Shown here piece after piece: positions 1 to 64,000 of a stretch of 64,000 bases of DNA. The first letter of the stretch is position 1. Each line of letters starts with the position of its first letter. A program made the position numbers and the translations under genes. Below the pieces are notes generated by a model. It was not told the origin of the DNA. It did no database searches and saw nothing but the letters and a program-made list of their open reading frames with translations. The stretch is from Cyanophora paradoxa CCMP329 (lineage: Eukaryota > Plantae > Glaucophyta), in contig QPMI01000370.1 of NCBI GenBank assembly GCA_004431415.1, forward strand, positions 925 through 64,924. Direction: 5' to 3'.

Positions 1-380
1 GAGGCGCCCCAGCCTCCAGCCTCCCCCGCCCGCAAGACGTGCGCGCGCATGCCTGCCCCAAGCGCGCCACACCGTTGAGTGTAACGACCGCCCTCGCGCC
101 CCGCAGGTCTGCGCGGACGAGCTGCGCGCGGTGGCCGGCCTCGTGGGCGTCGACCCGGCGGCCGGCCCGCGGCCGTGCTCGCCGCGCCCGCGCCGCCCTC
201 GAGGAGAAGGCCGCCGCCCGCGGCCCGGCCGCCGAGCAGCCAGGCCCCCGGTCCCTGGGACCGTCGCCCCTCGAGGAAGCGCGGGCGGGGGGCGCAGCCG
301 GGGGGCCCCGCAAGCGGCCCCGGCCCACGGTGGCCGCGCCGAGGGACACGTCTTTCCCGCGGGCGCTGCTTCGCTCGTGA
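1..380 (+). CDS. 3' end of a hypothetical protein gene (partial)
   Basis: GTGCGC...CGCAG intron-like segment at ~39-106, followed by coding-like text (VCADELRAVAGLVGVD...LEEKAAARG...PRALLRS*). One frame break is needed and no family is recognisable. Confidence 0.3.
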   Translation, partial: GAPASSLPRPQDVRAHACPKRATPLSVTTALAPRRSARTSCARWPASWASTRRPARGRARRARAALEEKAAARGPAAEQPGPRSLGPSPLEEARAGGAAGGPRKRPRPTVAAPRDTSFPRALLRS

Positions 381-881
381 CCTGCGCGGCGGCTTCGGAG
401 CCCTCGCGGCTTTCGCGCTCTTCTCGGCCCTCTCGTAGCCCGTTTCCCGTCGCCGTTCAACGGGGTCCGATTGCCGGTCCTCTTCTCACGTCTTGGCGGC
501 GCCTAGTCGGAGACACAGAGCAGCCGGCAGACGGCAAACTAGGTCCAATATGTCCTCCTAGCTCTACCCTGTATCGGGGCTGTATTCCTGTACCCCTATC
601 CAGCAGGCAGAAATGTAAATTTGTATCCTTGCCCTGTCCTGAACAGAGGCGTATTTTCGTTCAGTCGGAGGAGGGCCCAGCCCGTCTTAAAATCATGTGC
701 ATTTCCTGATTTCCGGCTGAGTCTGGTGATGTCACTAGGCCCCGAGGCAATGGCGAAGGCTGAGGATGGGTGCTAGTATCTTATAGCTGGTACTAGCGTG
801 GTAGCTCGGTAGTTAGATGAGGAATATTGATTATGCCGCGACCTTGGCTGAGGGCCCCGAGGGGCGCTGCAGCTGTGCGCG

Positions 882-3800
882 CTAGGGAGCGGCGGCGGGG
901 TCGTCGGCGCCGAAGAACTGGGGCAGCTGGGCGCGGCAGGTCCCCGGGATCGTCTCCAGGAACTGGCTCGCCCGGCTCGACTCTGCGCCCGCCCCGCCCG
1001 TCCCGAGCCGCGCCCCGTCGGCGACGCGGAGCGGGCGGAGCGGACGGGGCGGAGCGGAGCGGGCGGGGCGGACCGTCGCCGAGGCGGGCGATCATGCCCC
1101 GGAACATGCCGACGTAGAGGAAGAACAGGAAGAGCGTCTGCGCGGGGCCTCAGCGGGCGGGCAGGGGGCCGCTTGGCGGGGCCTCAGCGGGCGAGCCGGC
1201 GCACCCCAACCACAAAGAAGGCTGCCGGCCGGCGGGGCACGTGCGCCGGCGTCGGTCAGGCCGGAGAGCGCGACTCGTATAAATAAGATCTGGCCGGGGC
1301 TGGCGCGGGGCGCGGACCGGCCTGGACGGCGGCGACGAGGGCGGCGACGCGGTCCGCCTCCGCGAGGAAGAGGGCCCCCGCCCGCCCGAACCCGGCGTCC
1401 AGCGCCGGCCGGTACCCCTCCAGCCGCCGCAGGCCCTCCCCGGCCCCGCTCCGCCTGCCGCGGCGCTTAGACGCTTGCAATCAAGGCCTCGGCGCGCGGT
1501 AGGAATGAAGCGAGGGATTTAGATCCTCGCGGCAGCTAGTCGCTAGCTAGGCGTGCTTCCGTTCTAGAAGCGGCGCGTCCCCGGTCTCGAGCGCAGAAAT
1601 GCGGCGGGAGGGCGGGCGGAGCGGGGCGGACTGGGCGATGAAGTCGCCGTCGTAGAAGGGCGCAGGCGGGTCGGCCCGCGCGGCCCGCCGCGGGGTCCCG
1701 CCTCCCGTCCGCTGCGCCCGTCGACCGCAATTAAAAGGGGCGGCGATCGAAGAAGAAAGTGGAAAGAAGGGCGGGCGCACGGGCGAAGGCGGCGTGGTCG
1801 TTGAGGACGGCGCGGGCCCCGAAGCGAAGAGGTGCGCGGCGAAGTCCAGCCCGCCGCCAGCGCCCCGCACACCTCGCCGCCGGCCCGTCGCAGGCAGCGG
1901 CGCCCGGCCGTAGTACAGCGCGTCGTGGTCGCGGGAGCGGCCGTCGGTGCCGGGGAGGCCGAGCGCCGCGTCGCCGGCGCGGAGGGCGCGGTGCAGGGCC
2001 GTGAAGTTTCCCCAGCAGCCCGTGCATCTCGTTTAGCAGGGCGCCCTGCGCGCCCCCGCCCGTCAGCCCGTCAGCCTTGGGGGGTGTTTCGGGGATCTAG
2101 GATCTAGGGTCGGGCTGGGGTAGCCCCGGAAGAAAGGCGGGCCTTGGGGGGCCTTGGTATCTAGGTCTGGCGGGCGAAGGCCCGGGGTCGGGCGGGCGGG
2201 GAAAGCGGGCCTTGGGGAGGGCCTTGGGAGGGCGCGGGTCGCTATAGGAGATCTAGGGATCTAGGGCGGGGCGGGGCGGGGCGGGGCGGGCCTTAGGGAG
2301 GACGGCGCCGTCGTCGACGTAGAGCTCGAGGGCCGTGCCACGAGGCGGCCCGCCTGGTGCCGCCGCACCCCGGCCCAGTGCCCCCCGCCACCGCCCCGCG
2401 CTCTGCGGCACGGAGGGGCCGCCTCAGGGCGCCGGGGCGGGGCGGGGCGGGGCGGGGAGGAGCGGGCGGGGGGCAAAAGGCGGGGGCGCGCCGCGTCGAG
2501 CTGGATCAGGCAGAAGGCGGCGTTCGCGATCGAGACGAGTCCACAACGAGGAACGCTGCGGGGCCCCCGCCCGCCGGGTCGGTCGGGCCCGGGCGGGGCG
2601 GGGCGGGGCGGGGCTTGATGTTTCGTTTCCTAAAACTTCGTCTAGTCTCCGAGGCTTCGGGCGGGGTGGGGATCGGGGCGGGGCGGGGGCACCGAGGGAG
2701 TAGCGGCGGGTGAGGGCGGCGAAGACTCCGTCCAGCGCGTTCTTCTCCACCGCCGCCTTCTCCCCGCTGCCGCCGGGCCCGGGCCCCGGTGCGGCGCCGG
2801 GTTCAGATCCCGGCGGGGCAGGTTTATGTTCTGGGGGGCCCGCGCACGCTTCCTCCCCCGCGCCCGCGCCCGCCGCGGCGGACGAGGCGGGCCCCTCCTC
2901 GTGGGCGGCGGCCCCGTCGGGGCAGGTGCCGCCGGGGCGCAGCACGGCCGCCTCCTCGTCCTCCGCCACCTCCCGCCATACCGCAGGGGCCGGGCCCGCC
3001 TCGGGCGCCGGCGCGCGCGCGGGGCGGCAAGCGCACCGTGCGGCGGCCGCGCCCCTCGCCCTCGCCCTCGCCCTCGTCCGAGCCGTCTGAAACCGCGCGC
3101 GCCGCCCGGCCCGCCCCGCAAAGATCTGCGCGCGCGCGGCGCTCGGGGCCGAGCGGCGCGGCGCGGCGCGGCGCGGCGCGGCCGGCGGGGCGCACGCCCG
3201 CGCAGGCGCTGCCGCAGGCCGCCGCGCGCCGCTCCCTCCGCCGCGCCGGGGGCAGCCGCGTAGGCGTTCGCCTGCTTCGGCGTGAGTGGCGACGGGGCGG
3301 GGTCGAGCTGCGAGGGGCGTGCCCTGGGGCCGAGGGAGGGCCGGCGGGGCCGGCGTGGGGCCGGCGGGGCCGAGGAGGGCGCCGAGGGCCGAGCCCCACG
3401 CGGCGGAGGCGGCAGTGGAGGCGGCGGTCCGGGGGCGGGCGAGTCGGAGCGGGCGGCGGCGGCGCCTTCGCGGAGGCGGGCGGGGCCGCCGCGGTGGCGG
3501 AGGATGGCGCCGGGGGCCCGCGGCGGGGCGAGGCGCCCCCTCCCCGCGCTCCGCCAGCACGATGACCGCCGCGTCTGGCCCCTTCTCCTGCGTCGCGGCC
3601 TCGACTTCAACGGCGCGGCGGGGCGGGGGTTGGGATACGGGTACGGACCGCCTCGCTGCGGAGGGAGGAGAGGAGGGAGGAGAGGGGGTCCTCCTCGCCC
3701 GCTCGACGCCGGCGCCGGTGCATCGGCCCCGGCGCGGCGGGTGGCGGCGGCGTCGCCTCGGGCCCGTCAGAGAGCGTCGCAAGCGGCGCCGGCGGCTTCT

Positions 3801-6385
3801 CGGCGAGGGCGCCCTCCCAATGGAACGAGAGGCTCCGCTGCGCGCGGCTCACGTAAGCTGGCGGCGCGCGCGCGGGCGGGCGGGGCATGGGAGCGGAGGG
3901 CGCACCAGCTGCTTGGTGGAGCCGCTCTTGCGGAGGGCCGACTTGGCTGGGCCCGGCGCCGGCCCCGGCGCCCTCGGCCGCGGCGCCGGCCGCTGCGGCC
4001 TCGGCGGCGCGCCGGGCGAAGGACGGGGAGCGGAAGGAAGGGCTCCGGAACGAGGCGGAGCGGAAGGAGGGCCCGCGCAGCGCGAGGGCGCCGGCGGCGC
4101 CGCGCGATGGCGCCGTGCGCCGCCTCGTCCAGCGCCGCCGCCTCCGCCGGCTCCGCCGCCGCCGCTCCGCGGCCGCCGCCGGAAGCTTAAGCTGCCCCCC
4201 GAGGCCGCCGCCACGGCCAGCGGGGCGGCAGCAACGGGGAGCCGCCGGGCTCGCCGTTTAGGGAGCGGTGCGTGCCGGGGGCGGCGGCGGTGGCCTCGGA
4301 GCGGCGGGAGCGGGCGGTGAGGTTGCCCCCCGCGGCGTCGCCCCCCGCGAGGAGCTGGGCCTGCTCGTCCTCCGAGTCCCCGGCGTCCCCCACCAGGTCC
4401 GCCTTCCCGTACGTCGCCGAGATGTGCCTGCGCCGAGGCAGAGGCGGCGCTCAGAGCGGGTGGGTGGGTGGGGAAGCGGGAGTTCGGAGGTGGAGTGCAG
4501 TACTACGGTAGATCCGCCAGATGCGCCTTAGTTGGGGGCGCGGGACGCGGGGCGGGGCGGGGCGGGGCGGGGCGGGGCGGGGCGGACGAGATGAGGTCCG
4601 GGGGGATGCGGGCGACGATCTCGGCGACGCCGCGCTGCGACATCCGCACGTTGCGGAAGGCGGAGCGGAAGATCCCGGCCCAGGATCACCAGCGCGATCA
4701 GCATCGTCCTGCGCGGCGCGCCGCGCTGGGGTCAGGAGGGGGCATCGCCGGCCCCGCGCGCTCGCCGCTGGCGGGCGGGCGCGGTTCCTTCTAGCATGGT
4801 TTTCGACCTTATAAATTCTATTGCGCATTTTGCTGGCGGCGGGCTCGGGGCGGACGAGCATGGCGCCGACGGCGGCGTCGTGGTCGGCCTTGCGCGCGAC
4901 GGCCTCGGCGAGGTACAGCGCCCGCCCGCTCCACCGCCGCCACCACCGCCCCGCGCCCGTTGTTCTGCACGAACCGCCACTCCGCGTTGCCCCCGCCGGC
5001 TCCGCCAGCCGCTCCATCCCTGGCTTGACAGCTGCGCGCCCGGGCGCTCGCGGGGGTACGCGAAGAAAGAGGGGAGAAGAGCGCGGGCGGACGGCGAGGA
5101 ATGCGTCCTGGTAGTGGTTGAAGGCGGCCCAGGGCGAGGCGTCCTTGTGGACCGCGAGGCCGCCAGAGGCCGAGGCCGAGGGGGAGGGGGAGGGGGCGGC
5201 CCCCGCGTGGGCGCCGCCCGGGGAGACGTGGAAGCGGAGGGGTACGTCCTCGTCGCGCCAGAAGGCCCAGAGCGCGGGGGCGGCCGCCGGGGGCACCGGC
5301 GGCTCCGCGAAGCCGAGGTAGAGCCCGCGGAGCCAGCGGGTGGACTCCTCCAGCAGCGGGGCCACCGCCGCCCGCGCCGCCTCCACTCCGGCCCCGTCCC
5401 CGAGCCACGACTGCCCCCAGCTTTCAGTTCGAGATCGGGCGGGGGCGCCGGGGCGCCGGGGCGCTGGGGCGCGCACGCGGTGTTGAGGATGCGGGCGTAG
5501 TACATGAAGAGCTCGTAGGCCCGCGCCAGGTGCCTGCGCCGTGCGCGGCGCGGTCGGCCGCCGGCGGCGCGGCGGCGAATGAGTTTGGAGGCGGGCGCGG
5601 GCGCACTGGACGGCGTAGATCTGGTACGTGACCTGCTTCCCCTCCTGCGAAGGAGCAGCCGGCTCAGAATTGGAGGGGCGGGGGCTAGCGCTGGGCGGGG
5701 GGGGGGGGCGGACGGTGAAGCGGGAGGCGTAGACGGCGAAGGTGGCGCCGTAGAGGGCCGCCAGCAGGCAGAGGCGCCTACCAGCCCACCTGCAGGCTCC
5801 CGAGGCTCGCCGGCGCGGGCGGGCGTAGGGGCGGGGGAACGGGCGCGGAGGCGGGGGCGGGCGGTGCGCCTCTAGTCTAGCGGGAGGCGCGAGCCCGCAG
5901 CGGAAGCGGAGGCGGCGGGGCGGGGGGCGGACCTTGAGGCGGCGGAGGGCGCCGGCGTTGGAGGCGGTGCTCCGGAGCAGCGTGCTCGCCCCGCGCCGGT
6001 TGCGCCGCGAGCTCCCCGAGCTCCCCGACTTCTCCGAGCGGCCCCCGCCTGCGACCGCCCGCCCTGCGGCCCGCGCGTGCCGCGCCGCGTCGGGCCGCGG
6101 CGCGAAGCGGAAGGGCGAGGGCGAGGGCGGAGATAGATGCAGATCTAGATGAAATCGATAGATGTAGATCTAGAAAAGGCGCGAAGCGGAAGGGCGAGGC
6201 GGGAGCCGCACTGGGAGGCCGCTCGTCGCCGGCCTCGCCGGCGCGCTTCAGCTTCGTCTCCTCTGCCCGCCGCACACTCGGCTAAGCAAAGCGAGGGGGG
6301 ACGCCGGCTCAAGAGGGAGGGGCGCACGGTCCTCGATCTCGTCGGCGCGGGCCTGTCGATCCGTCAGATAGGGGGGGGGGGGGGG

Positions 6386-6455
<70 letters not shown>

Positions 6456-8326
6456 CGGGCAGGCGGCCGGGCAAGGCCGTTGCTTAGAGGCCGTTTGAAG
6501 TTAAGCTTAGAAGCATTTAGAAAGGCGCGCCGTTGCTTTAGAAGCGGAAGTATCAGAGCATATAGAAGCGGCGGGCGGGGCATCAGACAGGGCGGGCGGG
6601 GCGGGGCGGAGCGGGAGGGAGGGGCGGAGGGCCGGGGCGGGCAGGCCGTCGCTTAGAGGCCGTTCGGAGCTTAGAAGCCTTTAGGGCGGGGCGGGGCGGG
6701 CGGACGAAGTGGTAGGCGGCGCTCTCGACGTCGTTGACGACGTCGCGGAGGTACAGCCCGTAGCACCGCACCAGCACTGCCGCCCGCACCCTCAGCGGGG
6801 GTGGTGCAGGGGCGGTGGCGCGGGGGCGGGGCATGGGGGCGGGCCTTGGAGGAGGGGAACTTGCGGAGCATGCGCTCGTACCCTCCTGCGCCTTGCGCTT
6901 CGCCGCGTGGATCGTCTGCCGGATCCGGCGGCGGCGGCGGCGGGTCGGAAATCTAGAAATTGGGGCCGGGGCGGGCGGAGAGGCGGCGCCGGTTCGGGCG
7001 CACGGCGACGCGCTTGTAGACGGTGGCGAGCGAGTCGCGCGAGAAGCGCGTCGACTTCGCCAGCTGCGCGGCCGCCCCCGGCCGTGAGGGGGCGCCGGCC
7101 GGGCCGAGGCGGCGGGGTAGGAATGAAGCGAGGGATTTAGATCCCTCGCGGGTGTGGCGGAGGCGCTAGGCGTTCTCCCGCGGCCGTGCGAGGGCGCCGG
7201 CGGGGCCGGGGCGGCGGGCCGGGGCGGCGGGGCCGGGGCGGCGGGGCCGGGCGGCGGGCCGCGTGCGCACGGAGGCCCAGAGGGTCTTGAGGGCGGAGAG
7301 GGCCTCGTTGTGCGCCGCCGTCGCCAGCTCTGCCCCCGGGGACCCACGGCCTCTCAGCCTGCCCCGGGGCGCGGGCGCGGAGCGGCGGGGCGGCGGGGCG
7401 CGGGCGGGGCGCAGGACGGGACGCACCGAACATGCGCCGGAACTCGTGCATGTTCACTGCGAACGGCTCGGTCGGGGCGGCGGGGCGGCGGGGCGGCGGG
7501 CCGCGCACCGCCGGAGCCCTGGCCGGAGGCGGCCTGCTCCCAGGCCTGCCGCCGCCGTATCGCTAGCACCTGCCGCCCCGCCCCGCCCCTCAGCGGTGGC
7601 TACAGAGCGCGGAGCATCCAAGCGTCGTGCGGGCGTGCCTTGAGGTCAAAGTCGGAGGCGTCCTTGGCCTTGCGGGCGGCGCGGCGGGCCTCGGCGATGG
7701 CGCCGGGGGCGTCCCGCAGAAGTGAAGAGGAAAGTCGCCCACGCCGCCGCCACGAAGGGCGAGTCGGCGAAGTTCGGGTGCCGCAGCCCAGCCGGAACAC
7801 CAGCTCCGCGCACTGCGCGGCGCCGCGTTGTCAAGGGCGGGCGAACGTTCGTTCGCCTGGGCAGGGTACGAGTGACCTCGGCGCCGCCGTCGGATGCGGA
7901 GAGGGTCTCGAGGGGCCGGCGGGCGGCGGCGTCGAGGCAGGCGTCGAACCAGAAGCCGCGGGAGGCGACCCAGGGCGAGTCGACGGCCCCCACCTCCGGC
8001 TCACGCAGGTCCTTCATCGTCCGCTGCCCCCCCGCCGCCGCGCCCCGCGCGCCCGCCCCCCGCATCTACGGAGAGCGGGTTTGTCGGGGCGATCGTGAGC
8101 GGAGAGGGGGCGGCCGGGGCGGGGCGCACGGAGAGGACGACGGCCCCGCCGGGGGTCTGTCCGCCGGGCGTCTGCGGGTCCGCCCCCGCCGCGGCGGCGG
8201 CGGCGGCCTCGAGGGCGGCGGCGGCCTCCGCGGCCTCCGCCTCGTCGCGGTGCGGAGTGCAACGCGCAGCACGCTCCGCGAGATCTGGCGCGGCTCGGCT
8301 CGCCGGGGCGGCGGGACAAGGGCGGG

Positions 8327-8359
<33 letters not shown>

Positions 8360-9734
8360 GGGGGGGGGAGGGGGGGGGCGCACGGCGGCGTAGGTACGGC
8401 GGCAGAGGAGGGCCCCGCCGGCGGCGGCGGCGGCGATGAGGAGCAGGCCGGCGGCGGAGGCGCCGAGGCGGCGGCGGAGCCGGGCTCGCCGGCGAGGGGG
8501 ATCAGGCAGGAGAGGAGCGCGGCGGCGGCGACGGCGGCGAAGAGGCCGCAGCGCAGCTCGTTCATCGCCGCCCGCAGGTACGGCTGCATCGTCTGCGCCC
8601 GCCCCGGCTCGCGCCGTGCGGCGAGGCGGGGCGGGCGGGGCGGGGCGGACGGTGTGGAGGGCGAGCATGGCGAGGGCGACGAGGAGGACGGCGAGGCGGA
8701 GCGGCACGCCGCGCCCGTCCACCGCGAGCCGCAGCGCCGCCAGCGCCGTCTGCAGCAGCGCGTAGACGAAGGGAGGCGCCCGTGGCCGCCGCGCCCCAGT
8801 CCCGCGAGCCCGGTCGCACTCGAAGAAGAGCAGCGCCCCCGCGAGCGCCAGCGCCGCCGCCACGGGCGCCCCCGCCGCCCCAGCAGCCCGAACACCAGCG
8901 GCGAGGGGTACCCGCACGCCGCCCCGGAGGGCGCGCCCCTGCGGGGCCTCAGGGGAGGGGGGGAAGGGGAGGCGGTAGGGCAAGCGTGCCCGGAAGAGGC
9001 AGGCGAGGGCGTCGAGGAAGAGGCAGAGGACGGGAGGTAGACCCCGCCGAGAGGGCCGGCAGCAGCACCCTCAGCGCCTGCGGGCGGCGCGCCGGTTCAG
9101 CCTGCCGGCCGGGCCGGCGGGGCGGGGACGACGGGGCGGGGCGGGGCGGGCCTTGACGGGAAGAGGCGGGGCCGGTGGGCGGTGGCGAGGTACGCGACGG
9201 CGGCGGCGGCGGCGGCGGTGACGCCCGTCGCCGCCAGCGCGAGGTAGAAGGCGGGGGCGCGCCCGCGCCGCCCCCGCCCCGCGCCGCCCCCGCCACGTGG
9301 GCGCTCCCGTCCAGCCACCCCACCGCCGCTCGTCCCTGCGCGCGGGCGCGCTCGGCGGAGCGAAGCAAAGAGCCTACAGCCGGCAGCCGGCCGCGGGGCG
9401 CACCAGCCGGGGAGGACCAGACCGAGCAGCTGCCGCGCGGGGCACCGGTCCGGTCAGGGCGCGCGGCGGCGGCAGCAGCGGGGCGGCCGGGCGGGCGGGC
9501 GGATGCCTGGATCGCGTCGAAGACGACGCAGGCGATGGGGAAGAGCACGCGGGCGACGCTGCCGCGCCGCCAGTCCGGCGCCGGTCGGTCCAGCGCCCCT
9601 GCGCTCCCGCAGGGCCGGGTCGACGTCCGGCGTGCGCGGCGCGCGGCCGCGCGGGGCGGACCCTGCAGAACGGCCGTCACGACGGTGACCACGCGGCCCT
9701 GCCGCTCCTTCTCCTGCTCCTCGTCGCGCGCCAT
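882..9734 (-). CDS. TmcB (tiny macrocysts B)-like multi-pass membrane protein, many introns
   Basis: Spliced peptides match the TmcB-type architecture. N-terminal TM block includes QPYLRAAMNELRCGLF. Helical core reads AAHNEALSALKTLW...AKRKAQEGYERMLRKFPSSK/LVRCYGLYLRDVVNDVESAAYHF. C-terminal TM plus tail reads TLFLFFLYVGMFRGMIARLGD/ESSRASQFLETIP...AAP* (stop 882-884). Internal exon boundaries are only partly resolved. Confidence 0.6.
1498..1532. repeat. Intronic ~36-bp hairpin-containing repeat, copy 1
   Basis: ggtaggaatgaagcgagggatttagatcctcgcgg is identical to 7116-7151 apart from one C. Confidence 0.85.
6371..6455. repeat. ~85-nt poly(G) tract in an intron
   Basis: Direct reading. Similar runs occur at ~8329-8378, ~32753-32790, ~44030-44062 (poly C) and ~62323-62373. 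Confidence 0.9.
7116..7151. repeat. Intronic ~36-bp hairpin-containing repeat, copy 2
   Basis: Contains the perfect inverted repeat GCGAGGGAT-ttag-ATCCCTCGC. Confidence 0.85.
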
Positions 9735-10464
9735 GTCCCGGATCCGCTCCGCGCTTCAGAGCGCGCTGACCACCTCGCCGCGGCGGCGCGCCTCGTCCGC
9801 TCAACAACACATTCCCCACTGAGCCCAGCGCTCGGCTGTCCAGCGGCGCGAGTGGGCCTGCTGGCCGCCGGGCGTTGGCTTGCTCCGAGTCCTTGCGGTG
9901 CCGGCCAAGCCAGAGACTCTGAGAGAGGCGAAGGCGCGAGTCGACGCAGTGCCGGCTAGATCGGCGAGTCAACCAGTGCCGGCCGGATGCGCGCTCGGGC
10001 GTCGCTGTGACGACGTCAACTTCTCAAGCGCCAGGACGCCCTGGCGCGCGCTCCGCGGCTCCGGCGACAGAAATAGTCACGGCGCTCCTGGATCACCTCC
10101 TTAGGTGCTGCTGCTGCGGCTCTGCGCGAAGCGCTGGTCTCAGCCCGGGGTACGTACGAACAAGAGTTCGTCGACGCTGATTGGATGGCCGGAGGAAGGC
10201 TTACGAGAGGGCCTTGGAGGGGCGCCGCCGCGCGCGCCCCGACCCGGCGCGGCGGCCGACTCTCTCCGAGTCTCTCGCCGCCGATCGAGGCCTTCCTATA
10301 ATATGATCATGATAGCTAGCTCCCGGCGCGCGCAGCCTCCCGCCGCCGGCGCGCCGCTGGCCGCGGCCGCGGCGCTTCAAAAGCCTTCCCCTAAGGCATT
10401 GCTTCCTAATAAGTGGCTAGAATATTGATTCAGGGCTCTAGCTAGGAATCCTAGCGCTGCCCAG

Positions 10465-10548
10465 CGCTAGAGAATAGTAGAGATCTAGATAGAGGCCAGC
10501 GCTGGCCGCTAGAGAATAGTAGAGATCTAGATAGAGGGCAGCGCTGGC
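10465..10548. repeat. Tandem direct repeat, 2 x 42 bp
   Basis: cgctagagaatagtagagatctagatagagg(c/g)cagcgctggc starts at 10465 and again at 10507. Confidence 0.9.
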
Positions 10549-10579
10549 AGAGTCTGCGCTTGCAATTGATTGCTGCAGC

Positions 10580-10686
10580 TGCATATGCATATGCATCATG
10601 ATCATACATGATGATCATGATCATGATCATCGGATCTGATCATGATCGGATCATGATCATGATCATCGGATCTGATCATGATCATC
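10580..10686. repeat. Palindromic low-complexity repeat (GATCAT)n with CGGATC interruptions
   Basis: Direct reading. Confidence 0.9.
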
Positions 10687-11465
10687 CCTTATAGCTAGGC
10701 CTCCGGCCCGGCGGATCCACAAGCTTTAAGCCTCGAATATATAATTAAGGGCCTTCAAACTCGCCGAGTCGCCTTCCCACTGGCACCCCGGGCCCACGGC
10801 CGGCCGGGCCGTCTTGATCGAAGTTTACTCAAGATCATGATCATCGGATCACGAGAGATCACGACGATCGCGAGGAGCGCGGAAACGCCGTGACGCAGCA
10901 ACTAAATAAATAACAAGCACGAGACCTACTAGGCTAGCTATAGGAGGATCAAAGAGATCTAGAGGTCAAAGACACCTAAGCATCAAAACACAGCTGCAGA
11001 CCTCAGACCCTGAGAGCTGTCGCATGAAAACATGTGCACGTACAGAGCAAAACAAATTCGCGAATTCGAACTGCCTACAATCGCGACCGCCTCTTCCACA
11101 GACCGCTAATAGTATATTTAAAAGTCAAGCTTTATATCAATTGAAACAAAAAAATTCTAGCATAGATCGATGTTCTGCAAGTTGCAAATGTCAACGACGG
11201 CATCATGATCATGCCGTCATAATTAATAAATAATCAGGCTCGATGATAAGAAACAAACTTGAAGCTCAGGCATTGAGCAGGTGGGCTGGAAATCGAGTCG
11301 ACGTCAAACTACTACCAAGTTATATAAAACAAACTCATTGAAAAGGCTAAGAATCCTAAGAACTTCGGAAAGAGAGGACTGCGCATGTACATGTACATGT
11401 ACATGCGGATGGAAGCTTGAGCTGTCAGCGCAGATGGAAGCTTAAGCGGTCAGCGCTTCTCCCGA

Positions 11466-14400
11466 TCAGCTTCGCTCTTCGCTCTCCATTGCGAGAACGT
11501 CGCCCGCGATTGGACTCCGCCCGCTGGAGCCGGAAACGGGAATTCGAAGCGCCTGTTCTATCGGAGGGTGGAACAGGGGGCCCGGGCTCTCACTGGCCCC
11601 GGGGAGGCTGAAGGAGCGCTCCGGGCGGCGCCGGCCCCCTTCGCGCCCCGCGTTCGAGGCGTCGGCGCCGGAGCCAGCTGCAGGCCTCGGACCAAACTGC
11701 AGCCAACGTAAGCTCAAGCACGTAGAGGGCGCGCCGATAGCCGCACCTCGAGAACGACGGAGCCGTCAGGTCGGAAGGGCCCCGAGCTCGAGGCGGGGGC
11801 TGCCGGCAGCGACGGCAGCGTCCGCCCTCCGCGCAAAAAGCTACCCGGGCCGCGGCTGGGCAGGAAGCCGCTCGGCTGAGAAGAGCCGAAGGCGCTTGGG
11901 GGCGGCCCGTCGAGCTTGGGCTGCGCTCGAGGGGTTACGCAAGAGAGAAGCCGATTTCACGGATTCCTTCGCGCACCCTCGCGAGTACGTTTCCGATCCG
12001 AATCTCGAGATTGCCATCGCTCGATCCGGATCCGGACGCGGCTGGCGGCGGCGGCGCGACGGGAGCGAGGGAACCCAGCGCGGGACTGACGTTGTAAGTG
12101 AGGCCGGCTGAGGGCGCATTGACGGCCGCCACCGCCTGCTTCGAGCTCGGCTTCGCGTCGACGTCCCCGCCCGCCCCAGCGGTGCGGGCGAAAGCGGGCT
12201 TGCTGCCCGTCGACGGCAGAGCGGACGTCGACGCCAACGCCGGCGCCGGCTGCTGCGCGCGCTGGCCGGATCCGAAGCTCCGCGAGACGCCGTTGTCTGC
12301 AGGCGGCTGCGCGACGGCTGAGGATGACTGCTGCTTTTCCAGCGTCGCCCAGTCCGGATCCGGACCCACAGACGCCGACGCCAGGTCCTCCGCCGTAGAC
12401 GCAGCCGGCGAAAGCGCGCCAGGGCCCGCCTCCGGGTGCGTCTTCTCCGAGCGCTGGCGACCGCCCCCTGGCCCGCCCCCGCCCTCGCGCCTCGCGCGCC
12501 ACGACTGCCGATCGGGGGCCGTCAGCGCGCGGCGAGGCTGCGGGTCCCGGGGCCCATCGGCCACGCGGCGCACGCTGAGGAGCCTGGCGAGGGCGACGTA
12601 GACGGCGAAGGCCTCTGCGACGGCTCTGAAGGCCCCGAGGCCCAGGGCGTAGACCCCCGAGAGAAAGTCCAGCACGCTCTGCGCGCCCGCGCCCTTCGGC
12701 CGTCGGCGCCGGCCGCGAGCGCGAGGGCCGCCTGGACCCCCGTCGGAGAGCCGCGCACGCTTTTGGTCTTCTCGTCGACGAGGAGGTAGGAGGGGGCGAC
12801 GTTCATGACGACGCGGAAGCCGACGGCGTTCTGCGCGGGCAGGTCGGGGCGGAAGTTCGCCGCGCCGATCTCCGCCTCCGCGTTGTCCTCGTTCGGCACG
12901 CTCGCCTGCGCGCGGTTGAATTAAACTCTCGGAGGGTGCGGGAGATCTAGAGGGGCTCGGGGCGCGCGAGGGGCCGGACCTTGTAGCGCGCGAGGGACTC
13001 GTCGCGGCTGAAGTGCACCGCGTTCAGACTCAGGGGCACGGTCACGGGGCGCTCCCCGCGGAAGAGGCGGCTCCGGGAGGTCGTCCCCGTCGCGCCCGTC
13101 ACCGAGACGCCGCCGGGCAGCTGCGTCACCGCGTGCGCGGCGCGTCGGCTGCGTGAGAGGGTGGGCGGTGCAGATCTCTAGGGCTCGCCTGGATGCTGAA
13201 CTGGGTGCCGACGGAGAAGGCGAGGGTGCGGGAGGCGGCGAGGCTCGAGGCGGGGGCGCCGCCCGCCGACGAGACGTTCCACGGGGGCCGCAGCACGACG
13301 TCGACCTGCGGGCTCTGCGTCTGCACGCTCGCCAGCCTGCGCGACGGGCTCTGCGTTTGCACGCGCAGCGCGCGAGAGCGGCGGGCCGCGCGGGCGCGCC
13401 TGCAGGCCTTGCAGGTCCAGGTGACGGAGCAGGTGTAGCCGTCGGCGGGCTGGCGCGAGGTCGCGGACCACGCGCCGGAGAAGCCGAGGGCCTCTACAAG
13501 CACGTCGCCGGGGCGGGCGCAGGGGCCCTTGTAGCCGCGGAAGGCGACCGAGACGGCGAGGTCACCCGCGATGGCCCCCGCCGAGGGGGAGACCCCGGGG
13601 TTCAGGCTTTGCGTCACGTAGTAGTTCGCTGGATCGGAGGGAATCAGGCGCCAGCTGCAGCACTCCAATCGATGGGAGCAGGAATATTAATATTCGTACC
13701 GATCACGAACTCGGCGATCATGAAGGCGACCGCGAGGGCGACGGCGGTCACCTGTGACGGCGCAAAATCGACTTCAGAAGGCCATATATAAAGACCGCAG
13801 ATCTAGAAGCGAGCGGCGCACCCCGCAGAAGGTGAAGAAGACACCCGTGAGGCTCGGGGCTGAAGGGCCGTTTTCGGGCTTGTCAACGTCACGGTAGAGA
13901 ATATGCAGCCTCGTAACCTTCAACAGAACTCGAATACCGAACGGGTACAGAAACGATGCGTTTAAACGGCCCAAACGAACCTTCGCGAAACGAACGTCGC
14001 GGCCATCGCGGCTCGGGAGGTACAGATACGCAGCCAAGATAAGGCAGCCTGTAATACGTTCGACGTCGCACGCGAATTCTTGAACCAGAACTGCGAAATG
14101 GACTTACACAAGAGCGCGCTGCCAATGCTGACGATGGCAATAAGCAGGAAGATCTGAAGCAGACGGTTTTGCTGCGCGCAGCCCATCAGCAACAGCTACT
14201 CTAAATAAGCGCTTCATTCGTCCAGAAAGGCACCGCGATGGATTCGTCCTGGATGACGGGCTCCGTGACGGTCGCATTCAGCGTCCCGTACTGCACCGTG
14301 GAGCTCTCGCGTTCGGTGGCCTTGGCATTGGAGCCGCCGAAGATTCCGAGGTCGATCTCGCGCAGGCGCCGGCGCTGCCGCGATCGCGAGATGCCCTCGA

Positions 14401-17400
14401 AGGGACTGCGGCTGCGCGTCAACTCGAGAGCGCGCGAACGGAGAATTTAAAGTGCAGACTTCGAGTTCGGCTCCTGGCCGAAAAGGTCGCTTGTTGTCGA
14501 CGTGAAGATCGCCGTCAGTTTGATCGGCTGCACCGTCGCAAGCGGGCAGAGCTCGTCTGCCAAGCACTGCGGGGCGAAGCTCGTCACGATCTAGACTAAG
14601 CGACATTGGAGATGCACAAGGCTCGAAGCGCGTGCCGGGAGGCAGGATGTGGAACCCGACGACGGTGCGTAGAAGCCGGTCTCGCAGGGCGTACACACGG
14701 TCTGGTTCGAGCGGTACGTGCCGGCCGGGCACGGCTCGCACACGGTTCGCAGCGGGTCAGCCTGCCGTCACAATCGCCAGATTCAAACAAATGCACTGGC
14801 GGCCGCGGCGATGCGCGCGCACCACGGAGCCCGGCGGGCAGGAGAAGCACGAGATAGAGGCGGTCCCGGGGGCGATCGTGTTAACGTCGCAGGCCTCGCA
14901 TGTTGTCGCACCCGCGCGGAGCAGCGTGCCTGCCGCACACGCCTCGCAGCCCGTGCCCCCCGCGTTGGCGACGTGCCCCATCGGGCAGAGCTCGCACGCC
15001 GCCGATGATGCCAATGGCGCGTAGGTCCGGCCCGTGCAGCGCTCGCACTTGGCTCCCGTGGCGTCCGGCGCCGTGCCACTCGCGCAGGCTGCAAATTGTC
15101 GTGTGAGTGGACGACGGCCTCGCAACGAACGGGGCTCGTGAAACGCGAACGAGTGCAGAGGGTGTTCTCGGCGTTGGAGACGTGGCCGGCCGCACAGGCC
15201 GCGCACGCCGAGGCGCCGAAGCTCTCGGCGTATCTCCCCTGCGCGTTTCGCGCTAAATGATCTCGTCGCGCGCACGCGCAGTGAGAAGTTCGATCCGCAC
15301 CGAAGGGCATCTGGAGCAGGCGGGCATGCTGCCGTTGCGGAAGCTTCCCGGTGCGCACGGCAAGCAGCCGCGCTTGTCTGGCGCGGAAACCTGTTGCCGC
15401 GGATCAGCACTCTGAACTTGCGGTCCAAGAAGATCTAGAAGCGATTTGCACCGTTCCATCCAAGCAACGCTGCGATTTGTGGAAAACAGATGATCATGAG
15501 CCCACGCCGAGTCGAAATCGCGAATGAAAAATTAAAGAAAGAACCGTGCAGGATCCCGCGGTCCCTTTCGCACTCGCGAAAGAGTTCGACTCGCACGCGA
15601 TGCACGCCAGCGTTCCGTTGGGCATGAAAGGTGCCCTCCGCACACCTGCCGAACGTTTTTCGCACGCCAGTTCTGAGCGGTTGCAGTTAAGCACGGGAGG
15701 TTAGACGTACGGGACGCATGACTTGGCGTTCAGAGCCGGCAGGGCTGCCCGACAGGCATCAGCTCATGATCGGTTACTCAAACGGCTTGAATGAACTTGA
15801 ATTTCGCTCACATCCGGCAGGGCAGGCTTCGCAAGAGCCGAAGAGACCGCCCGGGCTGTAGAACCCGGCCGGGCACTGCGAGAAGAGAAGTTACCGAATC
15901 GCAAAAACTGGAAGGGGTCTTTCGCGGCGTGAAAGCAGCACACCAGGATGCAGAAGGAGACGCCGTCAGGCATGTAAGTGCCCGCGGGGCACGGGGCGCA
16001 GCTCTGGCGGCGCTCGTCCTGCGTGGTGCCGGGCGGGCAGCGCGTGCAGTTCTGGAAAGCCCCCGAGCCCGACGAGACCGTGCCGGACGGGCAGTCCTGG
16101 CAGGCCGCGCCTGCCGACGGCTGGTACGTTCTGCGGCGATTGCGAGGCGGTGTCAGCGAGCCGCGATGTGAGGGTGACCGGCTTAACGAACCCGGGGCTG
16201 CAGGGGAGACAAAGGGTGCGGTCCGAGCTCGAGACGTAGCCGTTCGGGCAGTCCTCGCACTTGCCGAACGCGCGGCTAGAGGAGCGCGTCCCGGGAGGAC
16301 ACGCCTGGCACGGCGCGCCGCTCGACGCTTGGAATGTGCCCGGCTCGCATGGGTCGCAAGTGCGCCGGTCCGGCGAAACGACCGTGCCACGCTCGCAGAC
16401 AGTGCAGTTCCCGTACGTGGCCGTCCGCGACGTGACCGAGCCGGCCGGGCAGTCCTGGCACGGCGCCCCGGGCCCCGACTGGTACGTCCCGACGGGGCAC
16501 TCCAGGCACCGCTGCCGGTCCTCGCTCGGCACCGTCCCTGCGCGAGAACGCGTCGCCGTGCAGTCAGCGCGAGGCTCATGATCAGCAGATGATCACAAGC
16601 AGCCAAACTTGCCGTCGGGGCACTTGAGGCACGAGCCGGCGCGCCCCGTCTCCGGCGAGTACGTTCCCGAGGGGCACTGCGCCCCGCCCCGTGAGCCCGC
16701 GATGCGAGAACGAAAACGATCGCCGCCGCCCGCGCGCACCGGCGCGCAGAAGGTGGAGCCCGTCGGCATGTAGGTCCCCACGGGGCACGCCTCGCACCGG
16801 TCCTTCGCCTCCGTCGGCACCGTCCCCGCCGCGCACCGCGTGCAGTTCGTCGCCCGCAGCCCCGACGCGATCGAGCCCAGCGGGCAGTCCTGGCACGGCG
16901 CCCCGCGCGACGGCTGGTACGTCCTGCGCCCCGCGTCGGCTCCCCCGCCGCCCGAAGCGACGCCAACGCTCGCAGCGCACCCCGCGGTGCAGGGGAAGCA
17001 AAGCGTGCGGGCCGCGTTCGCCACCTCCCCGGCTGCGCACTCGTCGCAGCTCCCGAAGGTCCGAACGTTGGGCGCCACCGTCCCCGGCGCGCACGCCTGG
17101 CACGGCGCCCCGGCCGACACCTGGAATGCGCCCGCCGGGCAGTCGTCGCAGTCGTCGCGGTTCACGTTCGGCACCGAGCCTGCCGCGCGCGACCCCCGTC
17201 GGCCCCGTCAGGCGCGAAGAGCATTCGAAGCTTTAAGCCGCCGAGCCTCAGGACGGACCGAGCGGGCAGACGGCGCAGGAGCCGTTCGTCGCCGCGTTCT
17301 TTGCGAACGTGCCCGACGGACACTGCGCGAAAGGAGCCGAGCTTCAGCGCGCGCGCCTCCAGAGGCAGCCCGCTCGCGGTTTCGCGCACCGGGGAGCAGA

Positions 17401-20400
17401 AGGGCGCGTCGTCCGGCTTGTATGTCCCGCTCGGGCAGGCCGTGCAGGCGACGCGGTCCGCCGTCGAGACCCAGCCGCGCTCGCACGCATCGCACGCCCC
17501 AAACGTGCCCGTCTGCGCCGCCTTCGTCCCCAGCGGGCACGCCTCGCACACCGCCCCCTCCGAGGGCTGGTAGCTCCTGCGCGCCGATCCGTCAGTCACG
17601 CGAAAGCGTCGATCGGTTAGGAAGGGAAACGAGCCCGAGGGCGCAGGGCGAGCAGCGCTGGCGGTCCGCTGAGGCGACCTCGCCGCGCTGGCACCGCGTG
17701 CAGTTCCCGTACGTGGCCGTCCGCGACGTGACCGAGCCGGCCGGGCAGTCCTGGCACGGCGCCCCGGGCCCCGACTGGTACGTCCCGACGGGGCACTCCA
17801 GGCACCGCTGCCGGTCCTCGCTCGGCACCGTCCCTGCGCGAGAACGCGTCGCCGTGCAGTCAGCGCGAGGCTCATGATCAGCAGATGATCACAAGCAGCC
17901 AAACTTGCCGTCGGGGCACTTGAGGCACGAGCCGGCGCGCCCCGTCTCCGGCGAGTACGTTCCCGAGGGGCACTGCGCCCCGCCCCGTGAGCCCGCGATG
18001 CGAGAACGAAAACGATCGCCGCCGCCCGCGCGCACCGGCGCGCAGAAGGTGGAGCCCGTCGGCATGTAGGTCCCCACGGGGCACGCCTCGCACCGGTCCT
18101 TCGCCTCCGTCGGCACCGTCCCCGCCGCGCACCGCGTGCAGTTCGTCGCCCGCAGCCCCGACGCGATCGAGCCCAGCGGGCAGTCCTGGCACGGCGCCCC
18201 GCGCGACGGCTGGTACGTCCTGCGCCCCGCGTCGGCTCCCCCGCCGCCCGAAGCGACGCCAACGCTCGCAGCGCACCCCGCGGTGCAGGGGAAGCAAAGC
18301 GTGCGGGCCGCGTTCGCCACCTCCCCGGCTGCGCACTCGTCGCAGCTCCCGAAGGTCCGAACGTTGGGCGCCACCGTCCCCGGCGCGCACGCCTGGCACG
18401 GCGCCCCGGCCGACACCTGGAATGCGCCCGCCGGGCAGTCGTCGCAGTCGTCGCGGTTCACGTTCGGCACCGAGCCTGCCGCGCGCGAACCCCGTCGGCC
18501 CCGTCAGGCGCGAAGAGCATTCGAAGCTTTAAGCCGCCGAGCCTCAGGACGGACCGAGCGGGCAGACGGCGCAGGAGCCGTTCGTCGCCGCGTTCTTTGC
18601 GAACGTGCCCGACGGACACTGCGCGAAAGGAGCCGAGCTTCAGCGCGCGCGCCTCCAGAGGCAGCCCGCTCGCGGTTTCGCGCACCGGGGAGCAGAAGGG
18701 CGCGTCGTCCGGCTTGTATGTCCCGCTCGGGCAGGCCGTGCAGGCGACGCGGTCCGCCGTCGAGACCCAGCCGCGCTCGCACGCATCGCACGCCCCAAAC
18801 GTGCCCGTCTGCGCCGCCTTCGTCCCCAGCGGGCACGCCTCGCACACCGCCCCCTCCGAGGGCTGGTAGCTCCTGCACGCCGAGCCGTCAGTCACGCGAA
18901 AGCGTCGATCGGTTAGGAAGGGAAACGAGCCCGAGGGCGCAGGGCGAGCAGCGCTGGCGGTCCGCTGAGGCGACCTCGCCGCGCTGGCACCGCGTGCAGT
19001 TCCCGTACGTGGCCGTCCGCGACGTGACCGAGCCGGCCGGGCAGTCCTGGCACGGCGCCCCGGGCCCCGACTGGTACGTCCCGACGGGGCACTCCAGGCA
19101 CCGCTGCCGGTCCTCGCTCGGCACCGTCCCTGCGCGAGAACGCGTCGCCGTGCAGTCAGCGCGAGGCTCATGATCAGCAGATGATCACAAGCAGCCAAAC
19201 TTGCCGTCGGGGCACTTGAGGCACGAGCCGGCGCGCCCCGTCTCCGGCGAGTACGTTCCCGAGGGGCACTGCGCCCCGCCCCGTGAGCCCGCGATGCGAG
19301 AACGAAAACGATCGCCGCCGCCCGCGCGCACCGGCGCGCAGAAGGTGGAGCCCGTCGGCATGTAGGTCCCCACGGGGCACGCCTCGCACCGGTCCTTCGC
19401 CTCCGTCGGCACCGTCCCCGCCGCGCACCGCGTGCAGTTCGTCGCCCGCAGCCCCGACGCGATCGAGCCCAGCGGGCAGTCCTGGCACGGCGCCCCGCGC
19501 GACGGCTGGTACGTCCTGCGCCCCGCGTCGGCTCCCCCGCCGCCCGAAGCGACGCCAACGCTCGCAGCGCACCCCGCGGTGCAGGGGAAGCAAAGCGTGC
19601 GGGCCGCGTTCGCCACCTCCCGGCTGCGCACTCGTCGCAGCTCCCGAAGGTCCGAACGTTGGGCGCCACCGTCCCCGGCGCGCACGCCTGGCACGGCGCC
19701 CCGGCCGACACCTGGAATGCGCCCGCCGGGCAGTCGTCGCAGTCGTCGCGGTTCACGTTCGGCACCGAGCCTGCCGCGCGCGACCCCCGTCGGCCCCGTC
19801 AGGCGCGAAGAGCATTCGAAGCTTTAAGCCGCCGAGCCTCAGGACGGACCGAGCGGGCAGACGGCGCAGGAGCCGTTCGTCGCCGCGTTCTTTGCGAACG
19901 TGCCCGACGGACACTGCGCGAAAGGAGCCGAGCTTCAGCGCGCGCGCCTCCAGAGGCAGCCCGCTCGCGGTTTCGCGCACCGGGGAGCAGAAGGGCGCGT
20001 CGTCCGGCTTGTATGTCCCGCTCGGGCAGGCCGTGCAGGCGACGCGGTCCGCCGTCGAGACCCAGCCGCGCTCGCACGCCTCGCACGCCCCAAACGTGCC
20101 CGTCTGCGCCGTCTTCGTCCCCAGCGGGCACGCCTCGCACGCCGCCCCCTCGGACGGCTGGTAGCTCCTGCGCGACAGAAAAAGCGTCATGCATCATGCA
20201 TATAATCAGACATATGGTTAGACATGGAATGTTAATCGAAGCGCACCCAGCCGAGCACGCTACGCACGAACGCCGATCGTCGGACGAAACGGTGCCCCGC
20301 ACGCAGCGCGTGCAGTTGCGGAAGGTGCCTGCCAGTGGAGCGACCGACCCCACGGGGCACGGCTCGCAGGAAGCGTCCTCCCTTGGCTGGTATGTGCTTC

Positions 20401-23400
20401 GAGGGAAGCTTAATATTTGGATGAGATCTAGAGCAGCAGACCACACGACTTACCCGGGGTCGCAAATGCGGCAGAGAGACCGCTCCGGTACCGCCTCAGA
20501 TCCATTAGTACACTTCTCGCACCTGCGTTGCACGTCATCAACGTAAATACGCGATGGAAAGGCGCCTAAAGCTGCCTTTTCCATTGCAGACCTTCCAAAC
20601 GTCCCCTCCTGCGAAGCTTTGGTGCCTGCAGGGCATTCCTGGCAAGCCGCCCCCTCGAACGCCTGGTAGGTCCCGATGGGGCACTTCTCGCATCCGGTCC
20701 GGCTCTCCAGCGACACGGTTCCTGTTCGGAGGAGCTTTAATGTTTTCCAGAGAGGGATATCGATAACTGAAGAGGATAACGTAACGCGCCTTGAGGGCAC
20801 GGCGCGCAGCTTCGACTCCCCGGAAGGGCGGAGTAGGTCCCGTACGGGCACTGTTCGAGGCAGACGCGTCAATTGCGACGGTTTCAAATTACTCTGATGC
20901 TTTCAACTCGCCTGAGCACAGGTGAAACCGCCTTCGGGCCGATAGGAGCCCGCGGGACAGGACTCGCAGCCGAGGCGGTCCGGGGTTGAGACGGCGCCGT
21001 CAGGGCAGACAGAGCACTGGCCGAAAGTGCCGTTCGTGTCCGCAAATGTTCCGAGGGGGCAGTCTTGGCAGGGAAGGCCGAGCCCCGGCTGGAACGTGCC
21101 TTTCGCGCACTGCGGGCAAGTGATCACGTGCGGTGCTGGGCACAACGCTTGCGCGGCGCGAATATTAATGCCGCACCGAAGTGCAGGAGCCGGCATCGGG
21201 CGACGGCACGCTCCCGGCAGGGCAGGCTGTGCAGTTCGAGACGGATCCTGCAACGATGCGAAGCCATTCATATCGAGCTCTGCACTTAAAAGGGGTGCAG
21301 AAGGACGGACCTTCCAGGGCGGCCTCGTACGGCGGGCACCTGCGCATGCAGGCAACCGAACGTCTCAGAGATCGATCGCTTGCAGTTATCAATATTTTTT
21401 TATGGAGCGGACTTCAAGCAGAACGCGGCGCCCGCTTGTGGAAGGTAATGGCCCGCTGCGAACGACCATTTCAGAACAATTGCGACGCAGATCTAGAGAC
21501 CTTGACGGCGTATACGTGAATTAAAGCAACTCGCCCTTGCAGAGCAGGCATTTGGAGGTCCACGCCTGCGACGGCGTGTAGCTGTTCGCTGGGCACCGCT
21601 GGCATCCGCCCCCTTCCTCCTCGCCGAACGAGTTCTGCGGGCACTCCGTGCAGCTCGCGCTCCCGTTCGCCGCGAAGGTGCCCTTCGGACACTGAAGGAA
21701 AACGGGCGGGTTATATATAGCGCAGACTAATATTGATGGGGATATTGAGGATGGGCACCGGCGTGCAGTCCGTGCTTCCTGGTGGGGCGAAGGAATTCTC
21801 GCGGCAGACGCCGGCCTCGGAGAGGATGAGCAGGCCGGTGGTGTTCGAGAAGTAGCCGCCGGGCAGCGGCGAGCAGTCCCCGGCGGCGAGGTCGAACACA
21901 GTGCCGGCGGAGCAGTTCGTCCTCACCGCGAACACCTCCGCACTGGAAGAAGCGTGAACGGTGAGAAAACAATCGGCCGCGGACTCTACGGATTGATGCA
22001 CCTGCGGTGCGTGTAGAAGAAGAGCCGCTTGTCTCGTGTGCTGGTCGAGTTTCCGGCCGTCTCCGGGGCGAGCACCCCCCTGCAGTGCTCTTGAGCGATG
22101 TTCGCTTGACGGCTGCGGGCAGAGATGCAATTGCAAGCCCCACCTGACGCCGGGGACGAAGCTATGCAGCACCACGACCGGGCCCATGACGGGCTTGTCC
22201 GCGTTGTAGACCTGCGTACGCGTGTCGACGCTCACTGCGGGCTGGCGCAGGCAGCCAAAGCGGCGGCACGAACCTTCACAAGCTCCGACGAGTTTGCGTA
22301 CAGGCCGGAGTAATCGATCTGAGAAACTCATGATCATGATCACTGAGAAACGGAAGGGACCCGGATCGGATTCGCTCGCCTTCTTGCCGGTGACGTCGGC
22401 GTCGATCTTGTCTGAGGCGAGGCCCGAGCCTGTCGACGCCGACATCGCCTCCCGCGCCACGTACAGCGCGCCGTCCTGCGCATGCACGAGGCGCGAGGTC
22501 AAACGGAGCGCCCAATGGAAAATTCGACAGCGCACTTGGAATGCTACGGCGCCGACGCTGTACCAGAGCTTGCGGGAAGGGGACCAGGCGTCGGACTGCG
22601 TCAGCGCGATGCTGGCGTCTGGAGAGCCGCCGAGCGACGATTGCCCGGCAGCCGACGAGCTTTTCCTGCTCTCGGCATCAGTACAAAATAGAATGTTGAT
22701 CTCAGGGCACGTAGATTGCAGACTTCAGGCGAATTACGGTGTCGCCGACGACGTAAAAGCCGTAATGGGTGTCGGCGGCCTCGCAGTGCTTGCCCTCCAG
22801 CGCGCCGTAGCCCGCCGACGCGTACCGCGGCATCGCGTTCTGCACGATGAAGCCGTCGTCGACATGCACCGAGGCGTTGAACAGCGGCCGAGCGTCCACG
22901 AGCGTGGCGCCGCTCTGCGACACTGACCACGACATCCTGACGACGAGGTGGAAGACCGAGCCCGGCAGCGGCAGGTCGCTGCGCTCCGCCGCGCTCGACA
23001 GCGAGGCCCTTTCGGCCGACGACGTGATGCCGAGCTGCGCGAACGTCGGGAAGAGCGGGACGCGGACGATGCCGTGAAGCAGCTGCGGTGCGGCGCTGTC
23101 GGTCGGGTCGGTGGGCAGGTCCGTCACCAGAGCCTGCACGGTCGGCACGGGCGCGTAGGAGACAGTTTACGACTTGAAGAGCGTGTGCGGGAACATGGGG
23201 AAAGGGTTCGTCGTGTGGCCGGTCGGCAGAAGCGGGGCGAAGGCGAGCGGGGAGCCGGACGGGGCCTCCAGCTCGCCGCCCGGGACGCGGGGCTCGAAGA
23301 CGTCCAGCGGCAGCCGCTGTGAGCCGGTGCCGGGGCAGTACCGCAGAGTGTACGTCGGCATGTACCTGCGCGCGAGCAAAACAATATATTAATATTAGAC

Positions 23401-26400
23401 GGATATCGATGATTATATCATGTATAAAATATTGCGGCTGAGCATGATTCTATGCACCAGTTGTCGCGCTCGGAGGGGGCGGTGTCCGCGGAGGCCACGA
23501 CTGCGCTGGCGAGCGAGCGGGGCTTCGACCTCGAATTCTGCGGCAGCTCCAGCAGCGCGCGGCTGCGCCGAGCGGCCGTAGAGTCGTCTCCGCAAGGAAA
23601 GAACTCGCGTTTCATAGAGCCCGTGTTCGATGCAGAGCAGGTGATATCGCTATATATGATTTGAGGGCTGCCGGAGACCGTATATCCTTCCGGAGGCCGA
23701 GGAAATGACGTGCTCTGCTCCATATAAACGCACATGGTCCGCTGAAGAGCGTCTCCGGATCCCGCATTGTCCCGTAGGGGCAGTTTTGCGCACGTCGCAG
23801 AGGTGATTTTGCACGGCTTGTTAAGATCGTCGAACCAGTTGGAGCTGTCCGCCGTACATCCACCCGTCGAACACTTGCCAGGCGCGCTACAAACACCCCC
23901 TGAGAGAGAACAATCGACCGCCTTCATGCACTGGTAGGCATACTGGTAGCTCGGTGAAGTTAAAACCGTGCACGCAGTTTTGCAGCAGCAGAATGCGGAG
24001 CAGCCGCCGCACTGGGATGCGGCAATTCGGGTCCCACCTCGCTCTGCACACTTCGCCCAGCTGCTGCAAATCTTGTGGGTGATGGGGATGTAGGTGTTGG
24101 TGGCGGTGGTGAAGCTGCAGCAGATGGAGTCGCAGGATCCCGATGAAGAAGAGGCGAGCGGTGTCGGAGCCGGCGTCGACACCAAGCTCCCAGTGCACGA
24201 GCTGCAGTAAAAGCTGTAGCTCGGATATGAAGAGTCGGTGATGATATAATCTGCTGGGCAGGTATTTGTGTAACAAGACGGCGTCGAGCCGGAAGCGGAA
24301 CTCCTGCAGCACACCATGCCGGATCCGCCTCCAGACGGAGGGGCATAGCCAGACAAGCCACAAGTCGACGAAGTGCAAATAGATGATTCGGAGTATGGCC
24401 GCACAACGTACGTTGAGCTCCCCGTGTTCATCGCGCTGCACTCCGGAACAGTCTTGCACTCGTAGCCCGAGTATGTGTATGTGGTTATCACTTCAGTGCC
24501 GGACTGGATAGAGCCGGACTGGGTGGCCCGGGCGCAACAGGCCCGCGGCCCGCCGTTCTCAGAAAGGCTGCAGTCCTTGTCGAAGCTCGTGGACGGGTCC
24601 TGATACGCGGGACCGTAACCGCAGACGTCATCCCCGCCGCAGAAGATCGAGTGCGCCTCCGTGCCAGCGACAGCCGCGCAGCGCGATTTGAACACGCACT
24701 TGTAGTAGGTCCCGTCGAGGTCGCCCCAGGGGCCGAGGCAGCACACGCTCGGGGACGTGGGGTGCAAGGGGCCCGTGCAGCCGGCGCATTCGGCAATGTC
24801 GCCTACCATGTTGAGCGGGGAGGTCGGGCACTTGGCTTTCGCCATGCAGATGGGAGGCGAGTAGGGGCTGTACTTGCAGCAGACGTGGGTGGAAGCTTCG
24901 ACGGCCGCAGCCTCCATCGAAGCCAGGTCCAGCGCGCCACGGTACCCGGCGAGCGTCGTCGCCGTTGTGGAAGGGGCCAGACCTCCGCAGGCACCGAAGC
25001 CGAACGCCGTACCGATGCAACCAGCTGTCCACACGAGTCAGGCGATTTCGCCGCCGCGAATCGAAATCAAAGCCCCTCGACGCGCACCGTAGGAGTAGAA
25101 CCCGGTGGAGTTGGTGAAGTAGTCAGAGGCGCTCGAGTTGGCGGGTGGCACGGCACTCTCGTTCGCGCGCAGCGGCAGCGCGGCCGCCGTGCGCTCCGCA
25201 ACGATGTCGGCATAGCGGAGGGCGGCGTAGTCCAGGTCAGAGCGACCCGTGTACAGCATGCGGACGGTGGCCGCGTCCGACGCCGCGAGGAGAGACTGCA
25301 GCGTCGGGGAATTCGCGGGGTCGAGGCCGCGCAGACGGGCGGCGAGCTCGAGCACGGCGATGGAGGGCAGGTCGGAGGGGGAGGCGGGCTTGGGGCAGCC
25401 GGCGGGCGAGTGGAGGCACGCGGGCTTGGGCATGGACGAGTGGAAGACGGCCATCCCGCGGGCGGGGAAGGCGAAGTACTGCGCGTCGATCGTGTCCACG
25501 TAGCCGCCTGCAAGCGGCGCACCGGTACTGCATAAGATCCATAGAATGATGTTGAAATATATATAATCAATGCTCGCCCGGAGGGATCTGCTTGCTCTCG
25601 TACTCGGTCACGTAGTCCTCCTCGATCGAGCAGCCGATCGCGTCCAGCTTCATGTGGTAGAGCACCTACGAAGAAATTTCTAGATCAGAAAAGCACAGAA
25701 AGCGGAATAGTTGTTATACGAGGAACGTAGTATAACGTACTTCGGACAGCGTGAATAATGTATATTGTTACATAAATTTCGCACTCTTTGTTGCTTCGCA
25801 ACAAGTACTTCTTGGGTACTTGTTGCACCTGCAACAAGTCCTACGAGCTTCCTAAGAGCTGCAGCAGTGAGCTATCGCTGCAGCTGCTGCAGCTTCTCTT
25901 CAGAGTTGCTTGATAGCAGCTTCGCTTCTTGCTCCCATGGCAGCCCTAGCGCGCCCCCGCGGGCGCCTCCAGCTCTCCCGTTTCGTCCTAATTGTGTGTA
26001 TCCTTGCGCTCCTCGTTTGCCCGGTCGCAAATGGCGCCCGGGGTGCGAAGAGAGCCAAAACCGCGACTCCCTCTCCCAATCCGCCCGATCCGACTGTGGC
26101 GCCCTCTGCTGGCCCCAGTAGCCCACCCCCTGTTCCTCCAACGCCCACCCCTGAGGCGCCGGCCCCGGAGCCCGGCCCGCCAGTTATCACTCCTTCAGGC
26201 TCGAATATTTGCATCGGAACGCATGGCCCAACAGTGCCAACCCCATCCCAGCAGATTGCAGACCAAACCGTAGAGGCGTTCAATCAGCGTTTCGCAGCCA
26301 TTGAACATTACCTCGGCGAAGTGATTGCAGCTCGTACCATAGGTACTGCCACCGCCAATCCAGCCCCGATTCCAACTCCGCCCATTTCGTCGGTCCCACT

Positions 26401-29400
26401 TGTCGATTTGACATCGAACAATGGCGGTGAAGGATCATCTTCGGGCAACACTGCGCGTGAGCGTGCTGCACGTACACGTGAGCCCCTTACTGAGCGCGAA
26501 CGCCAACGTCTCCACTATAATATTACCCGTTGGAATAACCCTCTAAACAAAGAATTTGCTTTGGACACTCTCGATAATATAGCGTTAGCCGAGGCCCGTG
26601 ATTATTCTGCTCTTTATATCGCACTTAGAGACCAACTCAAAAAGATCCAACGCATCAATCAGCTAGGCCTTGATCGTGCTCTTAGACTGCAAAATGTAAA
26701 CCAGGCTACTGATGATTTTCAGGAGCGCCAACTTTTGTTAACTGAACAAATGTATCAGCAGCAGTTGCAGCAGTTTACGCAGAATACTGTCACAGGCATG
26801 CCGTATGGTCGCTCACAGAATTTCGCTGCTCGCCCTCCCGGCCCTCGTCTGGCGGCCTCTGGCCCTACTCGCCCACGGGCTTGCTATCATTGTCATGATC
26901 CATCCCATATGCGTAATGTCTGTCCTGCTTTCCGTGCAGCTTGCCAGAACTGCCCTCCTGGCACTCGCCCGACTCCTCTGCCGACTCCAAACTCGTAAAT
27001 TTATTTCTTTTCACATCGATCCATCAGAATATCGATATTCATGAGTTTTTCGCTACTTATGTACGAGCAGTGTTTTGACGCATGAGAGCATATCTTGATA
27101 GCAGAACCTGTGAACGTACTTGTGTTTTCTTGTGAGTAATTGATGATGGATTCGAAAGTCGCTGCAATTTCTTGATGCCCCAAAATCGCCACTGGCGTGC
27201 ATATGCATGGATGCAATTCGCGAAATCGCCTTTTTATGGCGTACATATTCATACATGTCGCAGCTCTGCCCTTTGTGGCATCTGCATGTCTTGTTTTTTG
27301 CTTTGAAAATCGCCTATGGCGTGCACTTACATCGACATTTATTGATTGCAAATTGTCAGGACAGCTCTGCCCTCGCGTGGCATCTGTTGCTGTATTTCTT
27401 TTCAGTGCACGGCACTAGTGCATACTCCCTCGCCGGAGATGGAGATTCGGTCGCCATTTTTCTTTCCCTTGTGCAGTTCAAGCATCTGGAGTTCAGGCAC
27501 GCCTCCCCCCATAAATCGCTCCTTGCACTGACTGGCGACCGAACGCATCGATGGCATTATACATACGCATTTTACATATATGTGTGCTTCTGTGTGCCGT
27601 TAGAGGCCTTGCACTCGTCTGCAGGCTCTCGGCCTTCGCTCTTTTGCTCTTCATGGCAATTGTACAAGTAGTACCTCAATTGCAATATACGAAATGAGCG
27701 CTGTCCGAATAGTTGTTATACGAGGAACGTAGTATAACGTACTTCGGACAGCGTGAATAATGTATATTGTTACATAAATTTCGCACTCTTTGTTGCTTCG
27801 CAACAAGTACTTCTTGGGTACTTGTTGCACCTGCAACAAGTCCTACGAGCTTCCTAAGAGCTGCAGCAGTGAGCTATCGCTGCAGCTGCTGCAGCTTCTC
27901 TTCAGAGTTGCTTGATAGCAGCTTCGCTTCTTGCTCCCACCCAACCCTCCCTAAATATATGGATGCTGTTCTGCTGTCTATATAATTCCCTCCCTTGCGT
28001 GCGGCCTCGAGCCTGCATTCTCGTGCACTATTAATTGAGTGCTGTTGTTTTTTCTGTCAGGTTTTACTGCTCGCTGTCTCGGAAGTGCGGATGCCTTGGC
28101 GGCATGGCGTGCAATCGGAACAAGTGATTACATCCTTTCATGGCTTCAGAACGGCTACCCTCTTGCTGGCGTCGAGCATATGCCTCCTAGTGTACATTAC
28201 AATGCTGGTCAATCTCAGCGCCCTCGTGAGAGTACTTTCATTCGGGCAGAAATTCAGAAGCTGCTCGGTACCGGCGCTATTCGGGTGGCCCCCAAGCCCC
28301 GAAAATTGTTTGCTCGCTATTTACGGTTCCAAAGAAGACTGGTGATAAGCTCAGACTGATTTGGGATGGCCGCCCAACAAATCGAGGTCTTCCTCCTGTC
28401 CCTTTTCGCTATGAAAATATGCGCGAGGTCATCGCCTTGCTGCGACCTGGCTGGTTTATGTTTACTATCGACCTCGAGTCGGGATATCATCATGTACCGG
28501 TAGACCCGCAATATTTCTCGTACCTGGGCTTCCAGTACGATAGTACTTTCTTCGAATACACCGTTTTACCCTTCGGGCTCTCACATGCCCCATATGCATT
28601 CACCAAGATCATACGTCAGGTCATTAAATTTCTCCGCGCACACGGTATTACCGTGGTATCGTATGTAGATGATTTCTGGTTTGCGGCTCCCACGTACCAG
28701 GCCGCTGTTAATCTTCGCAATTTCATTCTCGATCTTTTTCGCCACCTGCACTTATTCATTAATGAGAAATCGGCCCTTGAGCCTGCACAGCGTGTCGAAT
28801 TTTTAGGGTTTATTGTAGATTCCACATCTATGATGTTTGAGGTCCCTCTGCAGAAGCTTAGTAAGCTTCAGGACCGGCTAAAGGACGCAGCTAAGCGCAT
28901 CCAGTCGTGCCAGGCTAGAGGCGTGCAATTTCAGATGTCAGCTCGTACACTCGCTTCGATTGTCGGTGTGCTTATGTCAATGGCCTTAGCTATTGCACCC
29001 GCTCGCATTCATACTCGATCCATTTATCGCAACATTGATATTACCCAGCGACAATTTCGGTGGAATGCCCCGGCGGTGGTATCGCCGGAGGCCCAGGAGG
29101 AGCTTCTGTGGTGGCATGCAAATCTCGCCCGCTATAATGGGCGGTGTGCCATCCGGCCAGAGCGAATTTTCGTTGTTACGACGGATGCCAGCAAGATCGG
29201 TCTTGGTGGTTTTGTCACCACCGAGGTTGGCGATCTCTCATTCCAACAACAGTGGACTCCTGCAGAGTCGGCCCAGACGCCTGCATGGCGTGAGATGACC
29301 GCCATTATTCGTGCTCTGCATCATTTCAGTCCTTACCTGCAGCACGTTAATTTACTAGTTCGCTCAGATAACACAAATGCAGTGCAGTACATTCTTAATG

Positions 29401-32400
29401 GTGGCGGTCGTAGCCCCGAGCTTACATTAATCGCCAAGGAAATTTGGAATTTCGCCTTGCAAAATTGTGCCTTCATGGATGCTGAGTGGATACCTGGAGA
29501 AACCAATAATTTCGCCGATTATCTTAGTCGCTGGTTTGCCCCTGCTGACTATCAGCTTTCCGATGCTGTTTTCCGTCGCATTGTTAACAGATATGGCTTG
29601 CCTGATGTCGATCGAATGGCATTAGCTTCCTCTGCACGTGTCCCTCGCTATAATAGCATTGATCCTTTTGACCGCCTTGCAGAGGCAGTAGACTGCTTCA
29701 CTGTTGATTGGTCTCGTGATTTTAATTATGTTTTCCCCGACCCTGCAGTCCTACTGCGGGTGGTTCGTCATGCTCAAGCTTGTCGAGCTCGGATGATTGT
29801 TGTAGTACCCGAATGGCCCTCACAGCCATGGTGGCCTATCTTGCAGGCTGCAGCTGTGGAGCCCCCTCTGCATCTTGGTCGGGGTCACACAGTATGCCTT
29901 TTCGGTCCAACTCGTGCTGCTCTTCCTGAGTGGCTGCTCCTCGCTTTTCTAGTTCAGTTTTAGCTGCACCCAATTGCAAACTAGTGTCAAATAATTATAA
30001 ATGCAATCGAGCGCACACCCTCATGCTTCTAACCATACCCTGCAGTGGATGCAGCTCGTTGGGCCCACATCTGTGCTCGCATTACGTTCTACGCAAACCA
30101 GCATCTTGCCTCATCCACGCGAGATGCATATGCAATGTGGGTTGGCCGTTTTCGGCAGTTCTGCATTCAGCTGGGTGTTCTACCTTTTCCCGTCGATGCT
30201 GAGGTTCTAGCCGGTTTTTTGTGCGATATTGCTGACGATGACTACGTCTTCTCAACTATAAATGTAGCTTTTTCTGCAGTTCGTAATGAGTGTGAGACCT
30301 TGCGCTTTGATACCTCAGTTTTCAGCTCAGTGCTTATTCAGCACGTCCTCACGGGCTTGCGCCGAGTCCTAGGCGATGGCCCCACTCGCCCAGCGGCCGT
30401 CCTTTCGGTCGAACATATTCGCCGGCTAGCGGTAGCTTCCGATCGTGTTCCATCACAGACCCATCGTCGCTCTATTGCTATGATCACCGTCGGTTTCTTT
30501 GGCCTCCTCCGTCGCTCTGAGATTGTGCAAATTCGGCGGTCTCATTTATCTTTCCGCCCAGATGGCATGGTCCTCCGCGTCCCTCGCTCTAAAACAGATC
30601 AGACTCGGATTGGTCACGAGCTTTTTATTTCGGCTCTGCACTTCATGGCAATTGTACAAGTAGTACCTCAATTGCAATATACGAAATGAGCGCTGTCCGA
30701 AGCGGAGCGAGGAGCTCGAGGGGCCGACCTTGCGCTGGTACGTCTCCCAGCTGTTGAAGTTGGCGCCGCGGGGCGGCGGGTCGAGCGGCGAGACGGAGAA
30801 GATCGTCGACGAGTCGATGTAGCGGAGTAGATCTGGCCGTCAATGAGAGTCTTGAAGCGTTATGAGAGCTCACTGAATCGATAAATTAAAATAAATTAAA
30901 TTAAAGCCCGCACCAGAGTGGAGAACAAGGGGGTACCACCCGTAGCGGCTCTGCCGATAAAGAGTTATTTCTCGAACTGCCTGCCATCAAAATCGAATTG
31001 AGCTCACCTTCGTCGGGTTGGAAAAGAAGTGCATGAAGTACATGTTCCCGAAAAGCGCAGCGGCGCCGACATTGCGGACCTTCGTGCTTTGAGAGCCGGT
31101 GGACGGAGATCGCGAGGGGAGCGGGAGCGGGTCACCTGCCCGGTGAAGGCGCGGGCCTGCTGGACGATGCGCTGCGCCTGCTGCCGGGCCGCCTCGGGCT
31201 CGTAGCCGAAGCGGCCGTCGGCGCCCCGGACGAGGCCGTGCACGGCGGGGTCCAGCAGCAGGTCGGCGAAGCCCATCGCCATGCCCATCGTCTCCGTCCG
31301 CAGCGCCTCCGTCGAGTTGTCCAGCCGCGCCGCGATGGACGCCAGGCCCGCCTGGCCCCGCTCGCGCAGCGCGACGGAGACGCCGCGGCCGGCCCTGACG
31401 CGCTCGAAATTGTCCGCGATGTGGCTCGGGAGGCCCGTCGTGAGGTTCTTCTGGCGCAGGCCCTCGACGCCCGTGACGAGGCGGACCTGCTCCGTCACGT
31501 TCGCGAGGAGGTCCGCGTGCCCCGCGAGCTGCACCGTCTCCTCCGGGCCCACCGGCCCGGGGTACGCGATCCGGCTGGTGAAGCCTGCGGCGCGTCGGAC
31601 GTAGCGGCGCGCGCGACCGCGGGCGGCGGGCCGCGGGCGCACCGATGCCGGAGATGATGCGCACGTCGGGCGGCGCGGGCAGCCCGAGCTCCTCCATCCT
31701 GCGAGCGGCACTCGACGAAAGCACTGCGGCCGGCCGAGGGAGGGCGCGCCGAAGCCGCGCACCAGTGGAAGCTGACGGGGCGGAGGGTGTCCAGGTCGAT
31801 CTCGCTGCGAGGAAAATTAAAGGAGATCAGCTGCCAGAGACCGGCTGCCGCAGTGCAGAAGGGAGCCTCGGAGAAGGCAGCGGGACGGAGGGAGGAGGCA
31901 GGGAGGCTTGATGGAGGGTGGAAGGGGGGGTTGGGGGGGGGGAGGCTGGCGTCGACGCGGGTACGGGGCGTGTACGAGCCAGAGATCAAGGGGGGAATGG
32001 GGGGTACCGTGAGGGAATGCAAGGGAATGGGGGTGCGGGACTGGAGGGGTCGGGGAGGGTGTGGGGGTACAGGACGGGAGGAGTGTATCGGTGGGGACGA
32101 GAGATCAAGGATTAGAGGGGTGGAAGAGAGATACTGGGCGGAGGGGAGGGCGGGGGGTGGGGGTGGGGGGGGGGGGAATGGGGAGGAGGGAGATGGAAGC
32201 ATGGGCATGCGGGAAGGATCCGGAGGGTGCAGGGAGCTGGGAACGGGGGACGGAGCGAGAAGGTGGGTATATGACATGATGGGGGTGCAGAACATGAATG
32301 GGGTACGGGCCAGGAGGGGATGTAGGGGAATAAAAGTGCGGGATCGGAGAGGTCGGGGTGGGGGTGGGGGGTGGGGGAGTCGGGGCTGGGGGGTGGGGGT

Positions 32401-33418
32401 GGGGACGGGACAGAGAACCGGAGGCTAGGGCATGGGCGGAGGACAAGAGATAGAGGGAAGTGGGGGAAGCGATGAAAAGATGAAAAGAGCCTCGGAGAGG
32501 TGGGGGGAAGAGAGAGAGAGGGCGGGAGAGGGGGGGAGAGGGGAGGGGGTGGCCTGGGGGAGGGGGGAGGCGGGGGCGGGGTGGGGTGGGGGAGGGGAGG
32601 GGGGGGGTCGCCCAACCGGGAGAGATAGGAAGGGAGGGGTATAAATGGATGGGCGGGATGTGGAAGGGCATGGGGAAGGGGGAATACGGGACTCGAAGAA
32701 CGGGAGTGGGCAAGAGGCGGGGAGCGGAAACAAGGGAAGCGCGGCTGCGCAAGGGGGGGGGGGGGGGGGGGGAGGGTGGGGGGGGGGCTGGGGGAGGGGT
32801 TGAGGGGAGGGGTGGAGGGGGGTGGGGAGGGGGCGGGCGGGGATGCAGGGACGGGAAGGCTCTTGCAGGCGAAGGGACGAGGGAGGATGTTGCGGAGGAG
32901 GGGGAGACCAGGGGAGCGGGGGGGCCGCACCTGATGAAGAACTTGCCGGTGGCCTCGCGGCCGATGAACATGCCCCGCAGGCCGCTCATGCCCGACACCT
33001 GCGCCCCAAACGTCGTGATCAGCAGCAGGACCCAGCTCATGATCAGAAGCGTAAGGCGCTGCGGGGGCGGGCCTGGTCGTAATCCTGCATGAGAGCGCCC
33101 ATGATGAGCTCCGTCGCCGGCGCCGTCTGCAGCGTGAACGTCTTGCGGGCAGCCGACGGGGAGGCCGTTCGCCTTTGATCGTCTAGGCCTTCGCCTGCCG
33201 CGGCTGTCGCGGACAGCGGCGTTCAGCAAATACGGCGCGGCGGCGGGCTCATGATCAAAGACAATAAATTCACCTGTGCAGGAAAGCGACGCGGCAATGA
33301 TGAGACAAGCCACGAGCACCGCTTCCGCGACCGCGCATGCGAGTTGCGGAGCTCGAAAGGAGGGAGCCCTTCCAGATCTTCGATTTCGGGGGCGGTGCAG
33401 GCCTAGGTGGGCTTCCAT
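11466..33418 (-). CDS. Giant secreted/membrane-anchored Cys-rich repeat protein (ephrin-receptor-like/GCC2-GCC3-type CxxCPxGTY repeats)
   Basis: Signal-peptide-like start at 33418 (AVAEAVLVACLIIAASLSCT). Exons splice in frame across the retroelement-bearing intron (...SWETYQRK/VLYHMKLDAIG...). A CC-module exon spans 23458-25024, and dozens of C..CP.GT[YF] repeats span ~14700-21950. Hydrophobic segments lie near 14100-14160, 13700-13850 and 12600-12680, then a low-complexity tail ends ...MESEERS* at 11466. The single-gene model is inferred. Confidence 0.7.
16402..20172. repeat. Intragenic tandem array, ~2.9 copies of a 1296-bp unit (6 exons + 6 introns per unit)
   Basis: Units start at 16402, 17698 and 18994. 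They are near-identical including introns, and the ORF track repeats at a 1296 offset. Confidence 0.95.
25705..25937 (+). repeat. Split direct repeat A1 (233 bp)
   Basis: Identical by eye to 27707-27939. Confidence 0.95.
25937..26998 (+). CDS. gag: Gag-like protein with C-terminal zinc knuckle
   Basis: Intronless ORF with a Pro-rich N-part, coiled-coil-like middle and CYHCHDPSHMRNVC (CX2CX4HX4C). Confidence 0.85.
   Translation: MAALARPRGRLQLSRFVLIVCILALLVCPVANGARGAKRAKTATPSPNPPDPTVAPSAGPSSPPPVPPTPTPEAPAPEPGPPVITPSGSNICIGTHGPTVPTPSQQIADQTVEAFNQRFAAIEHYLGEVIAARTIGTATANPAPIPTPPISSVPLVDLTSNNGGEGSSSGNTARERAARTREPLTERERQRLHYNITRWNNPLNKEFALDTLDNIALAEARDYSALYIALRDQLKKIQRINQLGLDRALRLQNVNQATDDFQERQLLLTEQMYQQQLQQFTQNTVTGMPYGRSQNFAARPPGPRLAASGPTRPRACYHCHDPSHMRNVCPAFRAACQNCPPGTRPTPLPTPNS
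27649..27939 (+). repeat. Internal fused B1|A2 repeat (circle-junction copy)
   Basis: The element's 3' end is joined to its 5' end through one GAA (27707-27709): ...gcgctgtcc-GAA-tagttgttatac... Confidence 0.95.
28061..29963 (+). CDS. pol: DIRS-type Pol: reverse transcriptase, RNase H and Dam-like methyltransferase domain
   Basis: N-terminal WRAIGTSDYILSWLQNGY. RT motifs LFTVPKKTGDKLRLIWDGR, IDLESGYHH, LPFGLSHAP and YVDDF. RNase H motifs TTDAS, REMTA, RSDN and NNFADYLSR. MT-like DVDRMA...AVDCFTVDW...NYVFPD...VVPEWPSQPWWP. One frame break occurs at the C-run near 28290. Confidence 0.92.
30045..30689 (+). CDS. Tyrosine recombinase, C-terminally truncated
   Basis: N-terminal LASSTRDAY, box I GFFGLLRRSE and RSKTDQ are present. 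The ORF runs into repeat B before the HxxR, GxW and catalytic Tyr motifs. Confidence 0.85.
   Translation: MDAARWAHICARITFYANQHLASSTRDAYAMWVGRFRQFCIQLGVLPFPVDAEVLAGFLCDIADDDYVFSTINVAFSAVRNECETLRFDTSVFSSVLIQHVLTGLRRVLGDGPTRPAAVLSVEHIRRLAVASDRVPSQTHRRSIAMITVGFFGLLRRSEIVQIRRSHLSFRPDGMVLRVPRSKTDQTRIGHELFISALHFMAIVQVVPQLQYTK
30641..30701 (+). repeat. Split direct repeat B2 (61 bp)
   Basis: Identical to 27649-27709. Confidence 0.95.
31805..32930 (-). other. 1.1-kb polypyrimidine (sense) / polypurine G-run-rich intron
   Basis: AG|gtgcgg donor at 32930 and cgcag acceptor at 31805 join KFFIS/EIDLDTL in frame. The + strand is overwhelmingly G/A. Confidence 0.7.
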
Positions 33419-34510
33419 GTTATCTCCCCTGTTCGGAGCTGAGCAAGTCGCCGATGTCGTTGACTGCTGCTGTGAGCGTACGCGCGGCGAGCTGAAGGTC
33501 TGCCCGCCAATTGCAATTGTCTTGGAAAGCTAAGCTCATAATTAAGCTGCGCATGCACGCGCAGCTGCGCATGCCATGCTCGCGCTCGTTGCGCGCCGGG
33601 CGCCGCGGCCGCGTTGAGCTCGGACGTGTGCGCACACGGCCGCTGCTCCAGAGAGTCCGAAGATCAGCTCACGAGTTCGTACGAGCGCTGCGCATGCGCA
33701 TGCATATGCATTCGCGCTAGCGCGCTGAGCTAGCCGCGCTTGTGGTATAGCAGTGCAGTCACTGCACTATAGCTAGCCTAGTGCCAGAATACTAGCTATA
33801 GTAGCAGCTGCAGCTGATTTCGCCGAGTCGGGTCGCCAGCTACGCAGTGAACATTGGCTGGGTGAAAAACCTGCGACGGTCAGAGTATGGTGTTCCGTGT
33901 GGGTGGCGCTGGGTTCCGCTCACTCCGCGATAGCGGAGAGGCACTTGGGCGGAAAATCCGCGTATACGTACCCGCTTACTGACAGTCGTACCCTAGCTTG
34001 ACAGTCGCCGGTATGGCGCGGCCGTACGCGTGGCCCAGTGGGAGCTGCTGGTGCGGTTTCGATATCGGGACCGGTGTACGTATCGAAATCGATATCGGGG
34101 ACCCGCGGCCGATCGATATCATGATCATGCATATCGATATCACGTGCACGGCGTCCCGCGCCGGCCCCGGCGTATCATGATCACGGCGTCGACGTCCCGG
34201 CCCGGCGCCGGCGCGGCCCTAGGCCTCATGGCCATGGAATTCCGAAGCTAAGTTCGCAGCGACGTGCATGCTGGATCACCCGGCCCCGTCGACGTCGCCG
34301 AGTCGGGGCCTTCGTCGCCGTCTTCTGCCTCGCCGGCGCCTCCGAGGCTCTGCCCCGCGGCCGCCGCCGCGGCCCCCACCCCTTCCGGGGGATCCCCCTG
34401 GCCGGATCATCGGATCGGAGCAGCGCGGGCCTCGGAGCTTCTGGGTCGGGAGTACTAGTATGGTACAGGGGGAGGAGACAGCGGGAAGCACGCGGTCCCG
34501 GGCCGCGCCC

Positions 34511-35964
34511 TCACTTCTTGCGGTGCTCGCAGCCGAAGCCGGCGAGGACGAGGGCCGTCGGGCGCTCCCCCTCCCCCGGGTTGCTGAAGTTCAGGATCTT
34601 GCGCAGCTGCCCGCACGCGGTCAGCCGCGCGGCCCGCTGCGGGCGCCGGCGCCGGCGCCGGCGCCGCGCCCCGGCCCCGGGCGCGCGCACCCGGAGGTCG
34701 TCGCGGACCAGGATGATGCTGTCCACGCTCGTGATCTGAGGGGGCGCCCGGACCGTCGCGCCCGGCGCCCGGCCGCGGCGGGCGCGGCGGGAGGCGCGGG
34801 CGCACCCTGGAGTACCGCGTCTTCATGAGAAGCTGCGCGGGGCCGGCGGTCAGCGGGCTGCGAGGGGCGGGGCGGGGTAGGGCGGGGGCAGGCCTCGGTG
34901 CGGGCGCAGTCGAAGGTGAAGGAGCCGACGAAGGGCTTCGCCTCCTCGTACGCGATGTCCCCTGCCGCCGCCCTCGCCGCCGCGCGCGGGGCGGGCCGGG
35001 GCGGGCGGGGCTGGCGGGGCGGGGCGGGGCGCACGGAAGTACTTGCCGGAGATGACGTCCCCGTCGTACTCGACCGGCACGAAGAGCACGTTCGTCGAGT
35101 TCGTCACCCGGCCCCGCTTCTCCATCACCTGCCCGCACCGGGCCCTCGGCGCGAGGCCGGCGGCGGGGCGGGGCGCGGGCGGGGCGGACCGTGTCGAAGA
35201 AGACCTTGTAGCCGGCGGCGGCCTCGACGCCCTCCTCCGTCACCTCCTCGTTGCACACCTGCCACCGCGCCCGCGTCACCAGCGGCCGGGCCCCGGCGGA
35301 GGCACAGGAGCGCCGGCGGAGGCGGAGGCGGCCCGGCGGGCCCTCGCAGCGGCGCCGGCGGGAGTGCGCGCGCAGGAAGGGCGCAGCGGGCACCGCACCT
35401 CGAGCACGCGGCGCTTGACGTACTCGTCGAGCTCGTCCACCGTGAAGTCCGTCTGCGCCGCCCCGGCTCGCGTCAGCGCACTCCGAGCGTCAGCGGCCGC
35501 CTTGGAGCGCGCGCCTGCGACCGTTCGATCTCGCCCGTCTGCGGCAGCTCTGGCGAGAAGTAGTGGTAGGTCCGCTCGCTGCCGGCGGGCTGTCTCGGAC
35601 GAGTGCCGAAACGCGTGAAGCAGGGGCATGCACCTGAACCACCTGCCCGGCTGAGCGTCGAAGAACTTCCAGAATGCCTTGTTCATGGACTCCTTGTCGT
35701 GGGATGCGCTGGCACTGAGGCCGACATCAGAGGCTGCAGCGGGAGAGCGACGCCCAGGGACCCGGCACGCGGCCCGCACCGAACGGAGAAGACCGGGGAC
35801 GCGGTCGCATCATTCCGATCGTCCGAGCGCCGCACGCTCCGGCCGGCGAAGCTGCTCCGGAGCCGGGCGGACGACGCCGCCGCGGTCGACGGGCATGACG
35901 GGGCGGATCGACCCGGTACGCGGGCATCTGCAGCGCGCGGCGCGACGATCGGTGCTGCGAACAT
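34511..35964 (-). CDS. CpcS/CpeS-family phycobiliprotein lyase (CpcV-like) with plastid-transit-peptide-like leader
   Basis: Spliced product: MFAAPIVAP...RSSFAGRSV...FWKFFDAQPGRWFSERTYHY...ERSQTDFTV...GKYFRDIAYEEAKPFVGSFTFD...MKTRYSRITSVDSIILVRDDLRLRKILNF...LAGFGCEHRKK*. Confidence 0.8.
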
Positions 35965-36046
35965 GATGCTGGCTTTTGCGGTCAACAACTGCCGAGCGCG
36001 CGTACCCGGGCGAAGGCACGGTACCGTACCCGGGATCGAGAAAAAG

Positions 36047-38950
36047 ATGGCGGCCGCGCGGGTCCTGCTGCTCCCGGCGCCCTCGCTCGACCCTGAGGAG
36101 TGGGGCGCGGTCGTGTTCTGCGATGTCGCGGGCCCGGTTCCTGGTGCGCGCCCCACCCCGGCGCCAGCGCTCGCGACCTCGAGCCGCGCCGACGCGCGTG
36201 CAGGGAACAAGGAGCCCGCCGGCCAGGCCTTCCACAACCTCGCGTATACAGTCATACACGGCCTGGAGGACGCGGAGGAGCAGGCGAAGCATGAAGCGGA
36301 GGAGGACGAGACGTTCCGGAAGAAGCACAAGTCCGACAACTGGCTGCCCATCGAGGGCGAGCACCACGATTTGAACAACCAGGCGAGGCTTGGCGCGGCG
36401 CCGCACGCCGCCCCGCGCGCCGACCGCTCGCCGCTCAGGATCACTACGCGGTCATGGGGCTGGAGCACCTTCGGCACGAGGCGACGGAGGATCAGATCCG
36501 CAAGACGTACCGCGAGCTGAGCCTCAAGTACCACCCGGGTTAGCGCTTTCGCGCGCGGCGGGGGCGCTGGGCGCGGCTGACGGGGGCGGGGCGGGGCAGA
36601 CAAGATGCAGGGGAAGGAGGGCGTCGAGGGCTCGGACCTCATCTTCAAGGCCATCCAGAAGGCGTACGACGTGCTCGGCGACCCCGTGAAGCGCCGCTCG
36701 TACGACTCGAGCTTCGAGTTCGACGACGCTATCCCCACCGGATTCGAGAAGGCGCGCCCCGCCGGGGCGCCGCGCCCGGGGCCGGGCGCCGCCGCGCGCG
36801 CGCGGGGCGGCGAGCGGGGCGCAGGGGAGCTTCTACGAGGTCTTCGGGCGGGTCTTCAAGCGGAACGCGGTCTGGTCGGCGGTCAAGCCGGTGCCCATGC
36901 TCGGCGACGACGACACGCCCGACGCCGACGTCGACGGCGCGCCCGCCCGCCCCTGCCGCCCGCGGCCCGCCGCCGCTCACGCGCCTCGCAGCGTTCTACC
37001 ACTTCTGGGACAACTTCAAGTCGTGGAGGTGGGTGCCCTGCCCCTGCCCCGCGGGGGCCGACGCGGGCCCGGGCCGGCTCGAGCGGGGCGGGGCGGGGGC
37101 GCAGAGACTTCTCGTACCTGGACGAGCACGTGCCGGAGAGCGCCGAGTGCCGGGAGGAGCGGCGCTGGATGGAGAAGGAGAACGAGCGCGAGCGCAACAA
37201 GCGCAAGAAGGCCGAGTTCGCCCGCGTCCGCAAGTGCGCGACTCGCGCCGCGCCGCCCCGCGCCGCGCGGGGCCCCGGCCGAGGCGGGTGGGCGTGGCAG
37301 GCTGGTGGACCTGGCGTACAGCAAGGACCCGCGCGTGGTGCGGCGGCGCAAGGCCGAGCTGGAGGCGAAGGAGAAGGCGAAGCAGGACAAGGCGGAGAGC
37401 CGGCGGCGGGAGCAGGAGGCGAAGGAGAAGGCGGAGGAGGAGGAGCGGCAGCGCAAGGCGCGGGAGGAGGAAGAAGAGCGGCAGCGGAAGCAGCGGGAGA
37501 AGACGGAGAAGGAGTGGCAGAAGAAGCAGCTCAAGAAGGAGCGCGCCCGCCTCCGCACCCTCCTCCAGGCCCTCCTCCCCGTGCGGCCTTCGCCCCACCC
37601 GCCGCCGGCCGCGGGCCGAGCGGGGCGCGCGGCAGGCGGCGGAGGCGCCCGGGGAGGCGGACGTCGAGACGTACGCGAACGAGGCCGGCTACGAGCGCAT
37701 CAAGGCCCTCAACGACTCCATCGAGGGCACCGACGGTCCGCCCCGCCCCGCCGCCCCCGCTCCCACGCCCTTCCCGGTCCGACCACCGGCGGCGGCAGCG
37801 GCGCGGGCGCGGGCGGGCTGGGAGGCGGAGTGGGGCCCCGTGCGGGACGCGATTCGGGGGCGGGAGGAGGCGGCGGCGCGGGCGGCGGAGGAGGAGGCGG
37901 CCAAGAAGAAGGCGGCCAAGACGAAGAAGAAGGCGGGCAAGGAGGGCCCCGAGGCGGCTGCCGGGGGCGACGGCCCGAGCGGCGCGGCCGCCGAGCGCCC
38001 GTGGACCGAGCAGGAGCTCTTCGCCCTGCAGAAGGCCCTCGTCAAGTTCCCTCCGGGGGCGGCGAACCGCTGGGAGAGCGTCGCCGTCGCCATGGGCCAC
38101 ACGCGCGAGCCGCAGGAGATCATCGCCATGGCCAGCAAGATACGGTGCCCCCGCCCGCCCGCGGCGCGCGCCCCCGCCGGGCCGCCGGGCGCTGACGGCT
38201 GCGCTTGCGTGCGGCGCAGGACGGCGAAGATGGGGAAGCCGCCGCCGGACGTCAAGGCGCGCCGGGCCGGACGGGGGCGGGGCGGCGGGCGGTGCGGCTG
38301 ACGCGCGGGGGCGCGGCGCAGGTGGAGGACGACTACAGCAAGTTCGCCCACTCCAAGGGCGTCCGCCAGGAGATCAAGTCCGCCCCACGCAGCGCTGGGA
38401 GGCGCGCCCCGGCCCCGCCCGCCCCGCCCCGCCCCCGCCCCGCCCCTCGAGCCCCGCGCCAGGTCGACGAGAAGACGACCCCGCCGGTCGCCGTTGCCGC
38501 GGAGAGCCCTGCGCCGCCGCCGGCCGCAGCGCCGGCGCCGCCGCCGGCGGCGGCGGCCACGGCGTCGCCGCCGCCGCGGGCGGAGGCCGGGGAGGCGGAC
38601 GCGGAGCGCAAGGCGAAGAAGGCGGCGGCGGTGCCGCCGGGGGCGGAGGACGGGGCGGGCCCCGCGAACAAGGACTGGACGGTCGAGCAGCAGCAGGCCC
38701 TCGAGCGCGGCCTCAAGGCGCACCCCGCGACCCTCGGCGCCGAGCGCTGGAAGCTCATCTCCAAGCTCGTCCCGGGGAAGACCCCCAAGCAGTGCATGGA
38801 GCGCTTCAAGGCACGCCCCGCCGCCCCGCCCCGCGCCCCGCCCCTTGCCCCGCCCCGCGCCGCCCCGCGGCTGACGGGGCGGCGCGCGCGCAGGAGCTGG
38901 TGGCCTTCTTCAAGACCAAGCGCGACAAGGAAGCCAAGGGCGAGGCCTGA
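36047..38950 (+). CDS. DNAJC2: DnaJ homolog subfamily C member 2 (zuotin/MPP11) with SANT domains
   Basis: EPAG motif, J-domain DHYAVMGL...KYHPDK, FYHFWDNFKSWRDFS, ERRWMEKEN, DPR, and two SANT repeats (PWTEQELFALQKAL, DWTVEQQQALERGL). About 13 introns. Confidence 0.95.
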
Positions 38951-39270
38951 GCGCGACGCGTGCCTGCAGCATCTCCCCGCCCCGCCCCCGTGAGACGCGA
39001 GCTACATCAGAGGAAAGACAGCCCCTGTCAGCTTGGAGCTTGATGAAAGCTGTTATTACAGGCGCCATTTCATGGCACGAGCAAGTTGGGGGGCAGGGAG
39101 GGGCGGGGCGCGTGGCGAGGTGTGGGGCCGACGACAGCGGGGGCATTCGAAAGGCGAGGACGAAGAGCGGGGCGGGAAGGGGGCGGCGCGGAGGTGGCGG
39201 TGGGGTTTGCGAGGGGGTTTCCGGGAGGGGCGCTTGAGAGGCGGGATGGGTTCGGGAGTCGGGTCGGACG

Positions 39271-39798
39271 CTAGCTAGAAAGGAGGTCGTCGGAGATGGA
39301 GCGCAGCGAGTCCTTCACGCCCGTCAGCAGCTCCTCTGCCGCCGCGCGTCAGCGCCGCGCCGCCGGGGGGGGGAATGGGGGAGAGGCTCGCGCACCCGCG
39401 CCGCGCACGGCCTGCGTAACCTTCTTCGACACCTCCTCGTCTTCCCGCTGCAGCGCGCTCAGCGTGGCCAGCTGCGCATCCTTCCCGCTGGTCGCCGGCA
39501 GCGCGTCGATGAGGCTGTCGATGCGTTTTGAGGCGCGGACGAGATCGACAGCGAATTCCTTCGCCATCTTCTCGACGGCCTGCTTGTCCAGGGTCGGCGG
39601 CGGCGGCGGCTGCTGCGGCGCAGGAGCTCCCTCGGGCAGGAAGGGGCACGGCTCGTTCCCGAGCGCCGCAGGCGGAGCGTCGCGCTGCAGCACTCCGATG
39701 GAGGTGAACATGATCATCGCGAACTGGTCGAGCTGGTCCTGGAGGGCCGTGAGCACGTCCACCTGTGGCGGACCTGCCGCCGCCGCAGGGTCGCCCAT
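39271..39798 (-). CDS. MED21: Mediator subunit 21 (Srb7)
   Basis: DVLTALQDQLDQ...SIGVLQRDAPP...DLVRASKRIDSLIDALP...LQRED; one intron. Confidence 0.88.
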
Positions 39799-40070
39799 CC
39801 CCACCGCGACGTCGCTACGCTTTGCGGGCTCGCTGCGACCCTATGACCCTATGGAGAGCTCCGGAGATCCCGCGCTGTATATATTCTGTTGTCAATGCGC
39901 TAAATCTAGGCCGAGTCGCGCTGGAGGGCGGCTGCCGGGTGCCGCTAGCGCTGTGCAGCCGCTGAGCAGCCGCTCGCTTGAGTCGCTTCGACTGGTACGG
40001 ACGGGTACGCGATTCGCGGGTTCGATCTCCGGTCGATCTTGGGCGGATATCAGCGCTGCGACCGCAAAGC

Positions 40071-40836
40071 ATGGCCTTTCTTGCGTTGCCTCCGTGCAAT
40101 GACGCTCTGTCGCGGCGGCGGTTCGCGGACGAAGATCGGCGCGTCAGCCTCCAGCCGCAGCGAGCGCCCTCCAGCCGCGGCGAGTTTCGCATATCTGCCT
40201 CCGGGAGCGATCATCAACGCGAATCAGCACCTCGATCCGGCGCTGCGCCGAACGTGCCGCCGTCGCCAGCATCTCGCGCCAACACGCACGTGGCTGCCGG
40301 GAACGAGCACGGCAGTGTAGACCCTTCCATAAGCATTGACGGCTCTCCACGATGGGTTCAGCGCATGGTGCGCCTGCGTGCCGGGAAGGGTCGCTCTGAT
40401 GTCGGGGGCAAGCGCTAGCGCGTCCTCCGCGTCGTGCACGCTCTCACACACTTCGAAGGGTAATCACGCTCCATTCGTGCTCGGCGGCGCTGCATTCGGA
40501 ATTTCCGGTGCGCGGCCCAGCGTGAGCGTCAATGACGCCTTCAGCGACATCATTTCGGCAAGTCGCTGTCATTCTCAGACGCATGTCTTCCCTGGCGCAG
40601 TGGTCCTAGCGGGCGTCGCGGGAATGCTCGATTGGCGAGATTACAAGAGGCGGAAAGAGGAGCGCGCGAAGCTCGAGCAGCGCCTCACCCGTCTAGCGAA
40701 CATGCGCTCCGATCCGTCGCCGGAGAGCGCGCGCCTCGGTCGCAGCGCAAGCCGCGCGCTCTCCAAGCCTCGCGCCGCCACCTCGAATTCGGGGTCGAGC
40801 CACGACAACCCGTCGCCCCCAAAGCTTCCAGCATGA
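40071..40836 (+). CDS. Small hypothetical protein, MAF-type leader and one TM segment
   Basis: MAFLALPP start, intron-like segments, and PFVLGGAAFGIS/VVLAGVAGMLDWRDYKRRKEE followed by a basic tail. No family recognised. Confidence 0.4.
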
Positions 40837-41184
40837 GCGCCGTCCGCAGCAGGCCACGCCGTGGCAGCGCGCCCCCTCTCTACTGCGTCGAAAGCGGCTT
40901 GCCATTTCATGCGCGTCGTCGGCATCAACCGCACGCGGTGGCCAACGCGCAAGCCTGGTGCTCCGCACGCAGGCCGGCCTGGCCCGCAGGCTACCGCTCA
41001 CAGGACTCGATCGCGACCCGCCTACGCGACCCCTCGACATTGTCCGGCCGCATGCGCATGCAGCTCTCCCACGATTCTGTAATTTCAGAAGTGGTTCACG
41101 GCATCAATGCCAGGAAGGGAAGCACCCGCAGGGGCGGCAGGGGCAGGGAGCGAGGGGCGAGGGGCGGGGGGCGGGGGCGGGGGC

Positions 41185-43115
41185 TCAGGGGCGGGGCCCC
41201 GGGGGCGCGGAGGCGTCGTTCCAGAGGTCGGGGTTGAGGGGCCGGGCGCTGGCCCCGCGCGCCATGCAGCTGTTCTCCGACGAGGAGACCATGCCCCACG
41301 CCTGGCCCAGCGTCAGCCCCCGCGGGCGGAGCGCGGGGCGGGGCGGGGCGGGGCAGGGCGGGGCGCGGGGGCGGGCCTTGAGGGCGTCGTGCTTGCGGGG
41401 CTGGAAGCCGGGGGCCCAGGTGAGGACGGGCGCCGCGGGGTAGTGCGCCAGGAAGGCCTCTACGGCCGCCAGCAGCGCGGGGAAGAGCGCCCCGCGCTCC
41501 GGATGCACCTGCGCCCCGCCCCGCCCCGCTCGCGGCGCGCCAGGGGCGGGAGGCGAGGCTGCGGGCCGGGCCGGCGCGCCTGGAGATGGAGGACGTGCGG
41601 GCCGGCGCCGCGCATGTTGGCCGCCACCTTCGCGAAGGCCACGACCTGCGCCGCGTGAGGCCCGCACGCCCCCGCGCCCGGTGGCGGCGGTCCAGCGCGA
41701 GCAGGCGCGCCTGGCCGTCCTTCTCGAGCACGAAGCGGCGCTCGTCGACCTGCCCGAGGGCCCGCCGCAGCCACGCGGCCAGCCGCGCCAGCGCGCCCAC
41801 CTGCCGCCCGCCCGCTCGCCTCGGCCCCGGAGACGGCGGGCGGGGGGGCGGGCGGGGGGCGGGCGGCGGCGGGGACCTCGAAGTCGTCGGGGCGGAGGCC
41901 GTCGACCCAGCGGACGAACTTGGGCGTGCACGCCTCGTACAGCCCGTACACCCGCGCCGGGTCCCGCCCCGTGTCGAACCCCCGCACGCCGCCCACTGCC
42001 CCCGCCGTGGGGGGCGCCACCCGCGGCGCCGGCCCAGCGAGCTTCGGGGCAGAGGCCTGCGTGTTGCTGCCGGCGCTGGAGCGCCTAGCCTGGCGGGTCC
42101 GCTTGTAGTACGTGACGCGCGTGTACTCCCTGAAGCCCAGCGACTCGTACAGCTTGATCGCCCGCCCGTTCTGCCCGGCGCATCAGCTTCCGCCATGCGG
42201 CGCGGCGCCAGCCGGCGGCGCACGTCGGTCTCGACCTCGAGGGAGAAGCAGGTCGCTCCGCGCTGCGCCATCCGCGAAAGGAAGGTCTGCATTATGTAGC
42301 GCCCCAGGCCACGGCCCTGCGACGCGCACGTCGGCCCGCCGCCCCAGGAGATGCGGGGGCGGCGGGCGGCGGACCTGGAACTGCTCGGCGATGGCCACGA
42401 AGTCGACGTTCCAGCGGCGACAGGGCTTGTCGCGCGGCGAGTACTTGAGCAGCCCCGCGACCTGGCGCCCCGATCGGCGGGGCTCCCGCCGCAAGCGGCC
42501 GGCCTTTCACCTGCTGGTCGAACTCGAGGACGTCAACATCCAGGGCGTGCTGGTACGGGTTTGGGAAGAGGCGCAGGAAGGCGTAGAGCGGGTAGAACTT
42601 GCGCCAGCGCCGGACCATGCCCCGCAGGTTTACGCCGAGGTTGCCAAGCATCTCATTGAACGCATTGCAGAACACGTCGCCCACCGCCTTCAGGTCCTCG
42701 AACTTCAACGGCCGCACGACAGCTCCCGCCGGCACGCTGAGCGGCGATCTCAGCGGGCGTGCGGCGCGGCGGACGCTCGCGGCGCCTTGCCTCTTGCTGC
42801 TAGCAAACGCCTGCTGTGACCGAATGATTGAGCGGCCGCTGCTGCCTGCGGGCACGTTCAGACGGGAGAGGTCATAGGTGGGTCATGCGCGCCTGCGCTC
42901 ATGTCGTTGGAGCAGGATCTCCGGGCCCTTAGAGAGCCCGCAGACCGCGTCGCTCCCACGAGGAACGTCGGCCGGGGCGGCAGCGTACGCGACCGGTCCG
43001 CAGGGCCGGCGGCCGGCCTGACGCGCTGGCGTTGCGCTCGCATATCGCTTACCGCCTCCATGCGCACCGGAGGCGCGACCGGAAGCACGGCGAAGAGCGG
43101 CGGCGGTGGCGCCAT
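41185..43115 (-). CDS. GNAT-family N-acetyltransferase, possible organellar leader
   Basis: VRPLKFEDL, WNVDFVAIAEQFQ/GRGLG (acetyl-CoA motif A), LEVE, and NGRAIKLYESLGF. Confidence 0.8.
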
Positions 43116-43306
43116 TCTTCAAAAGGAGTCGAGACTGTACCCGCCGCCGAGAAGCCGTCGTTCAAGCCGACTTCAAGCCGCGTCTTGGCCGTCGTTCAAG
43201 CCGAATCGAAAGCCACGCTAGCGCTTCCAGCGCCTGTACGTCGTGCACGAAGCAGTCGGACGCTGAAGCCGTCGCGGCTAGCGCGCGAGGGTTAAGAGCT
43301 AGGGCG

Positions 43307-43666
43307 ATGGCTTCCTCCGATGCCGCCGTCGGCGTCCTGCTCCTCGTCGTCGCGATCGTCGTGTGGGTCTATTACACGCTCTGGTATGCTCTTTTCGCGC
43401 GCCTGGCCCGCCCCGCAACGCTGACTCAATCGCGCTGGCAGGGTGCTCGTGACCCCCTTCGTCGCCGAGAGCCACGCATACCTGCTCGACTACTTCCCTG
43501 ACCGGTCCGCTGTTGGTGCGGTCGCGCCATGCGCCCTCCGCTGACCACGCCCAGGTACTACGCCGTTGCTGTCCCCGCGGCGCTCCTGGTGGTTCTGTTT
43601 ACTGGCGTTGGCCTGTTCGTGAGCTTATCCATCATCAAGAGCGGCCAGAAGAAGAAGGCAGCATAG
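43307..43666 (+). CDS. DPM2: Dolichol-phosphate-mannose synthase regulatory subunit
   Basis: MASSDAAVGVLLLVVAIVVWVYYTLW/VLVTPFV...YFPDR/YYAVAVPAALLVVLFTGVGLFVSLSIIKSGQKKKAA*; two introns. Confidence 0.92.
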
Positions 43667-44027
43667 CGCTCGGCGCGCTTGGCGTGCTCGAGCTCGCTCA
43701 AGAAGCAATGCGTCCAGCGGGCTCGCTTCACAGAGTCCGCCGGAGCCACAAGCTGTCAGCCTCTGAGACGGCATCAAGCCATGCGCTTCGTCGCATCAGC
43801 TTCCAAGACTTCCCTCGTACCGTAGCTAAGATCAATTTCACATGACATTGCAGTTGTCAGCCTCTCGACTTCACGAGTACTACTAGGCCAGTGTCTGTGT
43901 GTTTGTGTGCATGCGCAGGCGGCCGGGGCCGCCGCCGGCTTTTGGCCCCGCGCGCGCATGCACGGCTCTTGATCATGACATGTTATAGAATTACTCTATA
44001 GCTATAATAGCTAGCTGAGCCTGGCAA

Positions 44028-44063
<36 letters not shown>

Positions 44064-44258
44064 CATACGTATGGGCGGATTGCAAGCCGAAGGCCAGCAG
44101 CGGTCCACGTTGCACGGCGCGCCACTTCGATCCATAACTCGCACAAAGCGCAAGTACGCACGCGCTTACAGCTCTGCAGAGCGTTCGGCGCGGGGGCGGG
44201 GGTAGGGGTGGGTCGGAGGAGGGGGAGGGGGAGGGGAGGAGAAGGTGGGGTGGGGGGC

Positions 44259-47078
44259 TCAGAGGGCTAGATCGCCGGGGCCGGGGGCGGGGGTGGCGGG
44301 GGCGGCGAAGGCGGGGATGCGGCCGAGCTCCTTGAGGTCCTGGAGGAGGACGCGGACGAAGAAGACGGTCTCCTCGGGCTCGGCCACCCAGAGGATGTTG
44401 CACTGGTTCCGCGCCGGGTAGTCGTTCCCACTCTGCGTGAAGCGGTCCCCCACGTGCACCGCGCTCCCCGGCTCCAGCGGGCCCAGGTACCTGCCCCGGC
44501 CCTCGGCGCCGGCACGTGCGGGACGGCGGGCGCGGGGCGCACTGCATGAGGGCCTGGATGCCGATGCTCTTGTTGCCGATGTCGCAGAAGACGTCGCTGC
44601 CGCCGTTGAAGACGCAGTACGGCACCGCCGCCTCGAGCGGGCGCAGCTCCGTGGACACGGCGAGCGCGATCTGCGCCGCGTCGGCCGCGCGCGCGAGGCG
44701 GGGCGGGGCGGGGGGGCGGGGCGGGCCTCCTCGAGGATCTCGTACTTGATCTCGCGGTTCTTGGGGACGACCCCGACGCTCCGCTCCTTGCGAATCACCA
44801 GCACCGGCAGCCGCAGCGTCTTGCACGCCTTCACCAGCGCCTGCGCCGCCCCGCCGTCAGGCGGCGGCGGCGCGCGGGGCGGGGCGGGGCGGGGCGGGGC
44901 GGGACGGGCCCGCTCGGCGGCGTCGAGGAGGGAGTGGATCTCGTCCTCGCGCCAGGCGAGCATCTCCGGCAGCTGCCACGCCTCCGCCGCCACCTCCGCC
45001 AGCCGCGCCTCCGGCCACGAGCACCGCAGCAGATAGTTGCACTCCCTGCCCCCGCCCCGGCCCCGCCCTCAGCGCCCCTCGCCCCTCCCCCGCCTCGCCC
45101 CGCCGACCGAAGCAAGCGCGCGCACCCGCCTGGGGGAGGGCAGTCAGCGAACGAGGGGACAGGTGGGAGGGTCACGGGGCGGCGCACCGACGCTGAAGGA
45201 AGAGGCGCGATGGGTGCGGGGAGGGGTGCGGTGAGGGGCGGAGGCGGGGGGCAGGGGGCGGGCCGCACATGTGGAAGCGGCTCATCTCGGCTTCGCTGAG
45301 CCCCTCGAGGCGGAACGCGTCCAGCAGCGCCCGCATCCGCATCTCGAACCGCTCCGGCTGTCCCGCCCTGTCGGGCCCCAGCCGCATCCCCTCGGCCGGC
45401 CGGCGCGCCGCACCTCGCCCGGGTAGGAGGCCGCGGTGACGACCGCGACGTGGATGCCGGAGCGCAGCAGCGTGATCACGTCGTAGATGATCTGCGCGCG
45501 CCTTCCCGTCAGGGGCGCCGGCGCCCCCGGCACGCTTGCCCGCTCGGCCCCACCTCGTTGTCGTGCTCGAAGTTCGTCCCGTCGTCTGTTCGCGGGTCGG
45601 CGGGGGCCTCGCTGGGGCGCTCGGCATCAGGCGCACCGTAAAGGGTGCCGTCCGCGTCGAAGGTGATGAGGCGCAGCATGCCGGCCGCCGCGTGCACCTG
45701 GGCCAGGTTCAGGATCTGCGGGCCCCTCGCGGGAGTCAGCCGGCGGTCGGCATCGGCGCGCCGGATCCGGAGGCAGGGCGGGGCGGGGGGCGCGCACGTG
45801 GCGCATCTCGGCGAAGTTCGGGAGCACGTGCTTCCGGCGCGAGAGCATCGCGAAGGCGTCGTACTCGCGCAGCGCGCGGCGCAGCTCCAGCGGCGTGAAC
45901 ATGCGCCCAATCGTGGGGACCAGCCTCCGCAGGGTCGATGTCTGCGGGCACTCGAGGTGCTCTGCGATCCAGCGCTCCAGCTTCCGCATAACCTCCATGC
46001 TCGAGTTCGCCTCGTGGAGCCGGATGATGAACTCGATCAACTGCGCAGCGCACTCGGCCGGCGCGCGTACGAAGCAGGCGAAGCCGCCCTCAGCGAATCG
46101 CGCACGGCATCTTGCTCTTTCAAGCGGCCTTTGCCCACGAGGCGCCAGCGGCGCGATCCGTCGCCCCGCGCCATCTCCCCGATCCATCTGAAGCAACCAA
46201 AGTGTCAGGAAGGATTTGCAGTGCGGTGCGGGGGGCACTCGCCTCCTCCAGCGCAGCGCGGCCGAGCCCGCCATGGGAGGTGGCTGGGCTGCATCCTCCT
46301 CGTCGGGGACCGGCTGCGCTGGTGCTGGTGTATCGGGCGTAGGCGTAGTAGGTGTATCGGGATCGAGATCATAGGTGTGCTCCGGCGCCGCCTCGCCAGA
46401 TCGGTGGGCGGCTGAGCTCGCGACAGCCTGCGTCTACGGTGGGTCAACATGATGTGACTAGAATGAGAACATGCACTTCGCGTGCATTAGTCCCAGCAAG
46501 GCGCACGGGGCGCAAGCCCAGTGCAGCGCGGCAAATCATATCCAGCTTACCCACTCCGCACTCGCGCGACCGCGCTGGGTCGGCGTGATAGCTGGCCCAC
46601 AGGAGACTACGAAGCGAAGCGCGCGCTTTGGTACGGCCTTCCCAATCGGCCGAGCTCTTCTCTGGCGCAGGCTAGGACCGGCGGACGGAAGGATGGCGCT
46701 GGATCCACGATGCCAGGGCGCTCCAGCCGTCGCAGGGAGAATAGCACACGACCCCGCGAACGCATGCATGTTCAATCTCCAGAGTGCTTGTACCCTGATT
46801 GTCGGCAGAAAAAAAGCATCGTTGAACCGAGGCGAGCTTGTTCTTTGAGGCAGAAAAAAAGCATCGTTGAACCGAGCATCGTTGAACCGAGGCGACTGAG
46901 AGGTGCGTTCGCGTTGTAGAGGCGCTCGCGAACTGAGCGACCTGAGCTCGCGTTGCCGAGGACCGGGTTCGCGTTGCTCACACAGCCCGCAGCTCTTCGG
47001 CATGGCGAACGCTTCGCCAGCACGAGGTGCGCCTTTCGCCGCATTAGGGAGCGCTAGGGAACTGGCCCGAGGCGCCAT
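44259..47078 (-). CDS. ISN1: IMP-specific 5'-nucleotidase (HAD)
   Basis: KGRLKEQDA/LIEFI, PNFAEMRH/ILNLAQV, LITFDADGTLY/DDG, VVTAASYPG, FNGGSDVFCDIGNKSIG and HVGDRF. The 5' end upstream of ~46400 is uncertain. Confidence 0.9.
46803..46895. repeat. Small nested tandem duplication
   Basis: ggcagaaaaaaagcatcgttgaaccgag occurs twice, plus an extra gcatcgttgaaccgag. Confidence 0.85.
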
Positions 47079-47230
47079 TGTGGAATAAACGGAATCCGCT
47101 GGCTGCGGCGCTTGGGCAGCGCAGCTGCTTTTTTCACTCATAAACGCGATCGTACTGCATAACGCATATGATCTATCGCGTACTGTCCTCTCACGCTGCT
47201 GCCTTCCTCCCCGCAGCGCAGGCTCCGTCT

Positions 47231-48728
47231 ATGGTACGGGCGCGCATCTTGTCCCTCAACACCTTCATGCGGTGCACACACGCGTCCGAGGATCTGCATT
47301 AAGCTAATGCAGTCGTCTAGCCCCCCGGGCATTACGAACTACGGGGACGACTTCAAGGACGAGCGCTGCGAACTCCTCTGCAAGATCATCAGCGACTTCG
47401 ACGTGCGCTTCCAAGCGACGGCCACCGCTGCTTTGCTGACAACAATCCCACAGATTGTCTGCTTCCAGGAGTGCTTCGATACAGGCAGCTCCCGCCAGCA
47501 GAAGATTATCGATGCGGGCGCTAAGGCGGGGCTGAAGTATTACGTCCGCGGCCCGTCCCCGCTCATGGTCCCGGTGGACAGTGGTCTCGTAATCCTCAGC
47601 AGATTCAAGTGCTCCATTTCCTCGCTATAGACGAATCGAACGTCGGCGCTGACGCCCGCTGCAGGATTCTGAAGACCGACACCATTGTCTTCCCGCGCGG
47701 CACTGTGAAGGGCGGCGACGCGTTCGCGGCCAAAGGAGTGGCGTACGCGCTCATCCAGCTCGCCGAGGGCAACCGCGCTTCGTGCATCCACCTGTTCGCG
47801 ACGCACATGCAGGTGGGTGGTCGCTCCGCAGGGCGCGCGCTGCGGTTGAGCTGGCGCAGGCCTCGTACACGTCGAAGAACGACCCGCTGAGGACCTCGTC
47901 GAAGTACTCGAGCGTGCGCCAGAAGCAGCTGCAGGCCTTCGCTGAGTTCATCGACAAGTGCGCGGGGCCTGGCCGCGCGCCGCCCTGCGTCGCGGGTCTG
48001 CGAGATTCGCTTACGTCACGCTGGACGCAGGAAGCGGAGCGGGAACAGGTTCCCCGTGGTGCTGGCGGGCGACTTCAACGTGAACGCGCGGCTCGGGGCG
48101 GAGGACCCGCGGAAGCCGTACGACTCGCCCGAGTACCTCGCCATGCTCTCGATGCTGGACGCCGGCGGCAAGCGCATCCGCGACCTCGTCAAGGAGTGCA
48201 ACGGCGGCGTGCACCCGATCACCATGGGCGACGTCGACGCCAACGGCGAGCCCCGCGAGCGCGTCCTCACCGCCGGCTACGACCTCCGTAGCCAGCAGCG
48301 CCTCGACTACATCTTCTACCTGCCCCCGATCAAGACGCCCGGTGCGCCCCCGGCTCGACGCGCGCCCATCTGCCCCGGGCGAGCCGCGCGGCGGTCGCAG
48401 AGGACCCGAACCCGCGCTCCTTCGCCGAGCCTGTCCCTGGGACCGCGAAGGTTGCCCCCTTCTACGTCAAGGGCCGCAAGTTCACGCAGCTCTCCGACCA
48501 CTACGGGTGCGGCCGCCTGCTGCCCCGCCCGCCCGCCCGCCCGCCCGCCTGTCTGTCCGCCCCCCGGGAGGCCCGCCGACACCCTCCCGCAGTGTGGAGT
48601 GCCAGCTGCAGGTCTCGCCGCTCCCGCTCTCCGCGAGCGAGGCCGCCGCCCTCGACCGGGGCTCCAGCCTGGCCAGCCTCATCGCATCCCTGTGCGCCCC
48701 CTCGGAGGGCACCCCCTCGTACTTCTAG
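47231..48728 (+). CDS. Neutral sphingomyelinase-like exo/endo/phosphatase family protein
   Basis: LNTFMRPP, FQE, DSGLVILSRF, AAKG, THMQ, GDFN, RLDYIF and LSDHYG motifs. Confidence 0.88.
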
Positions 48729-49353
48729 CTCGCGCCACCGGCACCGCTGGCCATTCCTCCTGCTGCTACCCAGCAGCTGCCAGCCAAAGCCGCGTATGAG
48801 GGCTCTTTGCTGTAGCGTGCATAGGCCTATAGCTAGCTGGCTGTAGACCTCGTTTCGTAGTTCTCAGACCAGATCGATATCACCATAAGCGTAGCACGTT
48901 CTCTCTCTTTCCGGAATCTGCAGTACCGCAGGCTCCTTCTATGCCAGGCGCGTGTGTTTGTCAGCGCTGGAAAGGCGCGCCGGGCCCGGGAGCGGCGCGC
49001 GGTCGGGCGCCGCGCGCGGCGACGCACACGCCTCCAGGGGGGTAGGGCCATTTTCAGCTACGTGGAGAGCAGGAGCTCTTTCAAAGTTTTCAGACCGGCT
49101 TAGCTAGCAGAACCAACAGTAGCAGCAAAAACTAACAGCAGCAGCAAGTGACTCGACCGCACCGGACCCGTGCAGAGCGGCCTCCGAGCTTCGCCGGAGA
49201 GCAAGTGCCCCGGCCCATCGCAGTGTTTCGTCCCTCAGCGCACCCGCGTGCTCAGCTATTTCTGCAGGGCTGTGCTGGCCTGTAACAGGAAGCAGCTGCC
49301 CGCCGCAGCAACTGGCCTGCGTGGACGGGCTTGGCCGCCGTTGGGCGCAGTAG

Positions 49354-52300
49354 ATGGGCGGTAAAGGCAGCAAGGACGGTCAGCCGACTACAGTAGACGT
49401 TAGGCCTTCACCCAACACAATGGCAGAGAAGAACCTCTCGCCGATCGAGGACAGGAAGTGCAGGGACGTTATCTTCCTCCTCGCCTTCATTGTCTTTTGG
49501 GGGGTGAGCCTGCTCGCTTAGCTATCGGCTTTCTGTGTGCTTAACCACAACGCCCTCCCATCCACGCTTCGCTTTCGTAGGGGATGGTACGCGTGCCCCC
49601 CAGCGGCGAGTGCTCGGCGCGGCTCTCAAGATTCTTAACTCTATTTCTTTGCTGTGCGTTAGATCATTGTTGCAATCTTCGGCTTCGTGAAGGGCAACCC
49701 AGCAACGTGCGCCCATCCCCCGCACCCTTTCTTCTTTTCCTTTTGTCTGAGCGCGCCTGCAGACTCCTCTACCCAACGGACTCTAATGGAAACGTGCGCC
49801 CGTTCTGCGTTCAGAGATTTATAGAAGATCGGCCCTGCTAGGGCGCTGTCTAGACTGCAATTCTTTGGGGCTCCTCGGTATCCCCTTCAGCACGTTCAGC
49901 CCCTGAGTGCCGCGCAGCTCTGCGGGTTCACACCGGGATACACAAACACTCCCAACGCGTACTTCCCGAAGCCGTCCATTCCCACGAACGCGCAGCAAAT
50001 AGCGATGGCCGGCCTCCAGCTCCGGTTCTGCGTTGCGAGCTGTCCAACCAGCTTCCCGAACATCACCGAAGTCCAGGCCGACTTCGCGAACGCCATTGTT
50101 TGTTCGCCGGACGTTCGGCCCTTCGTAAGCCCGCTCCCTCTCCCCCACAAGGGGAGGCCTCCCTGACGCGCCCCGACCGTCCCACAGCCGACGTGCAAGC
50201 TGCCCTTCCAGGGCAACGACACCAACGTCCTCGCGCTGGCGACCGAGCTCATCACCGGGCAGGGGACCCTCTTTCAGACGTACGCGTCGTGCACGGAAAT
50301 GTACAACTACGTGAACAACGGCTCGTGCGGCATCAAGTACCCCTCCACCGCGGCCCTCTTCCGTTGCATGCCGAACCTCAACAACGCGGTGGCAGCCGCC
50401 AACGACGCCCTACGGCCCGGAACCGAGCAGCTGGCGACCCAGCTGAACGATGCCACCTACCTGCTAAACCGCTACCAGGTCGGCCTTGGCCCCCCGAGGG
50501 AACCGCACTGCACGCTCATTTCCCGCGCGCGACGCAGGCGGACGTGGCGGCTTCATGGCCGGTGCTGGTGCGCTGGGCGGGGCGGGCCGGGAGGGGCCGG
50601 GCGGGACGGCGGGGCGGCGGGGCCCTGACTGGCGGGGGGTTGCAGATTGTGACGGGGATCCTGGCGCCCTTCGTGCTCGGTTTCATCTGGCTCATCCTCC
50701 TCAAGTACCTCGCTGGCTTCATGGCGCGCTGCCCCCGCCCCGCGCCCCGCGCCCCGCCCCGCGCCCGCGTGCGAGCCGGGCCGGGCCCGCGGCGGCAGGT
50801 CTTCCTCACGATCCTCGTCTTCCTCGGCTCCCTCGCCGCCGTCACCGTCATCTTCTTCTTCAAATGCGCGCGCTGCCGCCGCCCGCGGCCCCCCAGCGCC
50901 CCGCGGCGGCTGACGCGGGCGCAGCGGGCCGCATCGGGACGGACTCGTTCTCCGCGGTCTCGGCGCAGCTGGCGACGGTCAACGTCAACGGCTGGCTCAA
51001 CCCCACATCCGACTACACCCGCGTCTTCGACATCTGCGGCTGGATCATGGCGCGCCCCGCCCCCGTCCACGCCCCTGCCCCTGCCCGCTGACGCCCCACA
51101 GGTCGCTGTCTGCGGCATCTCTCTGCTCATAGTGCTGGTCATGATACCGGTGCGCCCCTCGGCCGGCGCCGCGCGGCGGCGCGGCAGGAGCGAGCGAGCG
51201 AGCGGGGCGGGGCGCGCAGCGCATTCGGATTGCGATCGGAATCGTGCGAGAGGCTTCGGACGCGCTGCGGGCGATGCCGCTGGTGATCTTCTACCCCTTC
51301 GTCACGTACGCCATGCAGCTCATCCTCCTCGTCTACTGGGTCGTCGTCGCCATGTCCGCCCGCCCGCCCACTGCCCACGGCCCCTTTCCCACCCCCTCTC
51401 AACCCCCGCCCGCAGCTGGCTCTTCGGATGCCAATGTAAGTGGCGGCCGGGCCCCCACCCCGCCCTGCCCCTTGGCACGCGGGCGGGACGCTGAGGGCAG
51501 CGCGCAGATTGGAGCACGGACACGAAGACGTACGACTATGACAACCGAACGAAGGGCGCCATCGCGTACCATGTCTTCGGGCTCTTCTGGACGACCAACT
51601 TCATCGACGGGTTCGGGCAGTGCGTGATGGCCGGCGCCTTCGCGACGTACTACTTCACGCGGGACAAGAAGAATCTGCCCTTCGCGCCCGTCATGCGCTC
51701 CTTCTCGCGGACGTGGCGCTACCACGTCGGCTCGATCGCCTTCGGCTCCCTCATCATCGCGATCGTGCAGTTCATCCGGGCCATGCTCGCCTACCTGGAG
51801 CGCAAGAGCAAGGCGGCGGAGAACGCCGTCGTCAAGTTCGTTTTCCGCGCCATCCAGTACTGCCTGGCCTGCTTCGAGCGCTTCCTCAAGTTCCTCACCA
51901 AGCGCGCCTACAGTGCGCCGGCCCCCCTCCCCCGCCCCCGCAGTGCTCCTTTGGCCCCCTCTGACCTCCCCGGCAGTCGTCATCGCGATCCACGGGTACA
52001 GCTTCTGCAAGGCGGCGCGGGAGGGGATGATGATCGTGCTGGGGAACATCCTGCGCGTGGCGGCGGTCTCGATCATCGGGGAGTACCTGATGTTCCTCGG
52101 CAAGCTCGCCATCTCCTTCGCCTCCTGCTTCCTCTGCTTCATCTGGCTCTCCAAGGACTCGATGTACGACCCCAACACGGGCGCCCGTCCCGTCTCCTCG
52201 CCCCTCCTCCCCATCATCCTCGTGGCCCTCGGCGCCTACATCATCTCCTCTGCCTTCCTCTCCATCTATGACATGGCCATGGACACCATCCTCTTCTGCT

Positions 52301-52434
52301 TCTGCATGGACCAGTCCGAGAACAACGGTCGGGACAAGCCGTACTACGCCTCCAGCAACCTCATCGACTTCCTTGACAAGTCCGCCGGCAAGAAGGCCGC
52401 CGCAGGGGAGGCCCCCAACGAAACAAAACACTGA
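49354..52434 (+). CDS. Choline transporter-like protein (CTL/SLC44)
   Basis: DRKCRDVIFL, LLYPTDSNGN/LCG, RIRIAIGIVREAS, YHVGSIAFGSLI, AIHGYSFCKAA, FLGKL and DTILFCFCMD. Confidence 0.93.
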
Positions 52435-52781
52435 GCCGTTGCCCCCTCTCCGATTAGCTATAGGAAGCACGCCTGTTTGTAGCAGCAGATCTGTATTGCA
52501 ATTGCCTGTTAGCGTCGCTCAGTGCTAGTTCGAATTCGAACTAGGGCTGCGCGTGGAGTGCACGTGTACAGCTACCGGCGCCAGATCCTTAAAGTTATTC
52601 AGCACCGTGCACGTGGCACTGGCGCCGGCAGCTGCAGATTGCATGCCGCATGCCGCAGCTGCAGTGCGCAGCTGCGCATGCGCATGCAGTGCGGCGGCAT
52701 GCGCAAAAGTTGAATTTGCGCATGCAATTGCGAAGGTTGGGGGGCCGGGGGTACAGGCACGGCAAGCGCACAATCGCTGCG

Positions 52782-54291
52782 ATGAGTTCGAAGGTGCGCC
52801 CGAGCCGTCGCAGGCGATGAAATGGAGTCGTACGCGCGACGCGCTTACGCCTCACTGGCAGGCGACGAAGCCGGCAGCGGCGGATGAGGAGCTTGACTTC
52901 GGCAAGAAGAAGAAGAGCACCAAGAAGAAGGATGATGTGGAGGACGTCGCCAAGAAAGTCGAGGACCTCGATGGTGCGCTGCAGCTTGCGCGGGATGGGC
53001 CCGATCGCGCGGTGCATGGGCGAGAGCGTTGGGCCGCCAACTGGCCGGTATGGAGCGCGGCAGCATTGCGTGCTGTCGTTTGGAACTCATTTTCTAAGGC
53101 GGCCGCGCCCTCGTCGCGCTACTTGGCCTGCGTATTAGCGCCTTGGCCTGCAATCGCCCCTCATTCTCGCCTGCAGTCGATGAGGACGACGATCTAGGCG
53201 ACTTTGGAAAGAAGAAGAAGAAGGCGCCGGTGCGCCCTGCTATCGAAAGACGACGCATGGCTCAGCAGCTCACTGTTCCTGCAGAAGAAGAAGGAGGAGG
53301 AGGAAGAGGAGGAGGAGGATGACAAGGACGAGGACGGGGATGACGATGAGGTCGAGGTGGTGCGTAGAATGATTTGAGGCCTCGCGGCTCAGAAATGACT
53401 CGGAGCCAGGGTGCACAGGCCGAGGTGGATGTGCCGCTGGACGGTGCAGCCCGCTTTGTCACTCTTCATGCGAATGCGCAAGCTCATGTCCGCGCCTGGC
53501 AGATCGCGTGCGGTTCGAGGAGGGCCCCGGCGGGGATGCCCCGGCCGCCACGATTGAGCTGTCTGAGCACGAGAAGAAGATCCGCCAGCTTCCCGCGGAC
53601 GAGAATGCCGACTACCCTTACGCATTCGTACGCTGCATTGTGCTGGAAATTCCTAGCTTTCGCTGAACGGCGCTGCAGCTGCTCGCCCGCATGACAGACT
53701 TCATCCGCGCTAACAACCCGGAGCTCGGTGGCGAGAAGAAGCGCTTCTCCATCAAGCCCCCGCAGGTTGTGCGCGAAGGCACGAAGAAGACCGTCTGGCT
53801 CAACTTCCCCGAAATCTGCGCCATGTGCGTCGATGCCCTCCCCACGCCCGCTCCGCCCTCTTGACTTTGCGTAGCATGCACCGGTCCCCCGAGCACGTGC
53901 TCCAGTTCGTGCTGGCCGAGCTCGGCACGTCCGGGTCTTTGGACGCAAGCAAGCGGCTCGTCATCAAGGGCCGTCTCAACCCCAAGCAGTTCGAGAACCT
54001 GCTCCGTCGCTACATCAGTGCGCCGCTTTCTAGTGCAGACGTCTCCCATATCTTACGGTTTGCGCAGTGGAATTCGTCACCTGTCAAATGTGCAAGAGCT
54101 TCGACACGAACCTCACAAGGTCCGTTCTGCCGGGCGGCCCTCTCTGTGCCTTCGTCCCCTCACGGCCGCACAGGGATTCTGTATCGCGTCTGTACTTCCT
54201 TCGCTGCGAATCCTGCAACTCTCAGAGATCCGTCACGGGCATCAAGAGCGGTTACGTGGCCCAGATCGGCCGCCGCAAGAAGGTCGGCTGA
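52782..54291 (+). CDS. EIF2S2: Translation initiation factor eIF2 subunit beta
   Basis: Lys boxes (DFGKKKK), [30 protein letters not shown]...LVIKGR, and zinc ribbon CQMC...CESC. Confidence 0.95.
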
Positions 54292-54636
54292 GACCCTGCT
54301 GCTCGCTTGCGGACGCCTCGCAATTCGTTGCGCCCTTCGTGTCGCAATACACGGGTTGCGAGCTCGAGAACGAGCGTTTCGTCGCGAGGGCAGGTGGGGG
54401 TAGGGGCGGCCAGGTGCACGCATAGGACTCTGGATCCGGGATGGATGCTGAACTAGAGCCTAGCTATAGGGGCCGGTCGAGCCGGGCTGCAGCGGCAGCT
54501 GCGCATGCGTATGCAGCAGCAGCGGCGTATCCATGTACGTACTTAGGTATCCGTGCTGCAGTGCTACAGCGCAGTACAGCGGTAGAGGCGGGATAGCCGG
54601 TCAACGGGGTACAGGACAGAAGTCTTTCGCGCAGCT

Positions 54637-56368
54637 ATGTTCTCGGCGTTAAAGTCAAAGGGATGGGAGATCAAGCGGCGCGTGGAACAGAAGACGGTCG
54701 AGGCGCTCGGGAAGGCGGAGGCTAGCAGCGACGTCGAATTCGACCAGCTCACCGCGCAGTTCAAGGAGGCGGAGAACCTGCTCGAGACGGTTTGTCACGA
54801 GTCATTTGCATCGCGTCAGCGAAATGGTCCAATGCGTCTCGCGCACGTCACAGGTCTACACGCGCACGAAGAACTTCGTGGACGGCCTTGCGAAGCTTAC
54901 CGAGGCATCGACGGCCATGGCAGAAAGCTACGGAAATGCATTCTTGGCCGCGCACGGTCCGCGCGCCCCAGCAACCGTCATGCTAGCTAGGAAACGAAAA
55001 CGTTTGCCGCAGGAACGAACCAGTTCGGCGGTTCGGAGCTGAGCTCGGCGGCTTTGGCGATCAATAAGTATTGCCAAGAAAAGGAGAAACTCCTCGCCGC
55101 AAAGGCGCTGGAGCCCCTGCGGAAGTGGGTCGGTACGCATAGGCATGGACGAGCGGGCGGGGCTCGCGGCTTGCTGAATGGGGCTGTCGTCAGAGAGCTT
55201 CCGCGGGGTGAAAACCCGCATGGAGGAGCTGCACAAGGCGCGGCTCGACTTCGACTACTACCAGCGGAAGGTGCAGGGCCTGAAGGAGAACCCGAAGACA
55301 GACAAGGCCACAATGGACGACAAGCTCGCCAAGCTCTCGCGCACCCAGCACGCCTACGAGGAGGTTCGCGCCCGATCGCGCCGCCAGACGTTAGTGCCCC
55401 GCTTGAGCGCTTCGCGTCCGCAGGGCCTCTTCAAGCTGAAGGTGCGCGGGGGCCGCTCGCTCCGCGCGTGCCGCTGGCGACGCGCGGGGGCAGCTGGAGC
55501 TGGCGACTCTGATGGAGAAGATGTCCGACGTCCTTCACACGCCCTTCGCCTGCGTACGCGGGGGCCGCCCCAAGGGGCGGGGCGGCGGGGGCCGACGGCG
55601 CTGGGCGCAGCTGGTGTCGGCGCAGGTGGACATGCTGAAGGCGGCGACAGGGGCGATGGGGCCGCTGCAGCCGTACTACGTGAGCGAGCCGGCGGCGGGC
55701 GCCCTCAAGCCCTTCCTCCCCGAGGACCTCGCCTCCCTCGTCGGCCAGGCCCGCCCCGCCGCCCCGCGCCCCCCGCCCCGGCGCCCTCGCGGCCCCCGAG
55801 CCCCGCGCAGGTCGCCACCGAGCGCGCCGCCGCCCACGCCTCGCAGGACTTCCCTCTGCCGCCCGCCAACTCGGCCCCCTCGTCGGAGCCCGCGCTGCCG
55901 GCCCCGTCGGCCCCGCCTGCACCCCCGGCGCCGGCGCCGGCGCCCGTGCCGGCGGCCGCGGCGCCGGGGGCGGTGCCGATGACGCCGGATGAAATGGAGA
56001 AGGCCATGCAGGCAATGGCGGCCCAGGCCCGCCCCTCACCGCCGCCCCGCTGCCCACCTCACCCCGCCCCGCAGATGGCTTCGATGGGCTTCCCCGCTCC
56101 GCCCGTGCCCCCCGCCAGCGCCCCCGCCCCGCCCGCCTCCAGCGAGAACCCCTTCTCCTCGTTCGTCCCCTCCGGGCCGCCCCTACGGGCCCCGCCCCTC
56201 CCCAGCCCTCCGCCTCCCCGCGCCGTGCCGTTCGTGCCGACCGCCGCGCCCCCCGCAGGTGAGGGGGAGGGCAGCCTCACTGAGGCTCTCCTCGCCCGCG
56301 GAGGCGGGGACGGCGACGGCAGCCCCGCCCCCCGGCAGACCACTGCATACTTCCCGCTCCCTCAGTAG
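54637..56368 (+). CDS. BAR-domain protein with Pro-rich tail
   Basis: LGKAEASSDVEFDQLTAQFKE, EPL, ARLDFDYYQRK and AYEE are typical of N-BAR helices. The 3' end is uncertain. Confidence 0.75.
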
Positions 56369-56600
56369 CAGATGTGCGGCAGGTCTCGGGCGGCTGCAAA
56401 CACAGTAGAATTACTTGTATTCACACAGCGCTGTACATGCCTGCGCGCTTGATGCACGCTCTTCTAGCGACGCTCCGAGCTTTATGCATCGCCCGCTTCG
56501 CCGAGCCGCCAGGCGCTTCACGAGTGGTGCGCGTGCTGCTCGCGGCTCTCGTACGCGCGCCTCTCGAACTCAGCGAGAGCATCGCTGCGCGCGCCACGAG

Positions 56601-57286
56601 TCAGCAAGCGGCAACGCCAGGAACACAGGAGCGTGCAGACTTGAACTCGAAATGGCGGTCCGGATCGTGCACGTGTGCGGACGGGTGCGGGCACGGCGGC
56701 GGGCCGCGTGCTGGCTCCAGGAAAGTCCCGCTCTGCAACCGCGCGCCGGATTCGGACTGACCGTCGGAACAAGACCCGCCACGCGTACGGCTTACGTATA
56801 CGTACCTGACGCGCGGAATCTTGCTGCTCCTTGTGCTCCTTGTGCTCCTTGTGCTCGCCGTGGCCATGGCCATGGCCTGCCTTGTGCTCTCTTGGGCAAA
56901 GCGGCGGGCTTGTTGGCACCTGCGCATGCATACGCATTCGATTTTTCGTGCTTGGTGCCTGCCGGGGCGCGCGTGGAGGCGCTGATCATGACGCGGAGCT
57001 CGAGCTACCGTGTCGATGTGCCTCGTTGTGGCGTGCGCGTTCGCGCTCGCGTTCGTATACGTAAGGTCTGCGACGGCGGAAGGGTGGTCCTCCTGCGCAT
57101 GCGCGCACAGGATGTGAGCATTGCAGAGCCGCAGCGCGCGTACGCGCCAGGCGCGCGCCCTTGCGCGCGTTCTCGCGGCGAGCCCCAATCGCAAATGTGT
57201 CGGCCCTCCCCCGCGCGCGTTATACTGCTAGCGCGCATGCGCACGTCGTTGAAGGGAGGCAACGGCGGGAGCGGGATGCCGTCCAT
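56601..57286 (-). CDS. Possible small His-rich hypothetical protein
   Basis: acaATGg start, intron-like GTGCGC..GCGCAG segment and a 9-bp repeat encoding GHGHGHGEHKEHKEHKE. I could not close a full in-frame model. Confidence 0.25.
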
Positions 57287-57514
57287 TGTTGCACTTGCAG
57301 TCGCCTTCTCAGACTTCAAGAGACTTGGTTTGGCCGGGTACGCGCATCTTGATTTCGCTTTTGGCGGCTATAGCTATTAGCTAGCTGCGAGCCCTGCGGC
57401 CGCTGCAGAACGATCGGATAATCGAAGTATTGCAGCTGCTGCCGCCGCACCGGCCGCGATCGGCCGCCGGACATCCCCGCGGCTGCGGCCTGGTGGCGGC
57501 CCAGAGCTGGGAGG

Positions 57515-59165
57515 ATGGGTGCTCATGAATCGCACAGCCACGGTCATGATCACCGCGGCGAGGAACCCGCAGCCGGCAGCAGGCCGGGGACCAGTAGCCG
57601 CGAGCGCGATCCCAGCGCGCAGGGCCACCACAGCCATCACGGATTTCACCTTCACCTCCCATTGCACCTTCACAGGAAGCACGAGTGTGACGGGCACGAG
57701 GCACATTCGCACCCCGAGCGCGTCAGCCCCGAAGCCAGTGCTAGTGCGGAGAAGCTCGGGACTTCTCCACCTGGTCATCACGCTACGCGCGTGAGTCCAG
57801 CAGGGGGTCAGCATGCGGAGCGCGCGACCCCCGAGCACCACAACTGCAGCGGCCACGACAAGCGGCCGCCCTCGAGCTTAAAACGCGTCGCTCCCGTTGA
57901 GGTGCGATCTGGGAAGCGCGGGGAGGCAGCGGCGAGTGTGCTCGTGAATCTCGCTCACTGCTGTCGCAGGTTCCTATCGAGAATCAGCTGGAGCTTAGCC
58001 CCGAGCTCCTGAGGGACGCTTATGAGCTGCAGCGCACGCCGGCGTTTAAAGAGAAGCGCGAGAGGCGAGGCAGCGTGAACTGCCGTCCTGTGAGTGCCAC
58101 CGGCTGCAGCGCGTGGCGCGCTATGATTATGGATGGCAGGGGGACGTGATCAGGGTGAGGATCAAGGAGGCGCGCTTCCCGCACGCGGCCGACACGCACA
58201 TCGTTGTGAAGGCGCGCCGTTGCGGTGCGGACGCCGGCGCCGGCGCTCACTGCCCGGCCGCAGTGGAATCACAAGGAGGTGGCGCGGACGCCCTCGGTGC
58301 TGAGCAGCTCGCACCCCGTCTTCAACTTCCCCTTCTCCATCCGCCTTGCCGACGTGCGCGCCGACCCCCGCCACGCCGCGAGGCGCGGGGGCTGAGGGCG
58401 GGACGACAGGGGGACTGCGGGCTGAGCTTCGAGGCGGTGCGCGAGCGCCTCTTCCGGGACAGCGTCGTCGGGGCCGTCGACGTGCCTCTGAGGTGCCGCC
58501 CCCGCCTCCTCCCCGCCCCGCGCGCGCCGGTGGCCGAGCGCCCGCCGCAGCGCGGTCATGCCGGGCGACTCGGAGGAGTTCTGGTTCCGCATCCGCTGCG
58601 CCAACCACACACACAGCGTCCAGGTGCGCGCGCCGCTGAGCGGCGGAAGAGGGGGCGGGACCCTGGGGAGGGGCGACAAGGCGGCAGGGCGCGCTGCTCC
58701 TGCACGTGGAGCACTACCGGGAGCGTTACCGCCTGAAGGAGAGCGCGAGGCGCCCCGGCGGCGTGCACGGCAAGCTCAGGAACGCGCCGCCGCCCGAGCC
58801 GCCGCGGGAGCCGGCCCCCGTGCGCCCGCCCCTCGCCCCGGGTCGCGACGGTTGCGGGGCTGAAGCCGGGGGCGCAGTGCGAGGACTGCACCACGGCGAC
58901 GGCGAGGCGGGCTCACGGCGGGGCGGCGGGGCGGGCGGTCGGCGACTGCTGCGGGCCTCTCGCCGGAAACCACTCGGTCCGCTCCTCCGAGTCGAGGGAG
59001 AGCGCCCCGTCGAGCGGCTCGCACCTCGTGTCGCCGCCCCGACACACGCCCGACGGGAGGCCCCCGCGCCCGGCCCCGGCCCCGGCTCCCTCCACGCGCC
59101 CCGACCTCTCCGTCATCCGGTTGAAGCACCCTCCGCCGCTCGAGCCCCCAGAAGTCCCGGCATGA
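57515..59165 (+). CDS. C2-domain-containing protein with His-rich N-terminus
   Basis: VIRVRIKEAR...DTHIVVK/WNHKEVART...HPVFNFPF...FEAVRERLFRDSVVGAVDVPL...WFRI...GALLLHVE fits a C2 fold. Confidence 0.65.
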
Positions 59166-59525
59166 CACGTTTGTACTTTACGCTCGCCGCGTTTCTCGCC
59201 GCTCGCTTGATCGGATTTTTCAAGCACATCTTCTCAAGAGTACGTAGCTGTATTAGTAGTATCGCCGGCTTGTATGATGTTTCTCGGGAGATACTACAGC
59301 CAGTGTCGAGGTCTCATTTTGAATTCGCTCTTTCAAGAAGTCTCTACGGAAAGACTCGGCTTTGCTTACAGCCGATGACATTGTCGTGCTTGCAGCACGC
59401 CTCCCCAGTGCACTCCGAAGCCGGCGCATGCACGACGCGCGCCTCGATGCCGGCGGGCCCTCGGGAGGCTCGCCCAGTCGATATGTACAGAAAGGGCGGG
59501 GCGATGGCCAGGGGCGCGGGGCGGG

Positions 59526-60924
<1,399 letters not shown>

Positions 60925-61174
60925 CGTGGACCTGCTCTTGCTGAATGACCCGGCTCACAACTACGTGCCGCCGAACGCCGGGCACACGATGACCGCGCCG
61001 ATGACCGAGCGGGGGCTGCACGAGTGGAGAGCATGAGCATACGCGCGGCCAGTGCGCAAGCAAGCGCCCGCGGCGGAGGCCTGGGGCTCACCAGTGAGAA
61101 GACGGGTCCAACAAGGCGCCTGTACCCGCCGCGGGCTCGCCCCCGCCTACCTTCTCGCTCCAAACAAGCAGCGC

Positions 61175-61854
61175 ATGGACCTAGTGGAGTCGAAAAATGA
61201 GGAGGCGGCGCTGCCGAAGGGTGAGTGCGCGTCAGCCCTCGCGTGCGCAAGCTAACTTGCTTCCAGCGACGGTGGCCAAGATCATAAAGGAGCTGCTGCC
61301 CGAGGACATGCGATGCTCAAACGAGACGCGAGATCTCGTACTCGAGTGCTGCACCGGTGCTCGCGCTTCCCGCGGGTCCCCGCCAGCCGTCCCCGCCTCA
61401 CGCTCGCACAGAGTTCATCCACATGATCTCCTCCGAGGCACAGGAAGTCTGTCAGAAGGAGAACAAGAAGACAATGGCCCCGGAGCATGTGATCAAGGCT
61501 CTGAAGGCGCGTTGCGGCTACGGAAGTCCGCTGCTGGCTCCTGACCCGCCTCGCGCTCGCTCCTCGCAGGCCCTGGGCTTCGAGGACTATGTGCCAGAGA
61601 TCGAGCAGGTGTTGGACAAGCACAAGACGGAGCAGGAGGTGCCTGCCTGCCCGCGGTTGCTCGCCGCCGCCGGGACCGACGGGGGCGCGCGGGCGCAGAG
61701 CAAGCCGAAGATGATGAAGCGGCTGGCGGACACGGGCCTCTCGGAGGAGGAGCTCAAGCGGCAACAGGAAGCGCTCTTTGCGAGGGCGCGCTCCAACTTC
61801 GAGGCCTCGCACGGCCAGCCCAGCGCCGACCCCTCGCAGAGCGGCGGCGGGTGA
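61175..61854 (+). CDS. DR1: Negative cofactor 2 beta (Dr1) histone-fold protein
   Basis: LPK/ATVAKIIKELLP...ECCT/EFIHMISSEA...KKTMAPEHVIKAL/ALGF...GLSEEELKRQQEALFARAR. Confidence 0.95.
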
Positions 61855-61976
61855 AAGCCAGACACCGCCAACAGGCCACGTATTTAACCAGGCAGCTTGT
61901 GTAGGTTGTAGGGCTAGTTTCAGTAAGACCGCGTCTAAACTAGGATAGAAGGCTCGCGCCAGTGGCCGGGGGGCCG

Positions 61977-64000
61977 TCAGAGAGGGGCGGCGGGGGAGAA
62001 CTGCTTGTACTCGAAGTGGGCGTCCGGAGCTCCGGGCCTGAGGCCCCGCGTCGCCGAAGGCGCCGGGTGCGGCGGCGCGGGCGGGCCGTCGCTCGTCCGC
62101 GCGCCGTGGGGCTCGCGATCGGCCAGGGAAGCGGGCCGCCCCGGCCCTGGGCGCCCCCAAACCCCCGGAGCCGTCAGAGAAAGGCAAGGGCTGCTGAGGT
62201 GAGGAGGCGGAGCTGCGGGGGCGCACCGCCGGCCGGGGAGTGGTGCGGGTGGCGGCGCTCGGGGTGCGTAAGGTGCAGCGCGGCCGGTTCGCTCGCGGCA
62301 TCTGCGGAGCGTGGGGGAGGGCGGGGGGGGGGGGGGGGGGGGGGGAGGGGGGCGGGGAAGGGGGGGGGGGGGGGCGAGGCGGGGCGGGGGACGCACGCGG
62401 GGGGGCGCAGGGGCGTCGGAGCGGGGCGCCTCGTCGGGCCCGGGGCCCCGCTGCGCTCCGCGAGGAGCTCCTCCCGCGAGGCCGCCTTCGCCAGCTGCCC
62501 GGCCCCGCCCTCCCTGCTCCCCCGCGCGTCACACTTCCCCGCGGGCGGGCGGGCGGGGCGGGCGCGCCCGTGGCGGGGCCGACGGAGTGGTGGGCGACGG
62601 CGGCGGGGAGCTCGACGCCGACGATGCCTCGGCGATGGCCCCGCCGGCGCGCCGGTCGAGGCACGCGACGATGCCGGCCCCGTACACGTCCCCCATCACG
62701 TTCACGCACGTCCTGCACCGGTCCAGCAGCCTGCCCCGCGCCCCGCGGCGTCGCGCGGCGCGGGGCGCGGCGGGGCGGGCGGGGCGGGCGCCAGTCGATG
62801 GCGAGGATGTAGGCGACGCGGTCGAAGTGGCCGGCGAGCTGGATGGCGTTCAGCACGATCAGGATCGTCACCGGGCCCGCGTTCGGGATCGGCGCTGCGC
62901 CCCCGGCCCGCCCCGCGTCGTCGGCCGCGCCCCGCGCGGGAGGAGCACGGCGGCGGGGTGCACCGGCGCCCACTGCGGTGAGGACGGAGACGAGGATGAT
63001 GACGACGAGGTGGGCGGGGGAGAGCTGTACGCCGGCGGCCTGCGCGACGAAGACGCCGACTGCGGGGCGTCAGGGAGCAGGGCCGGGGCCGCGGACGGGG
63101 CCGGCGGGGGCGGGGCGACCGACGGCCTCGTAGAGGGCGGCGCCGTCCATGTTGAGGAAGCCGAGGGGGAGCACGAACTGCGCGATCCGGGGCGGCACTC
63201 CGGCCCCGATCGCGCACTGCCCCCGCCCGCCTGAGTTCCGCGCCGGCGGCGGGGAACGGGGCGGGGCGCGGGGCGGGCGGGCCTGGAGGGTGACGGGGAG
63301 GGTGGCGGCGGAGGAGGAGGTGCCGAAGGCGACGAGCAGGGCCCGCCCGTAGCGGCGGATGTACGCGTACGGGTTCTCCCGCGCGAACGCGTAGTAGAGG
63401 GCCGGCAGCACGAGCGCCGCGTGCACCGCCAGGCCCAGCTGCGCCCCGGCACCCGCCCCTGCTCGCGCCCCGCGGGGCCGCCGGGGCGGGCGGAGCGGGC
63501 GGGGGGGGGGCACGAGGACGGTGAGGACGAAGAGGGCGAGGTTGCGGAGGAGGGCCGCCACGTCCGCCTCCGCCGCCACGCTGCGCCCCCGGCCGCCCCC
63601 GCCTCGGCCCCGCACGCCCCGCCCGCGGCGGGGGCCCCCGGGGGGCGCGCCTGGCGGCGATCATGGAGAAGACGCCGTAGGGGAGGGCCCGCAGCAGCCA
63701 CTGGACGACCTGCGGGGCGCGCGGGGGCGCGTGAGGGGCGCGGGCGGGGGGCCCGGAGGGCGGCGGGGGAGGGCCGTGGGGCGAGCCTCCATGGAGGCGA
63801 GGTTGACGGCGTGCACGGCGCGCAGCAGCGGCCGCGCCGGCTCGCCCACGCGCAGCAGCGCCACCGCCGCCGCCAGCGACAGCGTCATAGTCCCCAGCAG
63901 GTTCAGCTCCAGCCCCGTCCGCACGATGTTGTCCGGCACTGCGGCGTGTTGGCGCCGGCGGCCGGCGGGGCGGGGCGGGGCAGTGACGCCGGGGCGGGGC
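61977..64000 (-). CDS. Dicarboxylate/amino acid:cation symporter (SLC1/DAACS), 5' end outside window
   Basis: PDNIV, AFGTSSSAATLPVT, NMDGAALYE, GAAPIPNAG and IDWLLDRCRTCVNVMGD. Confidence 0.92.

Follow-up and report, generated by a model that had tools for sequence, protein, structure and literature searches.

The window, a 64,000-nucleotide stretch of contig QPMI01000370.1 of Cyanophora paradoxa CCMP329, probably carries one young, non-autonomous copy of a PAT-like tyrosine-recombinase retrotransposon family, the type with split direct repeats and an MT domain, and this copy is best read as a single composite element with a stored B1-A2 junction. Repeat comparison, open reading frames and Pfam matches give the order A1-gag-spacer-B1-A2-pol (RT/RNase H/MT-like)-YR-B2. 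The family has roughly 5-10 copies in the genome; a complete member normally measures about 5.8-5.9 kb and is laid out alike. The position of B1-A2 between gag and pol is unusual, yet it is a genuine, recurrent single-element layout found throughout the family. This internal position is what is new here; the split-direct-repeat PAT-like type itself is already known. The initial annotation described a tyrosine-recombinase retroelement with A and B repeats and this gene order, and both statements are borne out by the repeat comparison, the reading frames and the Pfam matches to RT and RNase H.

The repeats described initially are confirmed. Comparison within the window finds two copies of A (25705-25937 and 27707-27939; 233 nt, 100% identical) and two of B (27645-27709 and 30637-30701; 65 nt, one mismatch), with A2 and B1 overlapping by GAA (27707-27709). 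No further copies of A or B are found within the window, the chance expectation being 0 matches. Contigs from the whole genome reset these limits (Table 1). A begins at TAG (25708/27710) and is 230 nt long, while B is 61 nt long and runs from CTTCATGG to TCCGAA (30641-30701). A forms a single 230-nt contig in three DNA runs (X1, X5 and X12), and the A and B contigs each have a depth close to that of both modules summed. Every right-hand junction seen in the contigs consists of TCCGAA followed by flank. In the window copy the left end reads gcgGAAtag, the junction tccGAAtag and the right end tccGAAgcg.

Table 1. Features of the window copy and of the adjoining host gene.
Feature	Position	Strand	Basis and remarks
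GAA	25705-25707	+	Common to left flank and B end; target-side trinucleotide or first 3 nt of A (ambiguous)
A1, left terminal repeat, 230 nt	25708-25937	+	100% identical to 27710-27939; highly structured; gag ATG straddles 3' edge
gag-like ORF, 353 aa	25937-26998	+	N-terminal hydrophobic segment, Pro-rich region, helical region, CCHC knuckle
Non-coding spacer 3' of gag	26999-27648	+	No coding signal; conserved block over the last ~40 nt (27610-27648)
B1, internal copy of right terminal repeat	27649-27709	+	Repeat comparison; B contig 61 nt
Hairpin across B1-A2	27683-27769	+	11-bp perfect arms CGCTGTCCGAA / TTCGGACAGCG, nested 7-bp hairpin
A2, internal copy of left terminal repeat	27710-27939	+	Repeat comparison; junction contig 27680-27736
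pol leader	27940-28060	+	Invariant block TGCGTGCGGCCTCGAGCCTGC and closing-stem 3' arm; alignment of 4 relatives
pol	28061-29963	+	RT 28332-28817, RNase H 29154-29531, MT-like 29541-29834; Pfam and alignment
Tyrosine recombinase, N-terminal half	30045-30638	+	SAM-like domain, first catalytic Arg, Lys hairpin; weak Pfam matches
Deletion junction	30638-30640	+	~0.8 kb gone: recombinase C-terminal half (HxxR, Tyr) and 3' UTR
B2, right terminal repeat	30641-30701	+	Ends TCCGAA; repeat comparison and contigs
Host gene exons	30790-30832, 30914-30950, 31008-31081	-	X18 RNA-like contig, CT..AC joint (minus-strand GT..AG)

The coding regions place the element in the DIRS order. RT and RNase H of the retrotransposon type are present (RVT_1, E = 1e-17; RT_RNaseH, E = 1e-8; both exceed the curated cut-offs), and a tyrosine recombinase takes the place of a DDE integrase, with the complete domain in the relatives L002 and L003. 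The Pfam scan of the element gives no match to rve or protease. Residues 408-505 of the window protein are colinear with residues 468-565 of P0014, a segment that scores 37 bits for PF05869 (Dam; cut-off 28.1), and the window protein itself has no significant Pfam Dam match. The gag product has a zinc knuckle of the form CX2CX4HX4C (26882-26923) and no match in the Pfam scan. Its only homologue found is P0078 (45% identical), in which both the knuckle and a hydrophobic N-terminus recur.

The window copy is defective. As annotated initially, a recombinase ORF does follow pol (30045-30689 as read in the window), but only its N-terminal half is present, and the deletion of the catalytic half had been missed. 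Of the 172 positions in the Pfam integrase model, the window recombinase covers 3-67, while those of L002 and L003 are complete (positions 3-167). It is 84% identical to L003 as far as '...GHELFISA', and relative to L003 the window copy lacks 798 nt. Loose contig ends at 30639 in X1, X5 and X12 fall into two sets, one extending the recombinase ORF (...LPGNVLCPVFR) and the other coming in from ...CAGGAAACCTT, as in L003. These ends continue past the deletion point, showing that the same genome also has full-length forms. In addition, the pol frame is broken near 28296, leaving two frames, and the majority contigs have one extra C behind this position. The missing C lies inside a C run and could be an assembly error. 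With the catalytic recombinase half lost and pol broken by one base, the copy could be mobile only with enzymes from intact copies. It is young, since A1 and A2 are identical and only 7 substitutions separate it from the X1 majority contigs.

The element sits antisense in a host intron below 30790, and exon-like sequence picks up again near 25667. In a Pfam scan of the host ORFs in the window, the only genes identified are one zuotin-like gene and one with Cys-rich repeats. The window copy has GAA on either side, which may reflect a 3-bp duplication or homology shared at the crossover; the analysis turned up no empty site. In the contigs, other copies have left flanks ending in CAA and CAT, which argues against a fixed target duplication. 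The GAA target proposed at the outset agrees with the window copy and with the trinucleotide model published for DIRS (PMC7192593), but given these other flanks it is at most a preference.

B1-A2 probably holds the joined ends (TCCGAA joined to TAG) as a stored copy within one composite element. Under the accepted split-repeat model, in which the repeats are near-identical at insertion (PMC6681497), the junction would act as a template for completing the truncated ends of cDNA copied from the RNA. The recombinase would then insert the product without target duplication, in this case presumably into the host gene intron at a site with GAA in common with the junction. In the published DIRS model the junction trinucleotide occurs also at the target (PMC7192593). 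A point against this reading is that linear single-stranded cDNA intermediates have been reported for DIRS-1 (PMC7192593).

The DNA around B1-A2 is predicted to fold as an independent domain. The hairpin across the junction has a DNA fold of -21.9 kcal/mol (z = -5.5), and none of 200 shuffles is as good. The larger segment 27596-28040 has z = -8.1 and is closed by a long-range stem with its 5' arm at the end of the spacer (27610-27634) and its 3' arm in the pol leader (28003-28027). These arms belong to the two most conserved non-coding blocks, and the 30 nt preceding B1 are identical in the relative L004. Because some 1.06 kb of non-coding DNA lies between the gag stop and pol, a simple gag-pol frameshift or read-through fusion is ruled out. 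Tentatively, and from sequence features, B1-A2 might act as an expression switch, looped out by the conserved stem and flanked by acceptor-like sites, through which gag, pol and YR would each receive an mRNA of their own. The same tentative proposal allows either an internal terminator and promoter or alternative splicing from a common leader. If true, a tyrosine-recombinase retrotransposon would here be using subgenomic RNAs in the manner of a retrovirus.

The first form of such a switch, somewhat improbable in itself, is that one DNA element contains two transcription units, with A as promoter and leader, B as terminator, and read-through RNA as the replication template. B1-A2 would then end the gag mRNA and start the pol-YR mRNA. 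The gag ATG at the A1 edge, the long non-coding interval, the closed fold around the junction, and the presence of the same A end ahead of both gag and pol in a related family are consistent with this arrangement. However, the one RNA-like run used (X18) contains no sense-strand RNA of the element, and comparison with relatives finds no conserved ATG after A2 for pol or YR. At the DNA level two transcription units are compatible with a composite element that stores its joined ends.

The second form is that spliced RNAs express pol and YR, a common 5' exon being joined to acceptor-like sites at 28058-28060 and 30043-30045, and this is unlikely. It is equally doubtful that a pol intron takes out the gag body together with the B1-A2 junction. 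The pol leader ends in a pyrimidine tract and an invariant CAG, and an invariant TGCAG stands just before the YR ORF. For both pol and YR, coding conservation in four relatives begins right after the CAG, the two acceptor-like sites agree in codon phase, and a conserved start codon is lacking. Several phase-matched GT sites in gag are also common to L004. However, no donor stands out: the search of gag against L004 gives six shared phase-1 GT columns, none of them convincing and most explained by conserved residues. The conserved CAG is also explicable as coding or regulatory sequence.

Contigs from three independent DNA runs, dated 2012, 2019 and 2024, link the gag and pol modules in one element. 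The graph is identical in all three: A leads to gag or pol, and B leads to A or flank. Its contigs comprise A end-gag-spacer-B start, A end-pol-YR, and the B-A junction. By itself the graph fits A-gag-BA-pol-YR-B and the permuted A-pol-YR-BA-gag-B equally, and the window copy fixes the order. In X1, the best run, the depths are 57 and 47 for the flanks, 378 for the gag module, 386 for the junction, 439 for the pol module, 705 for A and 871 for B; depth tracks copy number only roughly, and GC content is much higher in the flanks than in the element. The modules are linked because the junction is about as deep as gag and pol. A related family (about 73% identical) from an unrelated sample has the same branching at the A end, where a pol contig (L001) and a gag contig (L004) from one sample have their first 30 nt in common and then diverge. 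The single-element architecture with B-A between gag and pol, one of the two options first offered, agrees with the graph of all three runs and of the related family.

The other option was a bipartite or segmented element, in which A-gag-B and A-pol-YR-B circularize and integrate separately and often land in tandem. The nearly equal depths of junction, gag and pol make this very unlikely. The same A and B do bound each half, the start of gag coincides with the A1 edge, and that of pol coding follows A2 by about 120 nt. The pol depth in X1 also exceeds that of the junction by about one single-copy unit, so a lone A-pol-YR-B may exist. However, depths, a rough measure, suggest at most about one unlinked pol module, and this is explained equally well by homologous recombination between A1 and A2, as in solo LTRs. 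The gag:pol depth ratio is 0.77-0.86 across the three runs, and none of the listed loose ends is a complete gag module and B followed directly by host DNA. A further reading, that the window copy arose by rearrangement or misassembly of an ordinary A1-gag-pol-YR-B1A2B2 element, is rejected as extremely improbable: although the copy has one rearrangement, the 0.8-kb deletion, and the ordinary order occurs in the nearest distant relatives (L006 and L007), the A-to-gag, A-to-pol and B-A edges are reproduced in short-read contigs of all three runs, gag is joined to pol or A to B in none of them, and the related family branches alike.

Knowledge of replication and gene expression in tyrosine-recombinase retrotransposons is limited, and few characters serve to classify these elements, the position of the internal junction copy among them. 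A young multi-copy family that includes both intact and deleted copies, in an alga that can be cultured, provides a workable test system. The model of end regeneration, the choice of target (GAA/AA) and the translation of pol and YR without start codons can all be tested in it. In the literature searched, no paper links Cyanophora with DIRS elements in substance. Among metagenome contigs, a scan with a degenerate 26-nt motif of A gives no match, and a search with pol gives only relatives of 25-38% identity on short contigs that are uninformative on layout. The contigs L008, L009 and L010 stop too near pol to show repeats, and the contig carrying P0008 was not found.

Comparison with known elements suggests that the family belongs with the PAT-like group. 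Its split direct repeats (A1, B1-A2, B2) are present in the window and in the genome-wide contigs, and alignment with P0014 identifies an MT-like, Dam-related domain after RNase H. DIRS1-like inverted terminal repeats are absent, the termini being direct with only short imperfect inverted pairs in the window. The Dictyostelium DIRS-1 and DIRS1-like elements resemble the family in having gag, RT/RNase H/MT, YR and an internal copy of the joined termini, and the DIRS-1 junction trinucleotide is thought to be common to the target (PMC7192593); they differ in that the repeats of the window family are direct. Ngaro and VIPER share split direct repeats, a tyrosine recombinase and the same proposed rebuilding of ends from B1A2, but they have B1, A2 and B2 side by side behind YR at the 3' end and lack the MT-like domain (PMC4157794, PMC9210276, PMC6681497). 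In the window family the junction lies between gag and pol and an MT-like domain is present. In a quick FastTree tree with split-repeat relatives and with Dictyostelium DIRS-1 and fish DIRS1-like proteins, the family groups with the former and apart from the latter.

The closest pol relatives outside the family, the metagenomic L006 and L007 (35-37% pol identity), form its sister clade (support 92, FastTree). They also have split direct repeats, but with the layout A1-gag-pol-YR-B1-A2-(358-436 nt)-B2, so that their second A...B module is only a short non-coding stretch. The initial premise that B-A lies downstream of the ORFs in split-repeat elements was overstated, since the PAT-like elements Pat1 of nematodes (Panagrellus, C. 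briggsae) and Kangaroo (Volvox) have the arrangement A1...B1A2...B2 with B1A2 inside the coding part (PMC4157794), and further configurations exist (PMC8969392). PAT-like elements also resemble the window family in gene content, with gag (including a zinc knuckle in Pat1), RT/RNase H, an MT-like domain and a tyrosine recombinase (PMC4157794). Kangaroo differs in its inverted YR and lack of a knuckle. Pat1 and Kangaroo have their internal repeats between MT and YR, whereas in the window family they lie between gag and pol and the second module holds all of the enzymes. This is a third position for the junction, besides 3' of YR and between MT and YR. Together with the relatives that have a short non-coding second module, the window family suggests that the junction is free to move along the element.

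The B-A junction between gag and pol is a real feature of this retrotransposon family, since the same contig graph was obtained from three DNA runs and a related family shows the same branching. A repeat search of positions 24500-32000 found the direct terminal repeats A and B (Table), with GAA as the overlap between the internal B and the internal A. The left end reads gcgGAAtag, the internal junction tccGAAtag, and the right end tccGAAgcg. The repeats and GAA strings described in the initial annotation were thus borne out by repeat search and direct reading. No further matches to the A or B probes were found in the 64-kb window, with 0 expected by chance. The G+C content of the element is about 50%, whereas it is 60-83% in the rest of the window.

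Table. Positions of the repeats, contigs, genes and neighboring host features in the window
Feature	Position	Remarks
Repeat A	25705-25937 and 27707-27939	233 nt, 100% identical
Repeat B	27645-27709 and 30637-30701	65 nt, 1 mismatch
A contig		230 nt; TAG...CTCCCA
gag-module contig	25908-27678	end of A, gag, spacer, into B
B-A junction contig	27680-27736	
pol-module contig	27910-30635/9	end of A, pol, recombinase
B contig		61 nt; last letters TCCGAA
gag-like ORF	ATG 25937, stop 26998	start straddles the edge of A1; sole ORF between A1 and B1
Signal-peptide-like segment	25937-26040	also in relative L004, 34-130
Spacer direct repeat	27182-27211 and 27306-27335	30 nt, 80% identical; between gag and B1
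Predicted closing stem	27610-27634 with 28003-28027	encloses the B1-A2 segment
Last ORF	30045-30689	weak Pfam integrase matches, model positions 3-67 of 172 only
Host exons	30790-30832, 30914-30950, 31008-31081	minus strand; RNA-like contig of run X18; one joint CT..AC, i.e. minus-strand GT..AG
Tandem units	16028-20395	minus strand; three units of 1296 nt, 96-100% identical
G runs and (GGGGC)n arrays	6369-6476, 8328-8380, 32743-32790, 62322-62380	host DNA; near-pure G runs to ~90 nt
Zuotin-like exon	36605-38947	large exon

Contig depth suggests that gag and pol belong to one composite element. Three DNA runs from this organism, dated 2012, 2019, and 2024, supplied contigs that were placed on 25300-31100, and the graph was identical in all three. 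The order with gag first is read from the window copy; the graph alone equally fits pol followed by gag. In run X1 the depth was 57 and 47 in the flanks, 378 over the gag module, 386 over the B-A junction, 439 over the pol module, 705 over A, and 871 over B, and the gag:pol depth ratio in the three runs was 0.86, 0.77, and 0.86. As a rough proxy, with flanks that are much more GC-rich, depth suggests about 5-10 copies, each with two A and two B repeats. By the same rough measure nearly every gag module is followed by a B-A junction, and about one pol module at most lacks an upstream B, which recombination between A1 and A2 would explain. This pattern matches the prediction for a single composite element and not that for independently transposing halves. 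The possibility raised initially, that the element is bipartite, is therefore unlikely, with the junction at nearly the depth of the gag module and the pol module not far above. Because no contig in the graph of the three runs links gag with pol or A with B, this family cannot have the ordinary order A1-gag-pol-YR-B1A2B2.

The layout is also found in a related family. L001 (pol) and L004 (gag), two contigs of that family obtained from a single unrelated public sample, have the same first 30 nt, equivalent to the 3' end of A. They then diverge, L004 continuing into gag with its ATG and L001 into the leader seen after A2 in the window. The last 30 nt of L004 are identical to the window block just upstream of B1, and another contig, L002, starts inside A and proceeds to pol. 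The structure of these contigs indicates that the layout is a property of the lineage and not of a single locus.

The target site looks like a preference for GAA or AA and not a requirement. In DIRS elements, the circle junction has been proposed to carry a species-specific trinucleotide that also occurs in the target and hence ends up on either side of the insertion (PMC7192593). The genome-wide A contig opens with TAG and not GAA, and every right end has TCCGAA and then unrelated flank, so GAA is assigned to B. At the left, loose ends (contig ends leaving the window sequence) from other copies read ...ATACCGAA, ...GCGGCAA, and ...GCCCAT before TAG; GAA thus precedes two of the four copies and AA three. 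The initial claim of a GAA target fits the window copy, but the other left flanks include CAA and CAT.

The coding regions of gag and pol are separated by about 1.06 kb of non-coding sequence, and the spacer from the gag stop to B1 is about 650 nt. The gag-like protein has a hydrophobic N-terminus, a Pro-rich stretch, and a CX2CX4HX4C knuckle. No Pfam family was found for it, and the single homologue found (P0078, 45% identity) shares the N-terminus and the knuckle. The hydrophobic segment at its start (...FVLIVCILALLVCPVANG) resembles a signal peptide, which is unusual in a Gag, and is kept in the 45%-identical relative. Pol follows A2 and matches Pfam RVT_1 (1e-17) and RNase H (1e-8). Its C-terminal 100 residues are colinear with a segment of the homologous protein P0014 that scores above the cut-off as a Dam-like methyltransferase in Pfam, and this part of pol is the MT-like region known from DIRS and PAT elements. 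Pol lies in two frames, with a break near 28296.

The window copy is a dead derivative, and the interest of the element is at the family level, in its layout, conserved stem, and acceptor-like sites. Relatives found with pol have about 70-73% DNA identity over pol and YR, and their recombinases contain GHELFISA followed by the HxxR and Tyr regions. Up to this very motif the window recombinase is 84% identical to theirs; it then runs into B2. Contigs of the three DNA runs have two sets of loose ends at 30639: in one the recombinase frame goes on (...LPGNVLCPVFR), and in the other the contigs enter B from ...CAGGAAACCTT, as is also seen in the relative L003. These two sets show that the genome contains intact copies and that the window copy has lost an internal segment. 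The junction has 1 nt of microhomology, and 798 nt are missing compared to L003, leaving a copy of 4,997 bp. The majority contigs have one extra C behind 28296, which closes the pol frame break, and another behind 27991. The C missing at 28296 in the window is either a real one-base loss or a homopolymer error. Apart from this, only 7 positions distinguish the window copy from the majority contigs of X1, and A1 equals A2, so the copy is young. In X1 and X5, one contig tracks the spacer to 27441 and then enters unrelated GC-rich sequence (ATGTGTGCCAGATGGGG...); it is probably a copy truncated within the spacer, or a rearrangement.

In the RNA-like run X18, one contig joins three host exons to an antisense piece of the element (29996-30261) in the recombinase region, with 10 unplaced letters between them. 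The insertion may provide a cryptic exon or premature 3' end for the host gene. Elsewhere in the window, the tandem units lie within a Cys-rich coding region (ephrin-receptor-like repeat), and the zuotin-like protein has DnaJ and zuotin homology domains with a long Lys/Glu-rich repeat. The G runs and (GGGGC)n arrays are possible assembly hazards or G-quadruplex tracts.

Predicted folds surround the junction. The B1-A2 boundary lies inside a strong hairpin with 11-bp perfect arms (CGCTGTCCGAA and TTCGGACAGCG) and a nested hairpin (z = -5.5), and the entire B1-A2 segment is a separate predicted domain (z = -8.1). No non-coding blocks of the element are more conserved than the two arms of the stem closing this domain: L004 has an identical 5' arm region, the 3' arm block TGCGTGCGGCCTCGAGCCTGC does not vary among four relatives, and in L004 plus L001 the closing stem is a perfect 20-mer. 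Neither pol nor YR has a conserved ATG. In both, conserved coding starts in the same codon phase, immediately downstream of an invariant (Y)CAG that follows pyrimidines. Candidate expression models are an internal terminator/promoter at B1A2, splicing with a shared leader, and a shunt across the closing stem. No sense-strand element RNA was found in the single RNA-like run examined. The conserved stem and acceptor-like sites make models of expression and end regeneration directly testable.

In structure (split direct repeats, gag knuckle, RT/RNase H, MT-like region, and YR), the element is PAT-like. [quoted passage not shown] Among the next pol relatives, at 35-37% identity, are two long contigs, L006 and L007, with split direct repeats in the order A1-gag-pol-YR-B1A2-(358-436 nt)-B2. 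In these regions (within L007 10504-11265 and L006 10981-11726), the 358-436 nt between A2 and B2 are unique sequence; a small second A...B module is thus present even in "ordinary" split-repeat elements. In a quick FastTree analysis with midpoint root and without reference families, the window family and the protein P0004 form a clade (support 100) that is sister to the L006/L007 clade (support 92) and separate from Dictyostelium DIRS-1 and fish DIRS1-like proteins.

The internal repeats are 3' of YR in Ngaro and VIPER and in PAT-like elements as they are usually drawn (PMC6681497, PMC7192593, PMC9210276), and between MT and YR in nematode Pat1 and Kangaroo (PMC4157794); "other configurations exist" among split-repeat elements (PMC8969392). 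A junction between gag and pol was not found in the accessible literature (Repbase, Dfam, and the first descriptions of PAT and Kangaroo excepted), and the placement is therefore rated as a new position within the known PAT-like kind. A search for literature on such elements in Cyanophora returned nothing of substance. All of the compared elements fit one formula, A-X-BA-Y-B, in which the content of Y alone varies. In L006 and L007, Y is a short non-coding piece; in nematode Pat1 and Kangaroo it is the YR (PMC4157794), and in the window family it is pol plus YR.
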